Below, in pieces: positions 1 to 64,000 of a DNA stretch of 64,000 nucleotides. The notes under the pieces were generated by a model. The model made no database searches. It was not told the DNA's origin and saw only the letters and a program-made list of their open reading frames with translations. Source of the DNA: an uncultured Phycisphaera sp. Its GTDB lineage: Bacteria; Planctomycetota; Phycisphaerae; UBA1845. The DNA is taken from assembly GCA_964486335.1 (NCBI GenBank), contig CAZAMB010000005.1, positions 100,008 to 164,007 on the forward strand, in the 5' to 3' direction. Positions within the stretch are counted from its first letter, which is position 1, and the number at the start of each line of letters is the position of its first letter. The position numbers and the translations under genes are program-made.

Positions 1-514
1 CCCGCAGATCAACCTCGTTGCGGTTCGCCTTCGCCCGATCGAACAGCCCCTTTGCCTTGCCATCGAACAGTATGCGGTATCCCAGCAATCCCTCCGGGGG
101 AAGCGACGCGAGTCTGCGCATGGCGAACCGCCGAGCGGATTCATAGAGACGTCCTCCGTCCCCGGCGCCGTCATGTCGCGGCACCAGCGTTCCCGCTCGG
201 TCATCGAGAACTCGTTGAAGCGAATCAATCGCCAGCTTCCAGTCGCGCCGGGCGATCGCGTCCTCCGCGCGACTCAGCAGATTGACGACCGGCGCCGAAG
301 TTTCGATCAGAATGGGTCCGTCGCCGCGCGCAAGTTCCGGCTCAAACCAGGTTCGAGCATCACCGCGAATGAGATCACCTGCCTCAACCTGGAGGACGGA
401 GGCTTCGCGCCGCTGGGCGACCGTCGAGGAATTCTGAATCGCGATGACGGCGACAATCGCCGACAAGAGCCTAACCAGCCGGAAAAAACTAAACTTTCTT
501 AAAGCGGCAATCAT
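1..514 (-). CDS. hypothetical secreted protein, N-terminal portion only (gene continues past left edge of window)
   Basis: Minus-strand frame from ATG at 514 to position 1 with no stop. N-terminus MIAALRKFSFFRLVRLLSAIVAVIAIQ is signal-peptide-like. Absent from ORF track because no stop lies in the window. Confidence 0.5.
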   Translation of the reverse strand, partial: MIAALRKFSFFRLVRLLSAIVAVIAIQNSSTVAQRREASVLQVEAGDLIRGDARTWFEPELARGDGPILIETSAPVVNLLSRAEDAIARRDWKLAIDSLQRVLDDRAGTLVPRHDGAGDGGRLYESARRFAMRRLASLPPEGLLGYRILFDGKAKGLFDRAKANRNEVDLR

Positions 515-850
515 CAGATGGAGATTCAACAACAGGCTCGAAACCCGGTCGACCACGATTCCCACGAACCGTCATCGCAAGGCGATTCGAACGACTCTTT
601 TACGCTCCAAACGGGTTATCGACCCGACCGAGCCGGGCAAAAACCCGACGGGCAGGCAGGAACTTTCGGCCCCGACTAGCCATCTTATCCGAACGGCCAC
701 GGCGACTCTACCAAACCGGATGGAATCCTGACGATTTGTTACCGGCGAGAGCCGAGGATCGAGCTTCGTAACAACAACGTAACGGACACTTGAATGGAAA
801 ACGCGCAGTCTGCGGAATGACTCTTGAATTGAAGAACTACGACTGCGATC

Positions 851-2275
851 TTACCGCCGACGCTTACGTTTGTCTTTCTTGTTGAGCACCCGTTTGCTCG
901 CGGTGGACCCCTTCTTGAAACTGGGCATGGCGCCGCCGGCCATCATTTTCGAGAACTGCGTGCCCATGCGAATGCGCTGAAGGAACGACTGCCCGCTCAT
1001 CATCTTCATCATCTGCCGCATCGGCTCGAACATCTTGACGAGTTGGCTGACTTCTTGCGGATCGGTACCCGAACCGCGTGCGATCCGCCGACGCCGTGAT
1101 GTGTCGATTATCTTGGGATTCTCGCGTTCTTTCGGCGTCATCGACTGAATCACCGCCTCGAATCTCACCATCTCGTCGTCGTCGATCTCCTCGTCGGGGA
1201 TCATCTCGGCCATGCCGGGGATTTTCTTGACAAGGTCCTTCATCGAACCCATCTGCCGCATCTTGCGAAGCTGGAACAGAAAGTCGTCGAGCGTGAACTT
1301 GCCCGTAGCCATCTTGGCTTCGAGCTTTTCGGCTTCGCCCTGGTCGTATTGCCGCTGAGCCTGCTCGACGAGTGTGAGAATGTCGCCCATGCCCAGAATG
1401 CGGCCCGCGACGCGGTCGGCATGGAACTCCTCGATCGCCTCCATCTTCTCGCCGACGCCGATGAACTTGATCGGTTTGCCGGTAACGCGTTTGACGGAGA
1501 GCGCCGCACCGCCGCGCGTGTCGCTGTCAAACTTGGTGAGAATCACGCCGTCGAGTTCGAGCCGCTCGTTGAACACTTTGGCCGTGTTCACCGCATCCTG
1601 ACCGGTCATCGCGTCGAGGACGAGGTAGACCTGCTGAGGACTGACGGCCTGCGCGACTTTTTGAAGCTCGCCCATCAGGTCTTCGTCGATGGCGAGACGT
1701 CCGGCCGTGTCGAGGATCACCACGTCGCGGTCAGTCTTTCGCGCTTCGGCGATTCCGTTACGGCACACCTTGACGGCGTTCTGGTGGCCGCGCTCGGTGT
1801 ACACCGGCACGCCGACCTGTCCGCCGATGACTTCGAGTTGGTCGATCGCCGCCGGGCGCTTGAGGTCGGCGGCCACGAGCAGCGGACGCTTCGCTCTCCC
1901 GAGCAGCATCTTGGCCATTTTTCCGCAGGTGGTGGTCTTGCCGGAGCCTTGCAGTCCGGCCATCAGCAATACCGTCGGACCGGGAGCGATGAAGGGAATC
2001 TTTGGATCGACCGGGCCCATGAGCCGGACGAGTTCGTCATGGACGATCTTGACCATGACCTCAGCGGGCTTGAGGGTCTTGATGACCTCGGCGCCGATCG
2101 CTTTCTGCTGGACTTCGTCGCAAAACTGCCGGGCGACTTCGAGATTGACGTCGGCTTCGAGCAGCGCGGTGCGAATCTCGCGCATCACCTCGGTGACGTT
2201 GGCTTCGGAGATCTTCCCCCGCCCGCGAAGTCCGCGAAACACGTCGTTGAGCTTGTTTGTCAGGACGTCAAACAT
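851..2275 (-). CDS. ffh: signal recognition particle protein Ffh (SRP54 GTPase)
   Basis: 474 aa. N-domain, G-domain with GLQGSGKTTT P-loop and DTAGR motif; Met-rich C-terminal M-domain. Unambiguous family match from sequence. Confidence 0.95.
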   Translation of the reverse strand: MFDVLTNKLNDVFRGLRGRGKISEANVTEVMREIRTALLEADVNLEVARQFCDEVQQKAIGAEVIKTLKPAEVMVKIVHDELVRLMGPVDPKIPFIAPGPTVLLMAGLQGSGKTTTCGKMAKMLLGRAKRPLLVAADLKRPAAIDQLEVIGGQVGVPVYTERGHQNAVKVCRNGIAEARKTDRDVVILDTAGRLAIDEDLMGELQKVAQAVSPQQVYLVLDAMTGQDAVNTAKVFNERLELDGVILTKFDSDTRGGAALSVKRVTGKPIKFIGVGEKMEAIEEFHADRVAGRILGMGDILTLVEQAQRQYDQGEAEKLEAKMATGKFTLDDFLFQLRKMRQMGSMKDLVKKIPGMAEMIPDEEIDDDEMVRFEAVIQSMTPKERENPKIIDTSRRRRIARGSGTDPQEVSQLVKMFEPMRQMMKMMSGQSFLQRIRMGTQFSKMMAGGAMPSFKKGSTASKRVLNKKDKRKRRR

Positions 2276-2411
2276 GGCGAGATGTTGTAGGTCGCGCCGA
2301 ACGCGGGGTCAAGCACGGTGACGCGGACGCAACGCTCACGAAATTGTCGTACAAGTTGATACGACGATCTCTGTTCCCTCGCATTCGCTCTGCTTGAGAG
2401 CAGTTGGCAAC

Positions 2412-2576
2412 CTACTTGGGAGATTTGCGCGGATGTTCCTGGCGGTTTCGAAGCTCGTCGGTCCTCTTGCGCCAGAACTCCAATTCCTGTTGCGGCGTCA
2501 TCCCGGCAATCTGGTTTCGCACATGCTCGGCTCCACGACGCTTCATTTCGACGCAATCAAATGTCTTTTTCTTCAT
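2412..2576 (-). CDS. small basic protein (54 aa, MKKKTFDCVEMKRRGAEHVRNQIAGMTPQQELEFWRKRTDELRNRQ...) overlapping the 3' end of the PIN gene; possible cognate partner of the PIN protein
   Basis: ATG at 2576, stop TAG at 2414..2412; overlaps the PIN stop codon by 20 nt in a different frame. Below the 60 aa cutoff of the ORF track. No family recognised. Confidence 0.35.
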   Translation of the reverse strand: MKKKTFDCVEMKRRGAEHVRNQIAGMTPQQELEFWRKRTDELRNRQEHPRKSPK

Positions 2577-3030
2577 ACTCGATGACCTCGCGCGGCGAAT
2601 GAATCGCCAGAGCTGGAAGCCCCCGAAGCGAATTCACCGCATTATAGAGCGGAATCTTGCTGAAGTGAACAATGTGCTGAAAGTTCCAACTGACAATCGT
2701 TGGGCAACGCGAAACGGTCGCGAGTGCCACGTAGAGAGCATCATCGGCCGAGCGCCTGGTCAGAATTCCGGCGTCGAGGTACGCATCTCGCAGCGCAAGT
2801 GCTTCAGCCGTGGTCTCGACTACTCTGGCGAATGCGGCCATTTCCTCGAAAAGCCGCCGAACGTCCGGTGGCGCCGGCTCGATTTCCGCCTGCACCACGC
2901 CGGATGTGACAAGTTCAAACTTCCCGAGCCGAACCTGATCAAAGAAGAGGATGCTCGTCTCGGCGAATTCAGGATCGAATGGACCACCGAAAACCGACGT
3001 ATCCGCATAGATTCGAAGCGGCTCTTTCAA
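2557..3030 (-). CDS. PIN-domain protein (VapC-like putative ribonuclease toxin)
   Basis: 157 aa. N-terminal IYADTSVFGG acidic motif and C-terminal IVSWNFQHIVHF are typical of PIN domains. Start codon is TTG (cat ttg aaa gag = L K E on the minus strand). Confidence 0.8.
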   Translation of the reverse strand: MKEPLRIYADTSVFGGPFDPEFAETSILFFDQVRLGKFELVTSGVVQAEIEPAPPDVRRLFEEMAAFARVVETTAEALALRDAYLDAGILTRRSADDALYVALATVSRCPTIVSWNFQHIVHFSKIPLYNAVNSLRGLPALAIHSPREVIEYEEKDI

Positions 3031-3158
3031 ATGGACTCATCCGGTTTTGAGGGTTCGTTTCTGACCTGCTCCCCCGGTGGGTTGGACCCTTGAGTCAATT
3101 CCCGTCCGCGAAGTCCGCGAAACACGTCGTTGTGTTTGTTTGTCAGGGCGTCGAACAT
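3027..3158 (-). pseudogene. remnant duplicate of the ffh 5' end (MFDALTNKHNDVFRGLRGREL..., 43 codons) ending in a stop that overlaps the PIN TTG start
   Basis: Translation of the minus strand from ATG at 3158 gives MFDALTNKHNDVFRGLRG. The genuine Ffh N-terminus is MFDVLTNKLNDVFRGLRG. The frame then diverges and stops at 3029..3027. Confidence 0.5.
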
Positions 3159-3250
3159 TAAGGAATGTTGTACGGCCGCACCGAGCCAATGGTCAAGATG
3201 CTATAGGGGGCGCGGACGAAAATCAGCAGGACACGGTCGCGGTGATTATT
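3098..3250. repeat. diverged direct-repeat copy B of the ffh start-codon plus upstream region (copy A at about 2205..2350)
   Basis: The first ~75 nt align at about 85% identity, e.g. ccgcgaagtccgcgaaacacgtcgttg is identical in both. Homology continues upstream with indels (ggtcaag..gcgcggacg). Confidence 0.7.
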
Positions 3251-3258
3251 CCGGATGA

Positions 3259-4077
3259 TTAATGGTCCGGCGCTTTCAGTTTCGTGACCGCCGGTTCAAA
3301 GGGATTCCCACACTCGGAACACCGATGTTCGGGAAGTCCGAACAGGTCATATCCGCACTTGTTGCAGTGCCCCGGCGGGTAGATCGGGCGATAGCGGTTT
3401 CGAAAAAACACGACCACGGAAATCACGGCGAATGGTACAAGCAAAAAAGGGAACACGGAATAAGAAACGTAATAGAGGGCATCTCGCAGCGTAACGATTC
3501 CGCGAAAAAACGCCAAATGCCACCGCCATGAACTGAGGCACAATCCCAACAACGCAAATGCACTATTCCATGCGACCGATTTGATCGAACGAAGCGGCCA
3601 ACAAAGTATACCGAGTCCCAACGTATAAACTCCAAGAAAGAGACTCGTCAATAGGTACGTATGAATGTCGAGTAAGAGTTGTCCCGCCGCGCCGCTGACG
3701 ACGCGAAATCCGACACCATACAAGAACGCCGCGAGAAGGCGACGTCGCCACAGGAACATCAAGGCCGACCGGGTGAATCTCCCAAGACGCGCAAAGAGGC
3801 GCAGATAAACCGATTCGTCGAACATGCCGGGAAAGTGATTGGAGCGACTCTCGATCCCGCGTCGACGGGCTTCGGCTTGCAAAATGCCGAGTATTTCTTG
3901 CGAAAGATCAGACGGATCGGCCAACCCGCGCACCACGTCGTCGTCGGTTGCATTTCGCCATGCCTCGACGAGTTCGCTTTGACTTTGGTCGCCTATCAAA
4001 GTCTGACCCATTCGGCGTCGGCATCGGTACTTAACGAGGAAGTGCGGCACCGATTCTCTCTTCGTTTGGTACGCCAT
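3259..4077 (-). CDS. hypothetical multi-pass membrane protein with C-terminal zinc-ribbon (CNKCGYDL..CSECG)
   Basis: 272 aa. Several hydrophobic segments and a C-terminal CxxC..CxxC motif. No family assignment possible by eye. Confidence 0.55.
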   Translation of the reverse strand: MAYQTKRESVPHFLVKYRCRRRMGQTLIGDQSQSELVEAWRNATDDDVVRGLADPSDLSQEILGILQAEARRRGIESRSNHFPGMFDESVYLRLFARLGRFTRSALMFLWRRRLLAAFLYGVGFRVVSGAAGQLLLDIHTYLLTSLFLGVYTLGLGILCWPLRSIKSVAWNSAFALLGLCLSSWRWHLAFFRGIVTLRDALYYVSYSVFPFLLVPFAVISVVVFFRNRYRPIYPPGHCNKCGYDLFGLPEHRCSECGNPFEPAVTKLKAPDH

Positions 4078-4207
4078 CGTTAATGAAAACGTCTATGGCC
4101 ATCTTGAGTTCTCGAAAGACCTGTTGTCGCCCTTGAAGGGAACATGGACAACGCTAGGCGCTACATGATATGATGAATACGTGCGCTCAGCAAAGAAATC
4201 TTCGGAC

Positions 4208-4450
4208 ATGGAGTGGATGGTCCGTCTCAAGCTCGAAGCCCTTGATGAGGGCGGCTATCTGGCTACGAGTCCGGATATTCAGGGCCTGCTCGCGCAGGGA
4301 TCCACCATCGCCGAGACCATGGAAATCGCCCGTGACGTGGCTCGGAAGATTATCGAAAGCTGCCTCGCCCACGGCGATCCACTTCCCAAACCCAAGCGAC
4401 GCAAGACCCACTCCCTGCAAGCCGTGGTTCCCGTCACGGTGGTCGCATGA
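4208..4450 (+). CDS. hicB: HicB-family antitoxin
   Basis: MVRLKLEALDEGGYLATSPDIQGLLAQGSTIAETMEIARDVARKII matches the HicB N-terminal RNase-H-like fold pattern (GGY..PD..G....G.T.EE......A). Stop TGA overlaps the hicA ATG (ATGA). Confidence 0.8.
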   Translation: MEWMVRLKLEALDEGGYLATSPDIQGLLAQGSTIAETMEIARDVARKIIESCLAHGDPLPKPKRRKTHSLQAVVPVTVVA

Positions 4451-4653
4451 CCTATCGCGAACTGGTTCGCAAGCTTCGTGCGGCCGGTTTCCAATTTGAC
4501 CGTTCCGCCGCCGGCAGCCACGAAATCTGGTATCACCCCGTAAAGCGACTTCGCACAACGGTTCCCAACCATCCTGGTGATCTTCCAACGGGTACGCTTC
4601 GCGCCATCATTCGACAGACCGGGCTGACGAAGAGAGAGTTTGAATCGTTGTGA
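4447..4653 (+). CDS. hicA: HicA-family mRNA interferase toxin
   Basis: 68 aa, MTYRELVRKLRAAGFQFDRSAAGSHEIWYHP, the YcfA/HicA dsRBD-like signature including the GSH motif. Confidence 0.85.
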   Translation: MTYRELVRKLRAAGFQFDRSAAGSHEIWYHPVKRLRTTVPNHPGDLPTGTLRAIIRQTGLTKREFESL

Positions 4654-4843
4654 TCCTGGTCAAGCGATTGCCGTCAACGCTTACAGCATCTCTCGCAACT
4701 TGCGTTTCGCCAAACCTCGACGAACTTGTCGTGCATTTGTTCGACCATCAATGCCTGACCCAAGCGGCGTCATCATCAGCGCCTGTCGTCCATGGGGCAC
4801 GCCCGGCCAGAGTTGAAATGGCCGACCACGCGCGGAGAAGATT

Positions 4844-5923
4844 CTATTCACAGCGACCGGCTGCGGCGATTCGCTCTTTAAGATCGGCGACTTCGCGTTC
4901 CAGATCCTTGATTCGCTTGATCCACTCCGGCAGCCGAGGAAACACGGCCATGGCCCGCTTGGCTTCGTCGATCGGCATGGCCGGCGATCCGAAAACCTTG
5001 GCACCCGGTTCAATGTTCCCCGAGATGCCCGACTGCGCCGCGACCGTGGCGTCATCACCGATCGACAAGTGGCCGGCAACGCCGACCTGGCCCGCGAGCG
5101 TGACGTGTCGTCCGACGGTCACCGATCCCGCCACGCCGATCAATCCCACGAAAAGGCAATCCGGGCCGACCTTGCTCCCGTGGCCGATGACGATCACGTT
5201 GCCGAACTTGGTTCCGGCGCCGATTTCCGTTTTGCCGAGCGTCGCGCGGTCGATTGTGCAATTCGCACCGATTTCGACATCCTCGCCAATGACCGCGCGG
5301 CCGACCTGCGGAATCTTGACCCACTTCTGTCCATGAGGTGCGTACCCGAGGCCGTCTTCGCCGATAACCGAACCCGCGTGAATGGTCACGCGATGACTGA
5401 TAAGCGATCCGTCGTATACGACGACATTGGGAAACAGCGTGCATCGATGGCCGATGCTCGCGCCTTCGCCGATGTAACATCCCGGGTAGATCGTGCAATC
5501 ATCGCCGATGGACACTCCGGCCTCGATGGTCACGCCGGCGGCAATGTTCGCGTTCTTCCCAACGGTAGCGGTCGGGTCGATGGTCGCTCCCTCGGAGATT
5601 CCCCATCGGGGATGCCGCCGATGGCCGTGCAACGTGATGATGGCAACGGTAATCGCGCCGTAAGGGTCAGCGCACCTTAGCACGGGCAATCCGGGTGGAA
5701 CTTCAACTTTCTCACCCACCACCACCGCCGACGCCTTGGTTACGCCCAGCCGATCGAGGTACTTCGGATTGGCAAGGAAGCTGATTTCGCCTTCACGGGC
5801 ATCGTCGAGCGTGTTGACCGCCGTGATTGTTGTATCCGAACCATCCAACCTGGCGGAAAAACCATTTGCAATGAGCACGTGGCAGAGTTCAGATAATTGC
5901 ATCAGGTTCCCTAGTTGGCCCAA
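4844..5923 (-). CDS. lpxD: UDP-3-O-(3-hydroxyacyl)glucosamine N-acyltransferase LpxD
   Basis: 359 aa. Extensive hexapeptide (left-handed beta-helix) repeats (IGANCTIDRATLG, VIGHGSKVG) and N-terminal LpxD domain. Confidence 0.9.
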   Translation of the reverse strand: MGQLGNLMQLSELCHVLIANGFSARLDGSDTTITAVNTLDDAREGEISFLANPKYLDRLGVTKASAVVVGEKVEVPPGLPVLRCADPYGAITVAIITLHGHRRHPRWGISEGATIDPTATVGKNANIAAGVTIEAGVSIGDDCTIYPGCYIGEGASIGHRCTLFPNVVVYDGSLISHRVTIHAGSVIGEDGLGYAPHGQKWVKIPQVGRAVIGEDVEIGANCTIDRATLGKTEIGAGTKFGNVIVIGHGSKVGPDCLFVGLIGVAGSVTVGRHVTLAGQVGVAGHLSIGDDATVAAQSGISGNIEPGAKVFGSPAMPIDEAKRAMAVFPRLPEWIKRIKDLEREVADLKERIAAAGRCE

Positions 5924-6270
5924 ACTTCGCGTTTTATAGGTCGCAAGTCATGCGATCGGCTAATTGTACGGAGTTCGCGCAAATACTGTCAATCTCCAGA
6001 GGAATGGTCATGCGTCCGGAAATGGCGAGCCTGGACATCAGCTGGAAGTCACCGCCCGGCGAAGTTCAGGCAAACAGTGGTAAGACCGTTCCTCACATCC
6101 TATGATGGTTCGTTTGCCGCGAGCCGGGAGAGGTTCGCCGTTTCGGATCAGGGCGTCACAGTCATCGGTTTTGTTCAGTGTGTTCAATTCGACAGGTTAC
6201 GAGTGACGGTTGGGCGTCTGAATCGCTCTTTGTGGGGCGCGGCCCAACGTTTGTCTGAAGGTACATTCGC

Positions 6271-7821
6271 GTGATTTTGTTTTGGATGACTTCGATCGCT
6301 TTCGTTGTTTCCACCTTGGCGCTCGCGCTCTACGGGCTGCACCTTTATGCGCTGCTATACCTTTTTCGACGGCGCGCATCCCAGAAGAACAATGAACAGC
6401 AACGGACGATAGAGACTTACGAAAAAGATCGAAAGCCCGACGATTGGCCGGTCGTCACCACGCAGATTCCGATCTACAACGAAAAAGATGTCATTCATCG
6501 CGTATTGACGGCGGTTGCCGGCATGGACTATCCGCCGGGAAGGCACGAGATTCAGGTACTCGATGACAGCGACGACGACACGAAGTTCATCGTCGACGAT
6601 CTTGTCGCGAGCCTTCGAGCACGCGGCGCGGATATCAAGGTGATTCGCCGCCCAACCCGAATGGCGTACAAGGCCGGAGCGCTCGCGCACGGACTAACGA
6701 CCGCGCGGGGAACGTATGTCGCCGTGTTCGACGCTGATTTTGTTCCGCCCAAGGGATTCCTTCGCACGGCCATTCCGCTGATCGATTCGACGCCGAACCT
6801 TGCCTGCATACAGGGTCGGTGGGCGCACCTCAACCGAGATGAATCCTGGCTGACCGAATCCCAGGCGCTGGGCATTGACGGCCATTTCGCGATTGAGCAG
6901 GGCGCCCGCGCGTGGAACGGACTCATGATGAATTTCAACGGAACCGCCGGCGTATGGCGGAAAGCCGCCATTGACGACCCCAGCGTAGGGGGCTGGAGCG
7001 GGGACACGCTGACGGAGGACCTAGATCTCTCGTATCGCGCTCAGCTGGCCGGCTGGAAACTGGACTATTGCCTGAATCTCCCCTGCCCGGCCGAACTGCC
7101 CAACTCGGTCGGCGCGCTCAAAAGCCAACAGCGCCGCTGGGCGACAGGGTCCATCCAGGTGGCGATCAAGCTGCTGCCGAGAATCTGGCGCGCGCCCGTT
7201 TCGATGGCCGAGAAACTCGAGGCCACGCTGCATCTGACGCATTATTCGGTCGCCGTCTGGATGCTGATCCTGGCGCTGGTCGCGCGCCCGATGCTGCTGG
7301 CGATCGTCGACGCCCGATTGTTCACGCAATGGGCGTGGTTTGCCTGGGGCGCCATTTATTTCTCGGCGTTGGCGCCGTCTCTCGTTTATGTCTACGCCCG
7401 ATACAGTCTCGAAGGCCGATGGTCTGGCATCCGGACCATTCCGGGCATGATGATTCTGGGATGCGGATTCTGTGTCAACAACACGCTGGCGGTCCTTCGC
7501 GGATTGACCTTGCAGGGCGGGGAGTTCGTGCGAACGCCAAAGTCCGGTAGCGTCGGAACAACAGTAAAGCGATCCAGCTATTCAACAATGCAATCCAACA
7601 TGTGGCTCATCGAAATCGGTTTGGGGCTTTATTCGTTCGCTTCCTTTGTAATCTATCTCACGGCGGAATTACGAGCGTTCAGCGTATTCCTTTTGCTCTA
7701 CGCGATCGGACTCACTCTGACCGGATGGCTTTCTCGCCCCGAACGATTCGGAAAGGTCCTTTTGCAAACCGATATCGTCGGAAGTGCGGCGTCCATGCAA
7801 CCCGCCGTCGTGGAGCCATGA
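6271..7821 (+). CDS. membrane-integrated family 2 glycosyltransferase (processive CesA/HAS/NodC-like)
   Basis: 516 aa. N-terminal TM, DDSDDDT and DADF (DXD) motifs, QRRRWATG (QxxRW) motif, multiple C-terminal TM helices. Confidence 0.85.
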   Translation: MILFWMTSIAFVVSTLALALYGLHLYALLYLFRRRASQKNNEQQRTIETYEKDRKPDDWPVVTTQIPIYNEKDVIHRVLTAVAGMDYPPGRHEIQVLDDSDDDTKFIVDDLVASLRARGADIKVIRRPTRMAYKAGALAHGLTTARGTYVAVFDADFVPPKGFLRTAIPLIDSTPNLACIQGRWAHLNRDESWLTESQALGIDGHFAIEQGARAWNGLMMNFNGTAGVWRKAAIDDPSVGGWSGDTLTEDLDLSYRAQLAGWKLDYCLNLPCPAELPNSVGALKSQQRRWATGSIQVAIKLLPRIWRAPVSMAEKLEATLHLTHYSVAVWMLILALVARPMLLAIVDARLFTQWAWFAWGAIYFSALAPSLVYVYARYSLEGRWSGIRTIPGMMILGCGFCVNNTLAVLRGLTLQGGEFVRTPKSGSVGTTVKRSSYSTMQSNMWLIEIGLGLYSFASFVIYLTAELRAFSVFLLLYAIGLTLTGWLSRPERFGKVLLQTDIVGSAASMQPAVVEP

Positions 7822-7854
7822 TCGGCAGATCGTCGATTCAGTTCGGAAATATCG

Positions 7855-8964
7855 TTAGTCTTTTTCGGAAGCCTGGATTGGTACGGGGAAGTTCTTTCGC
7901 AACAATCCGGACGGCGCCTGTCCGACCGTAACATAGCCGTCTCTTTCGATCTTCCCCAGAATCGCGTTGAGACTGGCCATGGCGTCGCTGAATCGCTGGA
8001 GAGAAAGGACGGCGGCTTCGTAAAGGCGGGGATCGCGGACAAGAAGTCCCGCCGTTCCCTTTCCTTCTTCCACCTGTCGAAGCGTGCTCGCGAGGCTCCG
8101 GGTTCCATTGTCAAGATTGTCGAGCACCTGGTTGAGCTTTCCAAAGGAACGGTCGAGGTTGGCTTCCGTCGTGTCAATCCCTGTGTTGAGATTGTCGGAA
8201 AGCCTCTGGGTCTGCGATCTCCACAGTTCCATCGTTTCCTTCAATGTTTCCGCGGACGCCTTCAGGTCATGCACGACGCCCTTCACGTCGCCTTGCACAT
8301 TCACATCACCGAGCACGACATTGAGATTGGCTACAAGCTGGTCGATTCGCTCGACGACGGTCGAAAGGTTCGGCGTTGTGGTCGCCCCGGGTTGTTCCAC
8401 CTCGGCAACCGTCCGCCGTTCAAGCAGGCGATTCATGTTGCGAGCCACCGGCGTCGCCTCGCCCGCGAGGTCTCCGATGTTGTTGATCATTCGCTGGACG
8501 GAATCCACCATATCGCGCGTGATGAACTCTCCGATCATGCTGCGCATTTCGCCGTGGATCTGCGCATCTTCCTTGGGAAGCAGCTTTCGATCGCCGCCCG
8601 GTTCAACGAAGATCTCCACCCGACCGACACCGAAGCCGAGCGTCGCGCCGTACAAGCGGGCGACCGCGCCCTGCGGAATCGAATACTGCGACTTGATCCC
8701 GGCCACCACGACGACGCCGAGATCAGGCCGCTCCGGATCGCCGAATTGAAGATCCTTGACGCGTCCGATTTCAACCCCGTTGAGCTGGATTGGCGTGCCT
8801 TGCGAGATGCCCCGCAATTCGCGCGCGCCGGTGATTTCCAGTCGCCACTCGTTGCCGCCCAGCCACTCCGGCGTTTCACCGAACCACGCCATCAATGTCG
8901 CCAGCACGATGAGCGACGCCGCCACGAATGTCCCCACGGCCATGTTGCGCTTGGTTTCAGTCAT
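7855..8964 (-). CDS. mlaD: MCE/MlaD-family substrate-binding protein of the ABC transporter
   Basis: 369 aa. N-terminal TM followed by Mce domain (GVEIGRVKDL..), C-terminal coiled-coil. Last gene of the mlaE-mlaF-mlaD operon. Confidence 0.8.
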   Translation of the reverse strand: MTETKRNMAVGTFVAASLIVLATLMAWFGETPEWLGGNEWRLEITGARELRGISQGTPIQLNGVEIGRVKDLQFGDPERPDLGVVVVAGIKSQYSIPQGAVARLYGATLGFGVGRVEIFVEPGGDRKLLPKEDAQIHGEMRSMIGEFITRDMVDSVQRMINNIGDLAGEATPVARNMNRLLERRTVAEVEQPGATTTPNLSTVVERIDQLVANLNVVLGDVNVQGDVKGVVHDLKASAETLKETMELWRSQTQRLSDNLNTGIDTTEANLDRSFGKLNQVLDNLDNGTRSLASTLRQVEEGKGTAGLLVRDPRLYEAAVLSLQRFSDAMASLNAILGKIERDGYVTVGQAPSGLLRKNFPVPIQASEKD

Positions 8965-9782
8965 TTCGATTCCTCGGCCTGCAAGGTCCTGAGAACCTCG
9001 GGCGAACAGCGACCCTCCACGAACCGGCGTACGCGCGCATCCTCGCTTCGATCGATGGCATCGGGCGATCCGTCAAAAATGAACCTTCCGCGAAAGAGCA
9101 TCACGATTCGGTCAGCGACCTTGCGAGCGCTGGCCATGTCGTGCGTCACGACCACACTCGTGACCGACAGCTCCCGCTTCAACTTGATGATCAATTCGTT
9201 GATCTCATCCGATCGCGGCGGATCAAGCCCTGTCGTCGGCTCGTCATACAAGATGACCTCCGGTTGCAGCGCGATGGCCCGAGCGAGCGCCACGCGCTTT
9301 TTCTGCCCGCCCGACAACTGTGCCGGCCACTTCGATTGAAGACCGTCCAGGCCCACCATGGCGAGCCGCTCCTTCACGATGCGATCAACCTCCGAACGCC
9401 TCTTGCGCGTATGTTCGAGCACCGGAAAGGCGACGTTTTGTCCCACCGTCATCGAATCGAACAACGCGCTGAGCTGAAAAAGATACCCGAATCGCGGTCG
9501 CAACTCAGCGAGTTTTCTTTCCGAGAGCTGATCGATCCGATCCTCGTGAAAATAGACCTCGCCACGATCAGGAGTCAACAACCGAACAATGTGGTTGAGA
9601 AGGACGCTCTTGCCCGATCCTGATTCGCCGATGATGACCGTCGTTTGTCCCGGCGTAAGGGCCAGATCGACACCCTCCAGAACCACCAGATCTCCAAACC
9701 GTTTGTGAACGCCGACCAATCGCACGATCGGGGCCGCGTGGCTGGAAGAAGGCGCGGAACTTGTGCAGATTCGGTCGATCAT
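8961..9782 (-). CDS. mlaF: ABC transporter ATP-binding protein (MlaF-like)
   Basis: Walker A GESGSGKS, signature LSGGQKKRVALARA, Walker B/D-loop. 4-nt overlaps with both neighbours. Confidence 0.9.
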   Translation of the reverse strand: MIDRICTSSAPSSSHAAPIVRLVGVHKRFGDLVVLEGVDLALTPGQTTVIIGESGSGKSVLLNHIVRLLTPDRGEVYFHEDRIDQLSERKLAELRPRFGYLFQLSALFDSMTVGQNVAFPVLEHTRKRRSEVDRIVKERLAMVGLDGLQSKWPAQLSGGQKKRVALARAIALQPEVILYDEPTTGLDPPRSDEINELIIKLKRELSVTSVVVTHDMASARKVADRIVMLFRGRFIFDGSPDAIDRSEDARVRRFVEGRCSPEVLRTLQAEESK

Positions 9783-10621
9783 CGAACGAGCGATTTGAAT
9801 CCGTAGACTCCCCGATACAACCCCGAAAGGAAGTAACCGACAAAAAAATCGGCGACAAGGATCGTGATGAAACTGACCACGAACGACTCCGTGCAGGCTC
9901 GTCCCACGCCTTCAGCGCCGGTCCGGCAATGAAATCCCTTGTAGCACGCGATCAGTCCGATGGCCCCCCCGAAAATGAAGCTCTTGGTGAATCCCACCAT
10001 CAAGTCCCATTTCTCGATTGCATTTTCGATGTAATACCAATAAGGCGAGGCCGGGATATTCTTGAGGTACACGGCGATGAACCAGCCCGCCAATGACCCG
10101 CATAGGTCGCAAAACACCGTCAGCAGCGGCGTCAACAGCAGGCACGCAAGGAATCGGGGAACCACCAGATAACGTACCGGATCGGCCCCCATCACCGTAA
10201 GCGCGTTGATCTGGTCGGTGACCCGCATGGTTCCCAATTCGGCCGTCAGCGCGCCGCCCACACGCCCCGCGACCATGACCCCGGCCAAAACCGGACCGAG
10301 CTCCTGAACGAGAGACAGCGTGACCAAGACCCCCATGCGCTGCTCGAACCCGGCTGCTTTTAATTGATCGTAACTTTGAATGGCTAGAACCAGGCCGACG
10401 AATGTACCCGTGACGGCAATGACCGGGACGGTCCGATTCCCGACCTCGTAGAAAAGTGGCATGGTTCTCGTCCAGGTGCGGAGTTGGATCACGCCCGGAA
10501 GAAGCCAGCGAATCATCTGCCAGGTGAACAGGCCGAACCGACCCAAAGCGGATAGCGTGCCGATCGTCCTGGAACCGACGAGGTCAAGCATCTGAGGGAT
10601 CCGTTTGCGATCAAGAATCAC
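9779..10621 (-). CDS. mlaE: ABC transporter permease (MlaE-like)
   Basis: 280 aa multi-TM permease of the MlaE/Ttg2B family, upstream of the ATPase and MCE genes. Confidence 0.85.
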   Translation of the reverse strand: MILDRKRIPQMLDLVGSRTIGTLSALGRFGLFTWQMIRWLLPGVIQLRTWTRTMPLFYEVGNRTVPVIAVTGTFVGLVLAIQSYDQLKAAGFEQRMGVLVTLSLVQELGPVLAGVMVAGRVGGALTAELGTMRVTDQINALTVMGADPVRYLVVPRFLACLLLTPLLTVFCDLCGSLAGWFIAVYLKNIPASPYWYYIENAIEKWDLMVGFTKSFIFGGAIGLIACYKGFHCRTGAEGVGRACTESFVVSFITILVADFFVGYFLSGLYRGVYGFKSLVR

Positions 10622-10788
10622 GGACTCGCGCCCGGTGCATCGAGTTCCCGCAATGAACCGAACCTGCCGACCGGCGAATCGGCGCGTATGTACAGGTGTT
10701 TATTGCGACTGTCAATTCGCCGATTCGGATCATTGGCCGCCGCAACCGCGCATTGTCGATGGATTCGCCAACGCTACGATAAGGCACC

Positions 10789-11562
10789 ATGATTTCAAGC
10801 GCCTCACGCCCAGTTTCCATCATTGTCCCCGCCTATCGTGAAGCGCCAAATATCCCGATCCTCGTGGAGCGAACGTTCGCGACCATGAACGCGGCGGGTC
10901 TTGATTCCGAAATGATCATCGTCGATGACGATTCACGCGACGGAACAGCAGAGGTGGTCCAGAGCCTTGCCCGACATCACCCCGTCCGTCTCCTCGTGAG
11001 GACGGACGAACGAGGGTTGTCGAGCGCGGTACTCGCCGGGTTTCAAATGGCGAAGTTTGAGCGATTCGTTGTACTCGACGCCGATCTTCAGCACCCACCC
11101 GAGGCCATCCCCGAACTGGTTCGCAAGCTTGACGATCCGAATTGTGATTTTGTTGTTGCATCCCGATACGTCGCCGCAGGCAAAGTTGCCGACACCTGGC
11201 CCGTCCATCGCCGACTGGCGAGCAAACTCGCTACACTATTGGCTAGGCCCCTGACGTCGGTCAGCGATCCTATGTCGGGGTTCTTTGCGTTGCGGCGTTC
11301 GACTTGGGACGCCGCCGATCGGTTGAACCCCATCGGCTACAAGATCGCTCTGGAGCTTTTCGTGAAGTGTCGTTGCCGCCATCCCTCGGAGGTGCCCATT
11401 CAATTTGCTACGCGCGTCGCGGGAACGAGCAAGGCCGGATTCGCGGAGGGGATGCGATATTTGAGACATTTGGTAAGCCTCTATTGGTTTCGGAGGCGTC
11501 GGCTGGTTGTTGCTGCGGCGGCGATCATTGCGACTTGCGTTATTGGGCTCGTATTCCGCTAA
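10789..11562 (+). CDS. GT2 polyprenol-phosphate mannose/glucose synthase-like glycosyltransferase (Dpm1-like)
   Basis: VSIIVPAYREAPNIPIL..IIVDDDSRDGT..VLDADLQHPPE, the typical GT2 DPM1-like catalytic domain, with a C-terminal TM helix. Confidence 0.85.
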   Translation: MISSASRPVSIIVPAYREAPNIPILVERTFATMNAAGLDSEMIIVDDDSRDGTAEVVQSLARHHPVRLLVRTDERGLSSAVLAGFQMAKFERFVVLDADLQHPPEAIPELVRKLDDPNCDFVVASRYVAAGKVADTWPVHRRLASKLATLLARPLTSVSDPMSGFFALRRSTWDAADRLNPIGYKIALELFVKCRCRHPSEVPIQFATRVAGTSKAGFAEGMRYLRHLVSLYWFRRRRLVVAAAAIIATCVIGLVFR

Positions 11563-11668
11563 TCGGCATTCGGCGATGAAATGGACTGTGGAATACGACC
11601 GGGCAGTCGCGTAAACTCTGGTGACGGAAGGCGACGTTGGATTCGCGACGTTGAAATTCGGAGAAGGA

Positions 11669-12511
11669 ATGGAAGTCCGGCTGGCGACATCCCGTGGGTT
11701 CTGCTTCGGCGTGGAAGACGCCATTGAGTTGGCCGAGGCCGCCGTTGCCGATCATGGCGCCGGACGCGTCGTGGCCCTTGGTCCGGTGATCCACAATAAG
11801 CAAGTGGTCGGTCGGTTGGAGCAGGCCGGTTTGGACCAATCAGGCGACCTCGAAACCATTGACTCGACCAAGGTCGTCCTGGTTCGCTCACACGGAGCGA
11901 CTCCCGAAACAATGCAGCGGATTCAAAACCGCGGGCTGACCGTCGTCGACGCCACATGCGTTCTCGTCAAGCGGGCGCAGAGCGTCGTCAAGCAACTGTA
12001 CGACGAGGGGTACCATGTCGTCATGATCGGTGACCCGAACCACCCCGAGGTGAAGGGGGTCATCGGCTACGCACCCGTTGTGACGGTGATTGATGATGAC
12101 TCCAATCTGGAAGAATCGCTGCCGTTCAAGGAACGGCTCGGCATCGTGGCGCAGACGACCCATTCTCCGGAGCATGTCGCCAAGGTGATCGCCAAGATTC
12201 TTGTGCGGCCCTACCGCGAAGTCAAAATCGTCAACACGCTATGCCTTGAGGTCACGCGCAGGCAGGAGGCTGCGATCGCCCTTTGCGGCGAAGTGGACGT
12301 CATGTTTGTTCTTGGCGGATTCCACTCCGCCAACACCAGGGAAATGGCCAGGCTCTGCCGCGAGGCCGGGACCGAAACCTATCACATTGAAACCTGGGAA
12401 CAATTCACCCCCGACATGGTGAACGGCAAGCGCGTCGCCGGTGTGACGGCCGGCGCTTCCACGCCGGAGTGGGTCATCGCCGAGTTTGCCCGAAACCTCG
12501 AAAGCATTTGA
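11669..12511 (+). CDS. ispH: 4-hydroxy-3-methylbut-2-enyl diphosphate reductase IspH
   Basis: MEVRLATSRGFCFGVEDAIELAE..VIHNKQVV..VLVRSHG are classic IspH/LytB motifs. Track ORF starts at 11621; the likely true start is the Met of MEVRLA. Confidence 0.9.
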   Translation: MEVRLATSRGFCFGVEDAIELAEAAVADHGAGRVVALGPVIHNKQVVGRLEQAGLDQSGDLETIDSTKVVLVRSHGATPETMQRIQNRGLTVVDATCVLVKRAQSVVKQLYDEGYHVVMIGDPNHPEVKGVIGYAPVVTVIDDDSNLEESLPFKERLGIVAQTTHSPEHVAKVIAKILVRPYREVKIVNTLCLEVTRRQEAAIALCGEVDVMFVLGGFHSANTREMARLCREAGTETYHIETWEQFTPDMVNGKRVAGVTAGASTPEWVIAEFARNLESI

Positions 12512-12805
12512 TCGCATCGGTAAAGTATGTCGGCAAATAGAGCCGCGGAGCCTGCCCTTTAGGCGAAGCGTCAAGGGTAAGGGAGCGGTGTCTTGCCTTG
12601 AAACTACGCCAATTCCGCTGCTTGATGAGTGCGACTCGGCGCAAAGCTCCTCGATGCCCATAGGGTTCTTTCAATGGACTTGAACCGATTCCGCTTCCTC
12701 GCCGTGTCGCTCTAATTCAAGCCCCTGCGCGCTCGACAGATTCAAGCTTCGGCCTATCCTTGTGATGGTGTCCGTTCAATATCGAACCAGGAGAGAGGGT
12801 GAACC

Positions 12806-13045
12806 ATGGCTGATCCGAAACACGGTGCTCGTCCGATGGTAGTCGAGGAAACGGTGGGCAAAAAGGCATACTGCCAATGCGGATGGTCGGAAAGACTCCC
12901 CTATTGCGACGGTGCCCATAGCCGCATGGGCACGGGACTCAGCCCCATCGTCGTGGAAGTAGCGGCACCGGGTCGAAAATCCGTCTGTCAGTGTCATCAA
13001 AGCAAAAACAAACCGTGGTGCGACGGGAGCCATTCGCGCCTGTGA
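12806..13045 (+). CDS. CDGSH iron-sulfur domain protein (two CDGSH motifs)
   Basis: 79 aa with CQCGWSERLPYCDGAHS and CQCHQSKNKPWCDGSHS, two mitoNEET-type CDGSH zinc-finger-like 2Fe-2S motifs. RBS gagaggg precedes the ATG. Confidence 0.8.
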   Translation: MADPKHGARPMVVEETVGKKAYCQCGWSERLPYCDGAHSRMGTGLSPIVVEVAAPGRKSVCQCHQSKNKPWCDGSHSRL

Positions 13046-13217
13046 TCCGTCAGGATGCCAAAAAATGGCCCGATGATGGGGCCTCGGCGAGGTAACGCGA
13101 AATCCATGCGCGTTCAGCAAAGAGCCTATCTCAAGTACAAGGCGAGCTGCGAACTTCAGTTCGCGCGGACTTCCAAAGGGCGATGATGCACTAGGCTCTA
13201 AAGACAAGCGGCGGCTG

Positions 13218-14687
13218 ATGATCATTTCAACTCTTTGGTGGTTGTGCTTTTGGACGGCGACGGGACTCTGCGTCGGGAGTTTTCTCAACGCCGTGATCTA
13301 CCGCATTCCTCGCGGAAAGTCGTTGCGCGCGCCGCTTTGGTCCGCTTGTCCGTTCTGCCGGTATCGCATCGCATGGTACGACAATATTCCCATTGTCAGC
13401 TTTCTGTTGCTGGGCGGTCGTTGCCGGAAATGCAACGTTCCGATTCCGACGCGATACCTGGTGATCGAGGCGGTAACTGCCGTTGTCGTCCTCATGCTGG
13501 TGGATGCCTTTCTGATCGGCCAGGTTCGCGACGGACTGAGTCGCAGCGAGTTCGGATTGACCGACCGCCTTTCATTCGACTGGCCGATTCTCGTGGCTCA
13601 TATCGTGCTCTTTGCCTGTTTGTTCGCCATGTCCGCGATCGACCTCGAGCATTACTGGGTTGATATTCGCTTCACTAACCTCGTCGTCGTCGCCGGGTTC
13701 GCGTTTCACGTGCTTTGGACGCCGCCGCACAGTCGGACATGGCTTCGGCCTTCCGACACACTTGCTGTCATGTCGTTGTGTGCACTGACCGGACTCGCCC
13801 TAGTCTGGATCGTCCTGTGCTGTCGTCCGCAAGTAGACCCCGAGGATTTCGGTGAACCCGTTGAACACGCCGATCCTTCGCCGCCCGCCGACGACCGCGC
13901 ACCCGGTTTGCCGCCTCCCTCGCTGTCGGCGCCGTCGCGCACCGGAGGATGGATCGCGTTGTTCGTTTTGGCCGCGCTCGTCGTCGTGATGTTCCTCGCG
14001 GAATCCCATGTAGCCCCGCTTCGGCATACGGGACGCGCACTGGCCCCGCTGGGTTTCCTGTTCGTATTGATTCTCTCACAGAGCATTTTGTCGCGCGATT
14101 CCGATCACGCCATCATGGAAGCGATCGACGAGGAAAGCGGAACGGCCCGTCGAATGGTCGCAGAGGAACTGCTGTTGATCGCTCCAGCCATTGTGCTCGC
14201 CCTCGTCGGATGGTGGATCATGTCCGGCGGCGAGTACGTCGCCCGCATCTCCGAGTCCCTGCACGCCTCAATGCAAATCGATGCTCTGGCGCTCTTTCGT
14301 CGATGGGCTCCGTTGGAGGGATTCTGCACGGCCGCTACCGGATACGTTGTGGCCGGTGCGCTGGGCTGGGCGGTGCGCATCGCATTCACGTTGTTGTTCG
14401 GCAAGGAAGCTTTCGGAACCGGAGATATTCATTTGATGGCCGCCGCGGGATGCGTCGCCGGCTGGCAAGTCGTCCTCCTCGGCTTTTTCCTGACGTGCGG
14501 GCTGGCCCTTGCCGGTTGGGTCATCGCTCTTCCGTTCAAACGAACGCGAGCACTACCCCTGGGGCCTTGGCTCTCTTTTTCGTTCTTGATCGTGACGATA
14601 TTCTATCAGCAAATCATGCAATGGCCGATGCTTGCGCGCGGACTCGAAACGGCAGGGTGGCTCCTTGGCTACCGAACTTCGTCTTAA
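13218..14687 (+). CDS. type IV prepilin peptidase (A24 family), long form with central insertion
   Basis: N-terminal tetracysteine zinc motif (CPFCRYRI..CRKCNVPI) and C-terminal peptidase domain (GTGDIHLMAAAGCVAGW). 489 aa with about 200 extra residues in between. Confidence 0.85.
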   Translation: MIISTLWWLCFWTATGLCVGSFLNAVIYRIPRGKSLRAPLWSACPFCRYRIAWYDNIPIVSFLLLGGRCRKCNVPIPTRYLVIEAVTAVVVLMLVDAFLIGQVRDGLSRSEFGLTDRLSFDWPILVAHIVLFACLFAMSAIDLEHYWVDIRFTNLVVVAGFAFHVLWTPPHSRTWLRPSDTLAVMSLCALTGLALVWIVLCCRPQVDPEDFGEPVEHADPSPPADDRAPGLPPPSLSAPSRTGGWIALFVLAALVVVMFLAESHVAPLRHTGRALAPLGFLFVLILSQSILSRDSDHAIMEAIDEESGTARRMVAEELLLIAPAIVLALVGWWIMSGGEYVARISESLHASMQIDALALFRRWAPLEGFCTAATGYVVAGALGWAVRIAFTLLFGKEAFGTGDIHLMAAAGCVAGWQVVLLGFFLTCGLALAGWVIALPFKRTRALPLGPWLSFSFLIVTIFYQQIMQWPMLARGLETAGWLLGYRTSS

Positions 14688-14716
14688 CCGCGCGCACATG
14701 GAGGAATTCGCTTGCC

Positions 14717-15076
14717 ATGAAACGCTGGGCAGTTTATCTTCGCGGCATTCTCGTCCTGCTCGTCGCGGGCGCGATCGGCCTTGTCCTGTTTCAGAACCGC
14801 TCTTACAAGGTCAACTTGTGGTTCTTTGGATTGACCGACGCGAGCAAGCAGGTAAACGTCGTTTGGGTGATGGTCTGGACGGCTGGTTTCACCCGCGCCG
14901 CTTGGTGGCTTTTTTCATTCGGACGGGGATTGATCCGCGACGTTCGTGAGCTTCGGCGAAATAACGCTTTGGTCGCGACGGAGCAGGCGTATGCGAAACG
15001 CGCTGCCGAGTTGGACGAGCGTGAACGGCTGATTGAGGAAAGAAAACGCCGGTCAGAAACGACGAATGACGAGTGA
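14717..15076 (+). CDS. small membrane protein with N-terminal TM pair and basic coiled-coil tail (LapA/DUF1049-like)
   Basis: 119 aa, MKRWAVYLRGILVLLVAGAIGLVLFQNR.. then ELDERERLIEERKRR. Lies in a different frame from the overlapping long spurious ORF 13949..15076. Confidence 0.5.
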   Translation: MKRWAVYLRGILVLLVAGAIGLVLFQNRSYKVNLWFFGLTDASKQVNVVWVMVWTAGFTRAAWWLFSFGRGLIRDVRELRRNNALVATEQAYAKRAAELDERERLIEERKRRSETTNDE

Positions 15077-15126
15077 GGGGATTGGAAGGAACGATTTCGC
15101 GAAAGCGGGAAGCAAGGAGAACGCAA

Positions 15127-15798
15127 ATGAACGGTCGGGTGACGTTTCGGGTGGCGATGTTGTTGGGCGGCTTGGTTTTTGCCGGAGGGTGCGCCAACCC
15201 GAAGAACATGGCGGACCTCGAAGCGCAGAATCAAAACCTGCGCAATCAGTTGAACCGCGCCGGCAGCGATCTCGCCTCTGCCATGAAGGAACGGGATCTC
15301 ATCAACGATCGGTTAAAAGCCGCCTTGCGCGACGCCGACGCCCTGAAGGCCGAGCTTGCCGGTCGTCCCGTGATCGAACCGACTCCGCCCGGCTGGACGG
15401 CGGTTCCCGGCGGGGGCATGATCGCCATTGAGGAAAATATTCTTTTCGCTCCCGGCAAGGCGGTGCTGCGCGATGACGCACGCCGAACGCTCGACTCGAT
15501 CGTCAGCACCTTGGGCGGCGAATACGGCGACAAGGACATCATGGTCTTCGGCCACACCGATGACCGACCGATCAAGAAAAGCGGATGGCAAGACAACTGG
15601 CAGCTCAGCACCGAGCGAGGCCTCGCGGTTGTTCGATACCTCAAGGAACACGGCATAGCGCCGGAACGGCTGGTCGCGGCCGGCTGTGGTGAGTTTCGAC
15701 CCCGCACGCCGAATACTTCCGAACCGAACCGACTGTCAAATCGCCGCGTGGAAATCTTCGCCATCGACGCCCAGCCGGGAACGGGACGCGGTCGATAG
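15127..15798 (+). CDS. OmpA/MotB-family peptidoglycan-binding lipoprotein
   Basis: Lipobox-like N-terminus (LVFAGGCANP), coiled-coil, then OmpA-like domain (FGHTDDRP..NWQLSTERGLAVVRYL..NRRVEI). Confidence 0.8.
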   Translation: MNGRVTFRVAMLLGGLVFAGGCANPKNMADLEAQNQNLRNQLNRAGSDLASAMKERDLINDRLKAALRDADALKAELAGRPVIEPTPPGWTAVPGGGMIAIEENILFAPGKAVLRDDARRTLDSIVSTLGGEYGDKDIMVFGHTDDRPIKKSGWQDNWQLSTERGLAVVRYLKEHGIAPERLVAAGCGEFRPRTPNTSEPNRLSNRRVEIFAIDAQPGTGRGR

Positions 15799-15855
15799 CC
15801 TCGACTCTATACGTTGTGGATTGAAGTTGCTCAGCGTTGGATTGGGTGGATGGCC

Positions 15856-16101
15856 TCAGGCGGAATCGCCATCGGTCCGCACTTCGAAAGGAACAACTTC
15901 GACACCGCCGTCAGTCCGCGCTTGTATCTGTTGAATTCGGTGTTCGGCTTTGGCGAGGAAGTCGCGGCACTGCTTGACCAGCGCCATTCCCTCTGCATAC
16001 CTCTCTATGGATTCTTCCAGTCCGATCTGACCACGCTCGATCTGGTCGGCAATCGTTTCTAGCTGTTTAAGCGCTTCTTCAAATGTCGGTTTCTTCGCCA
16101 T
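15856..16101 (-). CDS. xseB: exodeoxyribonuclease VII small subunit
   Basis: 81 aa, MAKKPTFEEALKQLETIADQIERGQIGLEESIERYAEGMALVKQCRDFL is the canonical XseB sequence pattern. Confidence 0.85.
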   Translation of the reverse strand: MAKKPTFEEALKQLETIADQIERGQIGLEESIERYAEGMALVKQCRDFLAKAEHRIQQIQARTDGGVEVVPFEVRTDGDSA

Positions 16102-16246
16102 CGTTGATCACGCCTATATTGTCCTTGAAGCACCATCGCCGCAAGCCCCAATCTCGATTCGCGGTTCGCATCAGTCGCTTTCTCACGGGCCGGGTTGTTT
16201 GCAATTGCCGGCAGTCGTAGACTGGTCGGTTCGGAGAGCCACTTTC

Positions 16247-16828
16247 ATGGCCGAATGCAACGCAAACCTGTGGGCCCCCTGGCGAATGGAATACATTCGT
16301 TCGCTGGGCGAAGAAGTCGCCCAGAGTGGTTGTTTTCTTTGCTCCTATTGGGATAAACCAAACGAAGATCAGAAGAATCATGTCATCTGGCGAACGCCGG
16401 CGGCCTTCGTCGTCATGAATCGCTTCCCCTACACAAACGGACACCTTCTGGCCTGCATTGCTGTTCATAAGGCAGATCTGTCCGATCTGACCGACGGCGA
16501 ACTCACGGAGATGACAAGGATGACGCGGGACGCCGTTTCCGTTCTCTGCGACACGATCAAGCCTCAGGGATTCAACATCGGGTACAATCTCGGGCGCTGC
16601 GCCGGCGCGGGATTGCCCGGTCACCTGCACTCCCACATTGTCCCTCGGTGGTCGGGCGACACGAACTTCATGGCCGTGGTGGGCGGGACACGCGTGATCC
16701 CGGATTCACTGGATGCCCTTTATCGTGAATTGCGTTCCGCCGCCCAACGCAAGGGGCTTATCCATCCCGCCTCCAATTTCGCTCCACTGCCGGTATCGGA
16801 TTCGAATCGTGCACAAGATGCGGGATGA
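16247..16828 (+). CDS. HIT-family nucleotide hydrolase/transferase
   Basis: Histidine triad HLHSHIVPRW with upstream nucleotide-binding region. Real start is probably MAECNANLW (track ORF begins at 16199). Confidence 0.8.
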   Translation: MAECNANLWAPWRMEYIRSLGEEVAQSGCFLCSYWDKPNEDQKNHVIWRTPAAFVVMNRFPYTNGHLLACIAVHKADLSDLTDGELTEMTRMTRDAVSVLCDTIKPQGFNIGYNLGRCAGAGLPGHLHSHIVPRWSGDTNFMAVVGGTRVIPDSLDALYRELRSAAQRKGLIHPASNFAPLPVSDSNRAQDAG

Positions 16829-17957
16829 ATGTCGGATGAACTTTACCGGCTCCTTTCACGCAACCGACCGGCGTCATTCAGAACAGCCTGATCCGTATCG
16901 CGGACCCTTCGAACTCGATCGTCATCGCATCGTGGAATGCACGGCTTTTCGTAGACTCGATCAGAAGACCCAGGTCTTTGCCACCACGTTCCATGACCAC
17001 TTCCGCACGCGCCTGACCCACACGCTGGAAGTTGCCCAGATCGCAAGGTGTCTCGCCGCCAACCTCCATGCGAATGAACCGCTCTGCGAGGCCATCGCCC
17101 TTGCACACGATCTTGGGCATCCTCCGTTCGGCCATGCCGGAGAGGCGGCGCTCAACGAAGTCATGTCAAACCATGGCGGATTCAATCACAACGCCCATTC
17201 GCTTCGGGTTGTTGAGTATCTCGAGCATCCCTTTCCCGGCTTTCGAGGCCTGAACTTGACTTGGGCGACACTAGAAGGACTTCAAGCCCACGCCACCCGA
17301 TACGATCAGCCGAGCACCGATTCGACGACCTCCTCACTCTCCGCGCCGACCGAATTGGGTTTCGGTGCAGCCGGCCCGAATCGATCCCATCCCAAGGACG
17401 GCGTGTCGCTGGAGGCGCGGATCACGTCACTGGCCGATCGCCTTGCCTACAATCTCCACGACATGGAGGACGCGATCGGCGCGGGCCTATTGAAGCAGAA
17501 TGATCTGGAAAACCTTCCGATCTGGATGGATGCATTTGCGAAGGCGAACCGTGACAACCAGGTCAAAAGTATCTTCGCAGTCCGCCGCTCCGTATTGGAT
17601 GCGATGCTTGACGCCGTTTTGGCGGATGCAATCGCTGTTCCGAAACCGTTCACTGGTTTGTCACCTGAATGCGACGCGGAATTGACTGAACTCGAGGTTC
17701 TCTTGCGAGAACGCGTATACGGCAGTCCCGATGTCGCCCGCGCTGACACGGAGGCTCAGTCCTTGATTCAAAGTCTCTTTGCCGTTTACACGCAGGACCC
17801 GCTTCGGCTTCCTGATCGCTTCCAACGACGAATCGCCCAGCAAGGCCGACATCGAGTGGTCTGCGATTACATCGCCGGCATGACCGACCGTTTTTGCAAA
17901 GCCGAGGCAATAAGGATGTGCGTGACGCCGCGCACTCCAGACCGCTGCCCGGAATGA
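16818..17957 (+). CDS. dGTP triphosphohydrolase-like HD-domain protein
   Basis: FRTRLTHTLEVAQIAR..LAHDLGHPPFGHAGE is the HD motif of the dGTPase (Dgt) family. Overlaps the HIT gene end by about 10 nt; start at 16818 or 16836. Confidence 0.85.
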   Translation: MRDECRMNFTGSFHATDRRHSEQPDPYRGPFELDRHRIVECTAFRRLDQKTQVFATTFHDHFRTRLTHTLEVAQIARCLAANLHANEPLCEAIALAHDLGHPPFGHAGEAALNEVMSNHGGFNHNAHSLRVVEYLEHPFPGFRGLNLTWATLEGLQAHATRYDQPSTDSTTSSLSAPTELGFGAAGPNRSHPKDGVSLEARITSLADRLAYNLHDMEDAIGAGLLKQNDLENLPIWMDAFAKANRDNQVKSIFAVRRSVLDAMLDAVLADAIAVPKPFTGLSPECDAELTELEVLLRERVYGSPDVARADTEAQSLIQSLFAVYTQDPLRLPDRFQRRIAQQGRHRVVCDYIAGMTDRFCKAEAIRMCVTPRTPDRCPE

Positions 17958-18172
17958 CCGCACGTCGATCGCCCGTGCCCATTCCCGACCCTAAACGTCT
18001 CCTGATTAGTTGCGTCCGCACAATCAAGCCAGGATCGTCTCAGGGCTGGGTGTGGGCGATGCTCGGTTTCTGCCAAACAGCAATCATCGACGCCGAGTGG
18101 CTTTCGCAATGGTTTCCGGTATAGTTTACGCTCAGTGTTCGACGCTAACTCCCGTCGCGAGGACGCGAAATC

Positions 18173-18940
18173 GTGCAATTACTGATCCCGATCAAGAAGC
18201 GCCTGGCCGAGAACCTTCAGCGCACGCACGACCGAATCCACGAGGCTTGTCACCGCGCCAACCGCGACCCTGCGGAAATCACCCTCGTCGCCGTCACCAA
18301 GTACGCGGAACTTCAGCATATCAATGCTTTGTTGGAGTTGGGCGTCGTCGATATCGGTGAAAGCCGCGTTCAGGAGCTTTCCCGCCGAGCGGCGGCGATC
18401 CAGGAATCCGCCGCGGCACGATCGTCGGGCCTTCCACTGCCGCGCTGGCACATGATCGGCCACCTTCAACGAAACAAAATTCGGCCGCTGCTTCCTTGGG
18501 CCTCGTTGATCCATTCCGTGGACAGTCTGCGACTTGCCGAGGAGATCGATACCGAATCAGCCCGCCTAGACCGCGTGCAGCCGGTACTGTTGGAGGTCAA
18601 CGCGAGCGGCGAATCCACCAAACAGGGAATCGCCGTCGCCGCCGCGACGCATTTTGTCGAGCAATGCTCAACACTGAAGAATCTTGAACTTCGCGGACTC
18701 ATGGCCATGGCCCCGCTGACCGACGATGCGGGCGTTATCCGCGGGGCCTTTGAGCGAGTGAGAGAATTGTTTGAGGAGATCATCACCGAAAGGTGCTGCG
18801 GACCGCAATTCCGTGACCTCTCCATCGGAATGAGCAACGATTTTGAACACGCCATTGAGTTCGGCGCGACGATCGTTCGCATCGGCTCCGCCTTATTCGA
18901 TGGTATCGAGCTTGCAACCCAACCAACCGCCGCCGATTGA
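18173..18940 (+). CDS. yggS: YggS-family pyridoxal-phosphate homeostasis protein (alanine-racemase-N-fold)
   Basis: 255 aa, LVAVTKY..IGHLQRNK..MGMSNDFE..ATIVRIGSALF, the PLPBP/YggS pattern. Confidence 0.85.
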   Translation: MQLLIPIKKRLAENLQRTHDRIHEACHRANRDPAEITLVAVTKYAELQHINALLELGVVDIGESRVQELSRRAAAIQESAAARSSGLPLPRWHMIGHLQRNKIRPLLPWASLIHSVDSLRLAEEIDTESARLDRVQPVLLEVNASGESTKQGIAVAAATHFVEQCSTLKNLELRGLMAMAPLTDDAGVIRGAFERVRELFEEIITERCCGPQFRDLSIGMSNDFEHAIEFGATIVRIGSALFDGIELATQPTAAD

Positions 18941-19521
18941 AGACTCAATTAAGTACGAACGCAGAGAGGATTAACCATGGCGTGCCCCTGGCTTCAGCCC
19001 GCGCGGAAAAGGTGTGCAGGACAACGCTCGGATTTCATGGATGACTCGCGTCGTGTTTCGTCGAATCGTGCCGCGATAATCTCTTCACGCTTCAGCACGG
19101 CACGTCACCCTGCAGCGCTTTGTTTCGACGTGCCGGACGAAGCAAGACATTCACAACCTCGGAGCCGCCAGGTCTGAACAGGGCTTTAAGATCATCGATG
19201 ACGGGCTCTGAAAAGAGGTTGGTTTGCAGACCGGCGACAAGGTGGTCGGTGCCGACGTTACCTGCTCATGACCATTCCTCCGTGATCCAGCCCGGAAGTG
19301 TGAGCCAGCGGGTGGATCAGTTTGACGGGGAAGGGTCACGCGAACACCAAGAATCTTCGGAAACCCAAAGCGCTTCCGCCAAACATATGTCAAAACACAG
19401 TCGGCGAAAGCAATCTACTGTGGATTCTTGCGAACCAACGCGGATTTGGTCCGCCGAAGCGGAGAATGTCGAAGCGGATGTAACTCTCGATGAGTGCCAT
19501 AGTTATGGCACCAAAAAAGAC

Positions 19522-19608
<87 letters not shown>

Positions 19609-19862
19609 TAACGAAAACCGATGTACGCCGGGCCGCCACCGCAACCCAGTTGCATCCGCCCAACGTCCGCTTCATGCGGGCTGGCGTTGTACCAGTCTCG
19701 GAGGCGAATCGCAAGGCATACGTTTTGTCCGAATTCTAATCCGAGAAAACGGCGACGGCGCGGTGACTTCACGCACAATCCTTGTGACATTCGCATGAGC
19801 AACCTATCATGCTCGCGGATGCAGGTCGACACGACTGATTAAGGCCTCGAGGGTCCGTTATC

Positions 19863-20642
19863 GTGCATCGTTACAAGCTCTTCTGTCTGATCGGTGGTGT
19901 TGCCGCGATGGCTCCAATGGCCTTGGGGCAGAGCGCCGCGCGCGACGACGAAGCCCAAATCGACCGCATTCTGACCGAGCTGCAGCGGCGAAGCGACGGC
20001 CTCCGCGATATCCGCTGCGATGTGACATTCGTGGACGACGATCGCGTCAACCTCGCCAAGAACATCAAACGCGGGAGCATCCGGCTGCTGATTGCTGATC
20101 CCAACCCGTTTTTCTACGTTCACTTCGATCGAACCGAACTGGACGGGGTCGCGGGTAAACAGGAATGGTATCTGTTTGACGGACGCTGGTTCCATCAGGC
20201 CATCGAGCGACTCGAACGAGTGACGAAACAGGAAATCGCCTCGACGGCTCAGAAGATCGACTTGTTCGATATGGAGACGGCTCCGTTTCCGCTGCCTTTC
20301 GGCCAAAAGAAAGAAAACATACTTAAGAACTTCGACGTTCGCATTCTTCCCCCGACCGGCGGCGACCCGCCGAACACGGATCACTTGATCTGCAATCCCA
20401 AGCCGGAAAGTCGTCTTGCCAGGAAGTACGACCAGCTCGAGCTTTTCGTCCATCGCGAGCTGCGTTTGCCGACGCGAATCGTCGTAACAAAGAACAACGG
20501 GATGGAAGTCAGCACGGCCGACTTTCCCGATCTGTCGGAATCATCCGTGAATACCGGGCTCAAGCTCGGCGACTTCGAAAGACCTTCTGCATGGAGCAAA
20601 TACAAGGAAGTGATCGAGGAACTCGTGCCGGCTGAGGATTAA
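19863..20642 (+). CDS. hypothetical secreted protein (signal peptide; possibly LolA-like fold)
   Basis: 259 aa with N-terminal signal sequence MHRYKLFCLIGGVAAMAPMALGQSAA. No clear family. Confidence 0.55.
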   Translation: MHRYKLFCLIGGVAAMAPMALGQSAARDDEAQIDRILTELQRRSDGLRDIRCDVTFVDDDRVNLAKNIKRGSIRLLIADPNPFFYVHFDRTELDGVAGKQEWYLFDGRWFHQAIERLERVTKQEIASTAQKIDLFDMETAPFPLPFGQKKENILKNFDVRILPPTGGDPPNTDHLICNPKPESRLARKYDQLELFVHRELRLPTRIVVTKNNGMEVSTADFPDLSESSVNTGLKLGDFERPSAWSKYKEVIEELVPAED

Positions 20643-20651
20643 TGCACTTAC

Positions 20652-21755
20652 TTGCACTCCGGCAGGGACTTGCCCGCTCCATCATTTGGGCAACTGCGTT
20701 TAGAGTTTCAACGACAGCGGAAAGGATCAACCGTGAGAAAACCGGCGGTTCTCGTGACCGGTGCCAGCGGCGAGGTCGGCTTCGGACTCATCGAACGATT
20801 CGATCGCTCGCTTGACTTGCAGATCGTCTCGCTCGACTTGAAAGAACCGCCGCCGCCGATCCGCGCGTTTTGTTCCGCCTCCATCGTCGGCGACATTCTC
20901 GACGAGAATCTTCTGCAGCGACTCGTTACCGAATACGAAATCCACGCGATCTATCATCTGGCCGCACTGCTGAGCACGCGCGCCGAATACACTCCCGAAA
21001 CCGCCCATCGCGTCAACGTCGAGGGCACGCTCAATCTTTTGCGTTTCGCCCATGAGCAGGCCCGTTGGCACGGTAACCCGGTTAAGTTCATCTTTCCCAG
21101 TTCCATCGCCGTTTACGGACTCCCCTCGGTCGAAGCGAAAAATCGGGCCGGTCGCGTCAAGGAAACGGACTGGGTCTTCCCGACGACGATGTACGGTTGC
21201 AACAAGGCCTATTGTGAACACCTCGGTCGATATTATTCGCTTTACTATCGCCAGCTTGCCGCGGAGGCCGTCCCCAGCGGCGTTGACTTTCGATCGGTCC
21301 GCTTCCCGGGGCTCATCAGTGCGGTCACCATGCCCACGGGCGGAACAAGCGATTACGCCGTGGAGATGATCCATGCCGCCGCCCAGAAAAAGCCGTACTC
21401 TTGCTTCGTCGAACCGGAAGCGAAGATCCCTTTCATGGTCATGCCCGATGCGATCAAAGCGTTGATCCAACTGGCGCAAGCACCGGCCGATCGACTCTCA
21501 CAGCGCGTTTACAACGTCGCGTCCTTCGCCCTCACGGCGGCCGAATTGCGTGCCCGCGTGCTGCGCGACTTCCCTGGTGCGCGGATCACATTCGAGCCAG
21601 ACGCCCAGCGGGCCCGAATTGTGCAGACTTGGCCGGAAGACGTGGACGACTCGCCGGCGCGTCGCGACTGGAATTGGTCGCCCGACTTCGATCATATGCG
21701 AGCTTTCGACAACTATCTGATCCCGGAGATTAAGAGACACTATCAATCGTTGTGA
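20652..21755 (+). CDS. NAD-dependent epimerase/dehydratase-family protein (extended SDR; L-threonine-dehydrogenase-like)
   Basis: VLVTGASGEVGFGL Rossmann motif and YGCNK (YxxxK) catalytic motif. Exact start uncertain. Confidence 0.8.
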   Translation: MHSGRDLPAPSFGQLRLEFQRQRKGSTVRKPAVLVTGASGEVGFGLIERFDRSLDLQIVSLDLKEPPPPIRAFCSASIVGDILDENLLQRLVTEYEIHAIYHLAALLSTRAEYTPETAHRVNVEGTLNLLRFAHEQARWHGNPVKFIFPSSIAVYGLPSVEAKNRAGRVKETDWVFPTTMYGCNKAYCEHLGRYYSLYYRQLAAEAVPSGVDFRSVRFPGLISAVTMPTGGTSDYAVEMIHAAAQKKPYSCFVEPEAKIPFMVMPDAIKALIQLAQAPADRLSQRVYNVASFALTAAELRARVLRDFPGARITFEPDAQRARIVQTWPEDVDDSPARRDWNWSPDFDHMRAFDNYLIPEIKRHYQSL

Positions 21756-21781
21756 CGTTGCACGGATTGATGATCGTCCAA

Positions 21782-22978
21782 TCAGACTCGGCGAAATGGT
21801 CCGACGTCGGCTTGGCTCACGCAGACTTCGACATTCGGCAGGAATACCGCTAAACGTTTTGCCAGCGAACCCAGCGCCGGACGCTCGCTCGCCCAATGCC
21901 CGAGCACGATCGCAGAGGCGTCGGCCCGACGAATCGCCAGCGCATCGTGGTGCCGCATTTCGCCGGTCACGACGACGTCGCCAACGCGAAGTCCCGCGCG
22001 AAACGGCAGACTTCCCGAAGCCCCGGCCACGGCAATAACCCGCGAAATCCGATGGTTGGCGTCTCCGACAATTTGAACAGTATCCGCCTTCGTTGAAGCG
22101 TGGAGTTTTCTTGCAAGCGACGCCAGCGTCACGGGGTTGACGAGTGATCCGATGCGCCCGATGCCCCGAACCGGCGGAGCCTTGAGCGGATACACGTCAA
22201 ACGCCGGCTCCTCATAAGGGTGCGCGGCACGCATCGCCGATACGACTTCTGGCAGGCGGCGAGACGGCACAACGACTTCAAGCCGAACTTCTTCAACGGT
22301 TTCGAGCCGCCCGCTCCTGCCCACGGCCGGATTGGTCCCCTTCGTGCCGAAAAACGTGCCCGTACCCTCCGAACGGAAACTGCAACTTTCGTAGTCGCCG
22401 ATGCGACCCGCCCCGGCTGCAAACATCGCGTCGGACACGTTCTCGAGGTGCATCAGCGGAACAAAAACCACAAGCTTGCACTCCGTCGGACCGGGCCGAT
22501 CGACATACTCTAGTGGTTCGGTTTTCGATACCCCGCAAAGCGACATCAATACGTCGTTCGTACCGCCTTCGGCGGCGTCCAGCGCCGTGTGCGTCGAGTA
22601 GATGGCGATCCCATTGTGAATGCATTCGAACACGAGCGACTCCATCCCGGCGCCCGGAGCGGAGAGCGACCCGATCGGTTTGAATATCGGCGGATGGTAG
22701 GCCAGCAGCAGTTCGACGCGCAGGCGGACGGCTTCTTCCAGCACGCGATGCGTCAAGTCAATCGCCACAAGCATTCGACGCACTCGTGCTGCTTGGTCCC
22801 CGGCGAGCAGGCCGACATTGTCCCATGATTGCGCCAGCGCCGTCGGGGCTATCACCTCCATGGCCGCGCGGACGTCCTCAACCGTGCACGCACCGCGACC
22901 TCGCGCGGTTCGCCGCCGAGCGGCTCCGTTGTTTGCAGTCGATCCACTCGAAGGTTTCTTGCTCATGTTCCGCCGCAC
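21782..22978 (-). CDS. Nif3-family dinuclear metal-centre protein (YqfO/GCH1-type-2 like)
   Basis: 398 aa, VIAPTALAQSWDNVGLL..LLAYHPPIF..IAIYSTHTALDAA. The Nif3 two-lobe architecture with a central insertion. Confidence 0.85.
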   Translation of the reverse strand: MRRNMSKKPSSGSTANNGAARRRTARGRGACTVEDVRAAMEVIAPTALAQSWDNVGLLAGDQAARVRRMLVAIDLTHRVLEEAVRLRVELLLAYHPPIFKPIGSLSAPGAGMESLVFECIHNGIAIYSTHTALDAAEGGTNDVLMSLCGVSKTEPLEYVDRPGPTECKLVVFVPLMHLENVSDAMFAAGAGRIGDYESCSFRSEGTGTFFGTKGTNPAVGRSGRLETVEEVRLEVVVPSRRLPEVVSAMRAAHPYEEPAFDVYPLKAPPVRGIGRIGSLVNPVTLASLARKLHASTKADTVQIVGDANHRISRVIAVAGASGSLPFRAGLRVGDVVVTGEMRHHDALAIRRADASAIVLGHWASERPALGSLAKRLAVFLPNVEVCVSQADVGPFRRV

Positions 22979-23829
22979 TCCGATTGGATCAGTTTCTGAA
23001 ACTCGTCCCGCATTCTTTGAGTGACAGCACCCACGCGACCGTCAGCGATATCATGTTTTTCGACACGGATCACCGGCACGATGCCCATGATGACATTGGT
23101 CACGAAGACTTCATGGGCATCCAGCAGATCGTCAATGGTCAACGGCGTCTCTTCGACGGAATATCCGCACCGCGGTGCAATCTCCAGCACGGCCTCCCGC
23201 GCGATGCCCGGTAGAACCGGCGTATCCAGCGGCGGCGTGCGAATCACTTGGTTGTGAACGACAAACGCGTTGCTGATCGAACCCTCGGCCAGTTGTCGAC
23301 CCGTTGTAAACCACAGCGACTCAAAACACTTCGCCTGTCTTGCCTCGCGCAGTCCGAGCAGTCTCGGCAAATACGCCGTCGACTTGTGACCCGCGAGCGG
23401 ATCAGTCGGCGACAGTTGAAACGAACAGACGACGACGCCCACGCCTTGTTCATATTGCCGGTCAGGACGTTCGACCATCGGCGCCGCCGAAACACATACC
23501 GTCAACCGCGGTGCGTCCGCGTTCGCGTCGTCGCGCATCGATCCCGCAGACACGGTCAGGCGAACCCTGCCCGTCAGGAGCGAGTTCCGCTTCAGCAATT
23601 GCTCAAGATCATCCGCACTGGGGAGCGACGCTGACTCCATCGGAGCGATCAGCTTCGCGGCGGACCTCTGCAAGCGATCGACGTGCCGATCAAGCCGGAA
23701 TACTCTCCCATTCACGGCCCGCATTGTCTCAAACAGCCCCGCTCCATGCAGAAACGCGCCGTCAAAAACGCTGATTCGGGCTTCGGAATCACTGACAAAC
23801 GAGCCATTGAGATAGACCACCGACGTCAT
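22963..23829 (-). CDS. class IV aminotransferase (likely aminodeoxychorismate lyase PabC, given context)
   Basis: 288 aa, fold-type IV PLP enzyme pattern (LHGAGLFETMRA..). Directly downstream of, and overlapping by ATGA, the PabB-like gene. Confidence 0.75.
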   Translation of the reverse strand: MTSVVYLNGSFVSDSEARISVFDGAFLHGAGLFETMRAVNGRVFRLDRHVDRLQRSAAKLIAPMESASLPSADDLEQLLKRNSLLTGRVRLTVSAGSMRDDANADAPRLTVCVSAAPMVERPDRQYEQGVGVVVCSFQLSPTDPLAGHKSTAYLPRLLGLREARQAKCFESLWFTTGRQLAEGSISNAFVVHNQVIRTPPLDTPVLPGIAREAVLEIAPRCGYSVEETPLTIDDLLDAHEVFVTNVIMGIVPVIRVEKHDIADGRVGAVTQRMRDEFQKLIQSECGGT

Positions 23830-25268
23830 GCCACGACAACTCCCGTGCGGCTTCGGCGGGCGACACGGACGGGCTCACCGACGCCCAAGGCCGCGAGCAT
23901 CCCTTCGGACTTGGCGCGAATCTCGTCCAGTTCGACGCTCGGATCGCTCTCGGCCACGATCGCGCCGCCGGCGTACGCGTGAACGAGATTGCCTCGCTGC
24001 AGCATCGTTCGAATGGCGATATTGAACGAGCATCGTCCGTCAAGACCGATCCACCCGATAGATCCGCAGTAGAGCTCACGGGGGGTCGGTTCAAGCTCGC
24101 GAATGATCTGCATTGCCCGCAACTTCGGCGCGCCTGTGATGGACCCGCCCGGAAACGACGCCTCCAGCAGGTCCACCCAACTGCAATTCTGTCGGAGCCG
24201 ACCTTCAACCGTCGCTACGCGGTGAAATACCGTCGGGTGTTCCTCGATTTCACCCGCCTCGGTCACGCGAACCGATCCGAATTCGCACACGCGGCCCAGG
24301 TCGTTGCGGAGTAGATCGACAATCATCGTCAATTCCGCGCGGTCTTTTTCACTTTCTTGCAGTTCAATTCGACGCGCAGCGTCCTTGGTCGGGTCTTCAG
24401 TCCGCGGTCGTGTTCCCTTGATCGGGCGCGTCACCACGATGCCGTCGTCAACGTCGAGAAAAAGTTCCGGCGATGAACACAATACCGCCGAATCGTCCCA
24501 ACGAAGAAACGCCGCATGCGAAGACGGATTGGTTTGTCGAAGGCGTCGGTACACGTTGAGCGGATCCGCGTTCGTTTGAAAGGAGAATCGCCGCGAAAGA
24601 TTGACCTGATACACGTCGCCCGCCTCGATGTACTCGATGGCCCGGCGCACTTTGCGCCGATACGCATCCGGCGGAAAATTGGAGACGGGGAGGCTACTCC
24701 GCAAAAGTGTAAGCTGAGGCGGCGTCAATCCAGCCGCCGCGCGAAGTCGTTTTCGGAGGAGGTCGAGACGGTGGTCCGCGCTGGGACGCCCGTCCGGCCC
24801 ACCCATGGCCCACTCCACCGCACACACAAACCATTGGCCTAGCAAATGATCGAAGACCAGCAAATGGTCGTACAGCCCGAATCGCAACAGCGGGACAGTC
24901 TCCGAATCGGATGGTCGAGGCAAGACCCGCTTGCCCACCAAACCGGCTTCATAGGAAAGATATCCAATCCATCCGCCCACGAAGGGGATCACATCGGGTT
25001 TCCACTGCGTGCCTTCCGGACATTTCGTACAAGCGGCCAGCTTCCGCAAAAACACTATTGGCGACAAGGCGCTTGCGTTTGTAACCGTCATTGTTTCCAC
25101 CGGGTCGCACGCGTAGATCGAAAACCGACCCGCGCGCCATGTCGGTTGAAGCGTTTCGAGCAGGGCGGGTTCCCGCCCCTGAGCGGTCATGACGGCCACC
25201 GCTTCCGAATCGGGTGAATCCGCAGACGGTTCAACAATGAAACGGGACACTCCATATGGCGAGTCCAT
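23826..25268 (-). CDS. pabB: aminodeoxychorismate/anthranilate synthase component I family protein
   Basis: 480 aa chorismate-binding enzyme, GAPKLRAMQIIRELE..YCGSIGW..FNIAIRT C-terminal motifs. Confidence 0.8.
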   Translation of the reverse strand: MDSPYGVSRFIVEPSADSPDSEAVAVMTAQGREPALLETLQPTWRAGRFSIYACDPVETMTVTNASALSPIVFLRKLAACTKCPEGTQWKPDVIPFVGGWIGYLSYEAGLVGKRVLPRPSDSETVPLLRFGLYDHLLVFDHLLGQWFVCAVEWAMGGPDGRPSADHRLDLLRKRLRAAAGLTPPQLTLLRSSLPVSNFPPDAYRRKVRRAIEYIEAGDVYQVNLSRRFSFQTNADPLNVYRRLRQTNPSSHAAFLRWDDSAVLCSSPELFLDVDDGIVVTRPIKGTRPRTEDPTKDAARRIELQESEKDRAELTMIVDLLRNDLGRVCEFGSVRVTEAGEIEEHPTVFHRVATVEGRLRQNCSWVDLLEASFPGGSITGAPKLRAMQIIRELEPTPRELYCGSIGWIGLDGRCSFNIAIRTMLQRGNLVHAYAGGAIVAESDPSVELDEIRAKSEGMLAALGVGEPVRVARRSRTGVVVA

Positions 25269-25390
25269 GATCGCCGAAGTATACTCCGAGACCGTTTTTG
25301 CAACGAGATTGCCTACGTTGACACGCCCGCTGTTGCGGAGTAACCTCTACTTTCAACTGGCGCGGATAAAAAGAAGTTTTTCACAGCAGG

Positions 25391-26707
25391 ATGAGGGTGA
25401 CTCTCATGCGAACTCGGCATCATCGATTTGCATCGGCGATCGCCGCGGCAGGTTGTCTCGCGGCGGGGGTTCTTTTCGGACGGCAAGCGACGAAGGCGCT
25501 GGCGCAAACGGAATCGCGGACAATCATCGGTGAAGGCGAAATCAACGCCAACGACGTGTATGTTCGAAGCGGCGATAGCCTGAATCACTATACGATCTGC
25601 AAGCTTCGCGCAGGCGATCGTGTCACCGTCGTCGGAGAACGCGGTGAATGGTACGAGATTCTTCCTCCCGATGGGTCGTTTTCGCTTGTCTCCGGTGACT
25701 ATGTGGACACGGCCGACAATCAAAAGGGCCTGATCAACGGCAACAACGTTCGCGTCCGTGCCGGGTCTCTTCTCAACGAGAACAAGTACACCGTCCAGAC
25801 CCTTTTGTCGAAGGGTGCCGAAGTATCGATTCTGGGCCGAAACCCTGACGGCTTTCTGCGAATCAAGCCGCCGCAGGGCGCGACGGTCTGGATTAATCGC
25901 TCGTTCGTTCAACTTGCCGCAGACGGGCGACCGTCATCGACGATCAGCGAAACGACAGCGACACCGCTTACCGGCTCAGATTCCCCGGCAAAGCCTGACG
26001 AACCAGTTGACGCTCCTTCCCCGGATGCGATTCCTCAACCCGGCGGAGCAGCTCCCCTCGCCGCGCCTCCTACGATTGCCGCGTCGAAACCTCGAACGGC
26101 CACTTCGGGTGATTCCGACCGTTTGCGCGCGCGACTCGATGAACTCGATCGGATCGTCAAGGAGCAGCTCGCCAAACCGTTCGCTGAACGCCAGTTCGAT
26201 GCGGCATTGACCGGTTTTCGTGAAGTCGCGGCCAGCGGTGACGAGTACATCGGCCAATACGCTGAACGTCGGATTGCCGAAATTGAGACTGCTGTTGAAG
26301 CCGCGGATTCATTTCGTCAGTTCAAACGACTCGACGAGATCGCCGATGCCAAACGACGGGAGTATCGCTCGGCGCGAGCTGCAATTCCCGAAACCGTTCC
26401 GACCCTGCCTACGGGAATCGAGATCAAAGGCGAGCTTCGAGCCAGCGTGTTGTTTCCGCCCGAGTCGGCCAATCCGCGCTATCGCCTGGTCGATCCCAGC
26501 GTTGCCGGAGGTCGGACCATCGGGTATGTGGAAATCCCCGCCGATTCGCCTATCAAAGTAAACGATTTTCTGGGACGTTACGTCGGGGTACGCGCACTTG
26601 AACGGCGCGTACAAAGCGGCGGTGTCGATCCGGTTCCGTTGTTCATTGCCAGCGAGTTGATTCCGCTTGAATCGCCGTTGTCGCCTGCGCCAACCGGCGG
26701 TAATTGA
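25391..26707 (+). CDS. secreted protein with tandem bacterial SH3-like domains and Pro/Ala-rich linker
   Basis: Signal peptide, then GDRVTVVGERGEWYEI and a second SH3b-like repeat, low-complexity P/A-rich region, C-terminal domain unknown. Confidence 0.6.
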   Translation: MRVTLMRTRHHRFASAIAAAGCLAAGVLFGRQATKALAQTESRTIIGEGEINANDVYVRSGDSLNHYTICKLRAGDRVTVVGERGEWYEILPPDGSFSLVSGDYVDTADNQKGLINGNNVRVRAGSLLNENKYTVQTLLSKGAEVSILGRNPDGFLRIKPPQGATVWINRSFVQLAADGRPSSTISETTATPLTGSDSPAKPDEPVDAPSPDAIPQPGGAAPLAAPPTIAASKPRTATSGDSDRLRARLDELDRIVKEQLAKPFAERQFDAALTGFREVAASGDEYIGQYAERRIAEIETAVEAADSFRQFKRLDEIADAKRREYRSARAAIPETVPTLPTGIEIKGELRASVLFPPESANPRYRLVDPSVAGGRTIGYVEIPADSPIKVNDFLGRYVGVRALERRVQSGGVDPVPLFIASELIPLESPLSPAPTGGN

Positions 26708-26777
26708 AACTCGATGGCACGAAGCCGAAAGACAAGCTTGAGAAACCTGCGGTTGCCCTGAGGAGGAAATTGAAACG

Positions 26778-26954
26778 ATGAAAAGAACGTTGACGCTGCG
26801 AAGGCAACTCACTGCCGTCGTCGGTGCTGGAATGCTGTTTCAGACCGGTGGCTGCATGATCGACACGAATGCTTTGTTCGCTCAGTTAGCAACGTCCGTG
26901 ATCCAGAACGTTCTGGCAACATTTATTTTTGGCGCGTTCAACTTGGTACCTTGA
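26778..26954 (+). CDS. small putative lipoprotein (58 aa)
   Basis: Strong SD aggagg at 26761..26766, ATG at 26778. MKRTLTLRRQLTAVVGAGMLFQTGGCMID carries a lipobox-like TGGC. Below the ORF-track size cutoff. Confidence 0.4.
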   Translation: MKRTLTLRRQLTAVVGAGMLFQTGGCMIDTNALFAQLATSVIQNVLATFIFGAFNLVP

Positions 26955-27204
26955 TCGACGGATTGTGAGCCGTCTACGCCGATGACGTTTGGCTGGGACA
27001 ATAGAGAAGTCCCTTCAGCCGTGTTCATCCTTGGCAAGCTATGGCTGAGCGCCTGCGGACGACTCCGAAGGAGATCGGGTTGTTGGCGCTTTAAGGGAAC
27101 TGCGGGCGTTTTTGAAGTGACTGACTGACCAATGAGTGCTCACGTCTTTGGGGCGGCGTGCTAAGTAAGACCATTTCCGACGTTTTCTCTTGCTACAGGC
27201 GGCT

Positions 27205-28482
27205 CTATCCCGTGCCTAGCGAAAGGGGTTTTTGGCAGTTGGGACAGATAATGGATTGCATACGTGACCAGCGCTGGGCGAGTGCATTCTCGCGGCGCGT
27301 AATCTCGTCGATCCGCTTCTGCAATTCGACTTCGCGTTCAGCGGCTTCGCGTTTAGCAACGGCAAGCGCATCTGCTTCGGTCTGAATTCGCGCGCCATGC
27401 TCGAACAACTCGCGCTCACGCTGGGCGAGCTTGTCGTTGAACTGAGTGATATCATGGAGTTGACCTCGTAGCGCGGCGTCGCGGGCGTCGAGTTCCGCCT
27501 CGCGTGTTTTCAGTCCGGATTGTTGTTCGTCAATGTGTCCCGCGTCTCGCTGCAACTGGGCGCGCCACTGGTTCAATCGCTGCCACGCATCGGCGATATT
27601 GGTGTTGATCGGGTCCAGTTTCGGTCCAGCATTCGGTTCGACCACACTCTCTTCGTCGTTCGTCGGTTCGTTCACCGCGGGTTTAGCGCCAACTGACGTG
27701 GATGGTGTCGATTGTGCGCGGGACTGCGTGGTCGCACCGCCGCAGGGGGTCGGTCTGGATTCGTTCATCTGCACGGCCAGCCCAAACGGACCGACCGTCA
27801 GGCGGTCGCCATTGGAGAGTGGATGCATTTCGCATCGCCGGCCGTTAACCCACACGCCGGAGCGACTTCCAAGATCATACAGGGCCGACCCGTCGCCGAA
27901 GCGAAATATGACGGCATGACGCATGGAAATGTCCGTGTGGTCGAGTCGAACGCCGGCCTTTTCGTGTCGTCCGATGAGGGCGGCGGCGGATTCAATTTTC
28001 CAGCTTCGCTCCGCATGAATGAGCGACAGAGTAATGGGCTGGGGAAGGCTCGTGGGCTCGATGAACTCCATTCCGCAGCCGGAATCGTCAGTCTCGCCGG
28101 CGGGGACGCGGATGGCGACCTGAATCATGCTGTCGCCGATGGAAATCACGTCGCCATCGTTGAGCGCGACGAGTTCGATTTTCTCTTTGTTGCGGCAGGT
28201 TCCATTGGTTGTGTGCAAGTCAAAGAGCAGGACGTCCTTGCCCGTGTTCACGATCGCACAATGAGCGACGCTGATGTCTCGATCGTGAAGTACGATGTGG
28301 GCCGGTCGCTTCGAACCAACCAATGTGACTGGACGACGTAGATTCCATGTTTTTTGACCGGCCGATCCGAACCCCGCCGTAATGCGCACTTGCGGCGCCG
28401 AGGGCGGCAATTCGATGGTCGGCTCCGCGAGTACGTTGGCGGCCTGGCTCATGGTCTGTTTCCCCTGCGTGGTCTCGGGCAT
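27205..28482 (-). CDS. FHA-domain protein (two FHA domains, coiled-coil tail, C-terminal CxxC zinc ribbon)
   Basis: Two FHA signatures (LVGSKRPAHIVLHDRDISVAHCAIV..; LIGRHEKAGVRLDHTDISMRHAVIF..GSRSGVWVNG). True start is likely Met at 28482 or 28452. The track ORF extends to 29232 through the surE gene on the other strand. Confidence 0.75.
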   Translation of the reverse strand: MPETTQGKQTMSQAANVLAEPTIELPPSAPQVRITAGFGSAGQKTWNLRRPVTLVGSKRPAHIVLHDRDISVAHCAIVNTGKDVLLFDLHTTNGTCRNKEKIELVALNDGDVISIGDSMIQVAIRVPAGETDDSGCGMEFIEPTSLPQPITLSLIHAERSWKIESAAALIGRHEKAGVRLDHTDISMRHAVIFRFGDGSALYDLGSRSGVWVNGRRCEMHPLSNGDRLTVGPFGLAVQMNESRPTPCGGATTQSRAQSTPSTSVGAKPAVNEPTNDEESVVEPNAGPKLDPINTNIADAWQRLNQWRAQLQRDAGHIDEQQSGLKTREAELDARDAALRGQLHDITQFNDKLAQRERELFEHGARIQTEADALAVAKREAAEREVELQKRIDEITRRENALAQRWSRMQSIICPNCQKPLSLGTG

Positions 28483-28659
28483 CGACGCCGACGTGAGCCG
28501 AATCTCGACGGAGGCGACAGACTGCGGCACGGGCCCTGTGGTCCGGTCGACCGCACGACCTGCGCAATCTGGAGTGCCGAATCCAAATAGTAAGGTACAA
28601 TTGGCAAGAGCGGCGCGGCAAATGTCGCCGAGAACGACGTCCGGAAACGTAGGGCAGGC

Positions 28660-29400
28660 ATGAAAAACGGATTGAATATCGTCCTGACAAACGATGACGG
28701 TTACGACGCGCTGGGGCTTTTGACGGCCTATAACGCGCTGGCGGAATTGGGGACCGTTCACGTTGTGGCGCCGCGGGCGGAGCGATCGGCGTGCAGCCAT
28801 ACGATCACGTTGCGGAACCCGATCACCGTAGAGCGTCGAACGCACGAACGATTCGGAGTGAGTTTCGCAGTGGACGGCACGCCGGCGGATTGCATTCGGC
28901 TGGCCGTTGCGGGGCTTGTTGAACCACCCATCGACATGGTGGCGTCGGGCATCAACCACGGAGCCAACGCAGGCGTGGACGTGTTTTATTCCGGAACGGT
29001 GGCGGGCGCTCGAGAGGGAGCGATTCTGGGCATTCCATCGATTGCGCTGTCTCAGGCGCTTCGGCAGGATGTCGCCGTTGATTGGAGCGCAGCCGGAACT
29101 GCGACGGGTATCGTGGTCCGAAGACTGGCGACCGAAACGCTGGAGGGGCCGGGGTTTTGGAGCGTTAATTTTCCGTCGCCGATCCCGACAAGCCCCGGTG
29201 ACCACATTCAGCGCGTTCCGCTGGCAATCCATCCGATGCCGATGCGATTCAACCGATCAGAGCGAGAGAACGGACGGGTGCTTCAATTCGATTACGGGGC
29301 ATCGTACTGGCTTCGCGACGTGACGGGTCCAAGCGACTATAGCGTCATTCGGGACGGCGGCATTGCGGTGACGGCCGTGCCGCTATACGGGCGCTTTTGA
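28660..29400 (+). CDS. surE: 5'/3'-nucleotidase SurE
   Basis: MKNGLNIVLTNDDGYDALGL..GINHGANAG.DVFYSGTVAGAREG is the canonical SurE sequence. Confidence 0.9.
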   Translation: MKNGLNIVLTNDDGYDALGLLTAYNALAELGTVHVVAPRAERSACSHTITLRNPITVERRTHERFGVSFAVDGTPADCIRLAVAGLVEPPIDMVASGINHGANAGVDVFYSGTVAGAREGAILGIPSIALSQALRQDVAVDWSAAGTATGIVVRRLATETLEGPGFWSVNFPSPIPTSPGDHIQRVPLAIHPMPMRFNRSERENGRVLQFDYGASYWLRDVTGPSDYSVIRDGGIAVTAVPLYGRF

Positions 29401-29424
29401 CGGATGCTGGCTTGCTTGGCGAAA

Positions 29425-29976
29425 TCAAACGGATTCGTTCTTGCGAACACCGAATGCGAATCGCAGCCGCGGCGGTCGGAGCCAGCCTGCCTGGGACGCC
29501 CCGGAAAGAAACAGGAATCCAACGCCGATGCCGATCAAGGACAATGGTGTGGTCCAAAGTGACGTCGGGTCATCGAACAACCAGCAACTGGGGTTCGCGG
29601 GGTCATAAAGAACCGTGGCAACGCGGTCCTCGGCAACGTTCTTCCAACGAACGAAACCCTTGCTGCGGTAGTTATGCCTTGAGAAGCGGCTTTGATGAAC
29701 GATCCTGCGGTGGCCGGCGGTGAAAATGACGGTTCGGTAGGCTCGACGACAGAATCGAACTTTTTGATGCCAAGGCTCGATGACTTCGTCGGAAGATCGG
29801 AGAATGTGGTCCATATAGGTAATTATGGCTTCGGTCCGGTATCCGAAACCACACAGTCTTGACGTGAGATACAGCCGGTACACTCCATAGGAAGCGACAA
29901 CCGCAGCCAGGACCAGATAGTAGCGTTGCAGCGGACCTGTGAGAGTCAGGTCCAGTTTCCTGCGTTTGGCTTTCAT
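29425..29976 (-). CDS. hypothetical membrane protein (DUF3592-like)
   Basis: 183 aa, two TM segments flanking a beta-rich domain. Weak resemblance only. Confidence 0.5.
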   Translation of the reverse strand: MKAKRRKLDLTLTGPLQRYYLVLAAVVASYGVYRLYLTSRLCGFGYRTEAIITYMDHILRSSDEVIEPWHQKVRFCRRAYRTVIFTAGHRRIVHQSRFSRHNYRSKGFVRWKNVAEDRVATVLYDPANPSCWLFDDPTSLWTTPLSLIGIGVGFLFLSGASQAGWLRPPRLRFAFGVRKNESV

Positions 29977-30132
29977 GAAGTAATCCTACGATTCCTGCAC
30001 TGATCAGCGTGCGGATTCGACACCGTTCTTCTCGGACGCGGCGCTTGGCGTGCATCGATCCTCTGCTCAGGATCGACGTGAACCGTGCGGAGTGGTAGGT
30101 TTCCGGGAAGCGCTCGACGACGAAAAAGCATT

Positions 30133-30139
30133 AAGGAGG
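30133..30139 (+). promoter_or_regulatory. Shine-Dalgarno aaggagg for the Top6A-like gene
   Basis: aaggaggaaccATG, spacing 5 nt to the ATG at 30144. Confidence 0.6.
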
Positions 30140-30143
30140 AACC

Positions 30144-31274
30144 ATGGCAGCGAGAACGGGAACCGGGAAGTCAACGACCAAGCGAAACGGAGCAGCCGAC
30201 GTTCGACTCGAAGCAATGGCAAGGGCCGTCGCGGACATGGCGTTTCGCAAGAAGGACCCTGAATTGTTCATTCCGGCTCGCTTGCTGAGCAATGTCGCGT
30301 TCAACGAAAAGACGCGGCACATCGAGATGGGCGACAACAAGCAGTCGCGGAGCTTCTTCAACTACGGTCAGGCGAAGCGGTTCATGCAGACGATGCTGGT
30401 GGCGAGCAAGTGCAAGGAACTGATCGAGCGCGGGAAGACGGCCAGCATTCGTCAGATCTACTACCTGTCGAAGCACACGATCAAAGGGACGAACGAGAAG
30501 ACTTTTGACGATCAGGCGGAGTCGGACCCGATCATCGAAGATGTCGAGGTCGCGATCGACACACTCCGCGAGGAATTGCACGTCTTCGCGAGCAATCGCG
30601 GCAATCTTGTCGGGCCGGTGACGCTGGTCGATGCGGGGAACACGCTGGACTGCACGGCGATGGGATCGGCGGGTTACGCGGTGCCGAGCATCTGCGAGCC
30701 GGACGTGATCCAGTTCAAGAAGTGCAATGCGAAGTTCATCCTGCACGTCGAAAAGGACACGGTGTGGCGGCGGTTCCATGAGGATCGGTTCTGGGACAAG
30801 CACCAATGCATCGTTTCGCACGGCGGCGGACAGCCCGCGCGCGGCATGCGCCGGCTGCTACGGCGGATGCACGAGGAACTCAAGTTACCGGTATTCGTGC
30901 TGCTCGATAACGATCCTTGGGGGTACTACATTTACTCGGTCATCAAGCACGGCTCGATCAATCTGGCGTATGAGTCGAGGCGGATGGCGATCCCGGACGC
31001 GAAGTTCATCGGCGTTTCGAGCTTTGACTACGACCGCTGCGAGATGAACGACGACGTGAAGATCGAGCTCGACGCGACGGACATCAAGCGTGCCAAACAG
31101 ATCGCGGCCTATCCGTGGTTCGAGAAGAAGCGGGAGTGGCAGCGGGAGTTCAAGAAGATGCTGGCCAACGGGTTCAAGATGGAGGTTGAAGCGATGATCT
31201 CCAAAGATCTTGAATACCTGACGGGCGAGTACGTGCCGATGAAGCTGAAGGACAAGAAGCAGTGGCTGGATTAG
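30144..31274 (+). CDS. Spo11/DNA topoisomerase VI subunit A (Top6A) homolog
   Basis: 376 aa with all three family hallmarks: 5Y-CAP motif ASIRQIYYLSKH (R-x-IYY with catalytic Tyr); Toprim glutamate ILHVEKDTVW; Toprim DxD VLLDNDPWGYYIYSV (DxDPxGxxI). Confidence 0.8.
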   Translation: MAARTGTGKSTTKRNGAADVRLEAMARAVADMAFRKKDPELFIPARLLSNVAFNEKTRHIEMGDNKQSRSFFNYGQAKRFMQTMLVASKCKELIERGKTASIRQIYYLSKHTIKGTNEKTFDDQAESDPIIEDVEVAIDTLREELHVFASNRGNLVGPVTLVDAGNTLDCTAMGSAGYAVPSICEPDVIQFKKCNAKFILHVEKDTVWRRFHEDRFWDKHQCIVSHGGGQPARGMRRLLRRMHEELKLPVFVLLDNDPWGYYIYSVIKHGSINLAYESRRMAIPDAKFIGVSSFDYDRCEMNDDVKIELDATDIKRAKQIAAYPWFEKKREWQREFKKMLANGFKMEVEAMISKDLEYLTGEYVPMKLKDKKQWLD

Positions 31275-31321
31275 CGCACTGAAAACTTTCCATCGCTCAG
31301 AATATGCGCGCCTTTTCGCAT

Positions 31322-32680
31322 TCAGCTTTCGCGCGATGGTCTCGTTGGCGAACTTGTTTCGGAGTGCGCTGTCCCTTCTCCAATCATTTTTTCCGCGATT
31401 CCGCGAGTAAGCTTGCGAAGGTCGATCCCGAGAACGGACTCGATCGTCGCCAGCGATTCGGAGAGCATTCTGGCCCGACTCAGCGCGGCCCCGGCAATCG
31501 CCCGGCCATCGCCTCCGTCGATGACGGTTACGTCACCCAGCTCCACCGTGGACACCGTCTTGCAGAGTTCGCCGACGACGCCCGGCAGCATTTCGGCAAG
31601 AAGGACGGTTAGTGCTTCCGGGTGTTCGTGAATGGCTGCGCCGATGCACTCAATCGCCGCGGCGCGGGCCTTGCCTTCTTCGAGGATCATCGCGGCCGCG
31701 CCTTCGGCCTTCGCCTTGGCCGTATCACGATCGGCGTTGGCTTGTTTAACCTGCGTGGCAATGAGTCGAGCCTCCTCCGCCTGCGCGGCGGCTTCCTGCG
31801 CTTGGGCTTCCTTCATGGCGGCTTCGCGAGCCAGTTCGGCCTGTCGCATGCGAAGGGCGTTGTTGGCTTCGGCGATGGACTTTTCGGCGCTGAGCCGCGC
31901 CGCTTCGGCCGTTTGATGTCCTTTGGCTTCAGCGGATCGCGCCTCGGCATCGCGCTCCGCGCGAGCCCTGCGCGCCTGAGCGTCGGCCTCGGCTTCCTTA
32001 ATGTCCGCTTCTGATTTGCGGGCTGCCTCAAACTGGCGCGCATTGGCACGAACTTCGGCGGACGCTTTTCGAGCAATGGACTCAAGGTATTGCTCATCGT
32101 CATGCACATTCTGAATATTCACGCTATCGATCACCATGCCGAGCTTACGGAAATCGTCGTTGACTTCGTTCATGACGGTGGCGACGAACTTGTCTCGGTC
32201 TTCGACAATTTCCTCGGGCGTCATCTTGCCGATCACCGCGCGAAGGCCTCCTTCGAGCGTTTCACGTGAAACACGCTCCAGCTCCACCTGGGGCTGACCA
32301 AGAAATCGCTCGATCGCGCTGCAGCGAATTTCCGGATCAGAGGAGACCTTGACATTGGCGACGCCGGTTACCGTGATCGGAATCATCTTGCCGCCGCCGG
32401 ATTGGGCCTTGACTTCTAGGCCGACCTGCATGTTGCGCAGGCTGAGCATCGCTACCTTCTCGATGATTGGTACGACGACGGTGCGTCCGCCGATCAACGT
32501 GCGGTAGCCGACGTTGTTCGACGCGCGTCGCCCACTGATGACCAGCAATTCACTGGGATTCCCGACGACTGTGAATTTGGCCACAAGCGTCAACAAGGCA
32601 ATGATCAAGAGAAGCACGCCCATCCCGATCAAGATGCCGGTTGCGGCGTCGCTTGTCTGTGCGAGAATCGTGGTGCTCAT
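31322..32680 (-). CDS. flotillin-like SPFH/band-7 protein
   Basis: 452 aa, N-terminal TM, SPFH domain, long Ala/Glu/Lys-rich coiled-coil (AEAKGHQTAEAARLSAEKSIAEANNALRMRQAELAREAAMKEAQAQEAAAQAEEARLIATQ). Confidence 0.85.
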   Translation of the reverse strand: MSTTILAQTSDAATGILIGMGVLLLIIALLTLVAKFTVVGNPSELLVISGRRASNNVGYRTLIGGRTVVVPIIEKVAMLSLRNMQVGLEVKAQSGGGKMIPITVTGVANVKVSSDPEIRCSAIERFLGQPQVELERVSRETLEGGLRAVIGKMTPEEIVEDRDKFVATVMNEVNDDFRKLGMVIDSVNIQNVHDDEQYLESIARKASAEVRANARQFEAARKSEADIKEAEADAQARRARAERDAEARSAEAKGHQTAEAARLSAEKSIAEANNALRMRQAELAREAAMKEAQAQEAAAQAEEARLIATQVKQANADRDTAKAKAEGAAAMILEEGKARAAAIECIGAAIHEHPEALTVLLAEMLPGVVGELCKTVSTVELGDVTVIDGGDGRAIAGAALSRARMLSESLATIESVLGIDLRKLTRGIAEKMIGEGTAHSETSSPTRPSRES

Positions 32681-33345
32681 GGACGTCCTCCCGTTGCCGG
32701 TTCCGTAATGAACTCGTGCTCTTTTGTGGAAACAACTTCCGCCAGTCCCGCGGCGTACCCTGCGATCACCACCTTCTCGCCAGCTGGGAACCGCTCGTCG
32801 CCACGCCGGGCTTTGGCGGCAACATAGCGCTCACCGGGCCCGACCTTCACGGCAACTTCCCCACGACGACCCGGTTCTATAGTCATCGTGACACGGGCCG
32901 GTTGATTGACGAAATCACCGGAATGAGACTCGCTTCCAACGCCCGAACGCTTCAACCATCTCAGAAGCTGATGTACCGCTTGGCCCGCGATCAGCCCAGA
33001 AACTGCCGCGATCCAGATCACACGATTGGCCCTGCCGCGACCGACAAATGTCATTGTCGTTCCGACGAGTCCAAACACCGCCATGAAATAAACGACAAGC
33101 TGCATGGAGAACCAGTTGGTCAACGACAGCGGCGAGGAACTTTTCAATGGGGCAACGTCGTGGTGCGGGCCGTGATGCGACAGATCATGATTGAAATCTC
33201 CGGCGGACACATCGCCGGAAAAGTCCGTCGAAGTCGCCCCGTCCACATCGACCTCCCCGGTCCCACTTCCGGAAAAGAGAGTCGAAACGAGCAGCAGCCC
33301 GCCGCCGACAATCAAGCAGATGATGTAGAGACTTGTCATGACCAC
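32677..33345 (-). CDS. NfeD-family membrane protein (partner of flotillin)
   Basis: N-terminal TM helices and C-terminal OB-fold segment GRRGEVAVKVGPGERYVAAKA; 4-nt overlap with the flotillin gene start. Confidence 0.75.
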   Translation of the reverse strand: MVMTSLYIICLIVGGGLLLVSTLFSGSGTGEVDVDGATSTDFSGDVSAGDFNHDLSHHGPHHDVAPLKSSSPLSLTNWFSMQLVVYFMAVFGLVGTTMTFVGRGRANRVIWIAAVSGLIAGQAVHQLLRWLKRSGVGSESHSGDFVNQPARVTMTIEPGRRGEVAVKVGPGERYVAAKARRGDERFPAGEKVVIAGYAAGLAEVVSTKEHEFITEPATGGRP

Positions 33346-33582
33346 TCCTTCGTCGCGCCGAAGCGTAATGATCTGAAAGAGCTATGGCAGTGTTGCCATC
33401 GACTCTTCGTTCCGCCTGTTCACCTGCAAACGATGCCAATGGTCGCACTGCGTAGGTAAAGTGTACCAACTGTTGTGCAACCGGCTACTATATTTTCTTG
33501 AGCGAATTGGAATCGGGGTGGGGGTTTCCCGGAGCTTCGCGGAGGTTCAGGTCGCAGGCTTGGCGGGAAATGAGGTAGCCCG

Positions 33583-34200
33583 TCAACCGCGGAACATAGC
33601 CCCGCCGCAGTATAACACCACAATCAGCCCTGATAGGGCCAGCGAGGTTACCGCCCAGCTTCGCCGAGTTGGGCGACGAAGGCCCAGTGCGCCCAGCACG
33701 ATGGTCGCAAGACAGGTCCCCAGCGCCGCAGTGCTGAGCAGACTCGACGCGATCATCCAACCGGGGACAGCCCCGCCGCGAGATTTCATGAACTCCATCA
33801 TGGCTTGGGTGAAGCCCGCGCCCTCTCGCCGGGCTTTTTCAATCTGCTCGACCATGTCCTGCATTTCAAGGGCGTGCCCTCCCAGGATGATCGAGGCGAT
33901 TCCGAACAGCACGATCGTGACGATGGCCAGAACCAGCGAGGCTGTTGCCGCGCCGTTGCCGAGAGACGGCTGCGGCGCTGCGGCGAATTCAAGAGAATCG
34001 CCGGATTCGAACGGACGTGGATGCACATCAGTCCGACGAATGGCCGTTGCGGTGGGAATTCCTTCGAGTTCGCCCAGCGTGGATTCGCCAGGCGCTGTGA
34101 CGGTGCGCTGACAATAGGGGCAGCGGACGACCTGCATCGCCCAGTGGTCATCGACTTCGATGGGTTCCGTGCAGGCCGCGCATTGAAACCGAATCGCCAT
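33583..34200 (-). CDS. hypothetical membrane protein with N-terminal zinc-ribbon
   Basis: MAIRFQCAACTEPIE..RCPYCQRT then three hydrophobic helices. The plus-strand ORF 33461..34111 is antisense noise. Confidence 0.55.
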   Translation of the reverse strand: MAIRFQCAACTEPIEVDDHWAMQVVRCPYCQRTVTAPGESTLGELEGIPTATAIRRTDVHPRPFESGDSLEFAAAPQPSLGNGAATASLVLAIVTIVLFGIASIILGGHALEMQDMVEQIEKARREGAGFTQAMMEFMKSRGGAVPGWMIASSLLSTAALGTCLATIVLGALGLRRPTRRSWAVTSLALSGLIVVLYCGGAMFRG

Positions 34201-34571
34201 GGATCGGATCGTATCTCGCGTCGCGCATCCTCGTCAATTGGTATTTGTTTCGCTCAATGTTGAAAAAAAACACAATTGAAGTCGTTCGGGCCTTTGCCGT
34301 GGGATGAGCAACTCCTGCGCTGGTTTATCAGTATTGATTCTGGGTTCTGCTATCATGAAACCAGGTGCTTTCCAATGTTGCGCAAAAGCCGCCGAACGGA
34401 AGCGCCGATTCCGCGCAATTCGGTCCTCGGCGAAGCGCTTACGCCATCGGGCGAGCCTTCAAGCATTTGATTCGCTAACGCCGATAGACCGTTCGCAAGG
34501 ATTGCAGGAATGAATGCCGCGCGGAGCGCTGAAATCATCGGTTGTTTCAAATTGATAACGGAGCGGCTTCC

Positions 34572-34784
34572 ATGATAACCAAGAGCGAAACCATCGCGGA
34601 GATTATGTTCCTCAATCCGACTGCCGGGGCGGCCTTTCTCTCCGAGTTCAACAACGACGACCTCGTTCGCTATCTCGGACGACTTCGTGATCTGGGCACA
34701 TCGGCACGCGGCTCGGACGCGCGACGCGCGAGCGAGCCGGCAAAGCCCTTATCACCGTTTGCGGTAACCCTGATCCCCGCCTAG
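34572..34784 (+). CDS. hypothetical small protein
   Basis: 70 aa from ATG preceded by ggagcgg. No similarity recognised; could be non-coding. Confidence 0.3.
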   Translation: MITKSETIAEIMFLNPTAGAAFLSEFNNDDLVRYLGRLRDLGTSARGSDARRASEPAKPLSPFAVTLIPA

Positions 34785-34798
34785 GTCTACAGACGCCT

Positions 34799-35077
34799 TC
34801 ACGATGACCTCTTTCGGGCTTCGTCGAGCCAGACTCGAAGATTCCTGGCCAGCAGTTCGGGCGTTCCGTCAGCCATGATTCGTTCGATCGCCTTTGGTTC
34901 CAGCTTGAGCGATTTCATGGCTGTTGCCGCGCGAGTCCACAGTCGCTTCCGCTTCGCTTCGGTATCGGCAAGGTACAATTCCGTCACGATCTCCTGCAAT
35001 CGCGCAAGCATGATCTCGTCGCGGTGATCGTAATAACGGCTGATGATCTTCTTCTGGTGCGGCGTAAACTCACCCAT
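34799..35077 (-). CDS. hypothetical small protein (MGEFTPHQKKIISRYYDHRDEIMLARLQEIVTELYL...)
   Basis: 92 aa from the internal ATG at 35077. The upstream part of the 139 aa track ORF is Arg/Gly-rich noise. Confidence 0.4.
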   Translation of the reverse strand: MGEFTPHQKKIISRYYDHRDEIMLARLQEIVTELYLADTEAKRKRLWTRAATAMKSLKLEPKAIERIMADGTPELLARNLRVWLDEARKRSS

Positions 35078-35273
35078 GGCCGCGTGATATCGATACCGAC
35101 AACGGCCGTCAAGTCGCGCCCCAGAAAGCCACGCCCCAAAAGGGCGATTTCCGGTTCCGGCCGAACCGCCATTTCTCGCTTGACGACGGTTGATTGGCGT
35201 AGTTAAGATGCAGGTCAACAGTCAGGTCGAGCTGCGGGTCCGAGAGGGGTGTCGTATTTTCGGAGGACCGACC

Positions 35274-37277
35274 ATGTGCCGTGCAATTCAGACTGAATTC
35301 AACCGAACCGTTGCCATTACGTTGATGGCGTTCATGTGCTTGTGGGTAGGCGCTGAACAGGCCCTCGGCCAATCGGACCCAACGAACGCCCGCACGATCT
35401 ATCGCTTGAACTCGGTGAGCACTTTTCAGCAAGGGTGCTTTGACCCTTGCATGTGTCCGTTGCTTGAGCAGCGTCCCATGCGCGGGACATTCGCTCTTCG
35501 TCATGTCAGCACCCAGAACGGTTTCCAATCATTCGCGGTGGAAGACGTGAATTGGACGGTAGCCTACGACGATCCTGAGTTGCGCGTTACCGGGACGGGT
35601 AGTTACACGATCGGCACGCCGGGCGTCATCACCGTGTTGCACCATCGGCTCGAACTGGATCTGAAGGTGGGCAACAACGCCGTGGAGTATTTTGACAGTG
35701 GTTGGATCATCGGCCCAAACCTGCCGCACATCGGCATCACGATTTCAAAGAACAACATGTTCTGCTTTGATACCGTGTTCGTCATTTCGGCCGACCCGGT
35801 GCCTGCCGCAGAGTTTTCGCGGTATGCGCTTGTACAGGGCAGCACGTTTGAACGCGGCTGCTATGACCCTTGCGACTGTCTGCCACCGGGTTCGCCGCAG
35901 CCCGTGGTCGGGACGTTTCGACTCGTGCCGCTGTACGACAACAGCCTGTTCGCCGAGTTCGCGATGGTGGACATTCAATGGAATGTATTGAGCACGATTC
36001 CCACGGTACCGCCGAATCTTCCGATTGCCGGGACAGGCACTTACATGGTCGGCGGCGAATTTGCCGCTCAACAGCGAATGCGCGCCGACCTGCGCGTCGG
36101 AGGCGAGGAATCCCAGCATTTTGATAGCCGCATGGTGGTCGGCGGATCAGCGTTTCCCACACGAATCGACGCTACTATTTCCGTCAGCGGAATGGTCTGT
36201 TTTGACTCTGTCATACACGTCGTGGCCGAGCGACTAAACTCCGGGGTCGTGTGCGGTGGAATTGCCGGCATCGGATGCGCCAACGGAGAGTTCTGCAAAT
36301 ACGCCGTCGGCGAATGCTGTTGCGATTTCCAGGGCATTTGTCAGCCGATTCCCGAGGCCTGCATCACGGTTTGGGATCCCGTGTGCGGCTGCGACGGCCA
36401 GACCTACGGCAACGAGTGCGAGGCCGACCGCGCGGGAGTTGCGATCGACCACTTCGGCGAGTGTGCCGGACCGTGCGACACGGCGACCGGCAAAGGCTGC
36501 GTCAAGGTCATCATCGACATGGACCCAAGCACGCCGGGATTCCAGTCGAGCATCACCGTGCCTCCCGGCAGCCCTACGATCCGCGGCATCGGCGTTTACG
36601 TTTACGACCCGAATGGTCAGAATTCGATCTGGGATATCGGGTATCTGGGCGGTCTCGATCGTGGCATCGCATTCGGGCACACGCCGTCGAACACGAATCC
36701 GCAGGGCCGCGTCGCCGGGCTGATTGCCTATCCGGGTACGCCGGTGAACCCCGGCAATACACCGATGATGATCCAACCGGCCATGGACAAAGGCTTCGGC
36801 GGCGCTGAAGTCCAATATGTGGAATACGGCGCGACGCAATCGGCGATAATGGCCTCTGAGCCATTGCAGCCGATCTTCACGGTTGACGTCATCCTCCAAA
36901 ACGCAGGCATCGGCGACACGTTTGGTTTTCAGATCATGGATTTTGTTCGCGTCTGGTCGGGCGGCTCCGGTGGTGCGTTCTCGACTCAGGGGCCGATGAG
37001 CCTTGACACTGGCGGTGACGTCGTGCCGGACGGCACCGTAAGCATTTACGGCATCGATGCCGACGCGGCGATTCCCGTTCCTCCGGCGGCGTTTTACGTT
37101 GATTTCATGGACCGCGGATTGGGACAAGCGAGTTCAGGGCAGATCGGCGCTACGATCACTGTTGCGGCAGGCGTCGAACCAATTCCGGCAGTAACGACCT
37201 GGGGAGCGGTCGTCATGGTACTTCTTGTGCTTTCCGCGGGAACCGTGGTGCTTCAACGATCGCGGCAAAGTGCTTGA
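35274..37277 (+). CDS. large secreted Cys-rich protein with two tandem ~155 aa repeats, a Kazal-type domain and a PEP-CTERM-like C-terminal anchor
   Basis: Signal peptide; repeats each carrying GC[FY]DPC[MD]C. Kazal signature CITVWDPVCGCDGQTYGNECEADRAG; C-terminal IPAVTTWGAVVMVLLVLSAGTVVLQRSRQSA. Confidence 0.7.
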   Translation: MCRAIQTEFNRTVAITLMAFMCLWVGAEQALGQSDPTNARTIYRLNSVSTFQQGCFDPCMCPLLEQRPMRGTFALRHVSTQNGFQSFAVEDVNWTVAYDDPELRVTGTGSYTIGTPGVITVLHHRLELDLKVGNNAVEYFDSGWIIGPNLPHIGITISKNNMFCFDTVFVISADPVPAAEFSRYALVQGSTFERGCYDPCDCLPPGSPQPVVGTFRLVPLYDNSLFAEFAMVDIQWNVLSTIPTVPPNLPIAGTGTYMVGGEFAAQQRMRADLRVGGEESQHFDSRMVVGGSAFPTRIDATISVSGMVCFDSVIHVVAERLNSGVVCGGIAGIGCANGEFCKYAVGECCCDFQGICQPIPEACITVWDPVCGCDGQTYGNECEADRAGVAIDHFGECAGPCDTATGKGCVKVIIDMDPSTPGFQSSITVPPGSPTIRGIGVYVYDPNGQNSIWDIGYLGGLDRGIAFGHTPSNTNPQGRVAGLIAYPGTPVNPGNTPMMIQPAMDKGFGGAEVQYVEYGATQSAIMASEPLQPIFTVDVILQNAGIGDTFGFQIMDFVRVWSGGSGGAFSTQGPMSLDTGGDVVPDGTVSIYGIDADAAIPVPPAAFYVDFMDRGLGQASSGQIGATITVAAGVEPIPAVTTWGAVVMVLLVLSAGTVVLQRSRQSA

Positions 37278-37305
37278 ATACGATCGTCCGGTCTCGCCGG
37301 GTTGG

Positions 37306-38175
37306 TTACGATCCAAACAGAACGTACCGCTGGTTCGGCTGGGCAAACCCGGCGAACTCACGGCTCACAAAGTTAAACGAAGGATCATCCCATTCGTCCG
37401 AGTAGTGATAAAGGTATGTCCGCTTGCGCACCGCTTCAGGCAGCGTTCGCAAGTCCTTCAAGGATGCGTGGATGGGTTCGAGCGAATCTTCAAGCTGGAC
37501 ATCGTGGAAAATGATGCAAGCGCGGTCCATCCGTCCGCCGAACCCGGCTCGGTCGAACCGCGTGTCTCCTGAGTAGATGGCCAGAGAGCCGGTCGATGCG
37601 TCGCGCATCGACACGCCAAAACTGGGCCAATCGAACTGACGCTCCACGCGAATGTGATCGGTGGGGAATAGACCCAGCTCAAAACGCTCCATCATCGTCA
37701 ACGGACGTTCTTTGTCGTTGACGTCAAGCGGCTTCGGCGCAAAGTAATCTTCCAGTGAAGCCTGCCGGCCGTTGAGCGAACCGAGACCGCCCCGAAGCGA
37801 ATGCTCCCAAAGCGACCGAATCAGCTCAGCCGATCCGAACAACTCAGGGCGACGCGTTTCAGCGCAGCGAGCGAAGCGGATGATGGATGCCCATTCCTCG
37901 AGTCCGCCAATATGGTCGGCGTGCAAGTGGGTAATGATGACGCCGCGAAGTGCAGAATAACAGATGTTTCCGCCGCTACCGAGATAGGAAAACTCCGGCA
38001 TGTCCTTTAACCTATGCAGAGCGAGCGGCCCGGTTGCGCCGAAGTCGATGAGCAGGGCGTCGTCAGGTCGATCCTGCTTGTCGGGACCGGATGCCCATGC
38101 TTCAATCAGCGCGCTGGATTGCAGATTGCGTTTCGCGAAGGCGGAACCAACGCCGAGAAACGTGAGCGTAAGCAC
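37306..38175 (-). CDS. MBL-fold metallo-hydrolase
   Basis: HxHxDH motif ITHLHADHIGGL and downstream His/Asp ligands. Confidence 0.85.
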   Translation of the reverse strand: MLTLTFLGVGSAFAKRNLQSSALIEAWASGPDKQDRPDDALLIDFGATGPLALHRLKDMPEFSYLGSGGNICYSALRGVIITHLHADHIGGLEEWASIIRFARCAETRRPELFGSAELIRSLWEHSLRGGLGSLNGRQASLEDYFAPKPLDVNDKERPLTMMERFELGLFPTDHIRVERQFDWPSFGVSMRDASTGSLAIYSGDTRFDRAGFGGRMDRACIIFHDVQLEDSLEPIHASLKDLRTLPEAVRKRTYLYHYSDEWDDPSFNFVSREFAGFAQPNQRYVLFGS

Positions 38176-38270
38176 GGTGAATGTCCCTTTTCGTTACGCG
38201 GTCGCGCCGACGCCCGGAGTATACAGGGAATGCGACCACAGGGAAGTTGGCGCTCGCCCCAGGCATCGAC

Positions 38271-39071
38271 ATGCGATATGTACTGAAAGACAAAGTCGTT
38301 CTTATTACTGGTGCGTCTGAAGGCATCGGCCGGGCCTGCGCCGTCGAGTTCCATCAGGCCGGCAGTTGCGTCGTGGCGGCCGCCCGGTCGTTGGAGAAAC
38401 TCGAGGCGCTGGCCTGCGAACTGGGCGATCGGGTGACGGCTTTTCGGCTCGACGTTACCGACAAGGTACAGCGGCAGGCCGCGGTCGCAGCAACTCTTGA
38501 GAAACATGGACGCATTGACGTGCTCATCAACAACGCCGGATGGGCGAGCTTCGGCACCGTGCTCAAGACGCCGCAAGAACATCTTAACCGGATGATCGAC
38601 TTGAACTTCCTTGGTCCGATCGCGTTGATCCAGGCGGTATTGCCGCAGATGATCGGACGAGGCAGCGGGCAAATCATCAACATCTCCTCCGTCGTGGGCA
38701 CACAGGCGATTCCACGCATGACGGTTTACAGCGCCACCAAGTCGGCGTTGAACGCGCTCTCCACCGGACTTCGCATGGAATTGCGCGGCACGGGCGTGGA
38801 CGTGCTTTCCGTTTCGCCCAGCTCCACCAACACGGCTTTCTTTCGATCGGCTGCAACGGTGGACGCCCGTGCAACACGCATTGCCGAGACTCAATACACG
38901 CCCGAGCGCGTCGCCCGCGCGATCGTCCGCTCGTCGCGGCGCCGTCGCGCCGAAGTCACGCTATCCTTAGAGGGAAAGACCATTACCACGATTCGGCGAA
39001 TTTCGCATCGACTAGCCGATGGTATCATGTTTCACGTAGCCAAGCGTGCGATGCCGGAAACGCGAGAATGA
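38271..39071 (+). CDS. short-chain dehydrogenase/reductase (SDR)
   Basis: [14 protein letters not shown] (TGxxxGxG), [25 protein letters not shown] (S..YxxxK). Confidence 0.85.
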
Positions 39072-39096
39072 TCTGATCCTCTTGAGGACGGCTGGT

Positions 39097-40200
39097 ATGT
39101 CGGAATCGCATGGTTCGCCCCGTCGTTTGAACGCGTTGGATCGATTTCTTACGCTCTGGATTTTCCTGGCCATGGGAGCGGGCGTACTCCTTGGATACGG
39201 AATTCCCGGCGTGGAGGCGTTCGTCCATCGATTTCAGGTCGGCACGACCAACATTCCCATCGCGCTCGGTTTGATCCTGATGATGTACCCACCGCTGGCG
39301 AAGGTGCGCTACGAGAAGCTTGGCGACGTCTTTCGCAACACGCGGATTCTCGGCCTGTCGCTGTTGCAGAACTGGGTGATCGGGCCGATTCTCATGTTCG
39401 TGCTCGCCGTCCTTTTTCTGGGTGACCACCCGCAATACATGACCGGACTCATCATGATCGGGCTTGCCCGGTGCATTGCGATGGTGATTGTCTGGAACGA
39501 ACTGGCGTGCGGCGACGCCGAATACGCGGCGGGGCTGGTCGCATTCAATGCGGTGTTTCAGGTGTTGTTCTATTCGATCTATGCATGGTTGTTCATCACC
39601 ATCCTCCCGCCGATGCTCGGATTGGCCGGCGCCGTCGTGGAGGTCACGATATCGCAGATCGCATGGAGCGTGTTCATCTACCTGGGCATCCCCTTTCTGG
39701 CCGGTTTGCTCACGCGAATCGCGCTGGTTCGCATGCGCGGGCAGACGTGGTATGAGCAGCAATTCATCCCGCGCATTTCGCCGATCACACTGATGTCGCT
39801 GTTGTTCACCATCATCGTGATGTTCTCGCTGAAGGGCGAGATGATCGTCCGGCTTCCCATGGACGTGGTTCGCATCGCCATTCCTCTTTGCATCTACTTC
39901 GTGGCCATGTTCTTCGTTTCATATGCCATGGGGCGAGCGATTGGGGCCGATGATGCGAGGACCACGACGATCGCCTTCACCGCTGCTAGCAACAACTTCG
40001 AACTGGCGATCGCGGTGGCCGTCGCGATATTCGGAATCAACTCCGGAGCGGCTTTCGCTGCGGTGATCGGTCCCTTGGTCGAGGTTCCGGTGATGATCGC
40101 CCTGGTGAATGTGTCGCTGCGTTTTCGTCGGCGGCACCTCGACCCCGACCAATCTGCTCGGGCGACAGCAACTGGCGGAACATCGGAAAAGACCATATGA
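39097..40200 (+). CDS. acr3: ACR3-family arsenite efflux transporter
   Basis: About 368 aa, 10-TM pattern with [29 protein letters not shown] and [13 protein letters not shown], characteristic of ArsB/ACR3 (BART superfamily). Confidence 0.8.
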
Positions 40201-40256
40201 TTCGTTCCGCGACGGCCAACGAACAAACACGCTGATTAAGGGTCGATTCAACCTGG

Positions 40257-41768
40257 ATGGAACGAAAGAGCGTTTACCTTGAGACAATGGGCTGCCAGAT
40301 GAACGTGCTCGACAGCGAGCTCGTCATGGGACAGCTTCGCGCATTGGGTTATTCGCCTACGAGCGCCATGACCGAAGCCGATGTCGTGCTGCTCAATACT
40401 TGTTCGGTGCGAGACCACGCCGAGCAGAAAGTTCTTTCCCGGCTTGGCGCGCTTAAGAAAACAAAATCTAGCCGACCCGACATGGTGGTGGGTGTGATCG
40501 GCTGCATGGCCGAGCGCGACCCCGACGGCATCTTCAGCAAAATGCCGCACGTGGATTTGGTTTGCGGGCCGGGTGAACTGAACAAGGTGCCGGCTCTGAT
40601 CGAGGACGTTCGGGCGACGCGATCGCGCGCAATTGCCCTTGCCCAATCGCTTTCACGTAAGAGCACGCCGCTGGATCGCGGTTTGGAGTACGATTCCGTC
40701 GAAGCGCTCGATCTCTCGCGCGACCCCGCGCCCGGTGAATCCGTGCTCCAGTCTTACGTTCGCGTGCAGAGGGGCTGCGACAAGTTTTGCACGTTTTGCG
40801 TCGTTCCGTTCACTCGCGGACCGGAACGGAGTCGGCCGCCGTCGCAGATCGTCGATGAGGCTCGAATGCTCGCTGATCGCGGCGCTAAGGAGATCACGCT
40901 TCTTGGACAGACGGTCAACAGCTATGTGCAATCGGAAGACGGAAAAGAGGTTCGATTTGCGGATCTGCTCGAGCGCGTCAGTGCGGTTCCCGGTGTCGAA
41001 CGAGTTCGTTTTGTCACGAGCTACCCCGGCGATTTTACTGATGACATTTTGCAGGCCATGCGCGATTTGCCCCAAGTGTGCGAATACTTACACCTTCCGG
41101 TGCAGAGCGGAAGCGACACCGTCTTGCAGCGCATGCGTCGCCAGTACAGCGTTTCGCAATACACTGAACTGATCGACCGCGCCCGACAGTATGTCCCAGA
41201 CATCGCCATCGCAAGCGACTTTATCGTCGGATTCTCGGGTGAGACTCAAGAGGATCACGAAGCCACGAAGCGACTAATCGAGCGATGTATGTTCAAGAAC
41301 ATCTTCGTCTTCAAGTACTCGACGAGGCCCGGAACGGTGGCGGACAAGCGCATGGACGATGACGTTTCGGAATCCGTCAAGCGTGGACGCAACGTTGAAT
41401 TGCTGCGTCTGCAAGAGGGCATTTCGATGGAAGCCAATCAGCGAATGATCGGGCGCGAAGTCGAAGTGCTCGTGGAAGGTTTCAGTAAGGCCGCACTGAA
41501 GGCGCAGGAATCGGAGCAGGATCGCGGCCAGGAAGTCGGGTGGCGGCGCGGCGACCAATTGGTTGGCCGAACGCGACAAGATCAGATTGTTGTCTTTTCA
41601 GGTGATCGACGTTTGATCGGCAATTTCATTTCGGTCCGCGTCGTTGCGGCAACCGCGCTGACGTTGCACGCCGAATTCAAGAGGGGTGACAACGGCCGTG
41701 TGACGAGCGACCCTCTCGCGGATCGGCTTCCGGTCGCTACCCTCCCGATTGTTTGTGGTTCCGGTTGA
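40257..41768 (+). CDS. miaB: tRNA-2-methylthio-N6-dimethylallyladenosine synthase MiaB
   Basis: MTTase N-domain (VYLETMGCQMNVLDSE), radical-SAM CDKFCTFCVVP (CxxxCxxC), TRAM C-terminus. Confidence 0.9.
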   Translation: MERKSVYLETMGCQMNVLDSELVMGQLRALGYSPTSAMTEADVVLLNTCSVRDHAEQKVLSRLGALKKTKSSRPDMVVGVIGCMAERDPDGIFSKMPHVDLVCGPGELNKVPALIEDVRATRSRAIALAQSLSRKSTPLDRGLEYDSVEALDLSRDPAPGESVLQSYVRVQRGCDKFCTFCVVPFTRGPERSRPPSQIVDEARMLADRGAKEITLLGQTVNSYVQSEDGKEVRFADLLERVSAVPGVERVRFVTSYPGDFTDDILQAMRDLPQVCEYLHLPVQSGSDTVLQRMRRQYSVSQYTELIDRARQYVPDIAIASDFIVGFSGETQEDHEATKRLIERCMFKNIFVFKYSTRPGTVADKRMDDDVSESVKRGRNVELLRLQEGISMEANQRMIGREVEVLVEGFSKAALKAQESEQDRGQEVGWRRGDQLVGRTRQDQIVVFSGDRRLIGNFISVRVVAATALTLHAEFKRGDNGRVTSDPLADRLPVATLPIVCGSG

Positions 41769-41809
41769 CGCCTTGCGAAAACTGCATGGCCCAGCTATAC
41801 TTCCCAGTC

Positions 41810-42169
41810 ATGACTTCGAGCCATTCCACGGTTGCACCGCCGCGAACGCTGCCGGCTCCCGAGACGCTGGAGGACACGCGCGCTCACCATCAGCTTCTGC
41901 CGATGTATCATGTTGTCCTGCTTGATGACAATGACCATACGTATGACTACGTGATTTCCATGCTTCGAAAGCTCTTTGGCATGACGACCGAACAGGCCTT
42001 CGTTCACGCCAACGAAGTGGACACGCAAAAACGAGTGATCCTCGATACGACCACGCTCGAAAGGGCTGAGTTAAAGCGGGATCAGATTCACACGTTTGGG
42101 CGCGATTGGCGCATTCCTCGTTGTGCCGGCAGCATGTCCGCGGTCATTGAGCCGGCCGGCGACCGATAA
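41810..42169 (+). CDS. clpS: ATP-dependent Clp protease adaptor ClpS
   Basis: MYHVVLLDDNDHTYDYVISMLRKLFGMTTEQAFVHANEVDTQKRVIL is the ClpS core. Start at the MTSSHS Met. Confidence 0.85.
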   Translation: MTSSHSTVAPPRTLPAPETLEDTRAHHQLLPMYHVVLLDDNDHTYDYVISMLRKLFGMTTEQAFVHANEVDTQKRVILDTTTLERAELKRDQIHTFGRDWRIPRCAGSMSAVIEPAGDR

Positions 42170-42309
42170 GCCCACAGAGATAGACACTTTTCTCAAGCCC
42201 ACTGAATTCGCGGGCCTGCGGTGCTTCGCTTGCGAATCGGCAGAATGTGTTTTTTTCGAGTCGTTGACAGCCCGAAACGACCCGGCTAACGTTTGGAAGC
42301 GATGTCTTT

Positions 42310-42381
42310 GCGGGTGTAGCTCAGTGGTAGAGCGTCACGTTGCCAACGTGAATGTCGAGGGTTCGAGCCCCTTCACCCGCT
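42310..42381 (+). tRNA. tRNA-Gly (anticodon GCC)
   Basis: GCGGGTGTAGCTCAGTGGTAGAGCGTCACGTTGCCAACGTGAATGTCGAGGGTTCGAGCCCCTTCACCCGCT. Acceptor GCGGGTG/CACCCGC, anticodon loop TTGCCAA; no encoded CCA. Confidence 0.9.
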
Positions 42382-42653
42382 GTTCCTGACGCGCCGTACC
42401 ACGAAGCGACACAGGCGTGCAACCTTTGACTCCAACGCTAGTTACAGCGACCGATTCTCGGCTTTCCTAGATTCTCATTGCCTGGTCGCTTTTGCCAGAA
42501 AGTGACCGGAATGGACCGCAGTGGACGCCCATTCGTGCAAGGTCTAGTGCGAATTGAACTCGATGAAAATGCTACGAGGGTTGTGAATTGGCGGGCTTCG
42601 ATTGGTGGTGGGTCGACGCTCGGAGATTCGTCGACCAGTGCGCTCAAAGTAGA

Positions 42654-43166
42654 ATGGAAATGGTCATGGGAATTCGCAACGTCATGGCAGCATTTGAGGC
42701 AATCGATCGTTGCGTCACGAGATGGATGGCTCGTTATGGGCAGCTGCTCCTTCGATTAAGCTTGGCCTTTGTTTTCCTCTGGTTTGGCGCCTTGAAATTC
42801 TTTCCCGAAATGAGCCCCGCCCAGGAACTCGCCACGCGTACCATTGGTTATTTGACCGGCGGTTGGGTCGGCCCAGGTCTGTCCGTTCCTGCACTCGCGG
42901 CGTGGGAGTGCCTGATTGGGCTTGGACTCCTCATCGGAAAGGGACTGCGCGCCGTCCTGTTCCTTCTATACTTGCAGATGATGGGTACGTTGACGCCCGT
43001 GGTCCTCTTTCCCGAAGTAGTGTTTTCCCGCATTCCTTTCGTTCCGACCTTGGAAGGACAGTACATCATTAAGAACCTCGTATTGATCAGTGCAGGCATT
43101 GTGATCGGCGCGACTGTTCGCGGTGGCAAGCTGGTCGCCGAGCCGCACGCCGTTGTGGACGAATGA
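42654..43166 (+). CDS. DUF417/YkgB(RclC)-like inner-membrane protein
   Basis: About 170 aa, RYGQLLLRLSLAFVFLWFGALKF.. four-TM pattern typical of the DUF417 family. Start ambiguous (42654 or 42684). Confidence 0.55.
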   Translation: MEMVMGIRNVMAAFEAIDRCVTRWMARYGQLLLRLSLAFVFLWFGALKFFPEMSPAQELATRTIGYLTGGWVGPGLSVPALAAWECLIGLGLLIGKGLRAVLFLLYLQMMGTLTPVVLFPEVVFSRIPFVPTLEGQYIIKNLVLISAGIVIGATVRGGKLVAEPHAVVDE

Positions 43167-43627
43167 ACTTACAGAGTACGCCGGACGGTTTCACGCTCCC
43201 ATTCCAGGCATTCGGCAATCCATAAGGAAAGCTCGGCGGCCAGGTCCGCTCGCAGGAGGATGTACGAGCCCCGACCGTATTTTTCGTCGACTGGATGCAA
43301 CACGGCATGGGCGGCGGGTGTGGTCAATTCCAATTAGCCTACCGTCATCGACGCCCGTTCGCTCTTCAGCGGTCCGGTCAGTGCGAGCATTTGATAGATC
43401 AATTCCCATTCTCGTCTTGCGCGTTCGAGATGAGCAATCAGTTCTAGGTTATACGACTGTATATTGTGCGCTCGCTCCATGGCGGCATGCAAATCATTCA
43501 ACGTCAGAGCCGCTCGCTTCCACGTGGCCCGACTTTCGCGAGTTCGCCACTCCTCGCTTGAAAGCACGACTTCGCGTCTGTACTCCGCAAGAGGCCGCGA
43601 CTGGGCGACGAGCAAAAACCGTTTCAA
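43148..43627 (-). pseudogene. DinB/YfiT-like or regulator-like gene interrupted by an in-frame TAA
   Basis: A 97 aa ORF ends at TAA (43333..43331). The same frame continues for 54 more codons of protein-like sequence (..HPVDEKYGRGSYILLRADLAAELSLWIAECLEWERETVRRTL) down to a TAA at about 43169..43167. Confidence 0.35.
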
Positions 43628-43772
43628 TTCAGATTCAGTCGAGGCGCTTCGCGGGAGACACTGATCTTTGGTTCAGACGGGAGCGCAAAAAGTTGCCAAA
43701 TGCGTCCGGGGCGTTTGCTTGAGAATGAAGTATGAGACAGAATCCCGATACTCTTCAGCTTGAGGCACACTA

Positions 43773-44009
43773 ATGCGACCCAGTTTTAATACAATTTGGC
43801 AAAACGGGCGCTTTACAGGATCTTTGACGCAACATCTCAAAAAGATTGCTCAATTGAGTAGATCGACTTTCAATTGCGAACGCTACTTGAAAGCGCTTCT
43901 TAATATTATCATACTATCAACTGATGCTCGTCTCATTAGAACGAAAGGACTCTCGGAGTTTTTGCGGCAGCGTGTTCCGCATTCGGGCCTCATATCAAAT
44001 TCGGCCTGA
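43773..44009 (+). CDS. questionable small ORF in an AT-rich segment
   Basis: 78 aa ORF in a 43690..44050 stretch of about 42% GC, far below the window average. No family recognised. Confidence 0.2.
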   Translation: MRPSFNTIWQNGRFTGSLTQHLKKIAQLSRSTFNCERYLKALLNIIILSTDARLIRTKGLSEFLRQRVPHSGLISNSA

Positions 44010-44055
44010 GCGGGGCTGACAAGGACGTTGAGCTGTCCTACCCAATCATGACGCT

Positions 44056-45465
44056 GTGCCATCGAAAAGTGTTTGGCTGAGGTTTTTCTGTGAAGGCCGT
44101 TGCCTTTCGAGGGCCGCGCTGGCGCGGTCGCTTGCGGACCAAGGCGTATCGGTCGTGGATCCTTTGTCAGAGCGCGAGTCCGGCCCCGGAATTGTCGTAT
44201 TCCAAATTGTTAATTCCGAGCTCTGTGAGCTGATGTCCAAAGTCTCATGTTGTGGTTCGGAACGAGTGCTCGCTTTGGCCGATACTCCATCTGTACTTAA
44301 AAAAGGAGACGTTTGGCGCCTTTTGCACGCCGGCGCGGCGGATGTATTTGATTGGGTGGAATCGGCCAATCCGGCACGGGAGATCGCGATCCGGTTGACA
44401 CGTTGGACCGAGGTCGACGAAATTGTCAAATCATCTCTGGTTCGGGAAAACCTGATTGGACATAGTCGAATTTGGAACGACCTCCTTCGACAAATCGTCG
44501 AAGTAGCGCGATTTTCCGAAGCCTCGATTCTGATAACAGGAGAGAGTGGAACCGGTAAGGAATTGATTGCCCGTTTGATCCATACACTCGATGCCCGGCC
44601 AGACAAAGGTGAACTCGTCGTGCTCGACTGCACAACGATTGTACCGGAACTCGCTGGAAGCGAATTCTTTGGTCACGAGCGTGGGGCCTTTACCGGAGCG
44701 ATTGTCGCACGTGATGGCGCCTTCGCGCTGGCGAACGGCGGCACGCTTTTCCTCGACGAAGTCGGAGACCTACCACGGACGTTGCAGGCGCAGTTGCTTC
44801 GCGTGATACAGGAACACACCTATAAACGTGTAGGAGGCAACCAATGGTGCCAGTCGCATTTTCGATTGTTGTGTGCCACGAACAAGGACTTGACGGTTGA
44901 GGTGAAGGAAGGGCGATTTCGCGCCGACTTGTACTACCGAATTGCAGATTGGACGATTCGATTGCCCCCACTTCGTGACCGTACCGAGGACATTCCCCTG
45001 TTGGCTCGACACTTCATCCAAGCCCATGGCCACCATCGGAGCGATTTCAATTCCGAAGTGACCGAGTATCTGTTGTCTCGGGACTACCCGGGAAACGTTC
45101 GCGATCTGAAACAAGTGGTGGCGCGAATGAGCCATCGACACGTTGGCCAGGGCGAAATCACCGTCGGAGCGATCCCGCCCACGGACCGGCCTCAGGCGGA
45201 GAGTCCGTTGGATAGATGGAGCGACAGAGTGTTCGAACTACCGGTTCGACACTCTCTGGCAGTTGGCGTGGGACTGAAGGAAATCGGCCGAATTGCCGAG
45301 GAGACCGCCGTTCAGATCGCTCTCGCGGAAGAAGGCGGAAATCTGCAGCGAGCCGCTCGACGATTGAAAGTGTCGGATCGCGCCTTGCAGCTCCGACAAG
45401 CCAACGGACGAGGACCCAAGGAAGCGCCCAGCGACCCCGTCATCGAGGGACGGACGCCTGCGTAG
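44056..45465 (+). CDS. sigma-54-dependent transcriptional activator (bEBP) with degenerate N-terminal receiver-like domain
   Basis: AAA+ sigma-54 interaction domain (ITGESGTGKELIARLIH, GAFTGA, ESELFGHE-like FFGHERGAF), C-terminal Fis-type HTH. The N-terminal ~130 aa resemble a receiver but lack an obvious phospho-acceptor Asp. GTG start at 44056. Confidence 0.85.
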   Translation: MPSKSVWLRFFCEGRCLSRAALARSLADQGVSVVDPLSERESGPGIVVFQIVNSELCELMSKVSCCGSERVLALADTPSVLKKGDVWRLLHAGAADVFDWVESANPAREIAIRLTRWTEVDEIVKSSLVRENLIGHSRIWNDLLRQIVEVARFSEASILITGESGTGKELIARLIHTLDARPDKGELVVLDCTTIVPELAGSEFFGHERGAFTGAIVARDGAFALANGGTLFLDEVGDLPRTLQAQLLRVIQEHTYKRVGGNQWCQSHFRLLCATNKDLTVEVKEGRFRADLYYRIADWTIRLPPLRDRTEDIPLLARHFIQAHGHHRSDFNSEVTEYLLSRDYPGNVRDLKQVVARMSHRHVGQGEITVGAIPPTDRPQAESPLDRWSDRVFELPVRHSLAVGVGLKEIGRIAEETAVQIALAEEGGNLQRAARRLKVSDRALQLRQANGRGPKEAPSDPVIEGRTPA

Positions 45466-46282
45466 CCGGCGAAGGTTGGAGCCATGGCTCATTTGGCTCG
45501 ACCATCGGTCTGGAGGGCTTGGCGCCAAAGTGAACGGAACCGACGGGGTTTCGCGAGACTTGGGAAATGAGCCTCAGGATATTCCCGCCGAGAACAAGTC
45601 GCGCGTACTGGGGCGACATGCCAAGCGCTCGAACCTTGGCCAACTCGACGCCAGGATGCAACCAAGGACCGTCGGAACCAAACAGAATTTTTCTTGCGCC
45701 GGCACGATGAAGCGCTTCTTCGAGCAGATCGAACCTTCTTACACCGGACGTATCGGTATGGACATTGGGGTAACGAGTCAGTATGTCCAGGAACGCTCGC
45801 TGGGCGCGCCAGTCGTCTGCGAAGCTGCCCAGATGCGGGATAATGAAATTGACGCCGGCGTATTCCGAAGCGATCAACTCTACCTGCGAGACCTCGCCCA
45901 TCACATCGTAGAGGATGGGCAATGACCAGCGTTTCGCGGCTGCGCAAACCTCTCTTGTGATGGAAGCGTTGTACCGATGGACCTTGATTCCGCGAAATCC
46001 ATGCACGTGCACCGCCTCGTCGATCATCGCCTGCATTCGACCCCGGTCGGCATGTGGGTGGACGAAGGCAAAGCCGATAAAACGACCATTGGATTGAGCG
46101 ACAATTCTCGCCACTTCGCGGTTGGCGGTTCGGTAGTCGGAATGAAACGCAGGGAAGAGTACAGTTCGGCGAATCCCGGCCGCGTCGGCCCGAGCAATGT
46201 ACTTCCCAAGCGGCGCAGCGGTGTCCCAGGGACCCGTCAATCCGTCTCCGCGACCGGCATGGCAATGGCAGTCAATGATCAT
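45440..46282 (-). CDS. amidohydrolase-2 family TIM-barrel metal-dependent hydrolase
   Basis: MIIDCHCHAG (HxH) N-terminus, later His and Asp ligands (FIIPHLG, FGSDGPW). Confidence 0.8.
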   Translation of the reverse strand: MIIDCHCHAGRGDGLTGPWDTAAPLGKYIARADAAGIRRTVLFPAFHSDYRTANREVARIVAQSNGRFIGFAFVHPHADRGRMQAMIDEAVHVHGFRGIKVHRYNASITREVCAAAKRWSLPILYDVMGEVSQVELIASEYAGVNFIIPHLGSFADDWRAQRAFLDILTRYPNVHTDTSGVRRFDLLEEALHRAGARKILFGSDGPWLHPGVELAKVRALGMSPQYARLVLGGNILRLISQVSRNPVGSVHFGAKPSRPMVEPNEPWLQPSPATQASVPR

Positions 46283-46442
46283 GGAATCAACCTGAAAATC
46301 GTGATGGACCGCCTGCGGTAGTTGAAGTTCATTGCCGATGCGTCATGGATTCGTCGCCTCTGGGACTTCAGTAACATCTCCGACAAGACCAATTGAATAC
46401 CGGGCCGTCTGTTCACAATTGCCGAAGCGATTTGATTTTAGT

Positions 46443-47447
46443 TTATAGAATCGCACCCGATCGAGATTTGAACCAGGGGGTCAACCGTCTGGCGCCGTCC
46501 AGATTCAGTTCGGTGTGAATGTGATTCGTATGCGGACTAGGGCCAGCATAGTTTCCGTCCTTTCGGCCACTCCGTGAACCATTCCATTTGATACGATTCC
46601 AAATAACGAACTGAATTCCGATGGCCGAAGCATTTTGTACAAGCCAGTTCGCTATCGGATCTCCGACGGCGGAGTTTGCTTGGTGATCTATTTCGCGAAT
46701 CATGATGTCGAGAGCGCGCCCCACCCCGTGAACGGAGGTTTCTGACGGAGTTGCTGAATTAAATCGACATGCATAACCACCGACGGAATCAACGCCTGGA
46801 AACGTCCTTCGTATATAGGTTCCCAGTTCGGCCGCGCCAGGTGTAAACGTGCCGCTGCAATTGCGTCCATTGGCCCACGGTGGAGGACTATCATAGCGAA
46901 CAAACTGTGCTTCGCCGGCAGCGCGAACGTCGGCGGGTAGCACCCATTTCTCGCTCGAAATCGACGGGCTCGGAGAATCCGGCATACTTCCCGTGAGTCG
47001 CTCCCAGGTCCGTCTGCCGACAATGCCGTCAACCGTCAAGCCGTTCGCTCGCTGAAATGTCAGTACCGCCGCTCTCGTAAGGGGACCGAAGGCCCCATCC
47101 TCAGAAAGGCGGCTTTGTCCGGGCGCGGCGTTAGTCGCAATCCAAGCATTAAGTCGTCTTTGCAATTCGATGACAGCCGCTCCGCGCGAACCGGTTCGCA
47201 GCGTTGGCCAAGTTGGTGACTCGTTGAGAATCTCGTCGAACGATAACTCGTCAAGACCAAGTTCATGACCAGGGGACTGCTCAATTTGAAGTACACCGGG
47301 CAAGATCTCATCCAGCTCGGTTGAAAATGGCGATTGATGATCCAGCGGCAGGATGATGTTGCGGCCATGTCGAAACCAGCGGCCGCCTCGTTTTGCACGC
47401 AGGCCACTTGTTTTTCTTACAGAAGATGATGCGCGCAGTCTGTTCAT
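46443..47447 (-). CDS. endolysin-like protein: peptidoglycan-binding domain (PG_binding_1) plus LAS/M15-type metallopeptidase-like C-terminal domain
   Basis: LTVDGIVGRRTWERL is the PG_binding_1 signature. SVHGVGRALDIM and HTNHIHTE resemble LAS-peptidase zinc ligands (SxHxxGxAxD ... H). ATG at 47447 overlaps the upstream stop (ATGA). Residues ~20-35 carry the GRWFRHGRNIILPL motif. Confidence 0.6.
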   Translation of the reverse strand: MNRLRASSSVRKTSGLRAKRGGRWFRHGRNIILPLDHQSPFSTELDEILPGVLQIEQSPGHELGLDELSFDEILNESPTWPTLRTGSRGAAVIELQRRLNAWIATNAAPGQSRLSEDGAFGPLTRAAVLTFQRANGLTVDGIVGRRTWERLTGSMPDSPSPSISSEKWVLPADVRAAGEAQFVRYDSPPPWANGRNCSGTFTPGAAELGTYIRRTFPGVDSVGGYACRFNSATPSETSVHGVGRALDIMIREIDHQANSAVGDPIANWLVQNASAIGIQFVIWNRIKWNGSRSGRKDGNYAGPSPHTNHIHTELNLDGARRLTPWFKSRSGAIL

Positions 47448-48604
47448 GACCTGACTCCTTGGTTTAGGGACAAAGTGGAACCGTAAGATTCCCCGGCGGC
47501 TGAATTCTCGAGTTTCAATTGGCGTGCGCGCGCCAGCGCTTGGCACGCTGAACTGATGTCAATTGGGTTGTGATCGGCGTTGATCAGAAAGGCGATGTTT
47601 GCCCGTGCAGGTCTTTGAACCGAAAGCAGTACCGTTTGGACCCCCATACCCCTAAGCCGACCGGTCATTCTCCTTGCTTCGCCTGACGACCGAAACGACA
47701 ATATCTGCACAGGGAAGAGTCCCGGAGATGGCGTGAATCCTGCCGATCGTGTTCCGGCACGAAATCGTCGTACATTGGAGAGGAGCTGCGATCGTCGTGA
47801 GTTGCCGATGCGCTCGTTGGCCGTCAGCGCGTTCGTGGCAGCCCTGATGGACGCCTGGGAAGGCGGACTGCAATGAACTCGAGTCTCGCTGCGCGTTGCA
47901 AACTGCTCGACAATGTCACCGCGACTCGACAGAGCGGCCACCGGCGCTCCGAATCCCTTGGCCAGGGAACTGATCAAGACCAATTCCTTCGCGCGAACGC
48001 CCCACCACTGGGAGCTTCCGCCTCCGCCTAGCCCATACGGCATTGTTCGCGTCGGTCGCGCGCCAAGAACGCCAAGCGCTTGAGTGTCATCTACGACAAC
48101 AAGACCCTTCACGGCTCGCATCTGACGAAGATAGCTTGTAAGAGGTGCAACCCGTCCGCATCGCATACAGGAACCATCAACGACAACCACCGGACGTGAT
48201 GCAGGCCCGCCAGCATCCTGAAGTGATCGACGCAATGACGAAGGGCAATAGTGCCGAAACGTCTGGACAGACGCGCCGCGCGCCGCCGCCCGTTCCAGTC
48301 CCCAGCGTCCGATGGGATAAAGTCCGCTATCCATGAAAAACCGTGCCCCTTCGTCGGCGAGCATGCCGAGGAAGTCCCAAAACAAGTGTAACGTCGAAGT
48401 TCCAAGCAAAGCCGCTTCACAGCCTTGCAGGTCGGCCAACAATTGGGCGACCCGCTTCGCCTCAGCTGACTCATCAAGTGCCGCAGGTCGGCCGGTCGTC
48501 AACTGCTCCCACGATCCCAGCGCCGAACTCGGGTGCCGCATGCCCAGATACTGGGCCGAGGTAAAGTCAAGCACTGGATGATTTCCGTCAACGACCTCTG
48601 CCAC
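47444..48604 (-). CDS. alpha-oxoamine synthase (BioF/KBL)-like class I/II PLP-dependent aminotransferase, divergent
   Basis: 386 aa, SLAKGFGAP matches the S-x-x-K PLP-lysine motif of the AONS/KBL family. Overall pattern of fold-type I enzyme. Confidence 0.65.
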   Translation of the reverse strand: MAEVVDGNHPVLDFTSAQYLGMRHPSSALGSWEQLTTGRPAALDESAEAKRVAQLLADLQGCEAALLGTSTLHLFWDFLGMLADEGARFFMDSGLYPIGRWGLERAAARGASVQTFRHYCPSSLRRSLQDAGGPASRPVVVVDGSCMRCGRVAPLTSYLRQMRAVKGLVVVDDTQALGVLGARPTRTMPYGLGGGGSSQWWGVRAKELVLISSLAKGFGAPVAALSSRGDIVEQFATRSETRVHCSPPSQASIRAATNALTANERIGNSRRSQLLSNVRRFRAGTRSAGFTPSPGLFPVQILSFRSSGEARRMTGRLRGMGVQTVLLSVQRPARANIAFLINADHNPIDISSACQALARARQLKLENSAAGESYGSTLSLNQGVRS

Positions 48605-50261
48605 CCGTCAATTGCGATTGCAGCCGTTGGCTTAATAGCACTGAAGGCATGGTCGCATTCACCATTCCACTCACCGGCTGAGCTGTCAGATCAACACCCG
48701 TAGCCGCGCGGTAAGCATGGAGGTAACCCTGAATTTCCGGCTTCCAATATCGAGCCCATGTTCGAGCGTGTTCCTGGTCTGTTAGGACATTCCAGTTTCC
48801 ATACCGGATCGAGAGCAGAATCCGTTCTCCGAGGACGCCCAAATCGCGAAAATGGGTGACCGTTACGTCGCTCCAACCCTGAACTCGTTTCATCGCGTCC
48901 ACGCGGCCCATCCACGGTTCCGCATAGGGCACCATGATCCGAGTGCCGAGGAATTCGCGCATTTCGGGTCGGGACAACAACCACTGCTGCATCATCATCT
49001 CGACTCGCGCTGTCCACGGCAGATCCCCGAATTGATTGTGCGCCCCTTGGGCAAGCAGCAAATGGACTTCCTTTAGCGCGTTGAGAAGAGGGAACCCGTC
49101 GGAAATCACGGTCGTGTCCGAGTCTTCCTGAAAAAACACGGAGCTGCGATACAAAAGATCGTGAAATGCTTCGAGAAACTTTGAACGGTTGTCGGCCGGA
49201 CGCATGGTCGAAACGGCCTTGCCCGCGAGCGCCAGTCCGTAGTGGTGGCTATACTCATAGGCTCGGCGAGGAACCGTGAGGCGATGGACTTCGTCCTGGA
49301 TGTACCCCCAAAGAAAGTTGTTGAGTGGCCTCAGCGGATCGATTTCCAACTCGGCCAATGGGTCGCGACCTGCGCCGCGCCGTTTGTTCTGGAATCGAAG
49401 GCTGATGGCGTTCAATGTTTGCGCCAACATCCCTTCTTCGTGCCAATACGACCAGATCAGTTCCAGCAGGCATGGACAAGAAGATTTCGCGCAGAGGATT
49501 TTCCCGTCACAGAAGGCCGAGGTAGCCGTCTGTTCTCGCCAATTCTCACCGAAGGCAGCGGTTAGAATCGTGTTCAAGTAATTGATATCCTTCGTTCGCA
49601 AGTAACTCGCCAGCTTGTCGCTAATGTCCTTCAGGGTGCCGCCCGGCAATGGGAAGTCATCCTCCAGACGTTTGACTTCAGATCCGGGGTCATCCTTTTC
49701 ACCCCATCCTTCGGTCTCGGCGCATGCGCATGGATCGCAATTACTCTTTTCACCTGCTTCTTGTTGTTTCTGAGCAGATGCGCCTTCGCGTGTTGTCGAT
49801 TCCGGATCGTCGGGTTTACGATAACAGGGATCAGGCTTTTTCTTTTCGGGGTCCAGAAACTCATCAGGATGCATTCCCTTTTGAAACGGCCCGCATGTGC
49901 AGCCGCAGCGGATGAGCAAAAACGTCTCCGTGGCCGTCTTCAAAAGGTCGTAGGCGTCCATGCCGTGGATGCAGGGTTCCTTGCTCAAACTTTCTCGCAG
50001 CCTTCGTTCCGGGCAGCAGTCGGGATCTTTGGTGTCTTTGTCGCAGAGCACTCGATCAATAAACTTCGCGTATTCCGAGAACGATGTCCGTTCCGAAGCA
50101 GTCCGAATCCACATCCATAACGGATACGTGTCGTCCCGTTTGAGCGGGGATCTCGAAAGCGAAAAGGTGCCGGACGCCGGCTTGGCAAAATCGCCAGAAA
50201 CACTTACCTTGACTCCCTTCGCCAGCTCTTTACCTTCAACAATAATCTTTCCTTCAGCCAT
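48588..50261 (-). CDS. hypothetical Cys-rich protein (557 aa), no recognisable family
   Basis: Strong RBS aaggag 7 nt upstream. Multiple CC/CxC clusters (DPDCCPE, IRCGCTCGP, CDPCACAE, CAKSSCPCL). Local GC is visibly lower than the flanking core genes. Confidence 0.6.
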   Translation of the reverse strand: MAEGKIIVEGKELAKGVKVSVSGDFAKPASGTFSLSRSPLKRDDTYPLWMWIRTASERTSFSEYAKFIDRVLCDKDTKDPDCCPERRLRESLSKEPCIHGMDAYDLLKTATETFLLIRCGCTCGPFQKGMHPDEFLDPEKKKPDPCYRKPDDPESTTREGASAQKQQEAGEKSNCDPCACAETEGWGEKDDPGSEVKRLEDDFPLPGGTLKDISDKLASYLRTKDINYLNTILTAAFGENWREQTATSAFCDGKILCAKSSCPCLLELIWSYWHEEGMLAQTLNAISLRFQNKRRGAGRDPLAELEIDPLRPLNNFLWGYIQDEVHRLTVPRRAYEYSHHYGLALAGKAVSTMRPADNRSKFLEAFHDLLYRSSVFFQEDSDTTVISDGFPLLNALKEVHLLLAQGAHNQFGDLPWTARVEMMMQQWLLSRPEMREFLGTRIMVPYAEPWMGRVDAMKRVQGWSDVTVTHFRDLGVLGERILLSIRYGNWNVLTDQEHARTWARYWKPEIQGYLHAYRAATGVDLTAQPVSGMVNATMPSVLLSQRLQSQLTGGRGR

Positions 50262-50285
50262 GATTTTCTCCTTCGTTCGACGGGA

Positions 50286-51614
50286 CTATGAGGCCCGTGC
50301 GATTGTTTTCTGTGTTCGACCGACGAAAACCCTGCTCCGCGAACAACGGACACAAGCGCCAAACGTGCTTCGAAGCGCCCAATGACTGAGCAATCCACTC
50401 ACGAGGCGACTCTCTTCAACCGGATTGAGGACGCCGTACGCTTTTGCTTGTCCCAATACGGCGAACACAAGCGACTCCGGAGCGGCCCGCAACTGTTCTG
50501 GAAATCGTCGCCAGGTCTGAAAGAGTCTCATTAGGCGATGTGGTTGCCGCTCCTCGACACCGAGGACTTCCCCCAGAGACAATCCCCTGAGAGACTTCGG
50601 TCGATGATGTGTCAACAACGCCACAAAACCAGGAATGCTTGCCTGTAACGCGTTGAATAGCGCGAAACGTCTTGGGTCAAGCTGCGTTGGCGGATAAAAC
50701 GCGTCCCACATCCTCGCGAAATGTTCCCATTGCGGATGTGGATAGAGCGCTTGTCCGACCGCACAACTGAGCTTGACCCTGATCCACGGGCTTGGGTGCG
50801 GATCGTCAAGGTTGATTCGAAAAACGAATCCACGCGGCAGACTGACTACACTCATCAATCCCATGGTGGACGTGATGCCCAACTTCGCCACGGACCAGAA
50901 GTCGGCAACAACCTCGGAAATCCACCGCTCCCAGGCCAGCCACGCAAACGCTTCTGCGCTCCCTTTCTTCCGCATTCCCAGAAGAATTGGCCGGAAGGAC
51001 GGAACCAGTTTCAGCAGTTCCGCTGCCTGATGACCGACCTCGTGGACCAAAGACGATGCGATTCCGCTGCCTACCATTCTCTCCCGCGGCACGCGGATAA
51101 TGGCAACGGGATTGCGCCCGCCCGTGGGCATCCGCGTTCGCGCCCGCCGTATCGCCGCGCCGGGTCCGCGGTCCAGGTAACAAATCACCGGCGGTTCCGA
51201 GTAGTAGCCGCCACCAAGGTGCAATGCATCGGCGGCAAACGCATCCAGTCCGGATAGCCAGATTCCCGTTTCATGTTCGCTGCGTTGAGTGATTGCATCC
51301 GCAAACAGATCAAGATCCGAAAGGACGGCGTTGAACCGCAATCGGAGGAGTACGAATCGCCGCTGCGCTTCCTCGGCGGAGGACAACCGCCCATTCGAAC
51401 CCTCAAGCCACGCCAGAAATGCAACGACTTGTTCCCGCAAATTGCGTCGCCCTTGAAGCAAGTACCCGTCGATGGCTCTTTGCGCGGTTGAGGAAATCGC
51501 CGCGGCGGTTACCGAAGTGATTTGCAGCGCGAATGGCTTCACGATAGCCAGTCGTGTCAGCAGGGCACGGGCTTCCTGCGCAAGAAAACAAGTTGTGTTG
51601 GAACGCATGGACAC
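50286..51614 (-). CDS. hypothetical protein with HExxH zinc-metallopeptidase-like motif (442 aa)
   Basis: LVHEVGHQAAEL motif. GTG/ATG start with gggag RBS. No family recognised. Confidence 0.6.
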   Translation of the reverse strand: MSMRSNTTCFLAQEARALLTRLAIVKPFALQITSVTAAAISSTAQRAIDGYLLQGRRNLREQVVAFLAWLEGSNGRLSSAEEAQRRFVLLRLRFNAVLSDLDLFADAITQRSEHETGIWLSGLDAFAADALHLGGGYYSEPPVICYLDRGPGAAIRRARTRMPTGGRNPVAIIRVPRERMVGSGIASSLVHEVGHQAAELLKLVPSFRPILLGMRKKGSAEAFAWLAWERWISEVVADFWSVAKLGITSTMGLMSVVSLPRGFVFRINLDDPHPSPWIRVKLSCAVGQALYPHPQWEHFARMWDAFYPPTQLDPRRFALFNALQASIPGFVALLTHHRPKSLRGLSLGEVLGVEERQPHRLMRLFQTWRRFPEQLRAAPESLVFAVLGQAKAYGVLNPVEESRLVSGLLSHWALRSTFGACVRCSRSRVFVGRTQKTIARAS

Positions 51615-51620
51615 GACTTG

Positions 51621-52289
51621 TCAAACTCCCAACAGAATGATGCGCCGACCGCGGCGAATCCAGCGACCGCTCTGCCCCGCACTCGAAGTGCTCGCCAGCC
51701 CAGTGTTCATGAGGCCTGGCGCATGACGTTGAGCCGCGGCGGCCAGGGCCGACTTTGCGACGATTCGGGGATCAGTGGTATGTGGGGATGCGGCGGCGTG
51801 CTGAGCAGCGGCGCCGGCCAAGCGAACGAATCGTCGGGCGATTTCAAATTCCTGATCTTCGCCGCTGAGGCCCTCAAATTCCAAGCCAAACAGCTTGCCG
51901 GCCGCGGATCCGGCGGCACTTCCAAGCGCCGTTCCGACACCGGGGATCGGGATGAGTGACCCCAGGGCGCCTCCGGCAATCGGCAGAACCTTCTTGGCGA
52001 TGCCTTTGAGGATTCCGCCAAGCGGACGGAAAACGCGAGGAGCGATGCGCTTAATCCCCTTCCAGGCGCGCTTGAACAATTTGCCGAGGAATTCATCGAT
52101 TTCCTGGTCGCTCGACAATGTGAGCAGTTCGGAGGCGAAATCAACTTCTTCGTCCTGCGTAAATGGTCCCTCGCCGGTCCCGAAATCTCCAAATTCTTCG
52201 AAGACTTCAAAATCGCTCGTTTCACCGCCGAAACCATCGGTTTCCCCGGTGTCTTCGAAATACGTCTGAGTCTGGTCTATGTCGTGCAT
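51621..52289 (-). CDS. hypothetical protein (222 aa): acidic N-terminus, Gly-rich amphipathic middle, C-terminal GRWIRRGRRIILLGV motif
   Basis: Strong RBS aggag 7 nt upstream. Paralogous to the next gene upstream. Confidence 0.55.
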   Translation of the reverse strand: MHDIDQTQTYFEDTGETDGFGGETSDFEVFEEFGDFGTGEGPFTQDEEVDFASELLTLSSDQEIDEFLGKLFKRAWKGIKRIAPRVFRPLGGILKGIAKKVLPIAGGALGSLIPIPGVGTALGSAAGSAAGKLFGLEFEGLSGEDQEFEIARRFVRLAGAAAQHAAASPHTTDPRIVAKSALAAAAQRHAPGLMNTGLASTSSAGQSGRWIRRGRRIILLGV

Positions 52290-52301
52290 GTGTTTCTCCT
52301 C

Positions 52302-53291
52302 TTAAATGCCAAGTGCTACGATGGTGTGTCCCGTACGCATCCACCTGCCGTTACCGGGCCGATGAATGGCATAACTGATCCTTGATTCATCCTCGGTTTG
52401 GTCTTCCTCAGGTGCGACAGGAGGCTTGTTGCTTATGCCGAAACCTTGGTCGATCGAATCCTGAATGACGCTTCCACAATGTTGGGCACATGCCGCACAA
52501 TCGCACTCGATTGGCTCCACGGGTTCCGGCGCGACACCGGCGGCCGAACGTGCCCCACCATTGCTCGATGACGACGGAAAAGAAGATGGCATGGACGTTT
52601 GCGCAGGCCGTGTTCCGCTGTCGGTCGGAGGAAATTCCGGCCCATGGGATGGCTTTCCTGTGCGATGCCGCCATCTCCGTTTGCGTCGAAGCTGCTCGCG
52701 AAGAACGCGGAGTGCTGTTCTAATGGCAGGCAAAGCAGCATTTCTCGCGTGTTGTGTACGAGACAGCCGTCTCGCCAACCGACCTGCCAATCGTCCAAAC
52801 CGAACAGCTCGACGTGCTCTCTCAAGGTCCTCTTCATCCGTTTCGAACCCCTCAAGACTGCCATCAATGAACTCCCGAAATTGAGCGTTCAAAGACTCTG
52901 ACGGATCGCCCATGGGCGACGACGCGATGAAGGGTACCCGGCGAATGCCATCAATTGCGCTCTGTACTTGCGGCGTGATGAACTTGGCCAGACTATTCGT
53001 CGTTGAAGTGAGTGACTCCCCGCATTTGCCTAATGTCGCGAGCACAGCTCTGGCAATCTCGTTGCCACTGACCGCTCCTAGCAGGTCAATTGCCAGTTCT
53101 TCTTCGTTTTTTTGGCGATCGTACATAGCACAATTCAATTGGATTGGACTCGCGCATGGGTCCGAACTCAGCTGTGAAAGAAAGCAAGTTCCATGCCAGA
53201 AAAACTGGGCCAATAATGGGCATTCTGGCGAAGTGTACTTCGCAACGACTGATGAACGGTGCAATTCAGCGAATCGCGCTTCGCCGATCAT
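52302..53291 (-). CDS. hypothetical protein, paralog of the 222 aa protein; C-terminal GNGRWMRTGHTIVALGI motif
   Basis: Shares an acidic segment (EGFETDEEDLERARRAVRFGRLAG vs EGLSGEDQEFEIARRFVRLAG) and the terminal motif with the downstream gene. Start is either 53291 or the internal Met near 53125. Confidence 0.5.
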   Translation of the reverse strand: MIGEARFAELHRSSVVAKYTSPECPLLAQFFWHGTCFLSQLSSDPCASPIQLNCAMYDRQKNEEELAIDLLGAVSGNEIARAVLATLGKCGESLTSTTNSLAKFITPQVQSAIDGIRRVPFIASSPMGDPSESLNAQFREFIDGSLEGFETDEEDLERARRAVRFGRLAGRLARRLSRTQHARNAALPAIRTALRVLREQLRRKRRWRHRTGKPSHGPEFPPTDSGTRPAQTSMPSSFPSSSSNGGARSAAGVAPEPVEPIECDCAACAQHCGSVIQDSIDQGFGISNKPPVAPEEDQTEDESRISYAIHRPGNGRWMRTGHTIVALGI

Positions 53292-53542
53292 TCTGTTCGC
53301 TGTTGTCCAGTGAACGAAACAGGCCGAGGTGTTATGGGATTCCGTGGCCTGTGGTCAATGGTATTGGATAAGGCAACGAATCACTCGTTTCGAGGTGAAT
53401 CGGACGTTTAAAGTGACGAATCCTGACTTGATCCTACTCGATTGCTCCAATGCTGGGATGAATACTCATTTAACAGATCGCAAATGGCTCTTGGAAAGAA
53501 ACGTGGAAGGGGTTTCCGCATTCTCCGTAACTCTTTGGTTTT

Positions 53543-53613
53543 GCGCGGTTTAGAACTCGCTGCGTTCATGTTGCCTACGTAAATGTCGAGGGTTCGAGTT
53601 CCTTCACCCGCTT
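53543..53613 (+). pseudogene. decayed copy of tRNA-Gly(GCC), with similarity to the 3' flank of the intact tRNA-Gly continuing to about 53720
   Basis: 3' 45 nt gttgcctacgtaaatgtcgagggttcgagttccttcacccgct align to the intact gene with 4 mismatches. The 5' half (D-arm) is scrambled. A further ~110 nt downstream align at about 75-80% to 42382..42490. Confidence 0.6.
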
Positions 53614-53656
53614 TGTTTGACGCGCCGTGCCAGCGAGTGACATCGCGGTCCAACTC

Positions 53657-53863
53657 TTGACCCCAGCGCGAGTTACGACGACCGATTCTTGCCTTTCCCA
53701 GGTTTACATTTCATGGTCGCGTTTCGAGCTGTCTAAGCGGGCGGGCGTCCCGTACAGCGGAATCCACCGCTTTATCAGCTACGACCGCGACCTGACCCTG
53801 ACAACGGCGTCACGGCTGGCCGACGTGCTGGGGCTGGAATTGCGCCCTGCAAAAGGAAAGTAG
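53657..53863 (+). CDS. small XRE/Cro-type helix-turn-helix protein (possible excisionase/regulator)
   Basis: LSKRAGVPYSGIHRFISYDRDLTLTTASRLADVLGLEL matches the HTH_XRE pattern. Immediately upstream of the integrase. Start codon uncertain (candidate TTG at 53657). Confidence 0.4.
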   Translation: MTPARVTTTDSCLSQVYISWSRFELSKRAGVPYSGIHRFISYDRDLTLTTASRLADVLGLELRPAKGK

Positions 53864-53870
53864 GTGCATC

Positions 53871-55340
53871 ATGCCGAGAGTATTCCGGCAAAAATACACG
53901 CAACCGACGGCAGACGGAAAACGAAAAACGCGACAAAGCGCTAAGTGGTACGTCGAGTACCGCGACGCCCAAGGCATTCGGCGTCGGGTTCCGGGGTACA
54001 CCGACAAGGGCGCGACCCAACAGCTCGCGGCGGAGTTGGAACGAAACGCGGAGCGACAGCTCGCGGGTCTGGTCGATGCCTTTGCCGATCATCGAAAGCG
54101 CCCTTTGCGGGAACACCTGAATGATTGGCACGGCGCCTTGATCGCACGCGGCGCGTCGCGCGATTATGCCGACTTGGTCAAGAGCCGAGCGACCAAGGCG
54201 CTGACAGGTTGCGGATTCGTTTTCCTTGCCGACGTATCGGCATCCGACCTGCAAGCCTATCTGAGCAGGTTGCGAAGCGACGGACTGAGCATTCAAACGG
54301 TCAATTTCTACCTGCAAGCGGTCAAGCAGTTTTTCCGCTGGATGGTTGCTGACCGACGAATGCCCGACAACCCGGTCGCGTACCTGCGCGGGGGGAATGT
54401 CCGAACGGATCGTCGCCACGATCGACGCGCACTCGACACTGATGAACTGCGATCGCTACTCGACGCTACGAAGAATGGACCGGAACGGTTTGGCATGAAG
54501 CCTGATGCGCGGGCAATGCTTTATCAGCTTGCGGTTGAAACTGGTCTGCGGGCCACCGAACTGCGAACGCTGACTTGGGATTGTCTGGACTTGGAAGGCG
54601 ACCTGCCGACGGTGACGGTCAAGGCCGGTTATAGCAAACACCGGCGAACCGATACCCTTCCTTTAAAGCCGTCTACGACGCAAACGCTGGCCCGCTGGAG
54701 CAACGAACTCGGCAACGTGGACCCAACGGCACGCCTTTTCAACATGCCGCCCAAGGCCGCGAAAATGCTCCGAGCTGATCTGGCCGACGCTGGCTTACCG
54801 TATGCCGATGCTGATGGGCGCGTGGCCGATTTTCATTCCTTGCGGCACACTTACATTTCCAATCTGGCCCGTGGCGGTGTTCATCCAAAGATCGCCCAAC
54901 AGCTTGCCCGGCATTCGACCATTACGCTGACGATGGATCGCTATTCGCACACGGTTTTGGGCGAGCTATCAGACGCACTGTCGGCCCTGCCGGAGCTGGA
55001 CGCCACGCCATTCGAGCAAGAATCGGTGAGAGCGACCGGCACCTGCGGCAACCCCCAAAAATGCTTACCGATTTCCTTACCGAAATCCTTACCGAAACGC
55101 GGTGCGCGGCGAGAGTTGTCCCATTCATCGGCGTGCAATGATCCAACGCAAACCGCGAAATTCGACCGGCAAGAAAATCCTATGAATATAGGTATTTCCT
55201 GCGCTTCCACGCGTGACGACGCGGGTGTGTTCGTGGAACAATCCCGACTGCGCCCGGCGGGATTCGAACCTGCGACCCCCGGTTTAGGAAACCGGTGCTC
55301 TATCCAACTGAGCTACGAGCGCAACAATCGGCTAGTATAA
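53871..55340 (+). CDS. tyrosine-type site-specific integrase (phage integrase family)
   Basis: N-terminal SAM-like core-binding region and C-terminal catalytic box HSLRHTYIS (HxxR) ... LTMDRYSH (catalytic Tyr). The open frame continues ~130 aa past the Tyr, through the antisense tRNA-Arg, to the first stop at 55340. Confidence 0.85.
   Translation: MPRVFRQKYTQPTADGKRKTRQSAKWYVEYRDAQGIRRRVPGYTDKGATQQLAAELERNAERQLAGLVDAFADHRKRPLREHLNDWHGALIARGASRDYADLVKSRATKALTGCGFVFLADVSASDLQAYLSRLRSDGLSIQTVNFYLQAVKQFFRWMVADRRMPDNPVAYLRGGNVRTDRRHDRRALDTDELRSLLDATKNGPERFGMKPDARAMLYQLAVETGLRATELRTLTWDCLDLEGDLPTVTVKAGYSKHRRTDTLPLKPSTTQTLARWSNELGNVDPTARLFNMPPKAAKMLRADLADAGLPYADADGRVADFHSLRHTYISNLARGGVHPKIAQQLARHSTITLTMDRYSHTVLGELSDALSALPELDATPFEQESVRATGTCGNPQKCLPISLPKSLPKRGARRELSHSSACNDPTQTAKFDRQENPMNIGISCASTRDDAGVFVEQSRLRPAGFEPATPGLGNRCSIQLSYERNNRLV
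55249..55322 (-). tRNA. tRNA-Arg (anticodon CCT)
   Basis: Minus strand GCGCTCGTAGCTCAGTTGGATAGAGCACCGGTTTCCTAAACCGGGGGTCGCAGGTTCGAATCCCGCCGGGCGCA. Anticodon stem CCGGT/ACCGG with loop TTCCTAA, T-loop TTCGAAT, acceptor with one G-U pair. Confidence 0.8.
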
Positions 55341-55588
55341 CGGTCCACTGGCCGAAAGCCCGTTACCTAGACCCCTTCCCATCGAGCCTCGTTTACAAAC
55401 GAGGGTTTACTAGTTATCGGACCTTATCGGCTGAAACCAGTCCGGTTTTCTCAATTGAGTCACTGGCGGAATCCGAAATGGTCGAATACGATCATGCCCC
55501 CTCCGTGATCGTGGTATTCGATCGCTTGAGGGTTATGTTGCGTGATGGCGTTGTTTTCCGGTGGCAGTTTGCGTAGATAGGAGCTTTC

Positions 55589-55786
55589 GTGATCAAAGTC
55601 CGACCCCGAGGGAATGAATCAGTCCAGCAATTGCTCAAGCGGTTTAAGCGCCTTTGTCAACGAGAAGGACTGATTCGCGACATGAAGCGGCACAGCTACT
55701 ACGAGAAACCCTCGGATCGAAAGAGACGTCAGTCCCGCAAAGTTGTGCGCAAGGTTGACGTGGTTGAAACTCCGCGGGCGCGCTGA
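55589..55786 (+). CDS. rpsU: 30S ribosomal protein S21
   Basis: 65 aa, MIKVRPRGNESVQQLLKRFKRLCQREGLIRDMKRHSYYEKPSDRKRR is the canonical bS21 sequence. Confidence 0.9.
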   Translation: MIKVRPRGNESVQQLLKRFKRLCQREGLIRDMKRHSYYEKPSDRKRRQSRKVVRKVDVVETPRAR

Positions 55787-55816
55787 TCGGCTAGCATGGA
55801 TTTGAGGAAGTTCTTC

Positions 55817-55847
55817 AGGCGGGGCATTTTGCTCCGCCTTTTTTATT
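55817..55847 (+). terminator. rho-independent terminator after rpsU
   Basis: aGGCGGGGcattttgCTCCGCCtttttta: GC-rich stem followed by a T-run, 30 nt after the rpsU stop. Confidence 0.6.
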
Positions 55848-55929
55848 GACGCGGCCGTCATCGCCCACCACCCGCTCACCGGGTCATCCGATAGTATCCG
55901 TGGAGCGCTGCGAACGAACGCGAAGGGGC

Positions 55930-56721
55930 ATGGACATGGACAAGAACAAACCGGTGGCCTTGGTGACCGGTGGTTCACGGGGAATCGGTCGTGCGATCTG
56001 CGTCGAGGTCGCCCGCGCAGGTTTCGACGTGGTCATCAACTTCAATGAGAATCTGGGCGCGGCCGAGGAGACTCGGGTGCTCGTCGAAAAGGCGGGCGGC
56101 ACTGGAGAAACCTGTCAAGCCGATATCACATCATCATCCGATCGGGATCTGCTCGTCGAATACGCGATGGAACGCTTCGGCCGCATCGATCTGCTCGTCA
56201 ACAATGCCGGCATCGCGCCCAAGGTCCGCAAGGACATACTCGAAACAGACGAACAGACTTTCGATCATATTCTCAACGGCAATCTCCGCTCTCCCTACTT
56301 CGTCACGCAGCGCGTCGCGAGGGAAATGATTCAACTCATTCAGTCGAAGCGCATCAGTCGCGCGTCGATCGTCAACATCTCTTCGCTTCGCTCCTACACG
56401 GCGGCCCGAAATTACGGAGAATACTGCGTCAGCAAGGCCGGAGTCGGTATGATCACCAAGCTTTTCGCCGTCCGTCTGGCCGAATACGGTATCGGTGTTT
56501 ACGAAGTCTGCCCCGGTATCATCGAAACCGACATGACTTCGTCGCAAGCCACGCGCGACTATTACAACCGCGAAATCGCCAAGGGCATGGCTCCGATCAA
56601 CCGGTGGGGCAGGCCCGAGGAAGTCGCCTTGGCCGTCGGCGCCGTCGCTCGAGGGTACTTTCCGTTTAGCACCGGCATGGTGCTTCATGTCGACGGCGGG
56701 TGGCACCTTCGACACCTGTGA
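55930..56721 (+). CDS. short-chain dehydrogenase/reductase (3-oxoacyl-ACP-reductase-like SDR)
   Basis: VALVTGGSRGIGRAI, NNAG, SSLRSYTAARNYGEYCVSKAG (S..YxxxK), PGIIETDM. Confidence 0.85.
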   Translation: MDMDKNKPVALVTGGSRGIGRAICVEVARAGFDVVINFNENLGAAEETRVLVEKAGGTGETCQADITSSSDRDLLVEYAMERFGRIDLLVNNAGIAPKVRKDILETDEQTFDHILNGNLRSPYFVTQRVAREMIQLIQSKRISRASIVNISSLRSYTAARNYGEYCVSKAGVGMITKLFAVRLAEYGIGVYEVCPGIIETDMTSSQATRDYYNREIAKGMAPINRWGRPEEVALAVGAVARGYFPFSTGMVLHVDGGWHLRHL

Positions 56722-56931
56722 CCTGTGAATCCGCGCTGTGCTGGCAGGGACGGCGCTTCGGCTTCACTTATGGGTCCTACGATGCGTCGAGTAGCCGGCA
56801 CATTTACGGAAACCTAGAATGGATCAGCGGGAAGCCCATTTCGGAGGTCCGGTTGCGAACTTCCCGAGTGGTCCACGAGGGTTAGATTGGCGCGAATTCT
56901 AAGATTGATATCACCGCAGGGAGAGCGAGCG

Positions 56932-57906
56932 ATGCGACTGGGGACGATGGGTCTGATTGGTCTGTTCACGATCCTCGCGGGAAAAGCCGACGGCGGACTC
57001 ATCATCACGCTCGACGCGCGGGATTCCGCGGGGATGCCATTTGCGTCGCCCGCGACGGCGGGCACAACCGCGCGAGTAGGCATCCTGCTTTCAACCGATG
57101 GTGCGGATGATCCGCTTCCCGACCTGCGCGGCCTCCAGTTCGATTTCTCGGGCACAAGTTCGAGCATTTTGGTGAATTCGTTCGCATGGTCGGTCAATGA
57201 GGATGTCTATGCATTTCGCACGACGGCGCCGCCGAATGTTTCGGCGATTACGCTGCTCTTGGCGAGTTCATCAACGCTGCTGACGTTGACGGGAACCCCG
57301 GTGCAGGTCGCGTCGGTGGACATCACGGTGAATGGAACCGGCACACTTGATGTGCGTAACACGGCCGCGCCTGACACCAACACTTCGGCCTGGTTTCGCG
57401 CCGGATTCGCGACGTCGATGGAATTCTCACTGATTCACGGAAACCTCACGGGCGGCACGCTGGACATCGCGGTTCCCGGGACGGTTGATCCCGGTCCCGT
57501 TGGTGGTGGCGGAGGCGGCGGTTCGGGAGGCGGTGATCCGGCGACAACCGATTCCGACTCCGACGGCGTGGTCGACGCCGACGATGCGTTTCCCGACGAT
57601 CCAACCGAAACGATGGACACCGACAACAACGGCGTCGGCAACAATAACGATCCCGACGACGACGGCGACGGTGTGGACGACGCAGACGATGCGTTTCCGA
57701 TCGATCCTGCGGAAACGACCGACACCGACGGCGACGGCATCGGCGACAACGCCGATCCGGATACAGGCGGAGGCATCATCAACAATCCGCCCCCCAACTC
57801 GGCGCCGCGCATGTGCGGTTTCGGCATGGTCGGCCCGACCTTGCTTTTATTTGTCAGTCTCGCCGCGGTCCGATCGCAACGGTACCGGCCGAACAGACAC
57901 GGCTGA
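56932..57906 (+). CDS. secreted protein with thrombospondin-type-3-like Ca-binding Asp-rich repeats and PEP-CTERM-like C-terminal anchor
   Basis: Signal peptide MRLGTMGLIGLFTILAG. Repeats DTDNNGVGNNNDPDDDGDGVDDADDAFP / DTDGDGIGDNADPD. C-terminus PRMCGFGMVGPTLLLFVSLAAVRSQRYRP. Confidence 0.65.
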   Translation: MRLGTMGLIGLFTILAGKADGGLIITLDARDSAGMPFASPATAGTTARVGILLSTDGADDPLPDLRGLQFDFSGTSSSILVNSFAWSVNEDVYAFRTTAPPNVSAITLLLASSSTLLTLTGTPVQVASVDITVNGTGTLDVRNTAAPDTNTSAWFRAGFATSMEFSLIHGNLTGGTLDIAVPGTVDPGPVGGGGGGGSGGGDPATTDSDSDGVVDADDAFPDDPTETMDTDNNGVGNNNDPDDDGDGVDDADDAFPIDPAETTDTDGDGIGDNADPDTGGGIINNPPPNSAPRMCGFGMVGPTLLLFVSLAAVRSQRYRPNRHG

Positions 57907-57936
57907 TCTTTTTCAATCGTAATGAACAAACCGGCG

Positions 57937-60288
57937 CTATAGTCCGCCCTGCCGCACGCGGAAATGTGCCACAGATGACCAGGTGTTGGGCGATCCGCCG
58001 GCCAAAAAGCACCACGGACCAACCGCGGAACTGCTTCCGAACGCCGGTGCGCCAATGGCGAGACAATCGTTAGGGGCCGAAAACGGAACTTGAAACCGGA
58101 TTGAATGTCCGCCCGACTCCACGACCACCCCGGCGCCGTTGCCGCGTGCCTGCGGTCTCGGCGGATCATAGGAATAAAGAAACGGCAGGCCCGCCCCACC
58201 ATCGGACGGTGAACCGTCGACTTCAAGCGTTCCGGCGGCGACATAATCACAATAAACCGTCGCGGAACCGCAACCGACGTTTACCGTCACCGTGACGAAG
58301 TCTCCGGCCGTTACTTCCGCCGGAGAGACGCTTATGCTCCCGCAGCCCGACTGGTAGGGAGCTACATCGAGTTCGTCGCATACGGGGTCAAGCTGGGCGA
58401 TCACCTCCACCGGTTCTTCCAGTTCACCCACGAGTGTTCGACTCCCATTCGCGTCTTCCAAATAAACGCTCACCGTGATCGTGTCGCGATCGCCGGCGCG
58501 AGCATTGGGATCGGATGAATAGACGATGGTCGTCAAGTGGCTTTCGACTTCGTCGCCTTCGGTGATGCCGTCGCCGAGGTGGCCGTGATCACCCGACGTG
58601 GACCAAACGTATAGTAAGGTGCCGCTTGGCGGGGATGACAGCGTCGCCGTGAAGTTCCGCGTCTCGCCGACTTCGACGCGCGTCGATTCGGGCGTGACGT
58701 GGACCGTGCGCGGCGCGGCCACGATTTCCCAACTGTCAGCCCAGCTCGACGACTGATTGTCCTTAACCACCGCGCCCAGATCGAGCGCCGCCATAGCCAA
58801 TTGAATGGCTCTCAGGAAAGTCGCACTCCTTGCGACGGCGGCAGCATTGGATTGCAGCGTTGCCAATGTGGATTGCGTGCTCAACGCCGACGGCCAGAAC
58901 TTTTGCAGCTGAATGACGATGTTGGAGGTAAAGATCTCATCGTCGGCCATGTTCCTGATGGCGACCGTGACAAAGTCAGCCGCCTGTTTGTTGGTGCGCG
59001 GTACGGCCACGCCGATTTCGAGAAGCACCGGATTGAGCGTTTCGACAAAGGCGGCCAGCGCGCCCGCCGAGGCCGATTCCATCGCGCTCAGCGGACCGCC
59101 AATGGCAACGGTCTCAAGAATCGGAACAAAGAAATCGAGCAGCACGAGCTTCCATTGCAGCGAATCGGCCTCCGCGCTCCACGCCGGCACAAAATTGGCG
59201 AACTGAGGATCCGTTGTAATGCCCGGCGTGCCGACAAAGTCGAACGAAGAACCGATCACGATCGCCTTGTAATAGGTCTTCGCATTTCCGGTTTCGTGCG
59301 TGAGTTCGATTGGCGGCAGCGTAATCGGCGCCCAGGAAGCTGAGCCGCTGAGCACTGCGCTGATGGAACTGATCAGGCTCAGCCGATAGGTCGTCGGGAC
59401 CTCCATTTCGTCCACCCGCTCGGGAGGCGTGATGTCGCGACGTGTGCCCGCGTCGTTTTCGGTGGCCGTTCGATAGACATACAGCTTGCCGCGGCGGCGA
59501 AAGTTATTGATCGCCACGATGCCTTCGCCGTCGGGGTTGTGCGCGATCTGAACGCCGCTTTGTCGAGTGCTTCCGTCGGGCGTGATCAGCAAGAGTGGGC
59601 TTACACCCGTCGATTGCATGTGCGGTCCGAGTTTGAGTTGGGCTGAGTCGTCCGCCACGGTCGTGCTGTCGCGCGGCGGTTCGGGGAACTTCGTTGCTTC
59701 ATGCGCTGCGTCGAGAGCTGCCAGCACCGTCTCGTCGCCATCTTGAAGAGCCCCCGCGTCGGCGCCCAGCGCCGCCTCGATGGCGTCCGTCAGGTCCGCC
59801 ACTGCCTGTGTCTGATCAAGCAGGTCGAGCACGTTCGATAGCGAATCGGGAAAGATCGTCCAGCCCCCATTGGCGAAGTAAAGCAGCGCCAGCGCCGTTG
59901 TTCTTGAGTTAATGACGTTGGGCACCGCGTGATCGGGATTGGCAAACCCCATCAGGATCAACCGTCCGGTTCCATCCACGACCTGCACGAACGAGGGCGT
60001 ACGTAACCGGACACTCAGCGAAAATGCCCCATCCGCCGACGGCGTCGCCGTCGAATCCGATGACCGTACGCGCAGCGTCGTCGGATCGATGGTCATGCCA
60101 ACCGGCAGCGAGACCGTGCCAACCAGCATCTTCGGCTCGTCCAAGACGATCGAGGGAGGCCGCTCGATGGTCGGCTCGTCGCCACCGCCGTTGCCATTGC
60201 CGCCTCCGCCGCCCGGCGCTGCCGGGCAACCGGGAATCAACGCCAACATCATCAGCACCAACCACCCGCAGCGGCAAGACGCATTCAT
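57937..60288 (-). CDS. large hypothetical lipoprotein (783 aa)
   Basis: Lipoprotein signal MNASCRCGWLVLMMLALIPGC followed by a Gly-rich linker. No family recognised. Confidence 0.6.
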   Translation of the reverse strand: MNASCRCGWLVLMMLALIPGCPAAPGGGGGNGNGGGDEPTIERPPSIVLDEPKMLVGTVSLPVGMTIDPTTLRVRSSDSTATPSADGAFSLSVRLRTPSFVQVVDGTGRLILMGFANPDHAVPNVINSRTTALALLYFANGGWTIFPDSLSNVLDLLDQTQAVADLTDAIEAALGADAGALQDGDETVLAALDAAHEATKFPEPPRDSTTVADDSAQLKLGPHMQSTGVSPLLLITPDGSTRQSGVQIAHNPDGEGIVAINNFRRRGKLYVYRTATENDAGTRRDITPPERVDEMEVPTTYRLSLISSISAVLSGSASWAPITLPPIELTHETGNAKTYYKAIVIGSSFDFVGTPGITTDPQFANFVPAWSAEADSLQWKLVLLDFFVPILETVAIGGPLSAMESASAGALAAFVETLNPVLLEIGVAVPRTNKQAADFVTVAIRNMADDEIFTSNIVIQLQKFWPSALSTQSTLATLQSNAAAVARSATFLRAIQLAMAALDLGAVVKDNQSSSWADSWEIVAAPRTVHVTPESTRVEVGETRNFTATLSSPPSGTLLYVWSTSGDHGHLGDGITEGDEVESHLTTIVYSSDPNARAGDRDTITVSVYLEDANGSRTLVGELEEPVEVIAQLDPVCDELDVAPYQSGCGSISVSPAEVTAGDFVTVTVNVGCGSATVYCDYVAAGTLEVDGSPSDGGAGLPFLYSYDPPRPQARGNGAGVVVESGGHSIRFQVPFSAPNDCLAIGAPAFGSSSAVGPWCFLAGGSPNTWSSVAHFRVRQGGL

Positions 60289-60519
60289 GCTCGGTCCTCA
60301 TCCTCGTTCTGTTCAAATGTCAGTAACAATACGCTTACACAGAAACTGGTTCCTTTGGTTCCCGCAGAAGTGGCAATTTCTTACTCGGAATGCCCCGATT
60401 TCGCAACGAACAGGAAAAAGCGTCGGCGCATCGTGCCATCCCCAACTCGGATGCCTTGGTCCGCAGCCAAAGTTCATTGGTTTTTTCACGATTCTGCCGC
60501 TTTGCGTTACCATGAAGGC

Positions 60520-61257
60520 ATGGACCGAACACGACAAATGCCGCCGGCCAACCACGACGACACCTGGCGGCTCTTTCGCATTATGGCCGAATTCGTTGAT
60601 GGGTTTGACACGATGGCCCGCGTTCCGCCCGCCGTTTCGGTGTTCGGTTCAGCCCGGACGCCCGCCGACGATCCTTATTATGCCCAGGCTGAGCAGCTGG
60701 GCGGAGAACTCGCGCGGAGCGGGTTTGCGGTGATGACGGGCGGCGGTCCGGGAATCATGGAAGCTGCCAACAAGGGTGCACAGGAGGCCGGTGGAGTAAG
60801 CATTGGACTGAATATCTTCCTGCCGAAGGAGCAGAAGGCCAACTCCTTCCAAACGGTTTCGCTCGATTTTCGTCACTTTTTCTGCCGCAAGGTGATGTTC
60901 GTCAAGTACGCCGTGGCCTTTGTCTGCTTTCCCGGCGGGTACGGAACGCTCGACGAGTTTTTTGAATCGATGACGCTGATCCAGACGGGTAAGACACAGC
61001 GATTCCCCGTGATCCTCATCGGATCGGAGTACTGGACGCCGCTGCTGAGTTGGATGCGATCAAGCCTGGTCGATCGACATTCCTACGTCGATCGGTCGGA
61101 TCTCGATCTGTGCGTCGTGACCGACGACGTGGCCGAGGCCGCCAAGATCATTGCAAGGTCTCATCAACGTCGGCCTGCGGAATCAGCAACACCGCGTCGT
61201 CCGGAGGAAACCACCACGCCGGAAGGAACATTTCAGGGCCGACAACCCTTGCGATGA
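60520..61257 (+). CDS. LOG-family (TIGR00730) nucleotide-binding protein / cytokinin riboside 5'-monophosphate phosphoribohydrolase-like
   Basis: VSVFGSAR..MTGGGPGIMEAANKGA..FPGGYGTLDE is the LOG-family Rossmann signature. Start at the internal Met MDRTRQM. Confidence 0.85.
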   Translation: MDRTRQMPPANHDDTWRLFRIMAEFVDGFDTMARVPPAVSVFGSARTPADDPYYAQAEQLGGELARSGFAVMTGGGPGIMEAANKGAQEAGGVSIGLNIFLPKEQKANSFQTVSLDFRHFFCRKVMFVKYAVAFVCFPGGYGTLDEFFESMTLIQTGKTQRFPVILIGSEYWTPLLSWMRSSLVDRHSYVDRSDLDLCVVTDDVAEAAKIIARSHQRRPAESATPRRPEETTTPEGTFQGRQPLR

Positions 61258-61307
61258 ACAGGATACTGGTTTCCCGGCATTTCTCGTCAGATTTGGTCTT
61301 TCTATCG

Positions 61308-62228
61308 TCAATCGAAATTGCAGATCGTGCGTATGGTCGTCACGAAGTCGCGGCAGGCGGCGGCGACGCACGATTTCCAGTCGGCGGAGGAGCTACGGTA
61401 TTTCGGTTCGTTGTGTGCGAAAATGACGCTCCGCGAAGCCGCAACGACGGCACCGGTTCCGTCGGGCTTGAAGCATTTGGCGACTTCATCAGCTGTCCGG
61501 CCTTGGGCGCCGAATCCGGGCACAAGGAAGATGCAATTGGGCATGATATCTCGCAAGCGGACGGTGGAGGGCAAGTCACGCGGCGAGACGACAGCTCCGA
61601 TGCAACTGTAGCCGCTCAGGCCGACGAGTCCGTCGGCACCGGCCCACTCCTGGACCATTTGTGCCACGCTGTGACATACCATGGAGCCATCCGCGAGTGT
61701 CAGCCCTTGAACGCGGGACGCGGATTCATTGCTGGTCTGAACGAGCACGAACAGGCCGCGACCGGTCGCCTGCGCCGTCTCGACGAACGGACCGACGCCG
61801 TCCCAGCCAAAATAGGGATTCACCGTGACGGCATCAGCGACCGCGGGATCGTCCGCCGCACCTCCCAATGTCGCCTTGGCGTATTGGGCCGACGTGTGGC
61901 CGATGTCAGCGCGTTTGACGTCGCCGATGACAAGGAGCCCGGCGCAATGCGAAACGGCGATCAATTCGTGATAAGCGGTGATGCCGCCCGGTCCGTAGGG
62001 TTCAAAAAAGGCGATGTTGATTTTTATGGCAGGGACCAATGGCGCAACGGCCTCGATGACGCCTCGTCCGAACGCAGTGATTGCGTCGGTCGCGCTGTTG
62101 AGCGAGCGAAGCGATTCAGGCAGCCGCTCGACGAGCGGATCGAGTCCGACACAAACGGGAGCATGCTTGTCCCGAACAGCGTTCGCCAGCCTGTCGCCAA
62201 AACTCATCAGCATTCCATCCTTCCCCAT
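61308..62228 (-). CDS. pyrF: orotidine 5'-phosphate decarboxylase (type 2)
   Basis: VCVGLDP..IKINIAFFE..VIGDVKRADIG, type-2 PyrF motifs. Real start probably MSFGDRL (about 62207). Confidence 0.85.
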   Translation of the reverse strand: MGKDGMLMSFGDRLANAVRDKHAPVCVGLDPLVERLPESLRSLNSATDAITAFGRGVIEAVAPLVPAIKINIAFFEPYGPGGITAYHELIAVSHCAGLLVIGDVKRADIGHTSAQYAKATLGGAADDPAVADAVTVNPYFGWDGVGPFVETAQATGRGLFVLVQTSNESASRVQGLTLADGSMVCHSVAQMVQEWAGADGLVGLSGYSCIGAVVSPRDLPSTVRLRDIMPNCIFLVPGFGAQGRTADEVAKCFKPDGTGAVVAASRSVIFAHNEPKYRSSSADWKSCVAAACRDFVTTIRTICNFD

Positions 62229-62421
62229 GCCGTGGGCTCCAAGAAGCCGCCGCCATTACTTTGCACAATGCCGCCGGCATGCGACCGTCGGATCGCGCCG
62301 GGAGGTCGCGTGACTAACCCGCGAAGCGCGCGGCTCGCAGCCTCATCTGGATCATAAGCCTGACGAGTTCCGCTCACAACGATGATCGGTAACTTGACAT
62401 GACCCAAGCCGACAACGAACA

Positions 62422-63558
62422 ATGATCACCATGAGTCCCCCTCGCGGTCGGAAGAACAAGGGAGAAAAGGTACGGGTTCCGTTTCGACGGAACCGGTCGC
62501 CGCGCCAGCGGAACAATGACTGGACCGACAAGGATCGCGAGGGCGATGCGAAGGAACTTGACGCGATTCGCGGCGAACGGGTCGTCCCCAAAGGCGATAT
62601 TTCGCGGCAAAGGACGATCATCGTCGGCGGTGATGCGCGGAGCGATTTGATTCGTGGGGTCGTGGTGGCGGTCCGAGGGCTTTATGCGGACGTGGATGAC
62701 GGATCGCGCGTCGTCGGCTGCACCGTTCGACGAATTCTTCGTACGCGGATCATTCATGAGCGAAACCCGGTCACCGTGGGAGACCGCGTTGGGTTTGTCG
62801 TGGACGGTCCGGGCTCTGGACAAACTCCGGAAGGCGTCATTGAGTCGATCGAGCCGAGGCGCGGCGTGCTTCAGCGCCTTGCAGGCCGGCGTGTGCAAAC
62901 AATCGTTGTCAACGTAGATCAGGCCATCATCGTCTCGTCCGCCGGACAGCCCGATCCCAAACCGCACCTGATCGATCGATACATGGTGTCGGCCCACGCG
63001 GGCGAAATCGCGCCGGTCATTTGCATGAACAAGATCGACCTCGACGTGGACGGGTTCGCGGTCGGATTGCTCGATCGATATGAGCGATTGGGCTACCGGA
63101 CAGTTCGGACCAGCGCCGCAACCGGCGAGGGGATCGAAGCGTTGCGCGAAATGCTCCGTGATCGCATAAGCGTGATCGCCGGGCAAAGCGGCGTCGGCAA
63201 GAGTTCTCTGCTCAACGCGCTCCAGCCGGGGCTGGAACTTCGAGTCGGCGCCGTGCATGCTCAAACGGAAAAGGGGAAGCACACAACGACGACGGCCTGC
63301 ATGCACCGCCTTGCCTTTGGCGGCTACGTCGTCGATACACCGGGCATTCGATCGTTTGATTTGTCGGTCATACCGGCTGGTGAGCTGGAAGCCTACTTCG
63401 CGGAATTCGTTCCGTTGGTTCCGAAGTGCAAATTCCCCGACTGCACGCACACGCACGAGACGGAATGCGCCGTCGTGTCAGCCGTAGAGTCGGGAGAGAT
63501 TCATCCCGACCGCTACGCGACGTACCTTGGCTTGTTCCAAGAAGCTTCGCGCCGTTGA
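62422..63558 (+). CDS. rsgA: ribosome small-subunit-dependent GTPase A (RsgA/YjeQ)
   Basis: OB-fold region, circularly permuted GTPase motifs (VNKIDL, GQSGVGKSSLLNAL, DTPG), C-terminal Cys/His zinc knuckle (CKFPDCTHTHETEC). Long basic N-terminal extension. Confidence 0.85.
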   Translation: MITMSPPRGRKNKGEKVRVPFRRNRSPRQRNNDWTDKDREGDAKELDAIRGERVVPKGDISRQRTIIVGGDARSDLIRGVVVAVRGLYADVDDGSRVVGCTVRRILRTRIIHERNPVTVGDRVGFVVDGPGSGQTPEGVIESIEPRRGVLQRLAGRRVQTIVVNVDQAIIVSSAGQPDPKPHLIDRYMVSAHAGEIAPVICMNKIDLDVDGFAVGLLDRYERLGYRTVRTSAATGEGIEALREMLRDRISVIAGQSGVGKSSLLNALQPGLELRVGAVHAQTEKGKHTTTTACMHRLAFGGYVVDTPGIRSFDLSVIPAGELEAYFAEFVPLVPKCKFPDCTHTHETECAVVSAVESGEIHPDRYATYLGLFQEASRR

Positions 63559-63611
63559 GCACGACCCGACCCCTTGACGGCGTGAGCCCCTGAAGCGTAT
63601 GCCGATGGGCG

Positions 63612-63989
63612 CTAAACGGCCAAGGCCTCTTGCGGCGAATTGCCCGCCGCGGCCGCTTCAACGGACTCACCCGCTAAACCTCCCGCCATGGCTTCATCGG
63701 CGCGACCTTTCAGCCATTCCAATCGCTGGGCTAAGGATTGTAACGCTTGTTGAGCCCCGCCATCATTGGATTCCAAGCCTGTTGTCACGTCGCTGATCGC
63801 AGCGCGGATCTGCGACAATTCTCGTTCTTTCTGAACACGAAGCGACTGAATAGCCTGATCCAGCGCTTCATACAAATCCTTGAACTCATCACGACGACGG
63901 AGCGGTCGCAGAGTGGGTAGTCGCCCGTCGGCGATCTGGAGAAGGTATCGCTTCATCACGAACAGCGGGCCGCAGATTCGATGGGTCAT
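63612..63989 (-). CDS. hypothetical coiled-coil protein (may start beyond window end)
   Basis: 125 aa ORF beginning 11 nt from the right window edge; heptad-like pattern. No family. Confidence 0.35.
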   Translation of the reverse strand: MTHRICGPLFVMKRYLLQIADGRLPTLRPLRRRDEFKDLYEALDQAIQSLRVQKERELSQIRAAISDVTTGLESNDGGAQQALQSLAQRLEWLKGRADEAMAGGLAGESVEAAAAGNSPQEALAV

Positions 63990-64000
63990 CAGAATTGACC

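Follow-up and report, generated by a model that had tools for sequence, protein, structure and literature searches.

Layout and sigma-54 control of the operon

Minus-strand open reading frames placed head-to-tail fill positions 45440-53291 of the window, i.e. of the whole 64-kb stretch of DNA that was analysed. Seven genes (A to G) are counted where the initial annotation had claimed eight, and the gene order that it gave (A, B, C, D, E, F, a gap, G) is retained. Consecutive genes are separated by 12 nt (A-B), 6 nt (B-C), 24 nt (C-D), 13 nt (D-E), -4 nt (E-F, an ATGA overlap) and 160 nt (F-G). The strong RBSs described previously are present at B (AAGAGGAG), D (GAAGGAG) and F (CCAAGGAG), and none of that strength is found at C, E, G and A. 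The visibly lower GC content attributed to the first four genes proved to be a marginal difference (0.55-0.56 for A, 0.595 for B, 0.579 for C and 0.545 for D, versus 0.58-0.62 for flanking genes).

A 159-nt direct repeat, imperfect at 78% identity and carrying the 3' half of a tRNA-Gly, forms the edges of the island. The left copy (42335-42493, plus strand) consists of the 3' half of the tRNA-Gly (gene at 42310-42381) and downstream sequence, and the right copy (53566-53724, plus strand) holds a truncated tRNA-Gly 3' half; together they bracket 11.2 kb comprising the activator gene and the operon. The island had been considered as bounded by tRNA and integrase; the tRNA boundary holds, but the integrase gene (53871-55340), which adjoins a tRNA-Arg, lies just outside the right repeat.

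Upstream of the operon, a sigma-54 promoter (TGGCATGGAACTTGC, 53184-53198, minus strand) displays GG at -24 and GC at -12, and transcription is expected to start near 53173. It is preceded by two enhancer sites (UAS), positioned relative to the first base of the -24 element (the T of TGGCAT, 53198). The proximal site (CGAAGTACACTTCG, 53229-53242, minus strand) starts 44 nt upstream of this base; its arms form a perfect palindrome, one of just two strict matches within the window. The distal site (CGAAGCGCGATTCG, 53270-53283, minus strand) starts 85 nt upstream and has one mismatch to CGAA[AG]-N4-[CT]TTCG. The paired palindromes (GCGAAG-N4-CTTCGC, at about -87 and -46) are 41-42 nt apart, i.e. 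four helical turns, with the -24/-12 promoter directly downstream. Of 50 orthologous upstream regions, 46 contained at least one palindrome and 30 contained two (enrichment about 120-fold). In 49 of 71 loci the same promoter element, with at most one mismatch allowed, lies no more than 300 nt from the first B-family ORF, which is about 37-fold over background. Comparison of these regions shows the palindromes to be conserved target sites of the cassette's own enhancer-binding protein.

This cognate sigma-54 activator (bEBP; 44056-45465, plus strand) is encoded by the gene that had been described as convergent to the operon, which it is, its 3' end being overlapped by 26 nt by G. Its N-terminal domain, conserved and receiver-like, spans about 110 aa; an AAA+ domain follows, in which GAFTGA lies at residue 210, and the C-terminus carries an HTH. 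Conservation of the -24/-12 promoter and of the paired enhancer palindromes supports the sigma-54 dependence hinted at earlier.

Proteins encoded by the cassette

Gene A had been given as a 329-aa ORF, which is too long since the operon promoter and both UAS lie inside its first 55 codons; the start is most likely the ATG at 53126, giving 274 aa (52302-53126, minus strand). A and B are paralogues as proposed, the single A reading frame matching the B-family HMM with E = 3e-14. A is a divergent member, with a degenerate glycine zipper and a Cys-containing insert before its C-terminal RW motif (52314-52349). A is less secure as a gene than the others, given its weak codon-position GC signal and its absence from the gene calls supplied with a public contig (L083) identical in sequence to the window.

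Gene B (51621-52289, minus strand, 222 aa) is the typical family member. It opens with MHDID and an acidic/aromatic stretch whose net charge is -18 within 60 aa; next come a basic helix, the glycine zipper and an EDQEFE-ARRFVR helix, and the motif SGRWIRRGRRIILLGV (51633-51668) ends the protein at the stop codon. In the family this RW motif (SGRWxRRGxxIxLxG) is nearly invariant and ends right at the stop codon. A scan of 14,514 six-frame ORFs gave 116 hits to it, all of them in B-family ORFs or in the variable slot of the cassette, and it recurs at the N-terminus of some effectors, that of the window included. In one locus (L077), a B-like ORF with the motif adjoins an inverted C gene. Charge segregation and the glycine zipper characterize the B family; the hydrophobicity of classical holins is absent from it (median maximal Kyte-Doolittle value over 19 residues 1.22, none reaching 1.6).

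Gene C (50286-51614, minus strand) encodes a zincin-like protein of 440-442 aa, whose previously noticed HExxH motif is HEVGH at residues 191-195. H191, E192, H195, E234 and D238 are invariant, the Glu lying 39 residues downstream of HExxH, and identity across phyla is 60-68%. Its AlphaFold model is confident (pLDDT 89.7) and places HExxH in a helix after two beta-strands; structure searches with this model returned no structural relative, and no structural match confirmed a zincin fold. Gene D (48588-50261, minus strand, 557 aa) encodes the most conserved core protein. Its N-terminal part is variable, whereas the core, about 450 aa long and helical throughout, carries numerous invariant residues of the types His, Glu, Asp, Arg, Trp and Tyr (ELIWSYWHEEGML, RRAYEY, GAHNQFGDLPWTAR); the structure predicted for D is of low confidence (pLDDT 42). 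The cysteines for which D had been called Cys-rich are present, but mostly in a lineage-specific insert, C73 alone being invariant among family members.

The initial annotation had recognised the nature of the three remaining proteins. E (47444-48574, minus strand, 376 aa, with a corrected start at 48574) is the AONS-like enzyme, a divergent BioF/Kbl-like fold-type-I PLP protein. It keeps the PLP lysine (SLAKGFG) and aspartate, whereas the two active-site histidines of Escherichia coli BioF are replaced (DDTQALG). F (46443-47447, minus strand, 334 aa, start likewise corrected to 47447) is the endolysin-like protein and the only variable-slot effector in the window: an N-terminal RW motif (GRWFRHGRNIIL, 47349-47384) is followed by PG_binding_1 and a LAS-type metallopeptidase domain (HGVGRALD and HIH), and no signal peptide was found. 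G (45440-46282, minus strand, 280 aa) is the amidohydrolase, an Amidohydro_2 metal hydrolase in which the DCHCH, IPHLGS and FGSDGPW motifs are intact; its identity across phyla is 58-72%.

Neither a transmembrane helix nor a signal peptide was predicted in any core protein. As anticipated for the first four proteins, remote-homology searches assigned A-D to no known family: matches in Pfam, NCBIfam, PADLOC and PHROGs were nil apart from weak glycine-rich PHROG matches for B, and the C and D profiles matched no PDB sequence.

Occurrence of the cassette and its variable slot

D relatives occur in 368 GTDB species representatives, and the ordered gene set was recovered from at least 80 fetched genomes belonging to about ten phyla (among the 80 loci, Acidobacteriota, Proteobacteria, Planctomycetota, Verrucomicrobiota, Chloroflexota, Nitrospirota, Myxococcota and Desulfobacterota), with an identical gene order in Bradyrhizobium. 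The recurrent order is B-family protein(s), C, D, often E, variable effectors, G and the convergent activator, so that the fixed core is made of one to three B-family proteins, C, D, usually E, and G. Among the 48 loci with sufficient flanking sequence, B and C were present in 48, the activator in 46 (convergent to the operon in 44), G in 42 and E in 34. No further gene family recurs in the flanks; an M20 peptidase occurs in 12 loci. Hosts are chiefly soil and sediment bacteria, the distribution is patchy and horizontally spread, and conservation across phyla amounts to 55-70% identity.

The operon in the window is one copy of a gene cassette not described before. As judged from this conservation, the seven genes of the minus strand constitute, with the activator gene convergent to them, a single copy of this self-contained, horizontally spread, sigma-54-dependent cassette. 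The undescribed functional module suspected at the outset is thereby borne out, A-D having no known family and the set being co-conserved in order across many phyla; housekeeping homology of A-D together with the lack of a co-conserved set had been named in advance as evidence to the contrary, and the searches found neither.

Domains identified in the 98 slot proteins were PG_binding_1 (38), PG_binding_3 (20), OmpA (14), VanY (7), M23 (4), Amidase_2 (4) and CHAP (3), and the slot also holds trypsin-like proteases, muramidase, M74, M15_4 and PLD phospholipase. A signal-peptide-like hydrophobic stretch was present in 0 of 92 slot proteins versus 62 of 573 flanking genes, an acidic leader at the start in 37 of 92 versus 33 of 573, and an Arg/Lys+Pro-rich stretch in 20 of 92 versus 29 of 573.

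F resembles Gram-negative endolysins (PG_binding_1 plus a catalytic domain, with PHROG endolysin matches) and lies near an integrase and a tRNA repeat, as would be expected of a degenerate phage lysis cassette (holin and endolysin) captured by an integrative element. The phage origin suggested initially is contradicted by the lack of D relatives in 50,697 phage genomes and 2.9 million IMG/VR contigs and by the lack of other phage genes in the island; with A-E and G devoid of PHROG matches save the weak ones for B, and with non-prophage surroundings in other genomes, it is hardly tenable.

B paralogues occur in multiple copies, followed immediately by a metallopeptidase-like gene and by enzymes, which recalls a RiPP-like or small-molecule cluster, in which B proteins would be precursors (acidic leader, conserved C-terminal core), C the leader peptidase, and D, E, G and M20 the tailoring enzymes; the conserved extreme C-terminus is also a trait of precursors that yield their product from the C-terminal residues. 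Such a biosynthetic cluster, already evoked in the initial annotation, is very improbable since about 30% of loci do without the PLP gene E. Moreover, the B proteins measure 200-300 aa and are conserved in several regions over this length, a transporter and a recognisable RiPP enzyme are both absent, and the variable PG hydrolases and the RW motif on some of them would stay unaccounted for.

Nitrogen assimilation and the cell exterior are the classical associations of sigma-54 (Francke et al. 2011, PMC3162934), which, with the predominance of soil and sediment hosts and the amidohydrolase, PLP protein and sometimes M20 peptidase that accompany the PG hydrolases, is consistent with sigma-54-run wall remodelling or with scavenging of peptidoglycan (necromass) for nitrogen and carbon. 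Hydrolases would then cut muropeptides, the products being processed by M20, Amidohydro_2 and the PLP protein. We consider this quite unlikely: the hydrolases have no export signal, no transporter is found in the cassette or its neighbourhood, PLD phospholipase and trypsin-like effectors fit poorly, B, C, D and the terminal motif are left aside, and a patchy, horizontally spread occurrence is atypical for core metabolism.

Possible functions of the cassette

The regulation and architecture described above are established by sequence comparison, and for the function we infer the following. The cassette may be a new bacterial weapon or a self-lysis device, since its dedicated sigma-54 switch co-induces several highly conserved proteins of no recognised fold and changing wall- or membrane-degrading enzymes without export signal. 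Both the lysis-like and the cargo-and-targeting readings of the initial annotation remain live, because the slot enzymes are signal-less envelope hydrolases and a sharply conserved terminal motif is common to B proteins and some effectors.

One alternative is a new non-lytic pathway of protein export or delivery. A machine made up or supplied by B, C and D, perhaps together with E and G, would move signal-less effectors out of the cytoplasm, with the RW motif (C-terminal on B, N-terminal on some effectors) and the acidic leaders as address tags. The effectors resemble toxins that act in the periplasm (PG hydrolases, PLD) but lack a Sec signal, the flanks contain no recurring known secretion genes, and the RW motif is position-specific, nearly invariant and restricted to the cassette. 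The extreme conservation of the core proteins is expected of a multi-partner machine, and some D homologues bear Ig-like or CarboxypepD_reg domains. Such a machine would however have no transmembrane helix in any core protein, a transcription factor as its sole ATPase, no outer-membrane component and an RW motif on a minority of its effectors only, and we hold it to be somewhat unlikely.

Our tentative proposal, plausible though short of probable, is that the sigma-54-gated cassette serves to make, mature and release effectors that degrade the envelope. Without activation, sigma-54 promoters stay silent, and this gating suits lethal products. The gate would be tight, effectors being produced, matured and released after switch-on. 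The B proteins, which combine an acidic stretch, a cationic glycine-zipper segment and a cationic Arg/Trp hairpin-like tail, would then be freed from their acidic N-terminal part and would perturb the cytoplasmic membrane. For the processing of acidic leaders and/or the RW motif, the zincin-like C is the candidate enzyme. The hydrolases would thereby reach peptidoglycan and lyse the producer, and once released these may turn on neighbouring cells, whose outer membrane they would cross with the help of their RW motif or polycationic Arg/Pro stretch. Under this proposal, the window would hold a reduced, minimal version of the cassette, with the RW-tagged LAS peptidase F as its single effector. 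This mechanism covers neither the very conserved D, E and G nor the M20 peptidase. Some slot proteins merely bind peptidoglycan (OmpA-like) without a recognised hydrolase domain, no immunity-like gene was identified beside the effectors, and the identity across phyla is unusually high for a conflict system.

The same molecular events directed at the producer itself would amount to programmed self-lysis, as abortive-infection defence or another altruistic death, with the activator sensing infection or damage. A conserved core with swappable killing effectors is a layout akin to that of many defence systems, sigma-54 would provide an all-or-none switch, and the window copy lies in a tRNA-bounded island adjoining an integrase. 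Defence catalogues also include enhancer-binding proteins, and the AAA+ part of the activator matches PADLOC RtcR/PspF-type models; the CARF-containing models, however, match it from residue 125-136 on and leave its N-terminal domain uncovered, and PADLOC models match no core protein. The context gives no support to the defence-like character suggested earlier, the 148 nearest flanking genes being chiefly housekeeping ones with 2 integrases and few defence matches. A transcriptional trigger would moreover be slow for defence, and we judge this reading unlikely.

Operon layout and the sigma-54 circuit

The ORF map bore out the order of the tight minus-strand run at 45440-53291 described in the initial annotation, with seven genes instead of eight: A (52302-53126), B (51621-52289), C (50286-51614, a HExxH protein), D (48588-50261, a large helical protein), E (47444-48574, BioF-like), F (46443-47447, a LAS peptidase) and G (45440-46282, an amidohydrolase). 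Intergenic spacings from A to G are 12, 6, 24, 13, -4 and 160 nt, and the gene of a sigma-54 activator (44056-45465) is convergent to the operon, its 3' end overlapping that of G by 26 nt. Strong ribosome binding sites, previously ascribed to the downstream genes in general, were recovered for B, D and F and not for the remaining genes. In the 160-nt gap between F and G (46283-46442), Rfam gave no family at the gathering threshold, and neither a promoter-like or terminator-like site nor a sigma-54 promoter match with up to two mismatches was found.

A near-consensus sigma-54 promoter, TGGCATGGAACTTGC (53184-53198; -24 GG / -12 GC, TGGCAC-N5-TTGC), is located upstream of the first gene, together with a perfect palindrome, CGAAGTACACTTCG (53229-53242), and a copy with one mismatch, CGAAGCGCGATTCG (53270-53283), 41 nt farther upstream. 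The 329-aa ORF first taken for A is over-extended: because the promoter and the two palindromes fall inside its first 55 codons, the start of A is most likely the ATG at 53126, which gives a protein of 274 aa. The A frame, taken alone, matches the HMM of the B family from the glycine-zipper region through the C-terminal motif (E = 3e-14); its codon signal is weak, and it is missing from the gene calls supplied with a public contig of identical sequence. Judged by this match, A can be considered a genuine but divergent B paralogue.

More than 4,800 homologues of D were detectable, with 50-69% identity, and all named ones are annotated as hypothetical. Scanning one genome for each GTDB species gave 368 relatives of D, for which the best 80 loci were fetched, and the proteins of the window were searched against all ORFs of these loci. 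The 80 loci belong to Acidobacteriota, Planctomycetota (including anammox bacteria), Verrucomicrobiota, Chloroflexota, Nitrospirota, Myxococcota and Desulfobacterota, as well as to Alpha-, Beta- and Gammaproteobacteria (Nitrosomonas, Nitrosospira, Methylococcaceae, Cupriavidus, Bradyrhizobium). Gene order is near-universal: one to three copies of B, then C, D, often E, a variable stretch of 0-8 kb (hereafter the variable slot), G, and the activator gene on the opposite strand. Bradyrhizobium cenepequi, for example, has two B-like genes, C, D, a PLP enzyme gene, a giant PG_binding/OmpA gene, M20, Amidohydro_2 and a convergent sigma-54 activator gene. Among the 48 loci with sufficient flank, B and C are each present in 48, the activator in 46 (convergent in 44), G in 42 and E in 34, and B, C, D, G and the activator occur jointly in 40. 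An Acidobacteriota MAG carries two complete cassettes with different effector sets on different contigs (L036 on CAWCKY010000004.1 and L047 on CAWCKY010000002.1, L numbers denoting cassette loci fetched from other genomes).

C is 60-68% identical across phyla, and the C of the window is 54-64% identical to most orthologues whatever their phylum (48-49% for 3 of the 66 orthologues compared); values are 58-72% for G and 45-62% for the activator. This flat identity profile suggests that the cassette is under strong constraint and has spread horizontally. It is carried by four rhizobial or Paraburkholderia megaplasmids. Clustering of all locus genes gave no other recurrent family in the flanks, and no secretion system or transporter was found among them. 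The 148 nearest flanking genes are mixed housekeeping genes, with 2 integrases and few defence matches; a defence-island or mobile-element context is thus unsupported as a general feature, the flanks being mostly housekeeping.

The promoter was sought in the orthologous loci as TGGCAC-N5-TTGC, allowing one mismatch outside the GG and GC, at a distance of up to 300 nt from the first B ORF. It was found in 49 of 71 loci, with a density of 52 sites in 42.6 kb near the first B ORF versus 42 in 1,264 kb elsewhere (37-fold enrichment). Upstream of the promoter, 46 of 50 regions contain the palindrome CGAA[AG]-N4-[CT]TTCG (76 sites in 13 kb versus 66 in 1,376 kb), and 30 of the 50 have two palindromes spaced by 41-42 nt, the commonest positions being -87 and -46 from TGGCAC. 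The activator has a Sigma54_activat domain (E = 1e-56) with GAFTGA at residue 210 and a C-terminal HTH weakly matching HTH_8 (E = 0.003), and its AAA+ part matches the RtcR/PspF-type models of PADLOC-DB 2.0; the first ~110 residues are conserved and receiver-like in appearance (AGAsDVL-W), and no Pfam model matched them. Since the promoter, the paired activator sites and the activator gene accompany the operon from phylum to phylum, there is strong comparative evidence for a cassette that would be sigma-54-dependent and controlled by its own activator. A separate consensus sigma-54 promoter, at 16194, belongs to a downstream B-family gene of locus L057.

This regulatory layer is an ordinary, very clean sigma-54/enhancer-binding-protein circuit, and as far as could be found the binding-site sequence GCGAAG-N4-CTTCGC is undescribed. 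The PspF-pspABCDE, RtcR-rtcBA and VasH (T6SS) regulons are similar in that the activator gene adjoins the target operon, in the -24/-12 promoter with two upstream palindromes, in an AAA+ activator with GAFTGA and a C-terminal HTH, and in all-or-none expression (predicted for the cassette) of envelope or stress products. The cassette differs by its target genes, which are unrelated to psp, rtc or T6SS genes, and by the short receiver-like module without Pfam match at the N-terminus of its activator. With a defined promoter and enhancer, the system is directly testable in culturable carriers.

Core proteins and the variable slot

A to D had been described as belonging to no recognisable family, and searches of Pfam, NCBIfam, PADLOC and PHROGs agreed, giving no match for any of them. 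No signal peptide and no transmembrane helix was found in any core protein.

In C, H191, E192 and H195 of the HExxH motif are invariant, as are E234 and D238, 39-43 residues downstream, so that the protein combines HExxH with a downstream third zinc ligand, as in zincins of the gluzincin type. An AlphaFold model computed with 120 sequences (pLDDT 89.7, pTM 0.88) consists of an N-terminal helical bundle, two strands, the HExxH helix, a Glu-bearing helix and a helical C-terminal domain. A profile search in 1.84 billion representatives gave 1,124 clusters at 50% identity for the C family; the 150 matches listed are family members or fragments and some B-C fusions, with no remote annotated relative. 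Searches with the C and D profiles against PDB sequences found nothing. The metagenomic proteins P0426, P0427, P0441, P0490 and P0507 have a B-family part fused in frame to C, and are either real fusions or the result of read-through across the 6-nt gap between B and C.

D has a variable N-terminus, with Ig-like or CarboxypepD_reg domains in some homologues, and a core of ~450 residues that is predicted to be all-helical and has dozens of invariant polar and aromatic residues; this core has the appearance of an enzyme or of a hub with several partners. The AlphaFold model of D obtained from a 24-sequence alignment has a pLDDT of 42.5, probably a consequence of shallow alignment depth, since C was modelled well with 120 sequences. 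The Cys-rich label given earlier to D is explained by an acidic insert with many cysteines (residues ~120-210), which is found in the protein of the window and its closest relative (P0002) and is missing from the other family members.

F, G and E can be assigned to known superfamilies. E is a weak BioF-like PLP protein that could be aligned to E. coli BioF (1BS0) over 340 residues. The PLP lysine is kept, in SLAKGFG opposite FGKGFG of BioF, and is conserved in orthologues; the aspartate is kept as well. DDAHG of BioF is aligned to DDTQALG, with a Gln conserved family-wide, and YPIGRWG is found where BioF has the LSHAS region. His133 and His207, which we take to be the E. coli BioF histidines stacking on and hydrogen-bonding PLP, are therefore both replaced throughout the family, a pattern which would set E apart from alpha-oxoamine synthases, and all NCBIfam scores are far under their cut-offs (e.g. 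66 vs 426 bits). G matches Amidohydro_2 (69.6 bits vs a cut-off of 26.4), and its amidohydrolase metal site appears intact, DCHCH, IPHLGS and FGSDGPW being conserved in 39 aligned sequences (38 orthologues and the window protein).

Proteins of the B family share a conserved N-terminus, MHDIDRT, followed by an acidic aromatic low-complexity stretch (net charge -18 over 60 residues in the B of the window). Next come a helix, EEMELAAELLEV-SEEELDQFLG, and a basic segment that runs into a glycine zipper, GGALGSFIPIPGVGTAVGS. Another helix, LELEGLSPEDQEFEVARRFVR, precedes an Ala-rich region terminating in HAPGLL, and a variable linker then leads to SGRWxRRGxxIxLxG[VAIL] (the RW motif), immediately before the stop codon. 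This tail motif had 116 matches in 14,514 six-frame ORFs, all of them in B-family proteins or within the variable slot. No member of the family attains a Kyte-Doolittle value of 1.6 over 19 residues, and the absence of a transmembrane-grade segment ruled out B as a classical holin. Interpretation of the RW motif as a Tat signal or as intein-like was dropped on sequence grounds, its hydrophobic part having six residues only and its terminal residues being variable.

Several variants of B were observed. The internal module (helix, glycine zipper, EDQEFE helix, HAPGLL) is duplicated in tandem, with a single C-terminal RW motif, in L011 (6327-7805), L018 (6096-7277), L022 (7189-8550), L033 (7045-8292) and L080 (2112-3554). 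In one paralogue from several Acidobacteriota loci, a His-rich tail motif (e.g. HHHHHGHWARHGNKIVLYGF) replaces the Arg-rich one, which suggests a possible pH- or metal-dependent variant (L043 1397-2059, L058 4911-5600, L069 6566-7261, L041 5282-6773). A second class of paralogues, usually the upstream copy in loci with two B genes, has ...GRxIIIxNC at its end in place of ...LLGV, in some cases with QGSG-like residues after it (L015 6793-7590, L017 6759-7529, L028 6706-7521, L055 822-2497, L059 6645-7331, L073 5832-6638, L075 1308-2108). An additional B-family gene is found 3' of the effector genes in L057 (16156-16971) and L076 (14589-15218).

In the window, the slot is occupied by F, which matches PG_binding_1 (E = 9e-17) and has the LAS zinc motifs HGVGRALD (residue 240) and HIH (residue 309), with only a weak match to an LAS-type Pfam family (Extensin-like_C, E = 0.003) and no signal peptide. 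Pfam families were recorded for the 98 proteins encoded between D/E and G: PG_binding_1 in 38, PG_binding_3 in 20, OmpA in 14, M20 in 8, VanY in 7, M23, Amidase_2 and Trypsin_2 in 4 each, and Trypsin, CHAP and DUF2272 in 3 each (Trypsin_2 and Trypsin being trypsin-like); a muramidase, M74, M15_4, a 3D domain and a PLD phospholipase are among those seen once. These effectors are typically built of a leader, PG_binding_1 and a catalytic domain, to which long uncharacterised extensions are often added. A signal-peptide-like N-terminus was found in 0 of 92 slot proteins versus 62 of 573 flanking genes, an acidic aromatic leader (e.g. MKRLFTFEAEPFEF) in 37 of 92 versus 33 of 573, and an Arg/Lys- and Pro-rich polycationic stretch after the leader in 20 of 92 versus 29 of 573. 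A minority of slot proteins, including F and proteins of L017, L027, L037, L041, L051 and L069, instead have the RW motif of B near their N-terminus. Taken together, the payload appears to be a polymorphic set of peptidoglycan and membrane enzymes made in the cytoplasm with no recognisable exit route. An N-terminal, acid-embedded EPFE/SPFxE motif is present in 34% of B proteins, 13% of effectors and 0.5% of flanking proteins, and may be a second recognition element common to B and the effectors; it was discarded as a universal tag of these proteins, being enriched yet far from universal.

Readings of function and known systems

Three points are established by comparison: the circuit, the fixed core and the variable, signal-less envelope hydrolases. 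The reading that we favour, tentatively, is that of a sigma-54-gated cassette that would mature envelope-degrading effectors and release them by permeabilising or lysing the producer. The products would endanger the producer, and the basal activity of sigma-54 promoters is essentially nil, which fits a gated device. The hydrolases would act only once the cytoplasmic membrane is breached or after export, for which the B proteins are the only co-encoded candidates, their cationic glycine-zipper segment and Arg/Trp tail possibly being masked by the acidic N-terminus. The adjacent zincin-like C could strip the acidic parts from B and from the effectors. Released enzymes might then attack neighbours, a role in which polycationic or RW segments ahead of a PG-binding lysin would fit; engineered lysins with comparable cationic segments cross Gram-negative outer membranes. 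Weak points of this model are that it gives no role to D, E and G, that B is not a classical holin, and that some slot proteins merely bind peptidoglycan; no immunity genes were recognised adjacent to the effectors.

Release by lysis of the producer would explain the missing secretion genes. Phage holin-endolysin pairs, colicin lysis proteins and the pyocin-cluster endolysin of explosive lysis are similar to the cassette in their signal-less hydrolases with N-terminal PG_binding_1 and in small glycine-rich proteins co-expressed from a tightly repressed promoter. F conforms to the signal-less peptidoglycan hydrolase of such pairs, but neither a transmembrane holin nor a phage context was found. 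The cassette further differs in having four or five additional, very conserved proteins and polymorphic, often multiple effectors, phospholipase D and proteases included. The phage origin first considered for the operon is rejected, and a phage remnant is hardly credible: the phage genomes and IMG/VR contigs searched contain no relative of D and lack the cassette, and the flanks of the loci are not prophage-like.

Self-directed lysis could also serve abortive infection, which we consider unlikely; as a death programme, the cassette would be new. Bacterial gasdermins with their proteases have the same logic as that proposed for B and C, a membrane-active protein kept inhibited beside a dedicated protease, but the cassette shows no sequence relationship with them, B is not gasdermin-like, its cleavage by C is a supposition, and hydrolase effectors and further enzymes are added. 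The defence-like role initially suggested is not supported: A to G have no significant match in PADLOC-DB 2.0 and their surroundings are mostly housekeeping genes.

As an alternative to release by lysis, the core proteins might themselves form a non-lytic export pathway. This is rather improbable, although somewhat less so than abortive infection. T6SS amidase, muramidase and phospholipase effectors and pesticin- and colicin-M-type bacteriocins resemble the slot proteins, being variable peptidoglycan and PLD enzymes with common N-terminal leaders, horizontal spread and sets varying among close relatives; the cassette differs from these arsenals by the absence of T6SS, T4SS, T1SS or other secretion apparatus, and neither adjacent immunity genes nor receptor-binding domains were recognised. 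To our knowledge, neither the RW motif nor the acidic aromatic leader corresponds to such known effector markers as MIX, FIX, RIX, PAAR or XVIPCD. Cargo-loading peptides of encapsulins and PVC/eCIS signals are likewise short terminal peptides on unrelated proteins beside a conserved large protein, but they are unrelated in sequence to the RW motif, genes for an HK97-fold shell and contractile tails are absent from the cassette, and D is predicted to be all-helical. A broader statement, covering both release and export, would be that B, C and D, with E and G, constitute an as yet unknown machinery which activates and exports or releases signal-less peptidoglycan- and membrane-degrading effectors addressed by SGRWxRRGxxIxLxG and acidic aromatic leaders, in effect a sigma-54-gated secretion or weapon system; in this full form it is doubtful, though somewhat more plausible than the export pathway.

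Two other readings start from the same proteins. Cell-wall scavenging or remodelling would make use of the peptidoglycan enzymes of the slot, which are devoid of signal-peptide-like N-termini, and is given little credence. A RiPP-like pathway, in which the B proteins would be the precursors and the zincin-like C the leader peptidase, appears very improbable.

The whole cassette fits no described system, because the comparison with holin-endolysin pairs fails, no defence model matches, no secretion apparatus is present and the core families B, C and D are absent from every library searched; the function proposed for it is inferred. No description of it was found in the searchable literature, including by searches with the motif strings, and a term search in Francke et al. 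2011 returned nothing describing it. B, C, D and the E clade are large families, 55-70% identical between phyla and absent from Pfam, NCBIfam, PADLOC and PHROGs, and are accompanied by a complete conserved circuit (activator, binding site, promoter) and by polymorphic cell-wall and membrane hydrolases with no known way out of the cytoplasm. If this is a weapon or release system, it would represent a new mode of antagonism among bacteria of environmentally dominant, little-studied groups (Acidobacteriota, Planctomycetota, Verrucomicrobiota, nitrifiers, methanotrophs) and would naturally supply lysins whose fused cationic segments might aid the crossing of Gram-negative outer membranes. If the broader export or release machinery is real, a new system with at least two folds without known relatives would be widespread in phyla of soil, sediment and wastewater. 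Whether the cassette is a weapon or release system or a death programme, new enzyme folds may be represented by C and D.

Boundaries of the island and neighbouring ORFs

The operon had been placed inside a tRNA/integrase-bounded island, which is right in spirit, but the boundary is a tRNA-Gly repeat with the integrase just outside. A 159-nt direct repeat with 78% identity (42335-42493 and 53566-53724), comprising the tRNA-Gly 3' half and downstream sequence, brackets 11.2 kb which include a DoxX-like ORF, the activator gene and the operon; the right copy, at the far boundary, contains a truncated tRNA-Gly 3' half. The only integrase, a tyrosine integrase (53871-55340, +), is located 147 nt beyond the right repeat, and none is present within the repeat-bounded segment. 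The lower GC content attributed to the operon proved marginal: its genes range from 0.545 to 0.595 compared with 0.58-0.62 in the flanks (0.579 and 0.615 for the two flanking genes measured), and 1-kb windows give 0.52-0.62 within the segment versus ~0.56-0.62 outside.

The last ~90 nt of the integrase ORF run antisense through a tRNA-Arg(CCU) gene (55248-55323, -), and since the ORF end is antisense to a tRNA gene, either the real C-terminus of the integrase or an attachment site is probably situated inside tRNA-Arg; no repeat of the tRNA-Arg 3' end of at least 16 nt was detected in 41000-56000. Elsewhere in the window, an ORF at 37306-38175 (-) encodes a metallo-beta-lactamase-fold protein in the Pfam family of the anti-Pycsar nuclease Apyc1 (92 bits vs a cut-off of 50), and a 695-aa ORF at 35190-37277 (+) includes, unusually for bacteria, a Kazal-type serine-protease-inhibitor domain.

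Follow-up and report, generated by a model that had tools for sequence, protein, structure and literature searches.

The window, by which we mean the whole 64-kb stretch of DNA analysed here, contains a minus-strand operon headed by a sigma-54 (-24/-12) promoter recognised from its sequence, TGGCATGGAACTTGC, at 53184-53198, some 58 nt ahead of the start codon (ATG) of the first gene. This gene, A (52302-53126, 274 aa), encodes a CxCxxCxxxC stretch and a C-terminal hairpin tag. An earlier sequence-only reading had placed this C-terminal motif correctly but had worked from a longer open reading frame; since the promoter falls inside that frame, the start of A is most likely the ATG at 53126. Gene B follows on the same strand (51621-52289, 222 aa) and comprises an acidic N-terminus, a helical domain, a glycine zipper, a flexible linker and the tag. 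B shows conservation from end to end (57% mean column identity), its helical domain is confidently folded in the AF2 model, and its maximum 19-residue hydropathy of 1.54 leaves no classical transmembrane helix. The two proteins had been proposed as paralogues. They are indeed related, but only distantly: aligned to the B profile with hhalign, A scores E=1.7e-4 with a probability of 49%.

Further along the minus strand lie an HExxH protein of 440-442 aa (50286-51614), the gene for which is always directly downstream of the B-like genes, and a Cys-rich protein of 557 aa (48588-50261), which belongs to the core of the cluster and joins a variable, Cys-rich N-terminal half to a conserved C-terminal domain of some 300 residues. 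They are followed by a PLP-dependent enzyme resembling BioF, Kbl and serine palmitoyltransferase (47444-48604, 386 aa), the Schiff-base lysine of which, K216, is at least 95% conserved among 54 orthologues. The stop codon of this gene overlaps, as ATGA, with the start of a signal-less cell-wall hydrolase of 334 aa (46443-47447), in which the tag (47343-47384) precedes an acidic spacer, a PG_binding_1 domain and a LAS-type peptidase domain (PF26571 'VldE'); exactly this product is on record at NCBI. The label 'endolysin-like' given to it earlier fits its domains but not its surroundings, which offer no phage context. An Amidohydro_2 metal hydrolase (45440-46282, minus strand, 280 aa) is another conserved member, with the HxH and other metal-site residues retained in 59 orthologues. 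Convergent with the operon, on the plus strand, is a sigma-54 enhancer-binding protein (EBP; 44056-45465) with an AAA+ domain and HTH_8, which matches Pfam Sigma54_activat at 1e-56, contains GAFTGA and is presumed to activate the promoter at 53184-53198. The locus thus has both a -24/-12 promoter upstream and an adjacent GAFTGA AAA+ activator, as a sigma-54 operon should. The three proteins singled out earlier are part of this larger, eight-gene module with its sigma-54 promoter and activator, which the sequence-only reading had missed.

The starting point of this work was the observation of a 15-residue motif in three co-operonic proteins, and all three copies were found where they had been reported. 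Protein A ends in ...GNGRWMRTGHTIVALGI (motif at 52308-52349, minus strand) and B in ...QSGRWIRRGRRIILLGV (51627-51668, minus strand), while the PG_binding_1 hydrolase carries GGRWFRHGRNIILPLD at 47343-47384, that is, at residues 22-35 counted from the ATG at 47447, in agreement with the earlier estimate of residues ~20-35. In all six frames of the window the pattern G-R-W-x-R-x-G-x-x-I-x-L has only these three matches, all within the one minus-strand operon, and even looser patterns such as W.R.G..[IVL][IVL] return the same three places. From composition, 0.29 matches would be expected by chance for the relaxed pattern and 3e-8 for the consensus first proposed. The DNA encoding the copies is pairwise identical at only 21-27 of 42 positions (50-64%), and at third codon positions merely 3-7 of 14 match. 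A DNA repeat is thereby ruled out as the source of the motif, and the conservation lies at the protein level, as had been suggested.

The motif is also conserved beyond the window, with the consensus S-G-R-W-[IV]-R-R-G-x-x-I-[IV]-L-x-G-x, and orthologues of all three proteins keep it. Among the matches listed for B, the C-terminus is near-identical across 120 homologues; 119 of the 120 contain the strict pattern and the remainder near-variants. Two orthologues of A (P0371 and P0372) retain the tag at an overall identity of 34-39%, and at least 11 orthologues of the hydrolase have it too. Within the tag of B, G208, W210 and G214 are invariant and R209, R212, R213, I217 and G221 are present in at least 90% of the sequences. 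Across phyla the invariant G, W, R and G stand at unchanged distances from one another; in Chitinophagaceae the variants are uncharged (GTWFREGNRIVIEGA) but retain the G/W/R/G/I pattern. When 2.96 million six-frame residues of related loci were searched with the strict pattern, 129 matches appeared in the forward sequences, nearly all on the strand of the cluster, and none in the reversed sequences. Neither a comparable frequency in unrelated proteins nor a loss of the motif in the orthologues, either of which would have told against the first observation, was seen. Additionally, we scanned metagenomes with a DNA pattern, independently of homology to B. This yielded 133 matches, of which 111 are the full motif exactly at a C-terminus, and a B-like core was found in 103 of 113 C-terminal matches. 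The tag followed by x-G-x-stop occupies the extreme C-terminus in 92 of 107 instances. The tag is specific to one conserved gene cluster, and corresponds to no recognised motif.

This cluster is present in at least 325 species genomes from many bacterial phyla, monoderm as well as diderm, and its gene order is conserved across 80 genome loci from many phyla: a sigma-54 promoter, one to three tagged glycine-zipper helical proteins, the HExxH, Cys-rich and BioF-like PLP proteins, variable cell-wall hydrolases, Amidohydro_2 and the sigma-54 activator. In most related loci a TGGCAC-N5-TTGC element immediately precedes the first B-like gene, and in most the EBP gene adjoins the cluster. Some tagged loci, in Bacteroidota and elsewhere, lack the PLP enzyme. 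The cluster is conserved, horizontally spread and controlled by sigma-54 and its EBP, and its client proteins carry the tag. None of the glycine-zipper (including B), HExxH and Cys-rich families matched Pfam, NCBIfam or PDB, and we found no paper on any of them. Annotated clusters contain no shell-protein family and no NLR/STAND (NB-ARC, NACHT) protein; their only ATPase is the transcriptional activator, and neither channel or transporter families nor obvious immunity genes appear in them. A search of 2.9 million viral contigs found no full-length B, only matches to its glycine-zipper segment, and PHROGs matches were limited to PG-binding and peptidase domains and the glycine zipper.

That a short linear motif can be used at either terminus of co-operonic proteins holds in the window and also in the related clusters. 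Glycine-zipper proteins carry it at the C-terminus, and VldE/LAS-type, VanY, beta-lactamase-like and M35-like hydrolases at the N-terminus. The N-terminal tag on VldE/LAS-type hydrolases is found in the window and in at least 11 orthologues; at locus L086 both a VanY-type and a VldE-type hydrolase have it, at L001 a beta-lactamase-like protein does, and it also occurs on an Aspzincin_M35-like protein and on unknown domains. In Nitrosomonas, PG_binding_1 proteins are fused to a B-like region with the tag. The hydrolase cargo varies and is polymorphic, whereas the core around which it is grouped is conserved. Hydrolase homologues within clusters are without signal peptides, whereas distant homologues have signal-peptide or lipoprotein-like N-termini (P0339, the sole one checked for context, lies outside any cluster). 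The cluster hydrolases have lost their Sec signal peptides and bear instead the N-terminal tag or a fusion to a tagged B-like C-terminal region. Nonetheless, the hairpin is absent from most accessory hydrolases of related loci, which have an N-terminal FxFExxPF and an acidic run instead, so it is not the sole address label. No clear transmembrane helix was detected in any encoded protein, and neither a transmembrane segment nor a Sec signal in A, B or the hydrolase.

Structure prediction makes the tag a beta-hairpin tethered by a flexible linker. In the AF2 model of B, strands 209-213 and 216-220 (pLDDT about 82) follow a low-confidence linker, and C-terminal tags in general are preceded by 7-36 residues rich in G, A, S and R. 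In the AF2 register the W:L and R:I pairs would lie on one face of the hairpin, and this face would also show the highest conservation, at about 3.9 bits compared with 2.5. The tag has four to five Arg/Lys among its 15 residues, a net charge of roughly +4 to +5, the invariant Trp and an Ile/Leu cluster; its hydrophobic run is only about 5 residues and is followed, in N-terminal copies, by charged residues. Direct-coupling analysis of 155 B sequences (Meff 89) found no enrichment of hairpin pairs among the top pairs, and one high-ranking pair between hairpin and helix, V49-L219 (rank 6), a result that does not bear out docking onto B, whether in cis or in trans.

The HExxH protein has at least 5380 relatives; the 120 matches listed, drawn from several phyla, show 60-68% identity. 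H189, E190, H193, E232 and D236 are invariant in 34 sequences; E232-x-x-x-D236, an ExxxD 39 residues downstream of HExxH, is a gluzincin-like pattern. Both motifs are on predicted helices in the AF2 model, in which a two-stranded sheet (141-146, 169-174) stands just before the HExxH helix. Sequence and model are thus compatible with a gluzincin, with HExxH on a helix and a downstream Glu as putative third zinc ligand. The protein matched no family or fold, no known peptidase fold could be recognised, and it resembles no solved zincin in structure or sequence. The Cys-rich protein likewise had no Pfam or PDB match.

With the tag shown to exist, to be conserved and portable and to be specific to the cluster, we turn to its purpose. 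It is probably a shared docking or targeting label of membrane-active proteins and signal-less hydrolases. More specifically, our tentative preference, which we hold at slightly under even confidence, is for a portable tag for docking or recognition, through which clients would meet a common partner encoded by the cluster and act on the cell wall independently of Sec. What we infer about the receptor and about the physiological outcome is the following. The hairpin would present its conserved Trp/Arg/Ile/Leu face to a common binding site, for which the adjacent HExxH protein or else the helical domain of B itself is the most likely place. This binding would bring membrane-active proteins and hydrolases together for joint assembly and perhaps processing, and upon firing of the sigma-54 activator the hydrolases might reach the peptidoglycan without the Sec pathway, resulting in controlled lysis, wall remodelling or the release of lytic enzymes. 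A bolder claim, credible though we would not bet on it, is that the hairpin is the address label of an unrecognised machine, present in many phyla, that delivers membrane-permeabilising proteins and interchangeable hydrolases without Sec, Tat or any known secretion system. Such a machine would be built from the glycine-zipper A/B, HExxH and Cys-rich families, all without known relatives, would assemble on a sigma-54 signal and would constitute a new route for programmed lysis or for the release of lytic weapons. If true, thousands of environmental bacteria possess an unstudied eight-gene module, among them nitrifiers (Nitrosomonas, Nitrosospira, Nitrospira), Accumulibacter, Massilia, Janthinobacterium, planctomycetes, Chloroflexota and Acidobacteriota. 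The 15-residue tag would then serve as an experimental handle and as a simple sequence rule for finding new clients in any genome. Possible gains include a new way of delivering signal-less wall hydrolases, a new metallopeptidase-like fold and a new type of lysis or antagonism under sigma-54 control, and protein engineering might profit from a small portable tag that has its own receptor.

Other readings of the tag deserve consideration. It is unlikely, but not far-fetched, that the hairpin is a processing signal, bound by the HExxH protein as an added beta-strand pair beside the active-site helix, with the protein acting as a metallopeptidase that cuts the linker or pro-region; the cut would activate or inactivate glycine-zipper proteins and hydrolases, much like leader or follower removal or zymogen activation. 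The invariant gluzincin-like residues, the modelled sheet before the HExxH helix, the position of the gene directly after the tagged genes and the flexible linkers or acidic spacers between tags and folded parts would all suit this role. The dissimilarity of the HExxH protein to any solved zincin does not, nor do the variable linkers, in which no conserved cleavage-site motif is visible, and strict placement at the extreme C-terminus (92 of 107) would be needless for cleavage. Somewhat more doubtful is direct anchoring, in which the cationic Trp hairpin would bind anionic lipids, or lipid II or the wall itself, and would thereby gather glycine-zipper proteins and hydrolases on the membrane's inner face. 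The charge, the Trp and the Ile/Leu cluster of the tag are appropriate for a peripheral anchor, and the membrane-targeting sequences of MinD, FtsA and MreB likewise work at either terminus on a flexible tether; moreover, the membrane or wall is where the clients have to act, and none has a transmembrane helix or signal peptide. However, the G/W/R/G spacing is far stricter than is usual for lipid-binding amphipathic segments, the uncharged Chitinophagaceae variants keep the pattern, and a hairpin rather than an amphipathic helix is predicted.

We consider it improbable that the tag is an export signal routing clients through a glycine-zipper pore or a general host machine, with the hydrolases as secreted antibacterial effectors. 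Polymorphic cargo around a conserved core, a tag in place of signal peptides and tight sigma-54 control, which is typical of toxic products, are what one would expect of such a system; but in annotated clusters a further ATPase, a channel or transporter family and obvious immunity genes are all lacking, monoderm as well as diderm lineages have the cluster, and a short hydrophobic stretch in a mostly C-terminal tag makes no Tat signal. Very improbable, in our view, is templated co-aggregation, whereby an amyloid-like or beta-augmentation motif would nucleate the assembly of membrane-targeting effectors sharing it. The motif does have predicted beta-strand propensity, and putative membrane-active proteins end in it while products of neighbouring genes carry it N-terminally. 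Known amyloid motifs, in contrast, are longer and rich in Gly, Asn or Gln; the high charge of a single 15-residue hairpin speaks against amyloid, no cluster has an NLR or STAND protein, and the N-terminal copies are on hydrolases, not on sensors. Finally, the sequence-only reading had mentioned encapsulation peptides, and a short terminal peptide on a flexible linker, common to co-operonic proteins and usable at either end, does recall one. That it loads proteins into an encapsulin- or microcompartment-like shell is nevertheless hardly credible, because no annotated cluster has a shell-protein family.

Our preferred reading, a docking tag, can be set against known systems. Cargo peptides of encapsulins and bacterial microcompartments (BMC) are, like the tag, short, terminal, co-encoded, attached by flexible linkers and movable between unrelated enzyme domains. 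They are, however, extended Gly/Ser/Leu-type peptides or amphipathic helices where the tag is a predicted basic beta-hairpin, their cargo consists of metabolic enzymes and not of membrane-active proteins and wall hydrolases, and the cluster encodes neither an HK97-fold encapsulin nor a BMC-domain protein. Fungal HET-s/NWD2 and bacterial BASS with Bell-domain effectors share the arrangement of a motif at the effector C-terminus and at the N-terminus of a nearby protein. The tag is shorter than these amyloid signalling motifs, highly charged and, in its N-terminal copies, on hydrolases; such a pair was rejected, since neither the window operon nor related clusters encode NB-ARC, NACHT or STAND proteins. 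T6SS MIX, T7SS LXG, T9SS CTD and T1SS signals also combine a conserved label with variable wall-degrading domains, but the MIX, LXG and CTD trafficking domains are far larger than 15 residues, and the cluster, found in monoderm and diderm phyla, has no secretion-apparatus genes and no recognised immunity genes. A Tat signal consists of an N-terminal S/T-R-R-x-F-L-K, an uncharged h-region of about 12-20 residues and a cleavage site; the C-terminal position of the tag in most clients and its hydrophobic run of about 5 residues rule this out. C-terminal sorting by sortase (LPXTG), PEP-CTERM, GlyGly-CTERM or T9SS CTD combines an N-terminal Sec signal with either a signature motif, transmembrane helix and basic tail or a beta-sandwich CTD; it was rejected as well, since A, B and the hydrolase lack both transmembrane segments and Sec signals. 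The tag ends one residue past a Gly and has 15 residues against about 80 in the beta-sandwich CTD, and NCBIfam and Pfam sorting-signal models gave no match.

RiPP systems resemble the cluster in their terminal recognition peptide (leader or follower), an HExxH protein and tailoring-type enzymes (PLP, amidohydrolase). B, a folded protein of 222 aa conserved throughout, is no RiPP precursor with a short hypervariable core, and no RRE/PqqD-like domain or known RiPP enzyme family was detected. The Psp (phage-shock) system, with its activator PspF and the membrane-binding helical effector PspA, is likewise a sigma-54 operon with an adjacent dedicated activator and helical proteins likely to act on membranes; it has no hydrolases, HExxH protein or common terminal tag, unlike the cluster, and B has no fold similarity to PspA/ESCRT-III. 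Phage holin-endolysin and type 10-like secretion, in turn, share with the cluster the tight gating of signal-less peptidoglycan hydrolases alongside small proteins with membrane-active or glycine-zipper segments. A holin-endolysin cassette was rejected, there being no phage context, no full-length B in viral contigs and no true transmembrane holin; what sets the cluster apart from such cassettes is its five further conserved genes (HExxH, Cys-rich, PLP, Amidohydro_2 and EBP), its hairpin tag and its sigma-54 control.

Three proteins encoded in one operon share a 15-residue motif of the type G-R-W-x-R-x-G-x-x-I-x-L, which is very probably a recognition tag specific to a single system. The sequence-only reading had described the same motif in three co-operonic proteins, conserved as protein rather than as DNA, and six-frame scans of the window bear this out. 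Both its consensus and far more relaxed versions hit three sites and no others: the C-termini of A and B, two glycine-zipper helical proteins, and residues 22-35 of a PG_binding_1 hydrolase. Composition alone would give 0.29 matches to the relaxed pattern and 3e-8 to the consensus. The DNA encoding the three copies is 50-64% identical, with 3-7 of 14 third codon positions equal; since this is near random, the motif is kept at the protein level and a DNA repeat can be dismissed. Chance and low complexity are likewise ruled out by the six-frame scans, reversed-sequence controls and the composition expectation. Indeed, when related loci amounting to 2.96 million six-frame residues were scanned, the strict pattern matched 129 times forward and never in reverse (relaxed pattern: 134 and 1), almost always on the strand of the cluster.

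A scan of metagenome contigs that is independent of homology to B, made with the back-translated core G-R-W-x-R-R-G-x-x-I returned 133 matches, of which 12 were partial chance matches. The other 121 had the full motif, exactly C-terminal in 111; a handful of N-terminal copies were borne by other enzyme domains. With the motif removed from the query, a B-like core was still recognised in 103 of the 113 C-terminal matches. By these scans the motif belongs almost exclusively to one system, and the finding is a real one: its statistics are overwhelming and many phyla keep it.

Orthologues retain the motif for A, B and the hydrolase alike, so the outcome that the sequence-only reading had named as refuting it, loss of the motif in orthologues, does not hold for any of the three. 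B has at least 1959 relatives by search, and each of the 120 listed closes with sGRWIRRGrkIiLLGV or something very like it, the stop usually one residue beyond the last Gly; no aligned sequence departs from G208, W210 or G214, and at least 90% keep R209, R212, R213, I217 and G221. A diverges from its paralogue B (hhalign E=1.7e-4) and is rare: 1.84 billion representative proteins yielded two relatives below E = 1e-10 and no more. These are 34-39% identical to it overall, yet their C-termini read GQGRWMRAGRNIVVLGI and GQGRWVRSGRNIVILGVP. For the hydrolase, at least 11 relatives (P0252, P0253, P0262, P0265, P0273, P0287, P0291, P0296, P0300, P0311 and P0314) carry the motif N-terminally, with an acidic stretch between it and PG_binding_1. 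Cys clusters, CxxC...CxxC or other, often stand just before the motif in A-like upstream paralogues (L001:9206-9970, with CPNC...CPKC; L014:1398-2111; L076:9012-9785), and A itself has the stretch ECDCAACAQHC (window 52380-52420). One subfamily closes with IV[IV]N[AC] and a 12-29-residue tail in place of LxG-x-stop.

The operon packs its genes tightly on the minus strand of the window, from 44 to 53.3 kb, and they stand 6-24 nt apart where they do not overlap. Along that strand lie A (ORF 52302-53291), B (51621-52289), an HExxH protein (50286-51614), a Cys-rich protein (48588-50261), a PLP enzyme (47444-48604), the hydrolase (46443-47447), whose start overlaps the PLP stop in an ATGA, and an Amidohydro_2 enzyme (45440-46282). 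Since the A ORF includes a sigma-54 -24/-12 promoter (53184-53198, minus strand), it is longer than the gene should be: A probably starts at the ATG at 53126, 58 nt downstream of the promoter, and spans 52302-53126. Beside the operon, a tyrosine integrase ORF (53871-55340, plus strand), preceded by a 78-aa ORF (53627-53863, plus strand), runs into tRNA-Arg(CCT) (55248-55323, minus strand), and the region from 42 to 54 kb dips slightly in GC content. A genomic island was considered and set aside, as no direct repeat (att) of the tRNA-Arg end of at least 14 nt was found within the window to define its borders. Two further tRNA genes, Ser(CGA) at 19522-19608 and Gly(GCC) at 42310-42381, are unrelated to the motif.

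Relatives of B occur in at least 325 species genomes, from Chloroflexota, Planctomycetota, Nitrospirota, Verrucomicrobiota, Acidobacteriota and Entotheonella to Bacteroidota (Runella, Dyadobacter, Ferruginibacter), Actinomycetota (Nocardiopsis) and many Proteobacteria (Massilia, Janthinobacterium, Nitrosomonas, Nitrosospira, Cupriavidus, Thiothrix, Thauera). The loci keep one order of genes, which opens with one to three B-like genes, the HExxH and Cys-rich proteins and usually the PLP enzyme, and continues with optional extra B-like genes and cell-wall hydrolases, Amidohydro_2 and a sigma-54 enhancer-binding protein. This activator has a Sigma54_activat domain (1e-56), GAFTGA and HTH_8, and in most loci the first B-like gene is directly preceded by a -24/-12 promoter, TGGCAYG-N4-TTGC (L004, L007, L008, L013, L051, L073 and others). 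In the Chitinophagaceae/Ferruginibacter loci two B-like modules are fused into a protein of about 450 aa (L020:9365-10597, L035:1769-3127, L040:9368-10651, L057:9293-10678) with a single, nearly uncharged motif (GTWFREGNRIVIEGA, GNWYRDGNRIVIEGA), and the PLP gene is absent. The less basic motifs of Chitinophagaceae showed no simple pattern against N-terminal acidity in the same proteins.

The core proteins have no characterised relatives. A, B, the HExxH and the Cys-rich protein gave no match in Pfam, NCBIfam, PADLOC or the PDB; of the family databases, only PHROGs returned anything, weak matches to the glycine zipper of B. RefSeq and UniRef name the B homologues 'hypothetical protein', and the best plasmid match carries no annotation. 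AF2 models of the HExxH protein (pLDDT 81, pTM 0.83) and of B (pLDDT 76) had no specific structural neighbour, and neither the motif nor the cluster turned up in full-text searches of the literature. In viral contigs (L089-L168) we saw neither full-length B nor the cluster; phage origin was ruled out, as the only shared part is the glycine-zipper segment of B (~98-147), as in tape-measure/endolysin-associated proteins. The HExxH protein has at least 5380 relatives, the 120 listed being 60-68% identical and from several phyla, and H189-E-x-x-H193 and E232-x-x-x-D236 are invariant. A functional site may lie in its near-invariant Arg-rich loop at residues 149-177 (A-I-R-R-A-R-T-R-x-P-x-G ... R-x-P-R-E-R), which is modelled at low confidence and comes between the two strands ahead of the HExxH helix. 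The lysine of the PLP enzyme and the metal-site residues of the amidohydrolase are also conserved. The former enzyme is BioF/Kbl-like and keeps the Schiff-base lysine K216; its conserved D-D-T-Q stands where BioF has D-D-A-H, a difference that suggests divergent alpha-oxoamine-synthase-like chemistry.

The tag is portable between termini and domains. One related locus (L086) is an independent copy of the pattern seen in the window, with the tag C-terminal in two B-like proteins and N-terminal in a VanY-type and a VldE-type hydrolase, both transcribed divergently. Elsewhere it stands at the N-terminus of a beta-lactamase-like protein (L001) and, on metagenome contigs, of an Aspzincin_M35-like protein, of a PG_binding_1 protein with an unknown domain and of another unknown domain. 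A fusion in Nitrosomonas joins a PG_binding_1 protein to a tag-bearing, B-like C-terminal region (L033:9041-11011, L044:10034-11977, L083:9077-10579); in the first two the tag is followed by about 150 further residues, the only clear internal placement seen. The cluster-associated hydrolases lack signal peptides, whereas more distant members of the same peptidase family carry typical signal peptides or lipoboxes at the N-terminus, and the one whose context was checked (P0339) lies in an unrelated neighbourhood. In the cluster, the Sec signal has thus been replaced by the tag or by a second N-terminal motif.

That second motif is found instead of the tag in most accessory hydrolases of related clusters. 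It reads F-x-F-E-x-x-P-F (or ELSPEFEF), followed by an acidic run and an Arg/Pro-rich spacer (L002:16344-18224, L004:14865-16445, L012:7276-8580, L029:10574-11407, L045:13672-14742). In the window a similar SPFSTELDE follows the tag of the hydrolase (47250-47340), the N-termini of B proteins carry a related ESPFxExEEMELAxELL, and some proteins in L218, L237 and L251 have both motifs. This motif might serve as another address label, or else as the partner of the tag.

In the AF2 model of B, a confident helical domain (residues 41-100 and 121-195), interrupted by a low-confidence glycine-zipper loop (102-120), is followed by a low-confidence linker and then by the tag, folded as a two-stranded hairpin (209-213 and 216-220, pLDDT ~82). 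The linker is rich in Gly, Ala, Ser and Arg and measures 7-36 residues (median 19). W210:L219 and R212:I217 would pair across the strands on one face, and this face, as we assign it from the model, holds ~3.9 bits per position against ~2.5 on the other. At an Meff of 89, the coupling analysis of the hairpin against the helical domain returned one high pair between the two (V49-L219, rank 6) and no enrichment of hairpin pairs among those ranked highest. As modelled, a tethered hairpin with a single conserved face looks like a docking element.

The tag thus occurs on two classes of client, glycine-zipper helical proteins and signal-less wall hydrolases. We tentatively propose that the hairpin docks both onto one common, cluster-encoded site, for Sec-independent action of the hydrolases on peptidoglycan. 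Docking would unite membrane-active proteins and hydrolases, perhaps presenting them for processing, and once the activator fires the hydrolases would reach peptidoglycan without Sec. Two receptor candidates stand out: the HExxH protein, because its gene invariably comes next, its sequence is the best conserved and a sheet of two strands flanks the HExxH helix in its AF2 model, and the helical domain of B, which would give head-to-tail assemblies open to hydrolases. Speaking against docking are the fold of the HExxH protein, not recognisably a zincin, the preference of most accessory hydrolases for the other motif, and the lack of a clear transmembrane helix in any cluster protein. A processing signal for the HExxH enzyme would overlap with docking, and we consider it an unlikely account of the tag.

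Somewhat less probable still is a cationic, Trp-containing anchor to membrane or wall: the charge, the Trp and the independence of position would fit, but not the strict G/W/R/G spacing, which even the uncharged Chitinophagaceae variants keep. The polymorphic cargo might recall an export signal; this seems improbable, given that no apparatus is encoded and that the cluster occurs in both monoderms and diderms. An amyloid-type templating motif is very improbable for so short and highly charged a sequence with no NLR, and an encapsulation peptide, with the shell protein absent, is the most remote of these readings. Tat signals, GW modules and sorting signals were ruled out by length, position and absent TM/Sec elements.

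Our data indicate an undescribed multi-gene system, for which the tag offers a simple experimental handle. In its logic the tag is like cargo-loading peptides and the trafficking tags of polymorphic effectors, the gene set is like a holin-endolysin cassette, but with five extra conserved genes, and the regulation is like that of Psp-type sigma-54 operons. Set against the known classes, however, the system lacks a defining part each time: the shell of encapsulation systems, the NLR of amyloid signalling, the secretion apparatus of effector trafficking, the TM holin and phage context of the cassette, the enzymes of RiPP systems and, in the tag itself, the architecture of Tat and sorting signals. 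Since its core families have no characterised relatives, we rate the system as categorically new, its function being inferred, while a shared terminal address tag is, as a principle, familiar.
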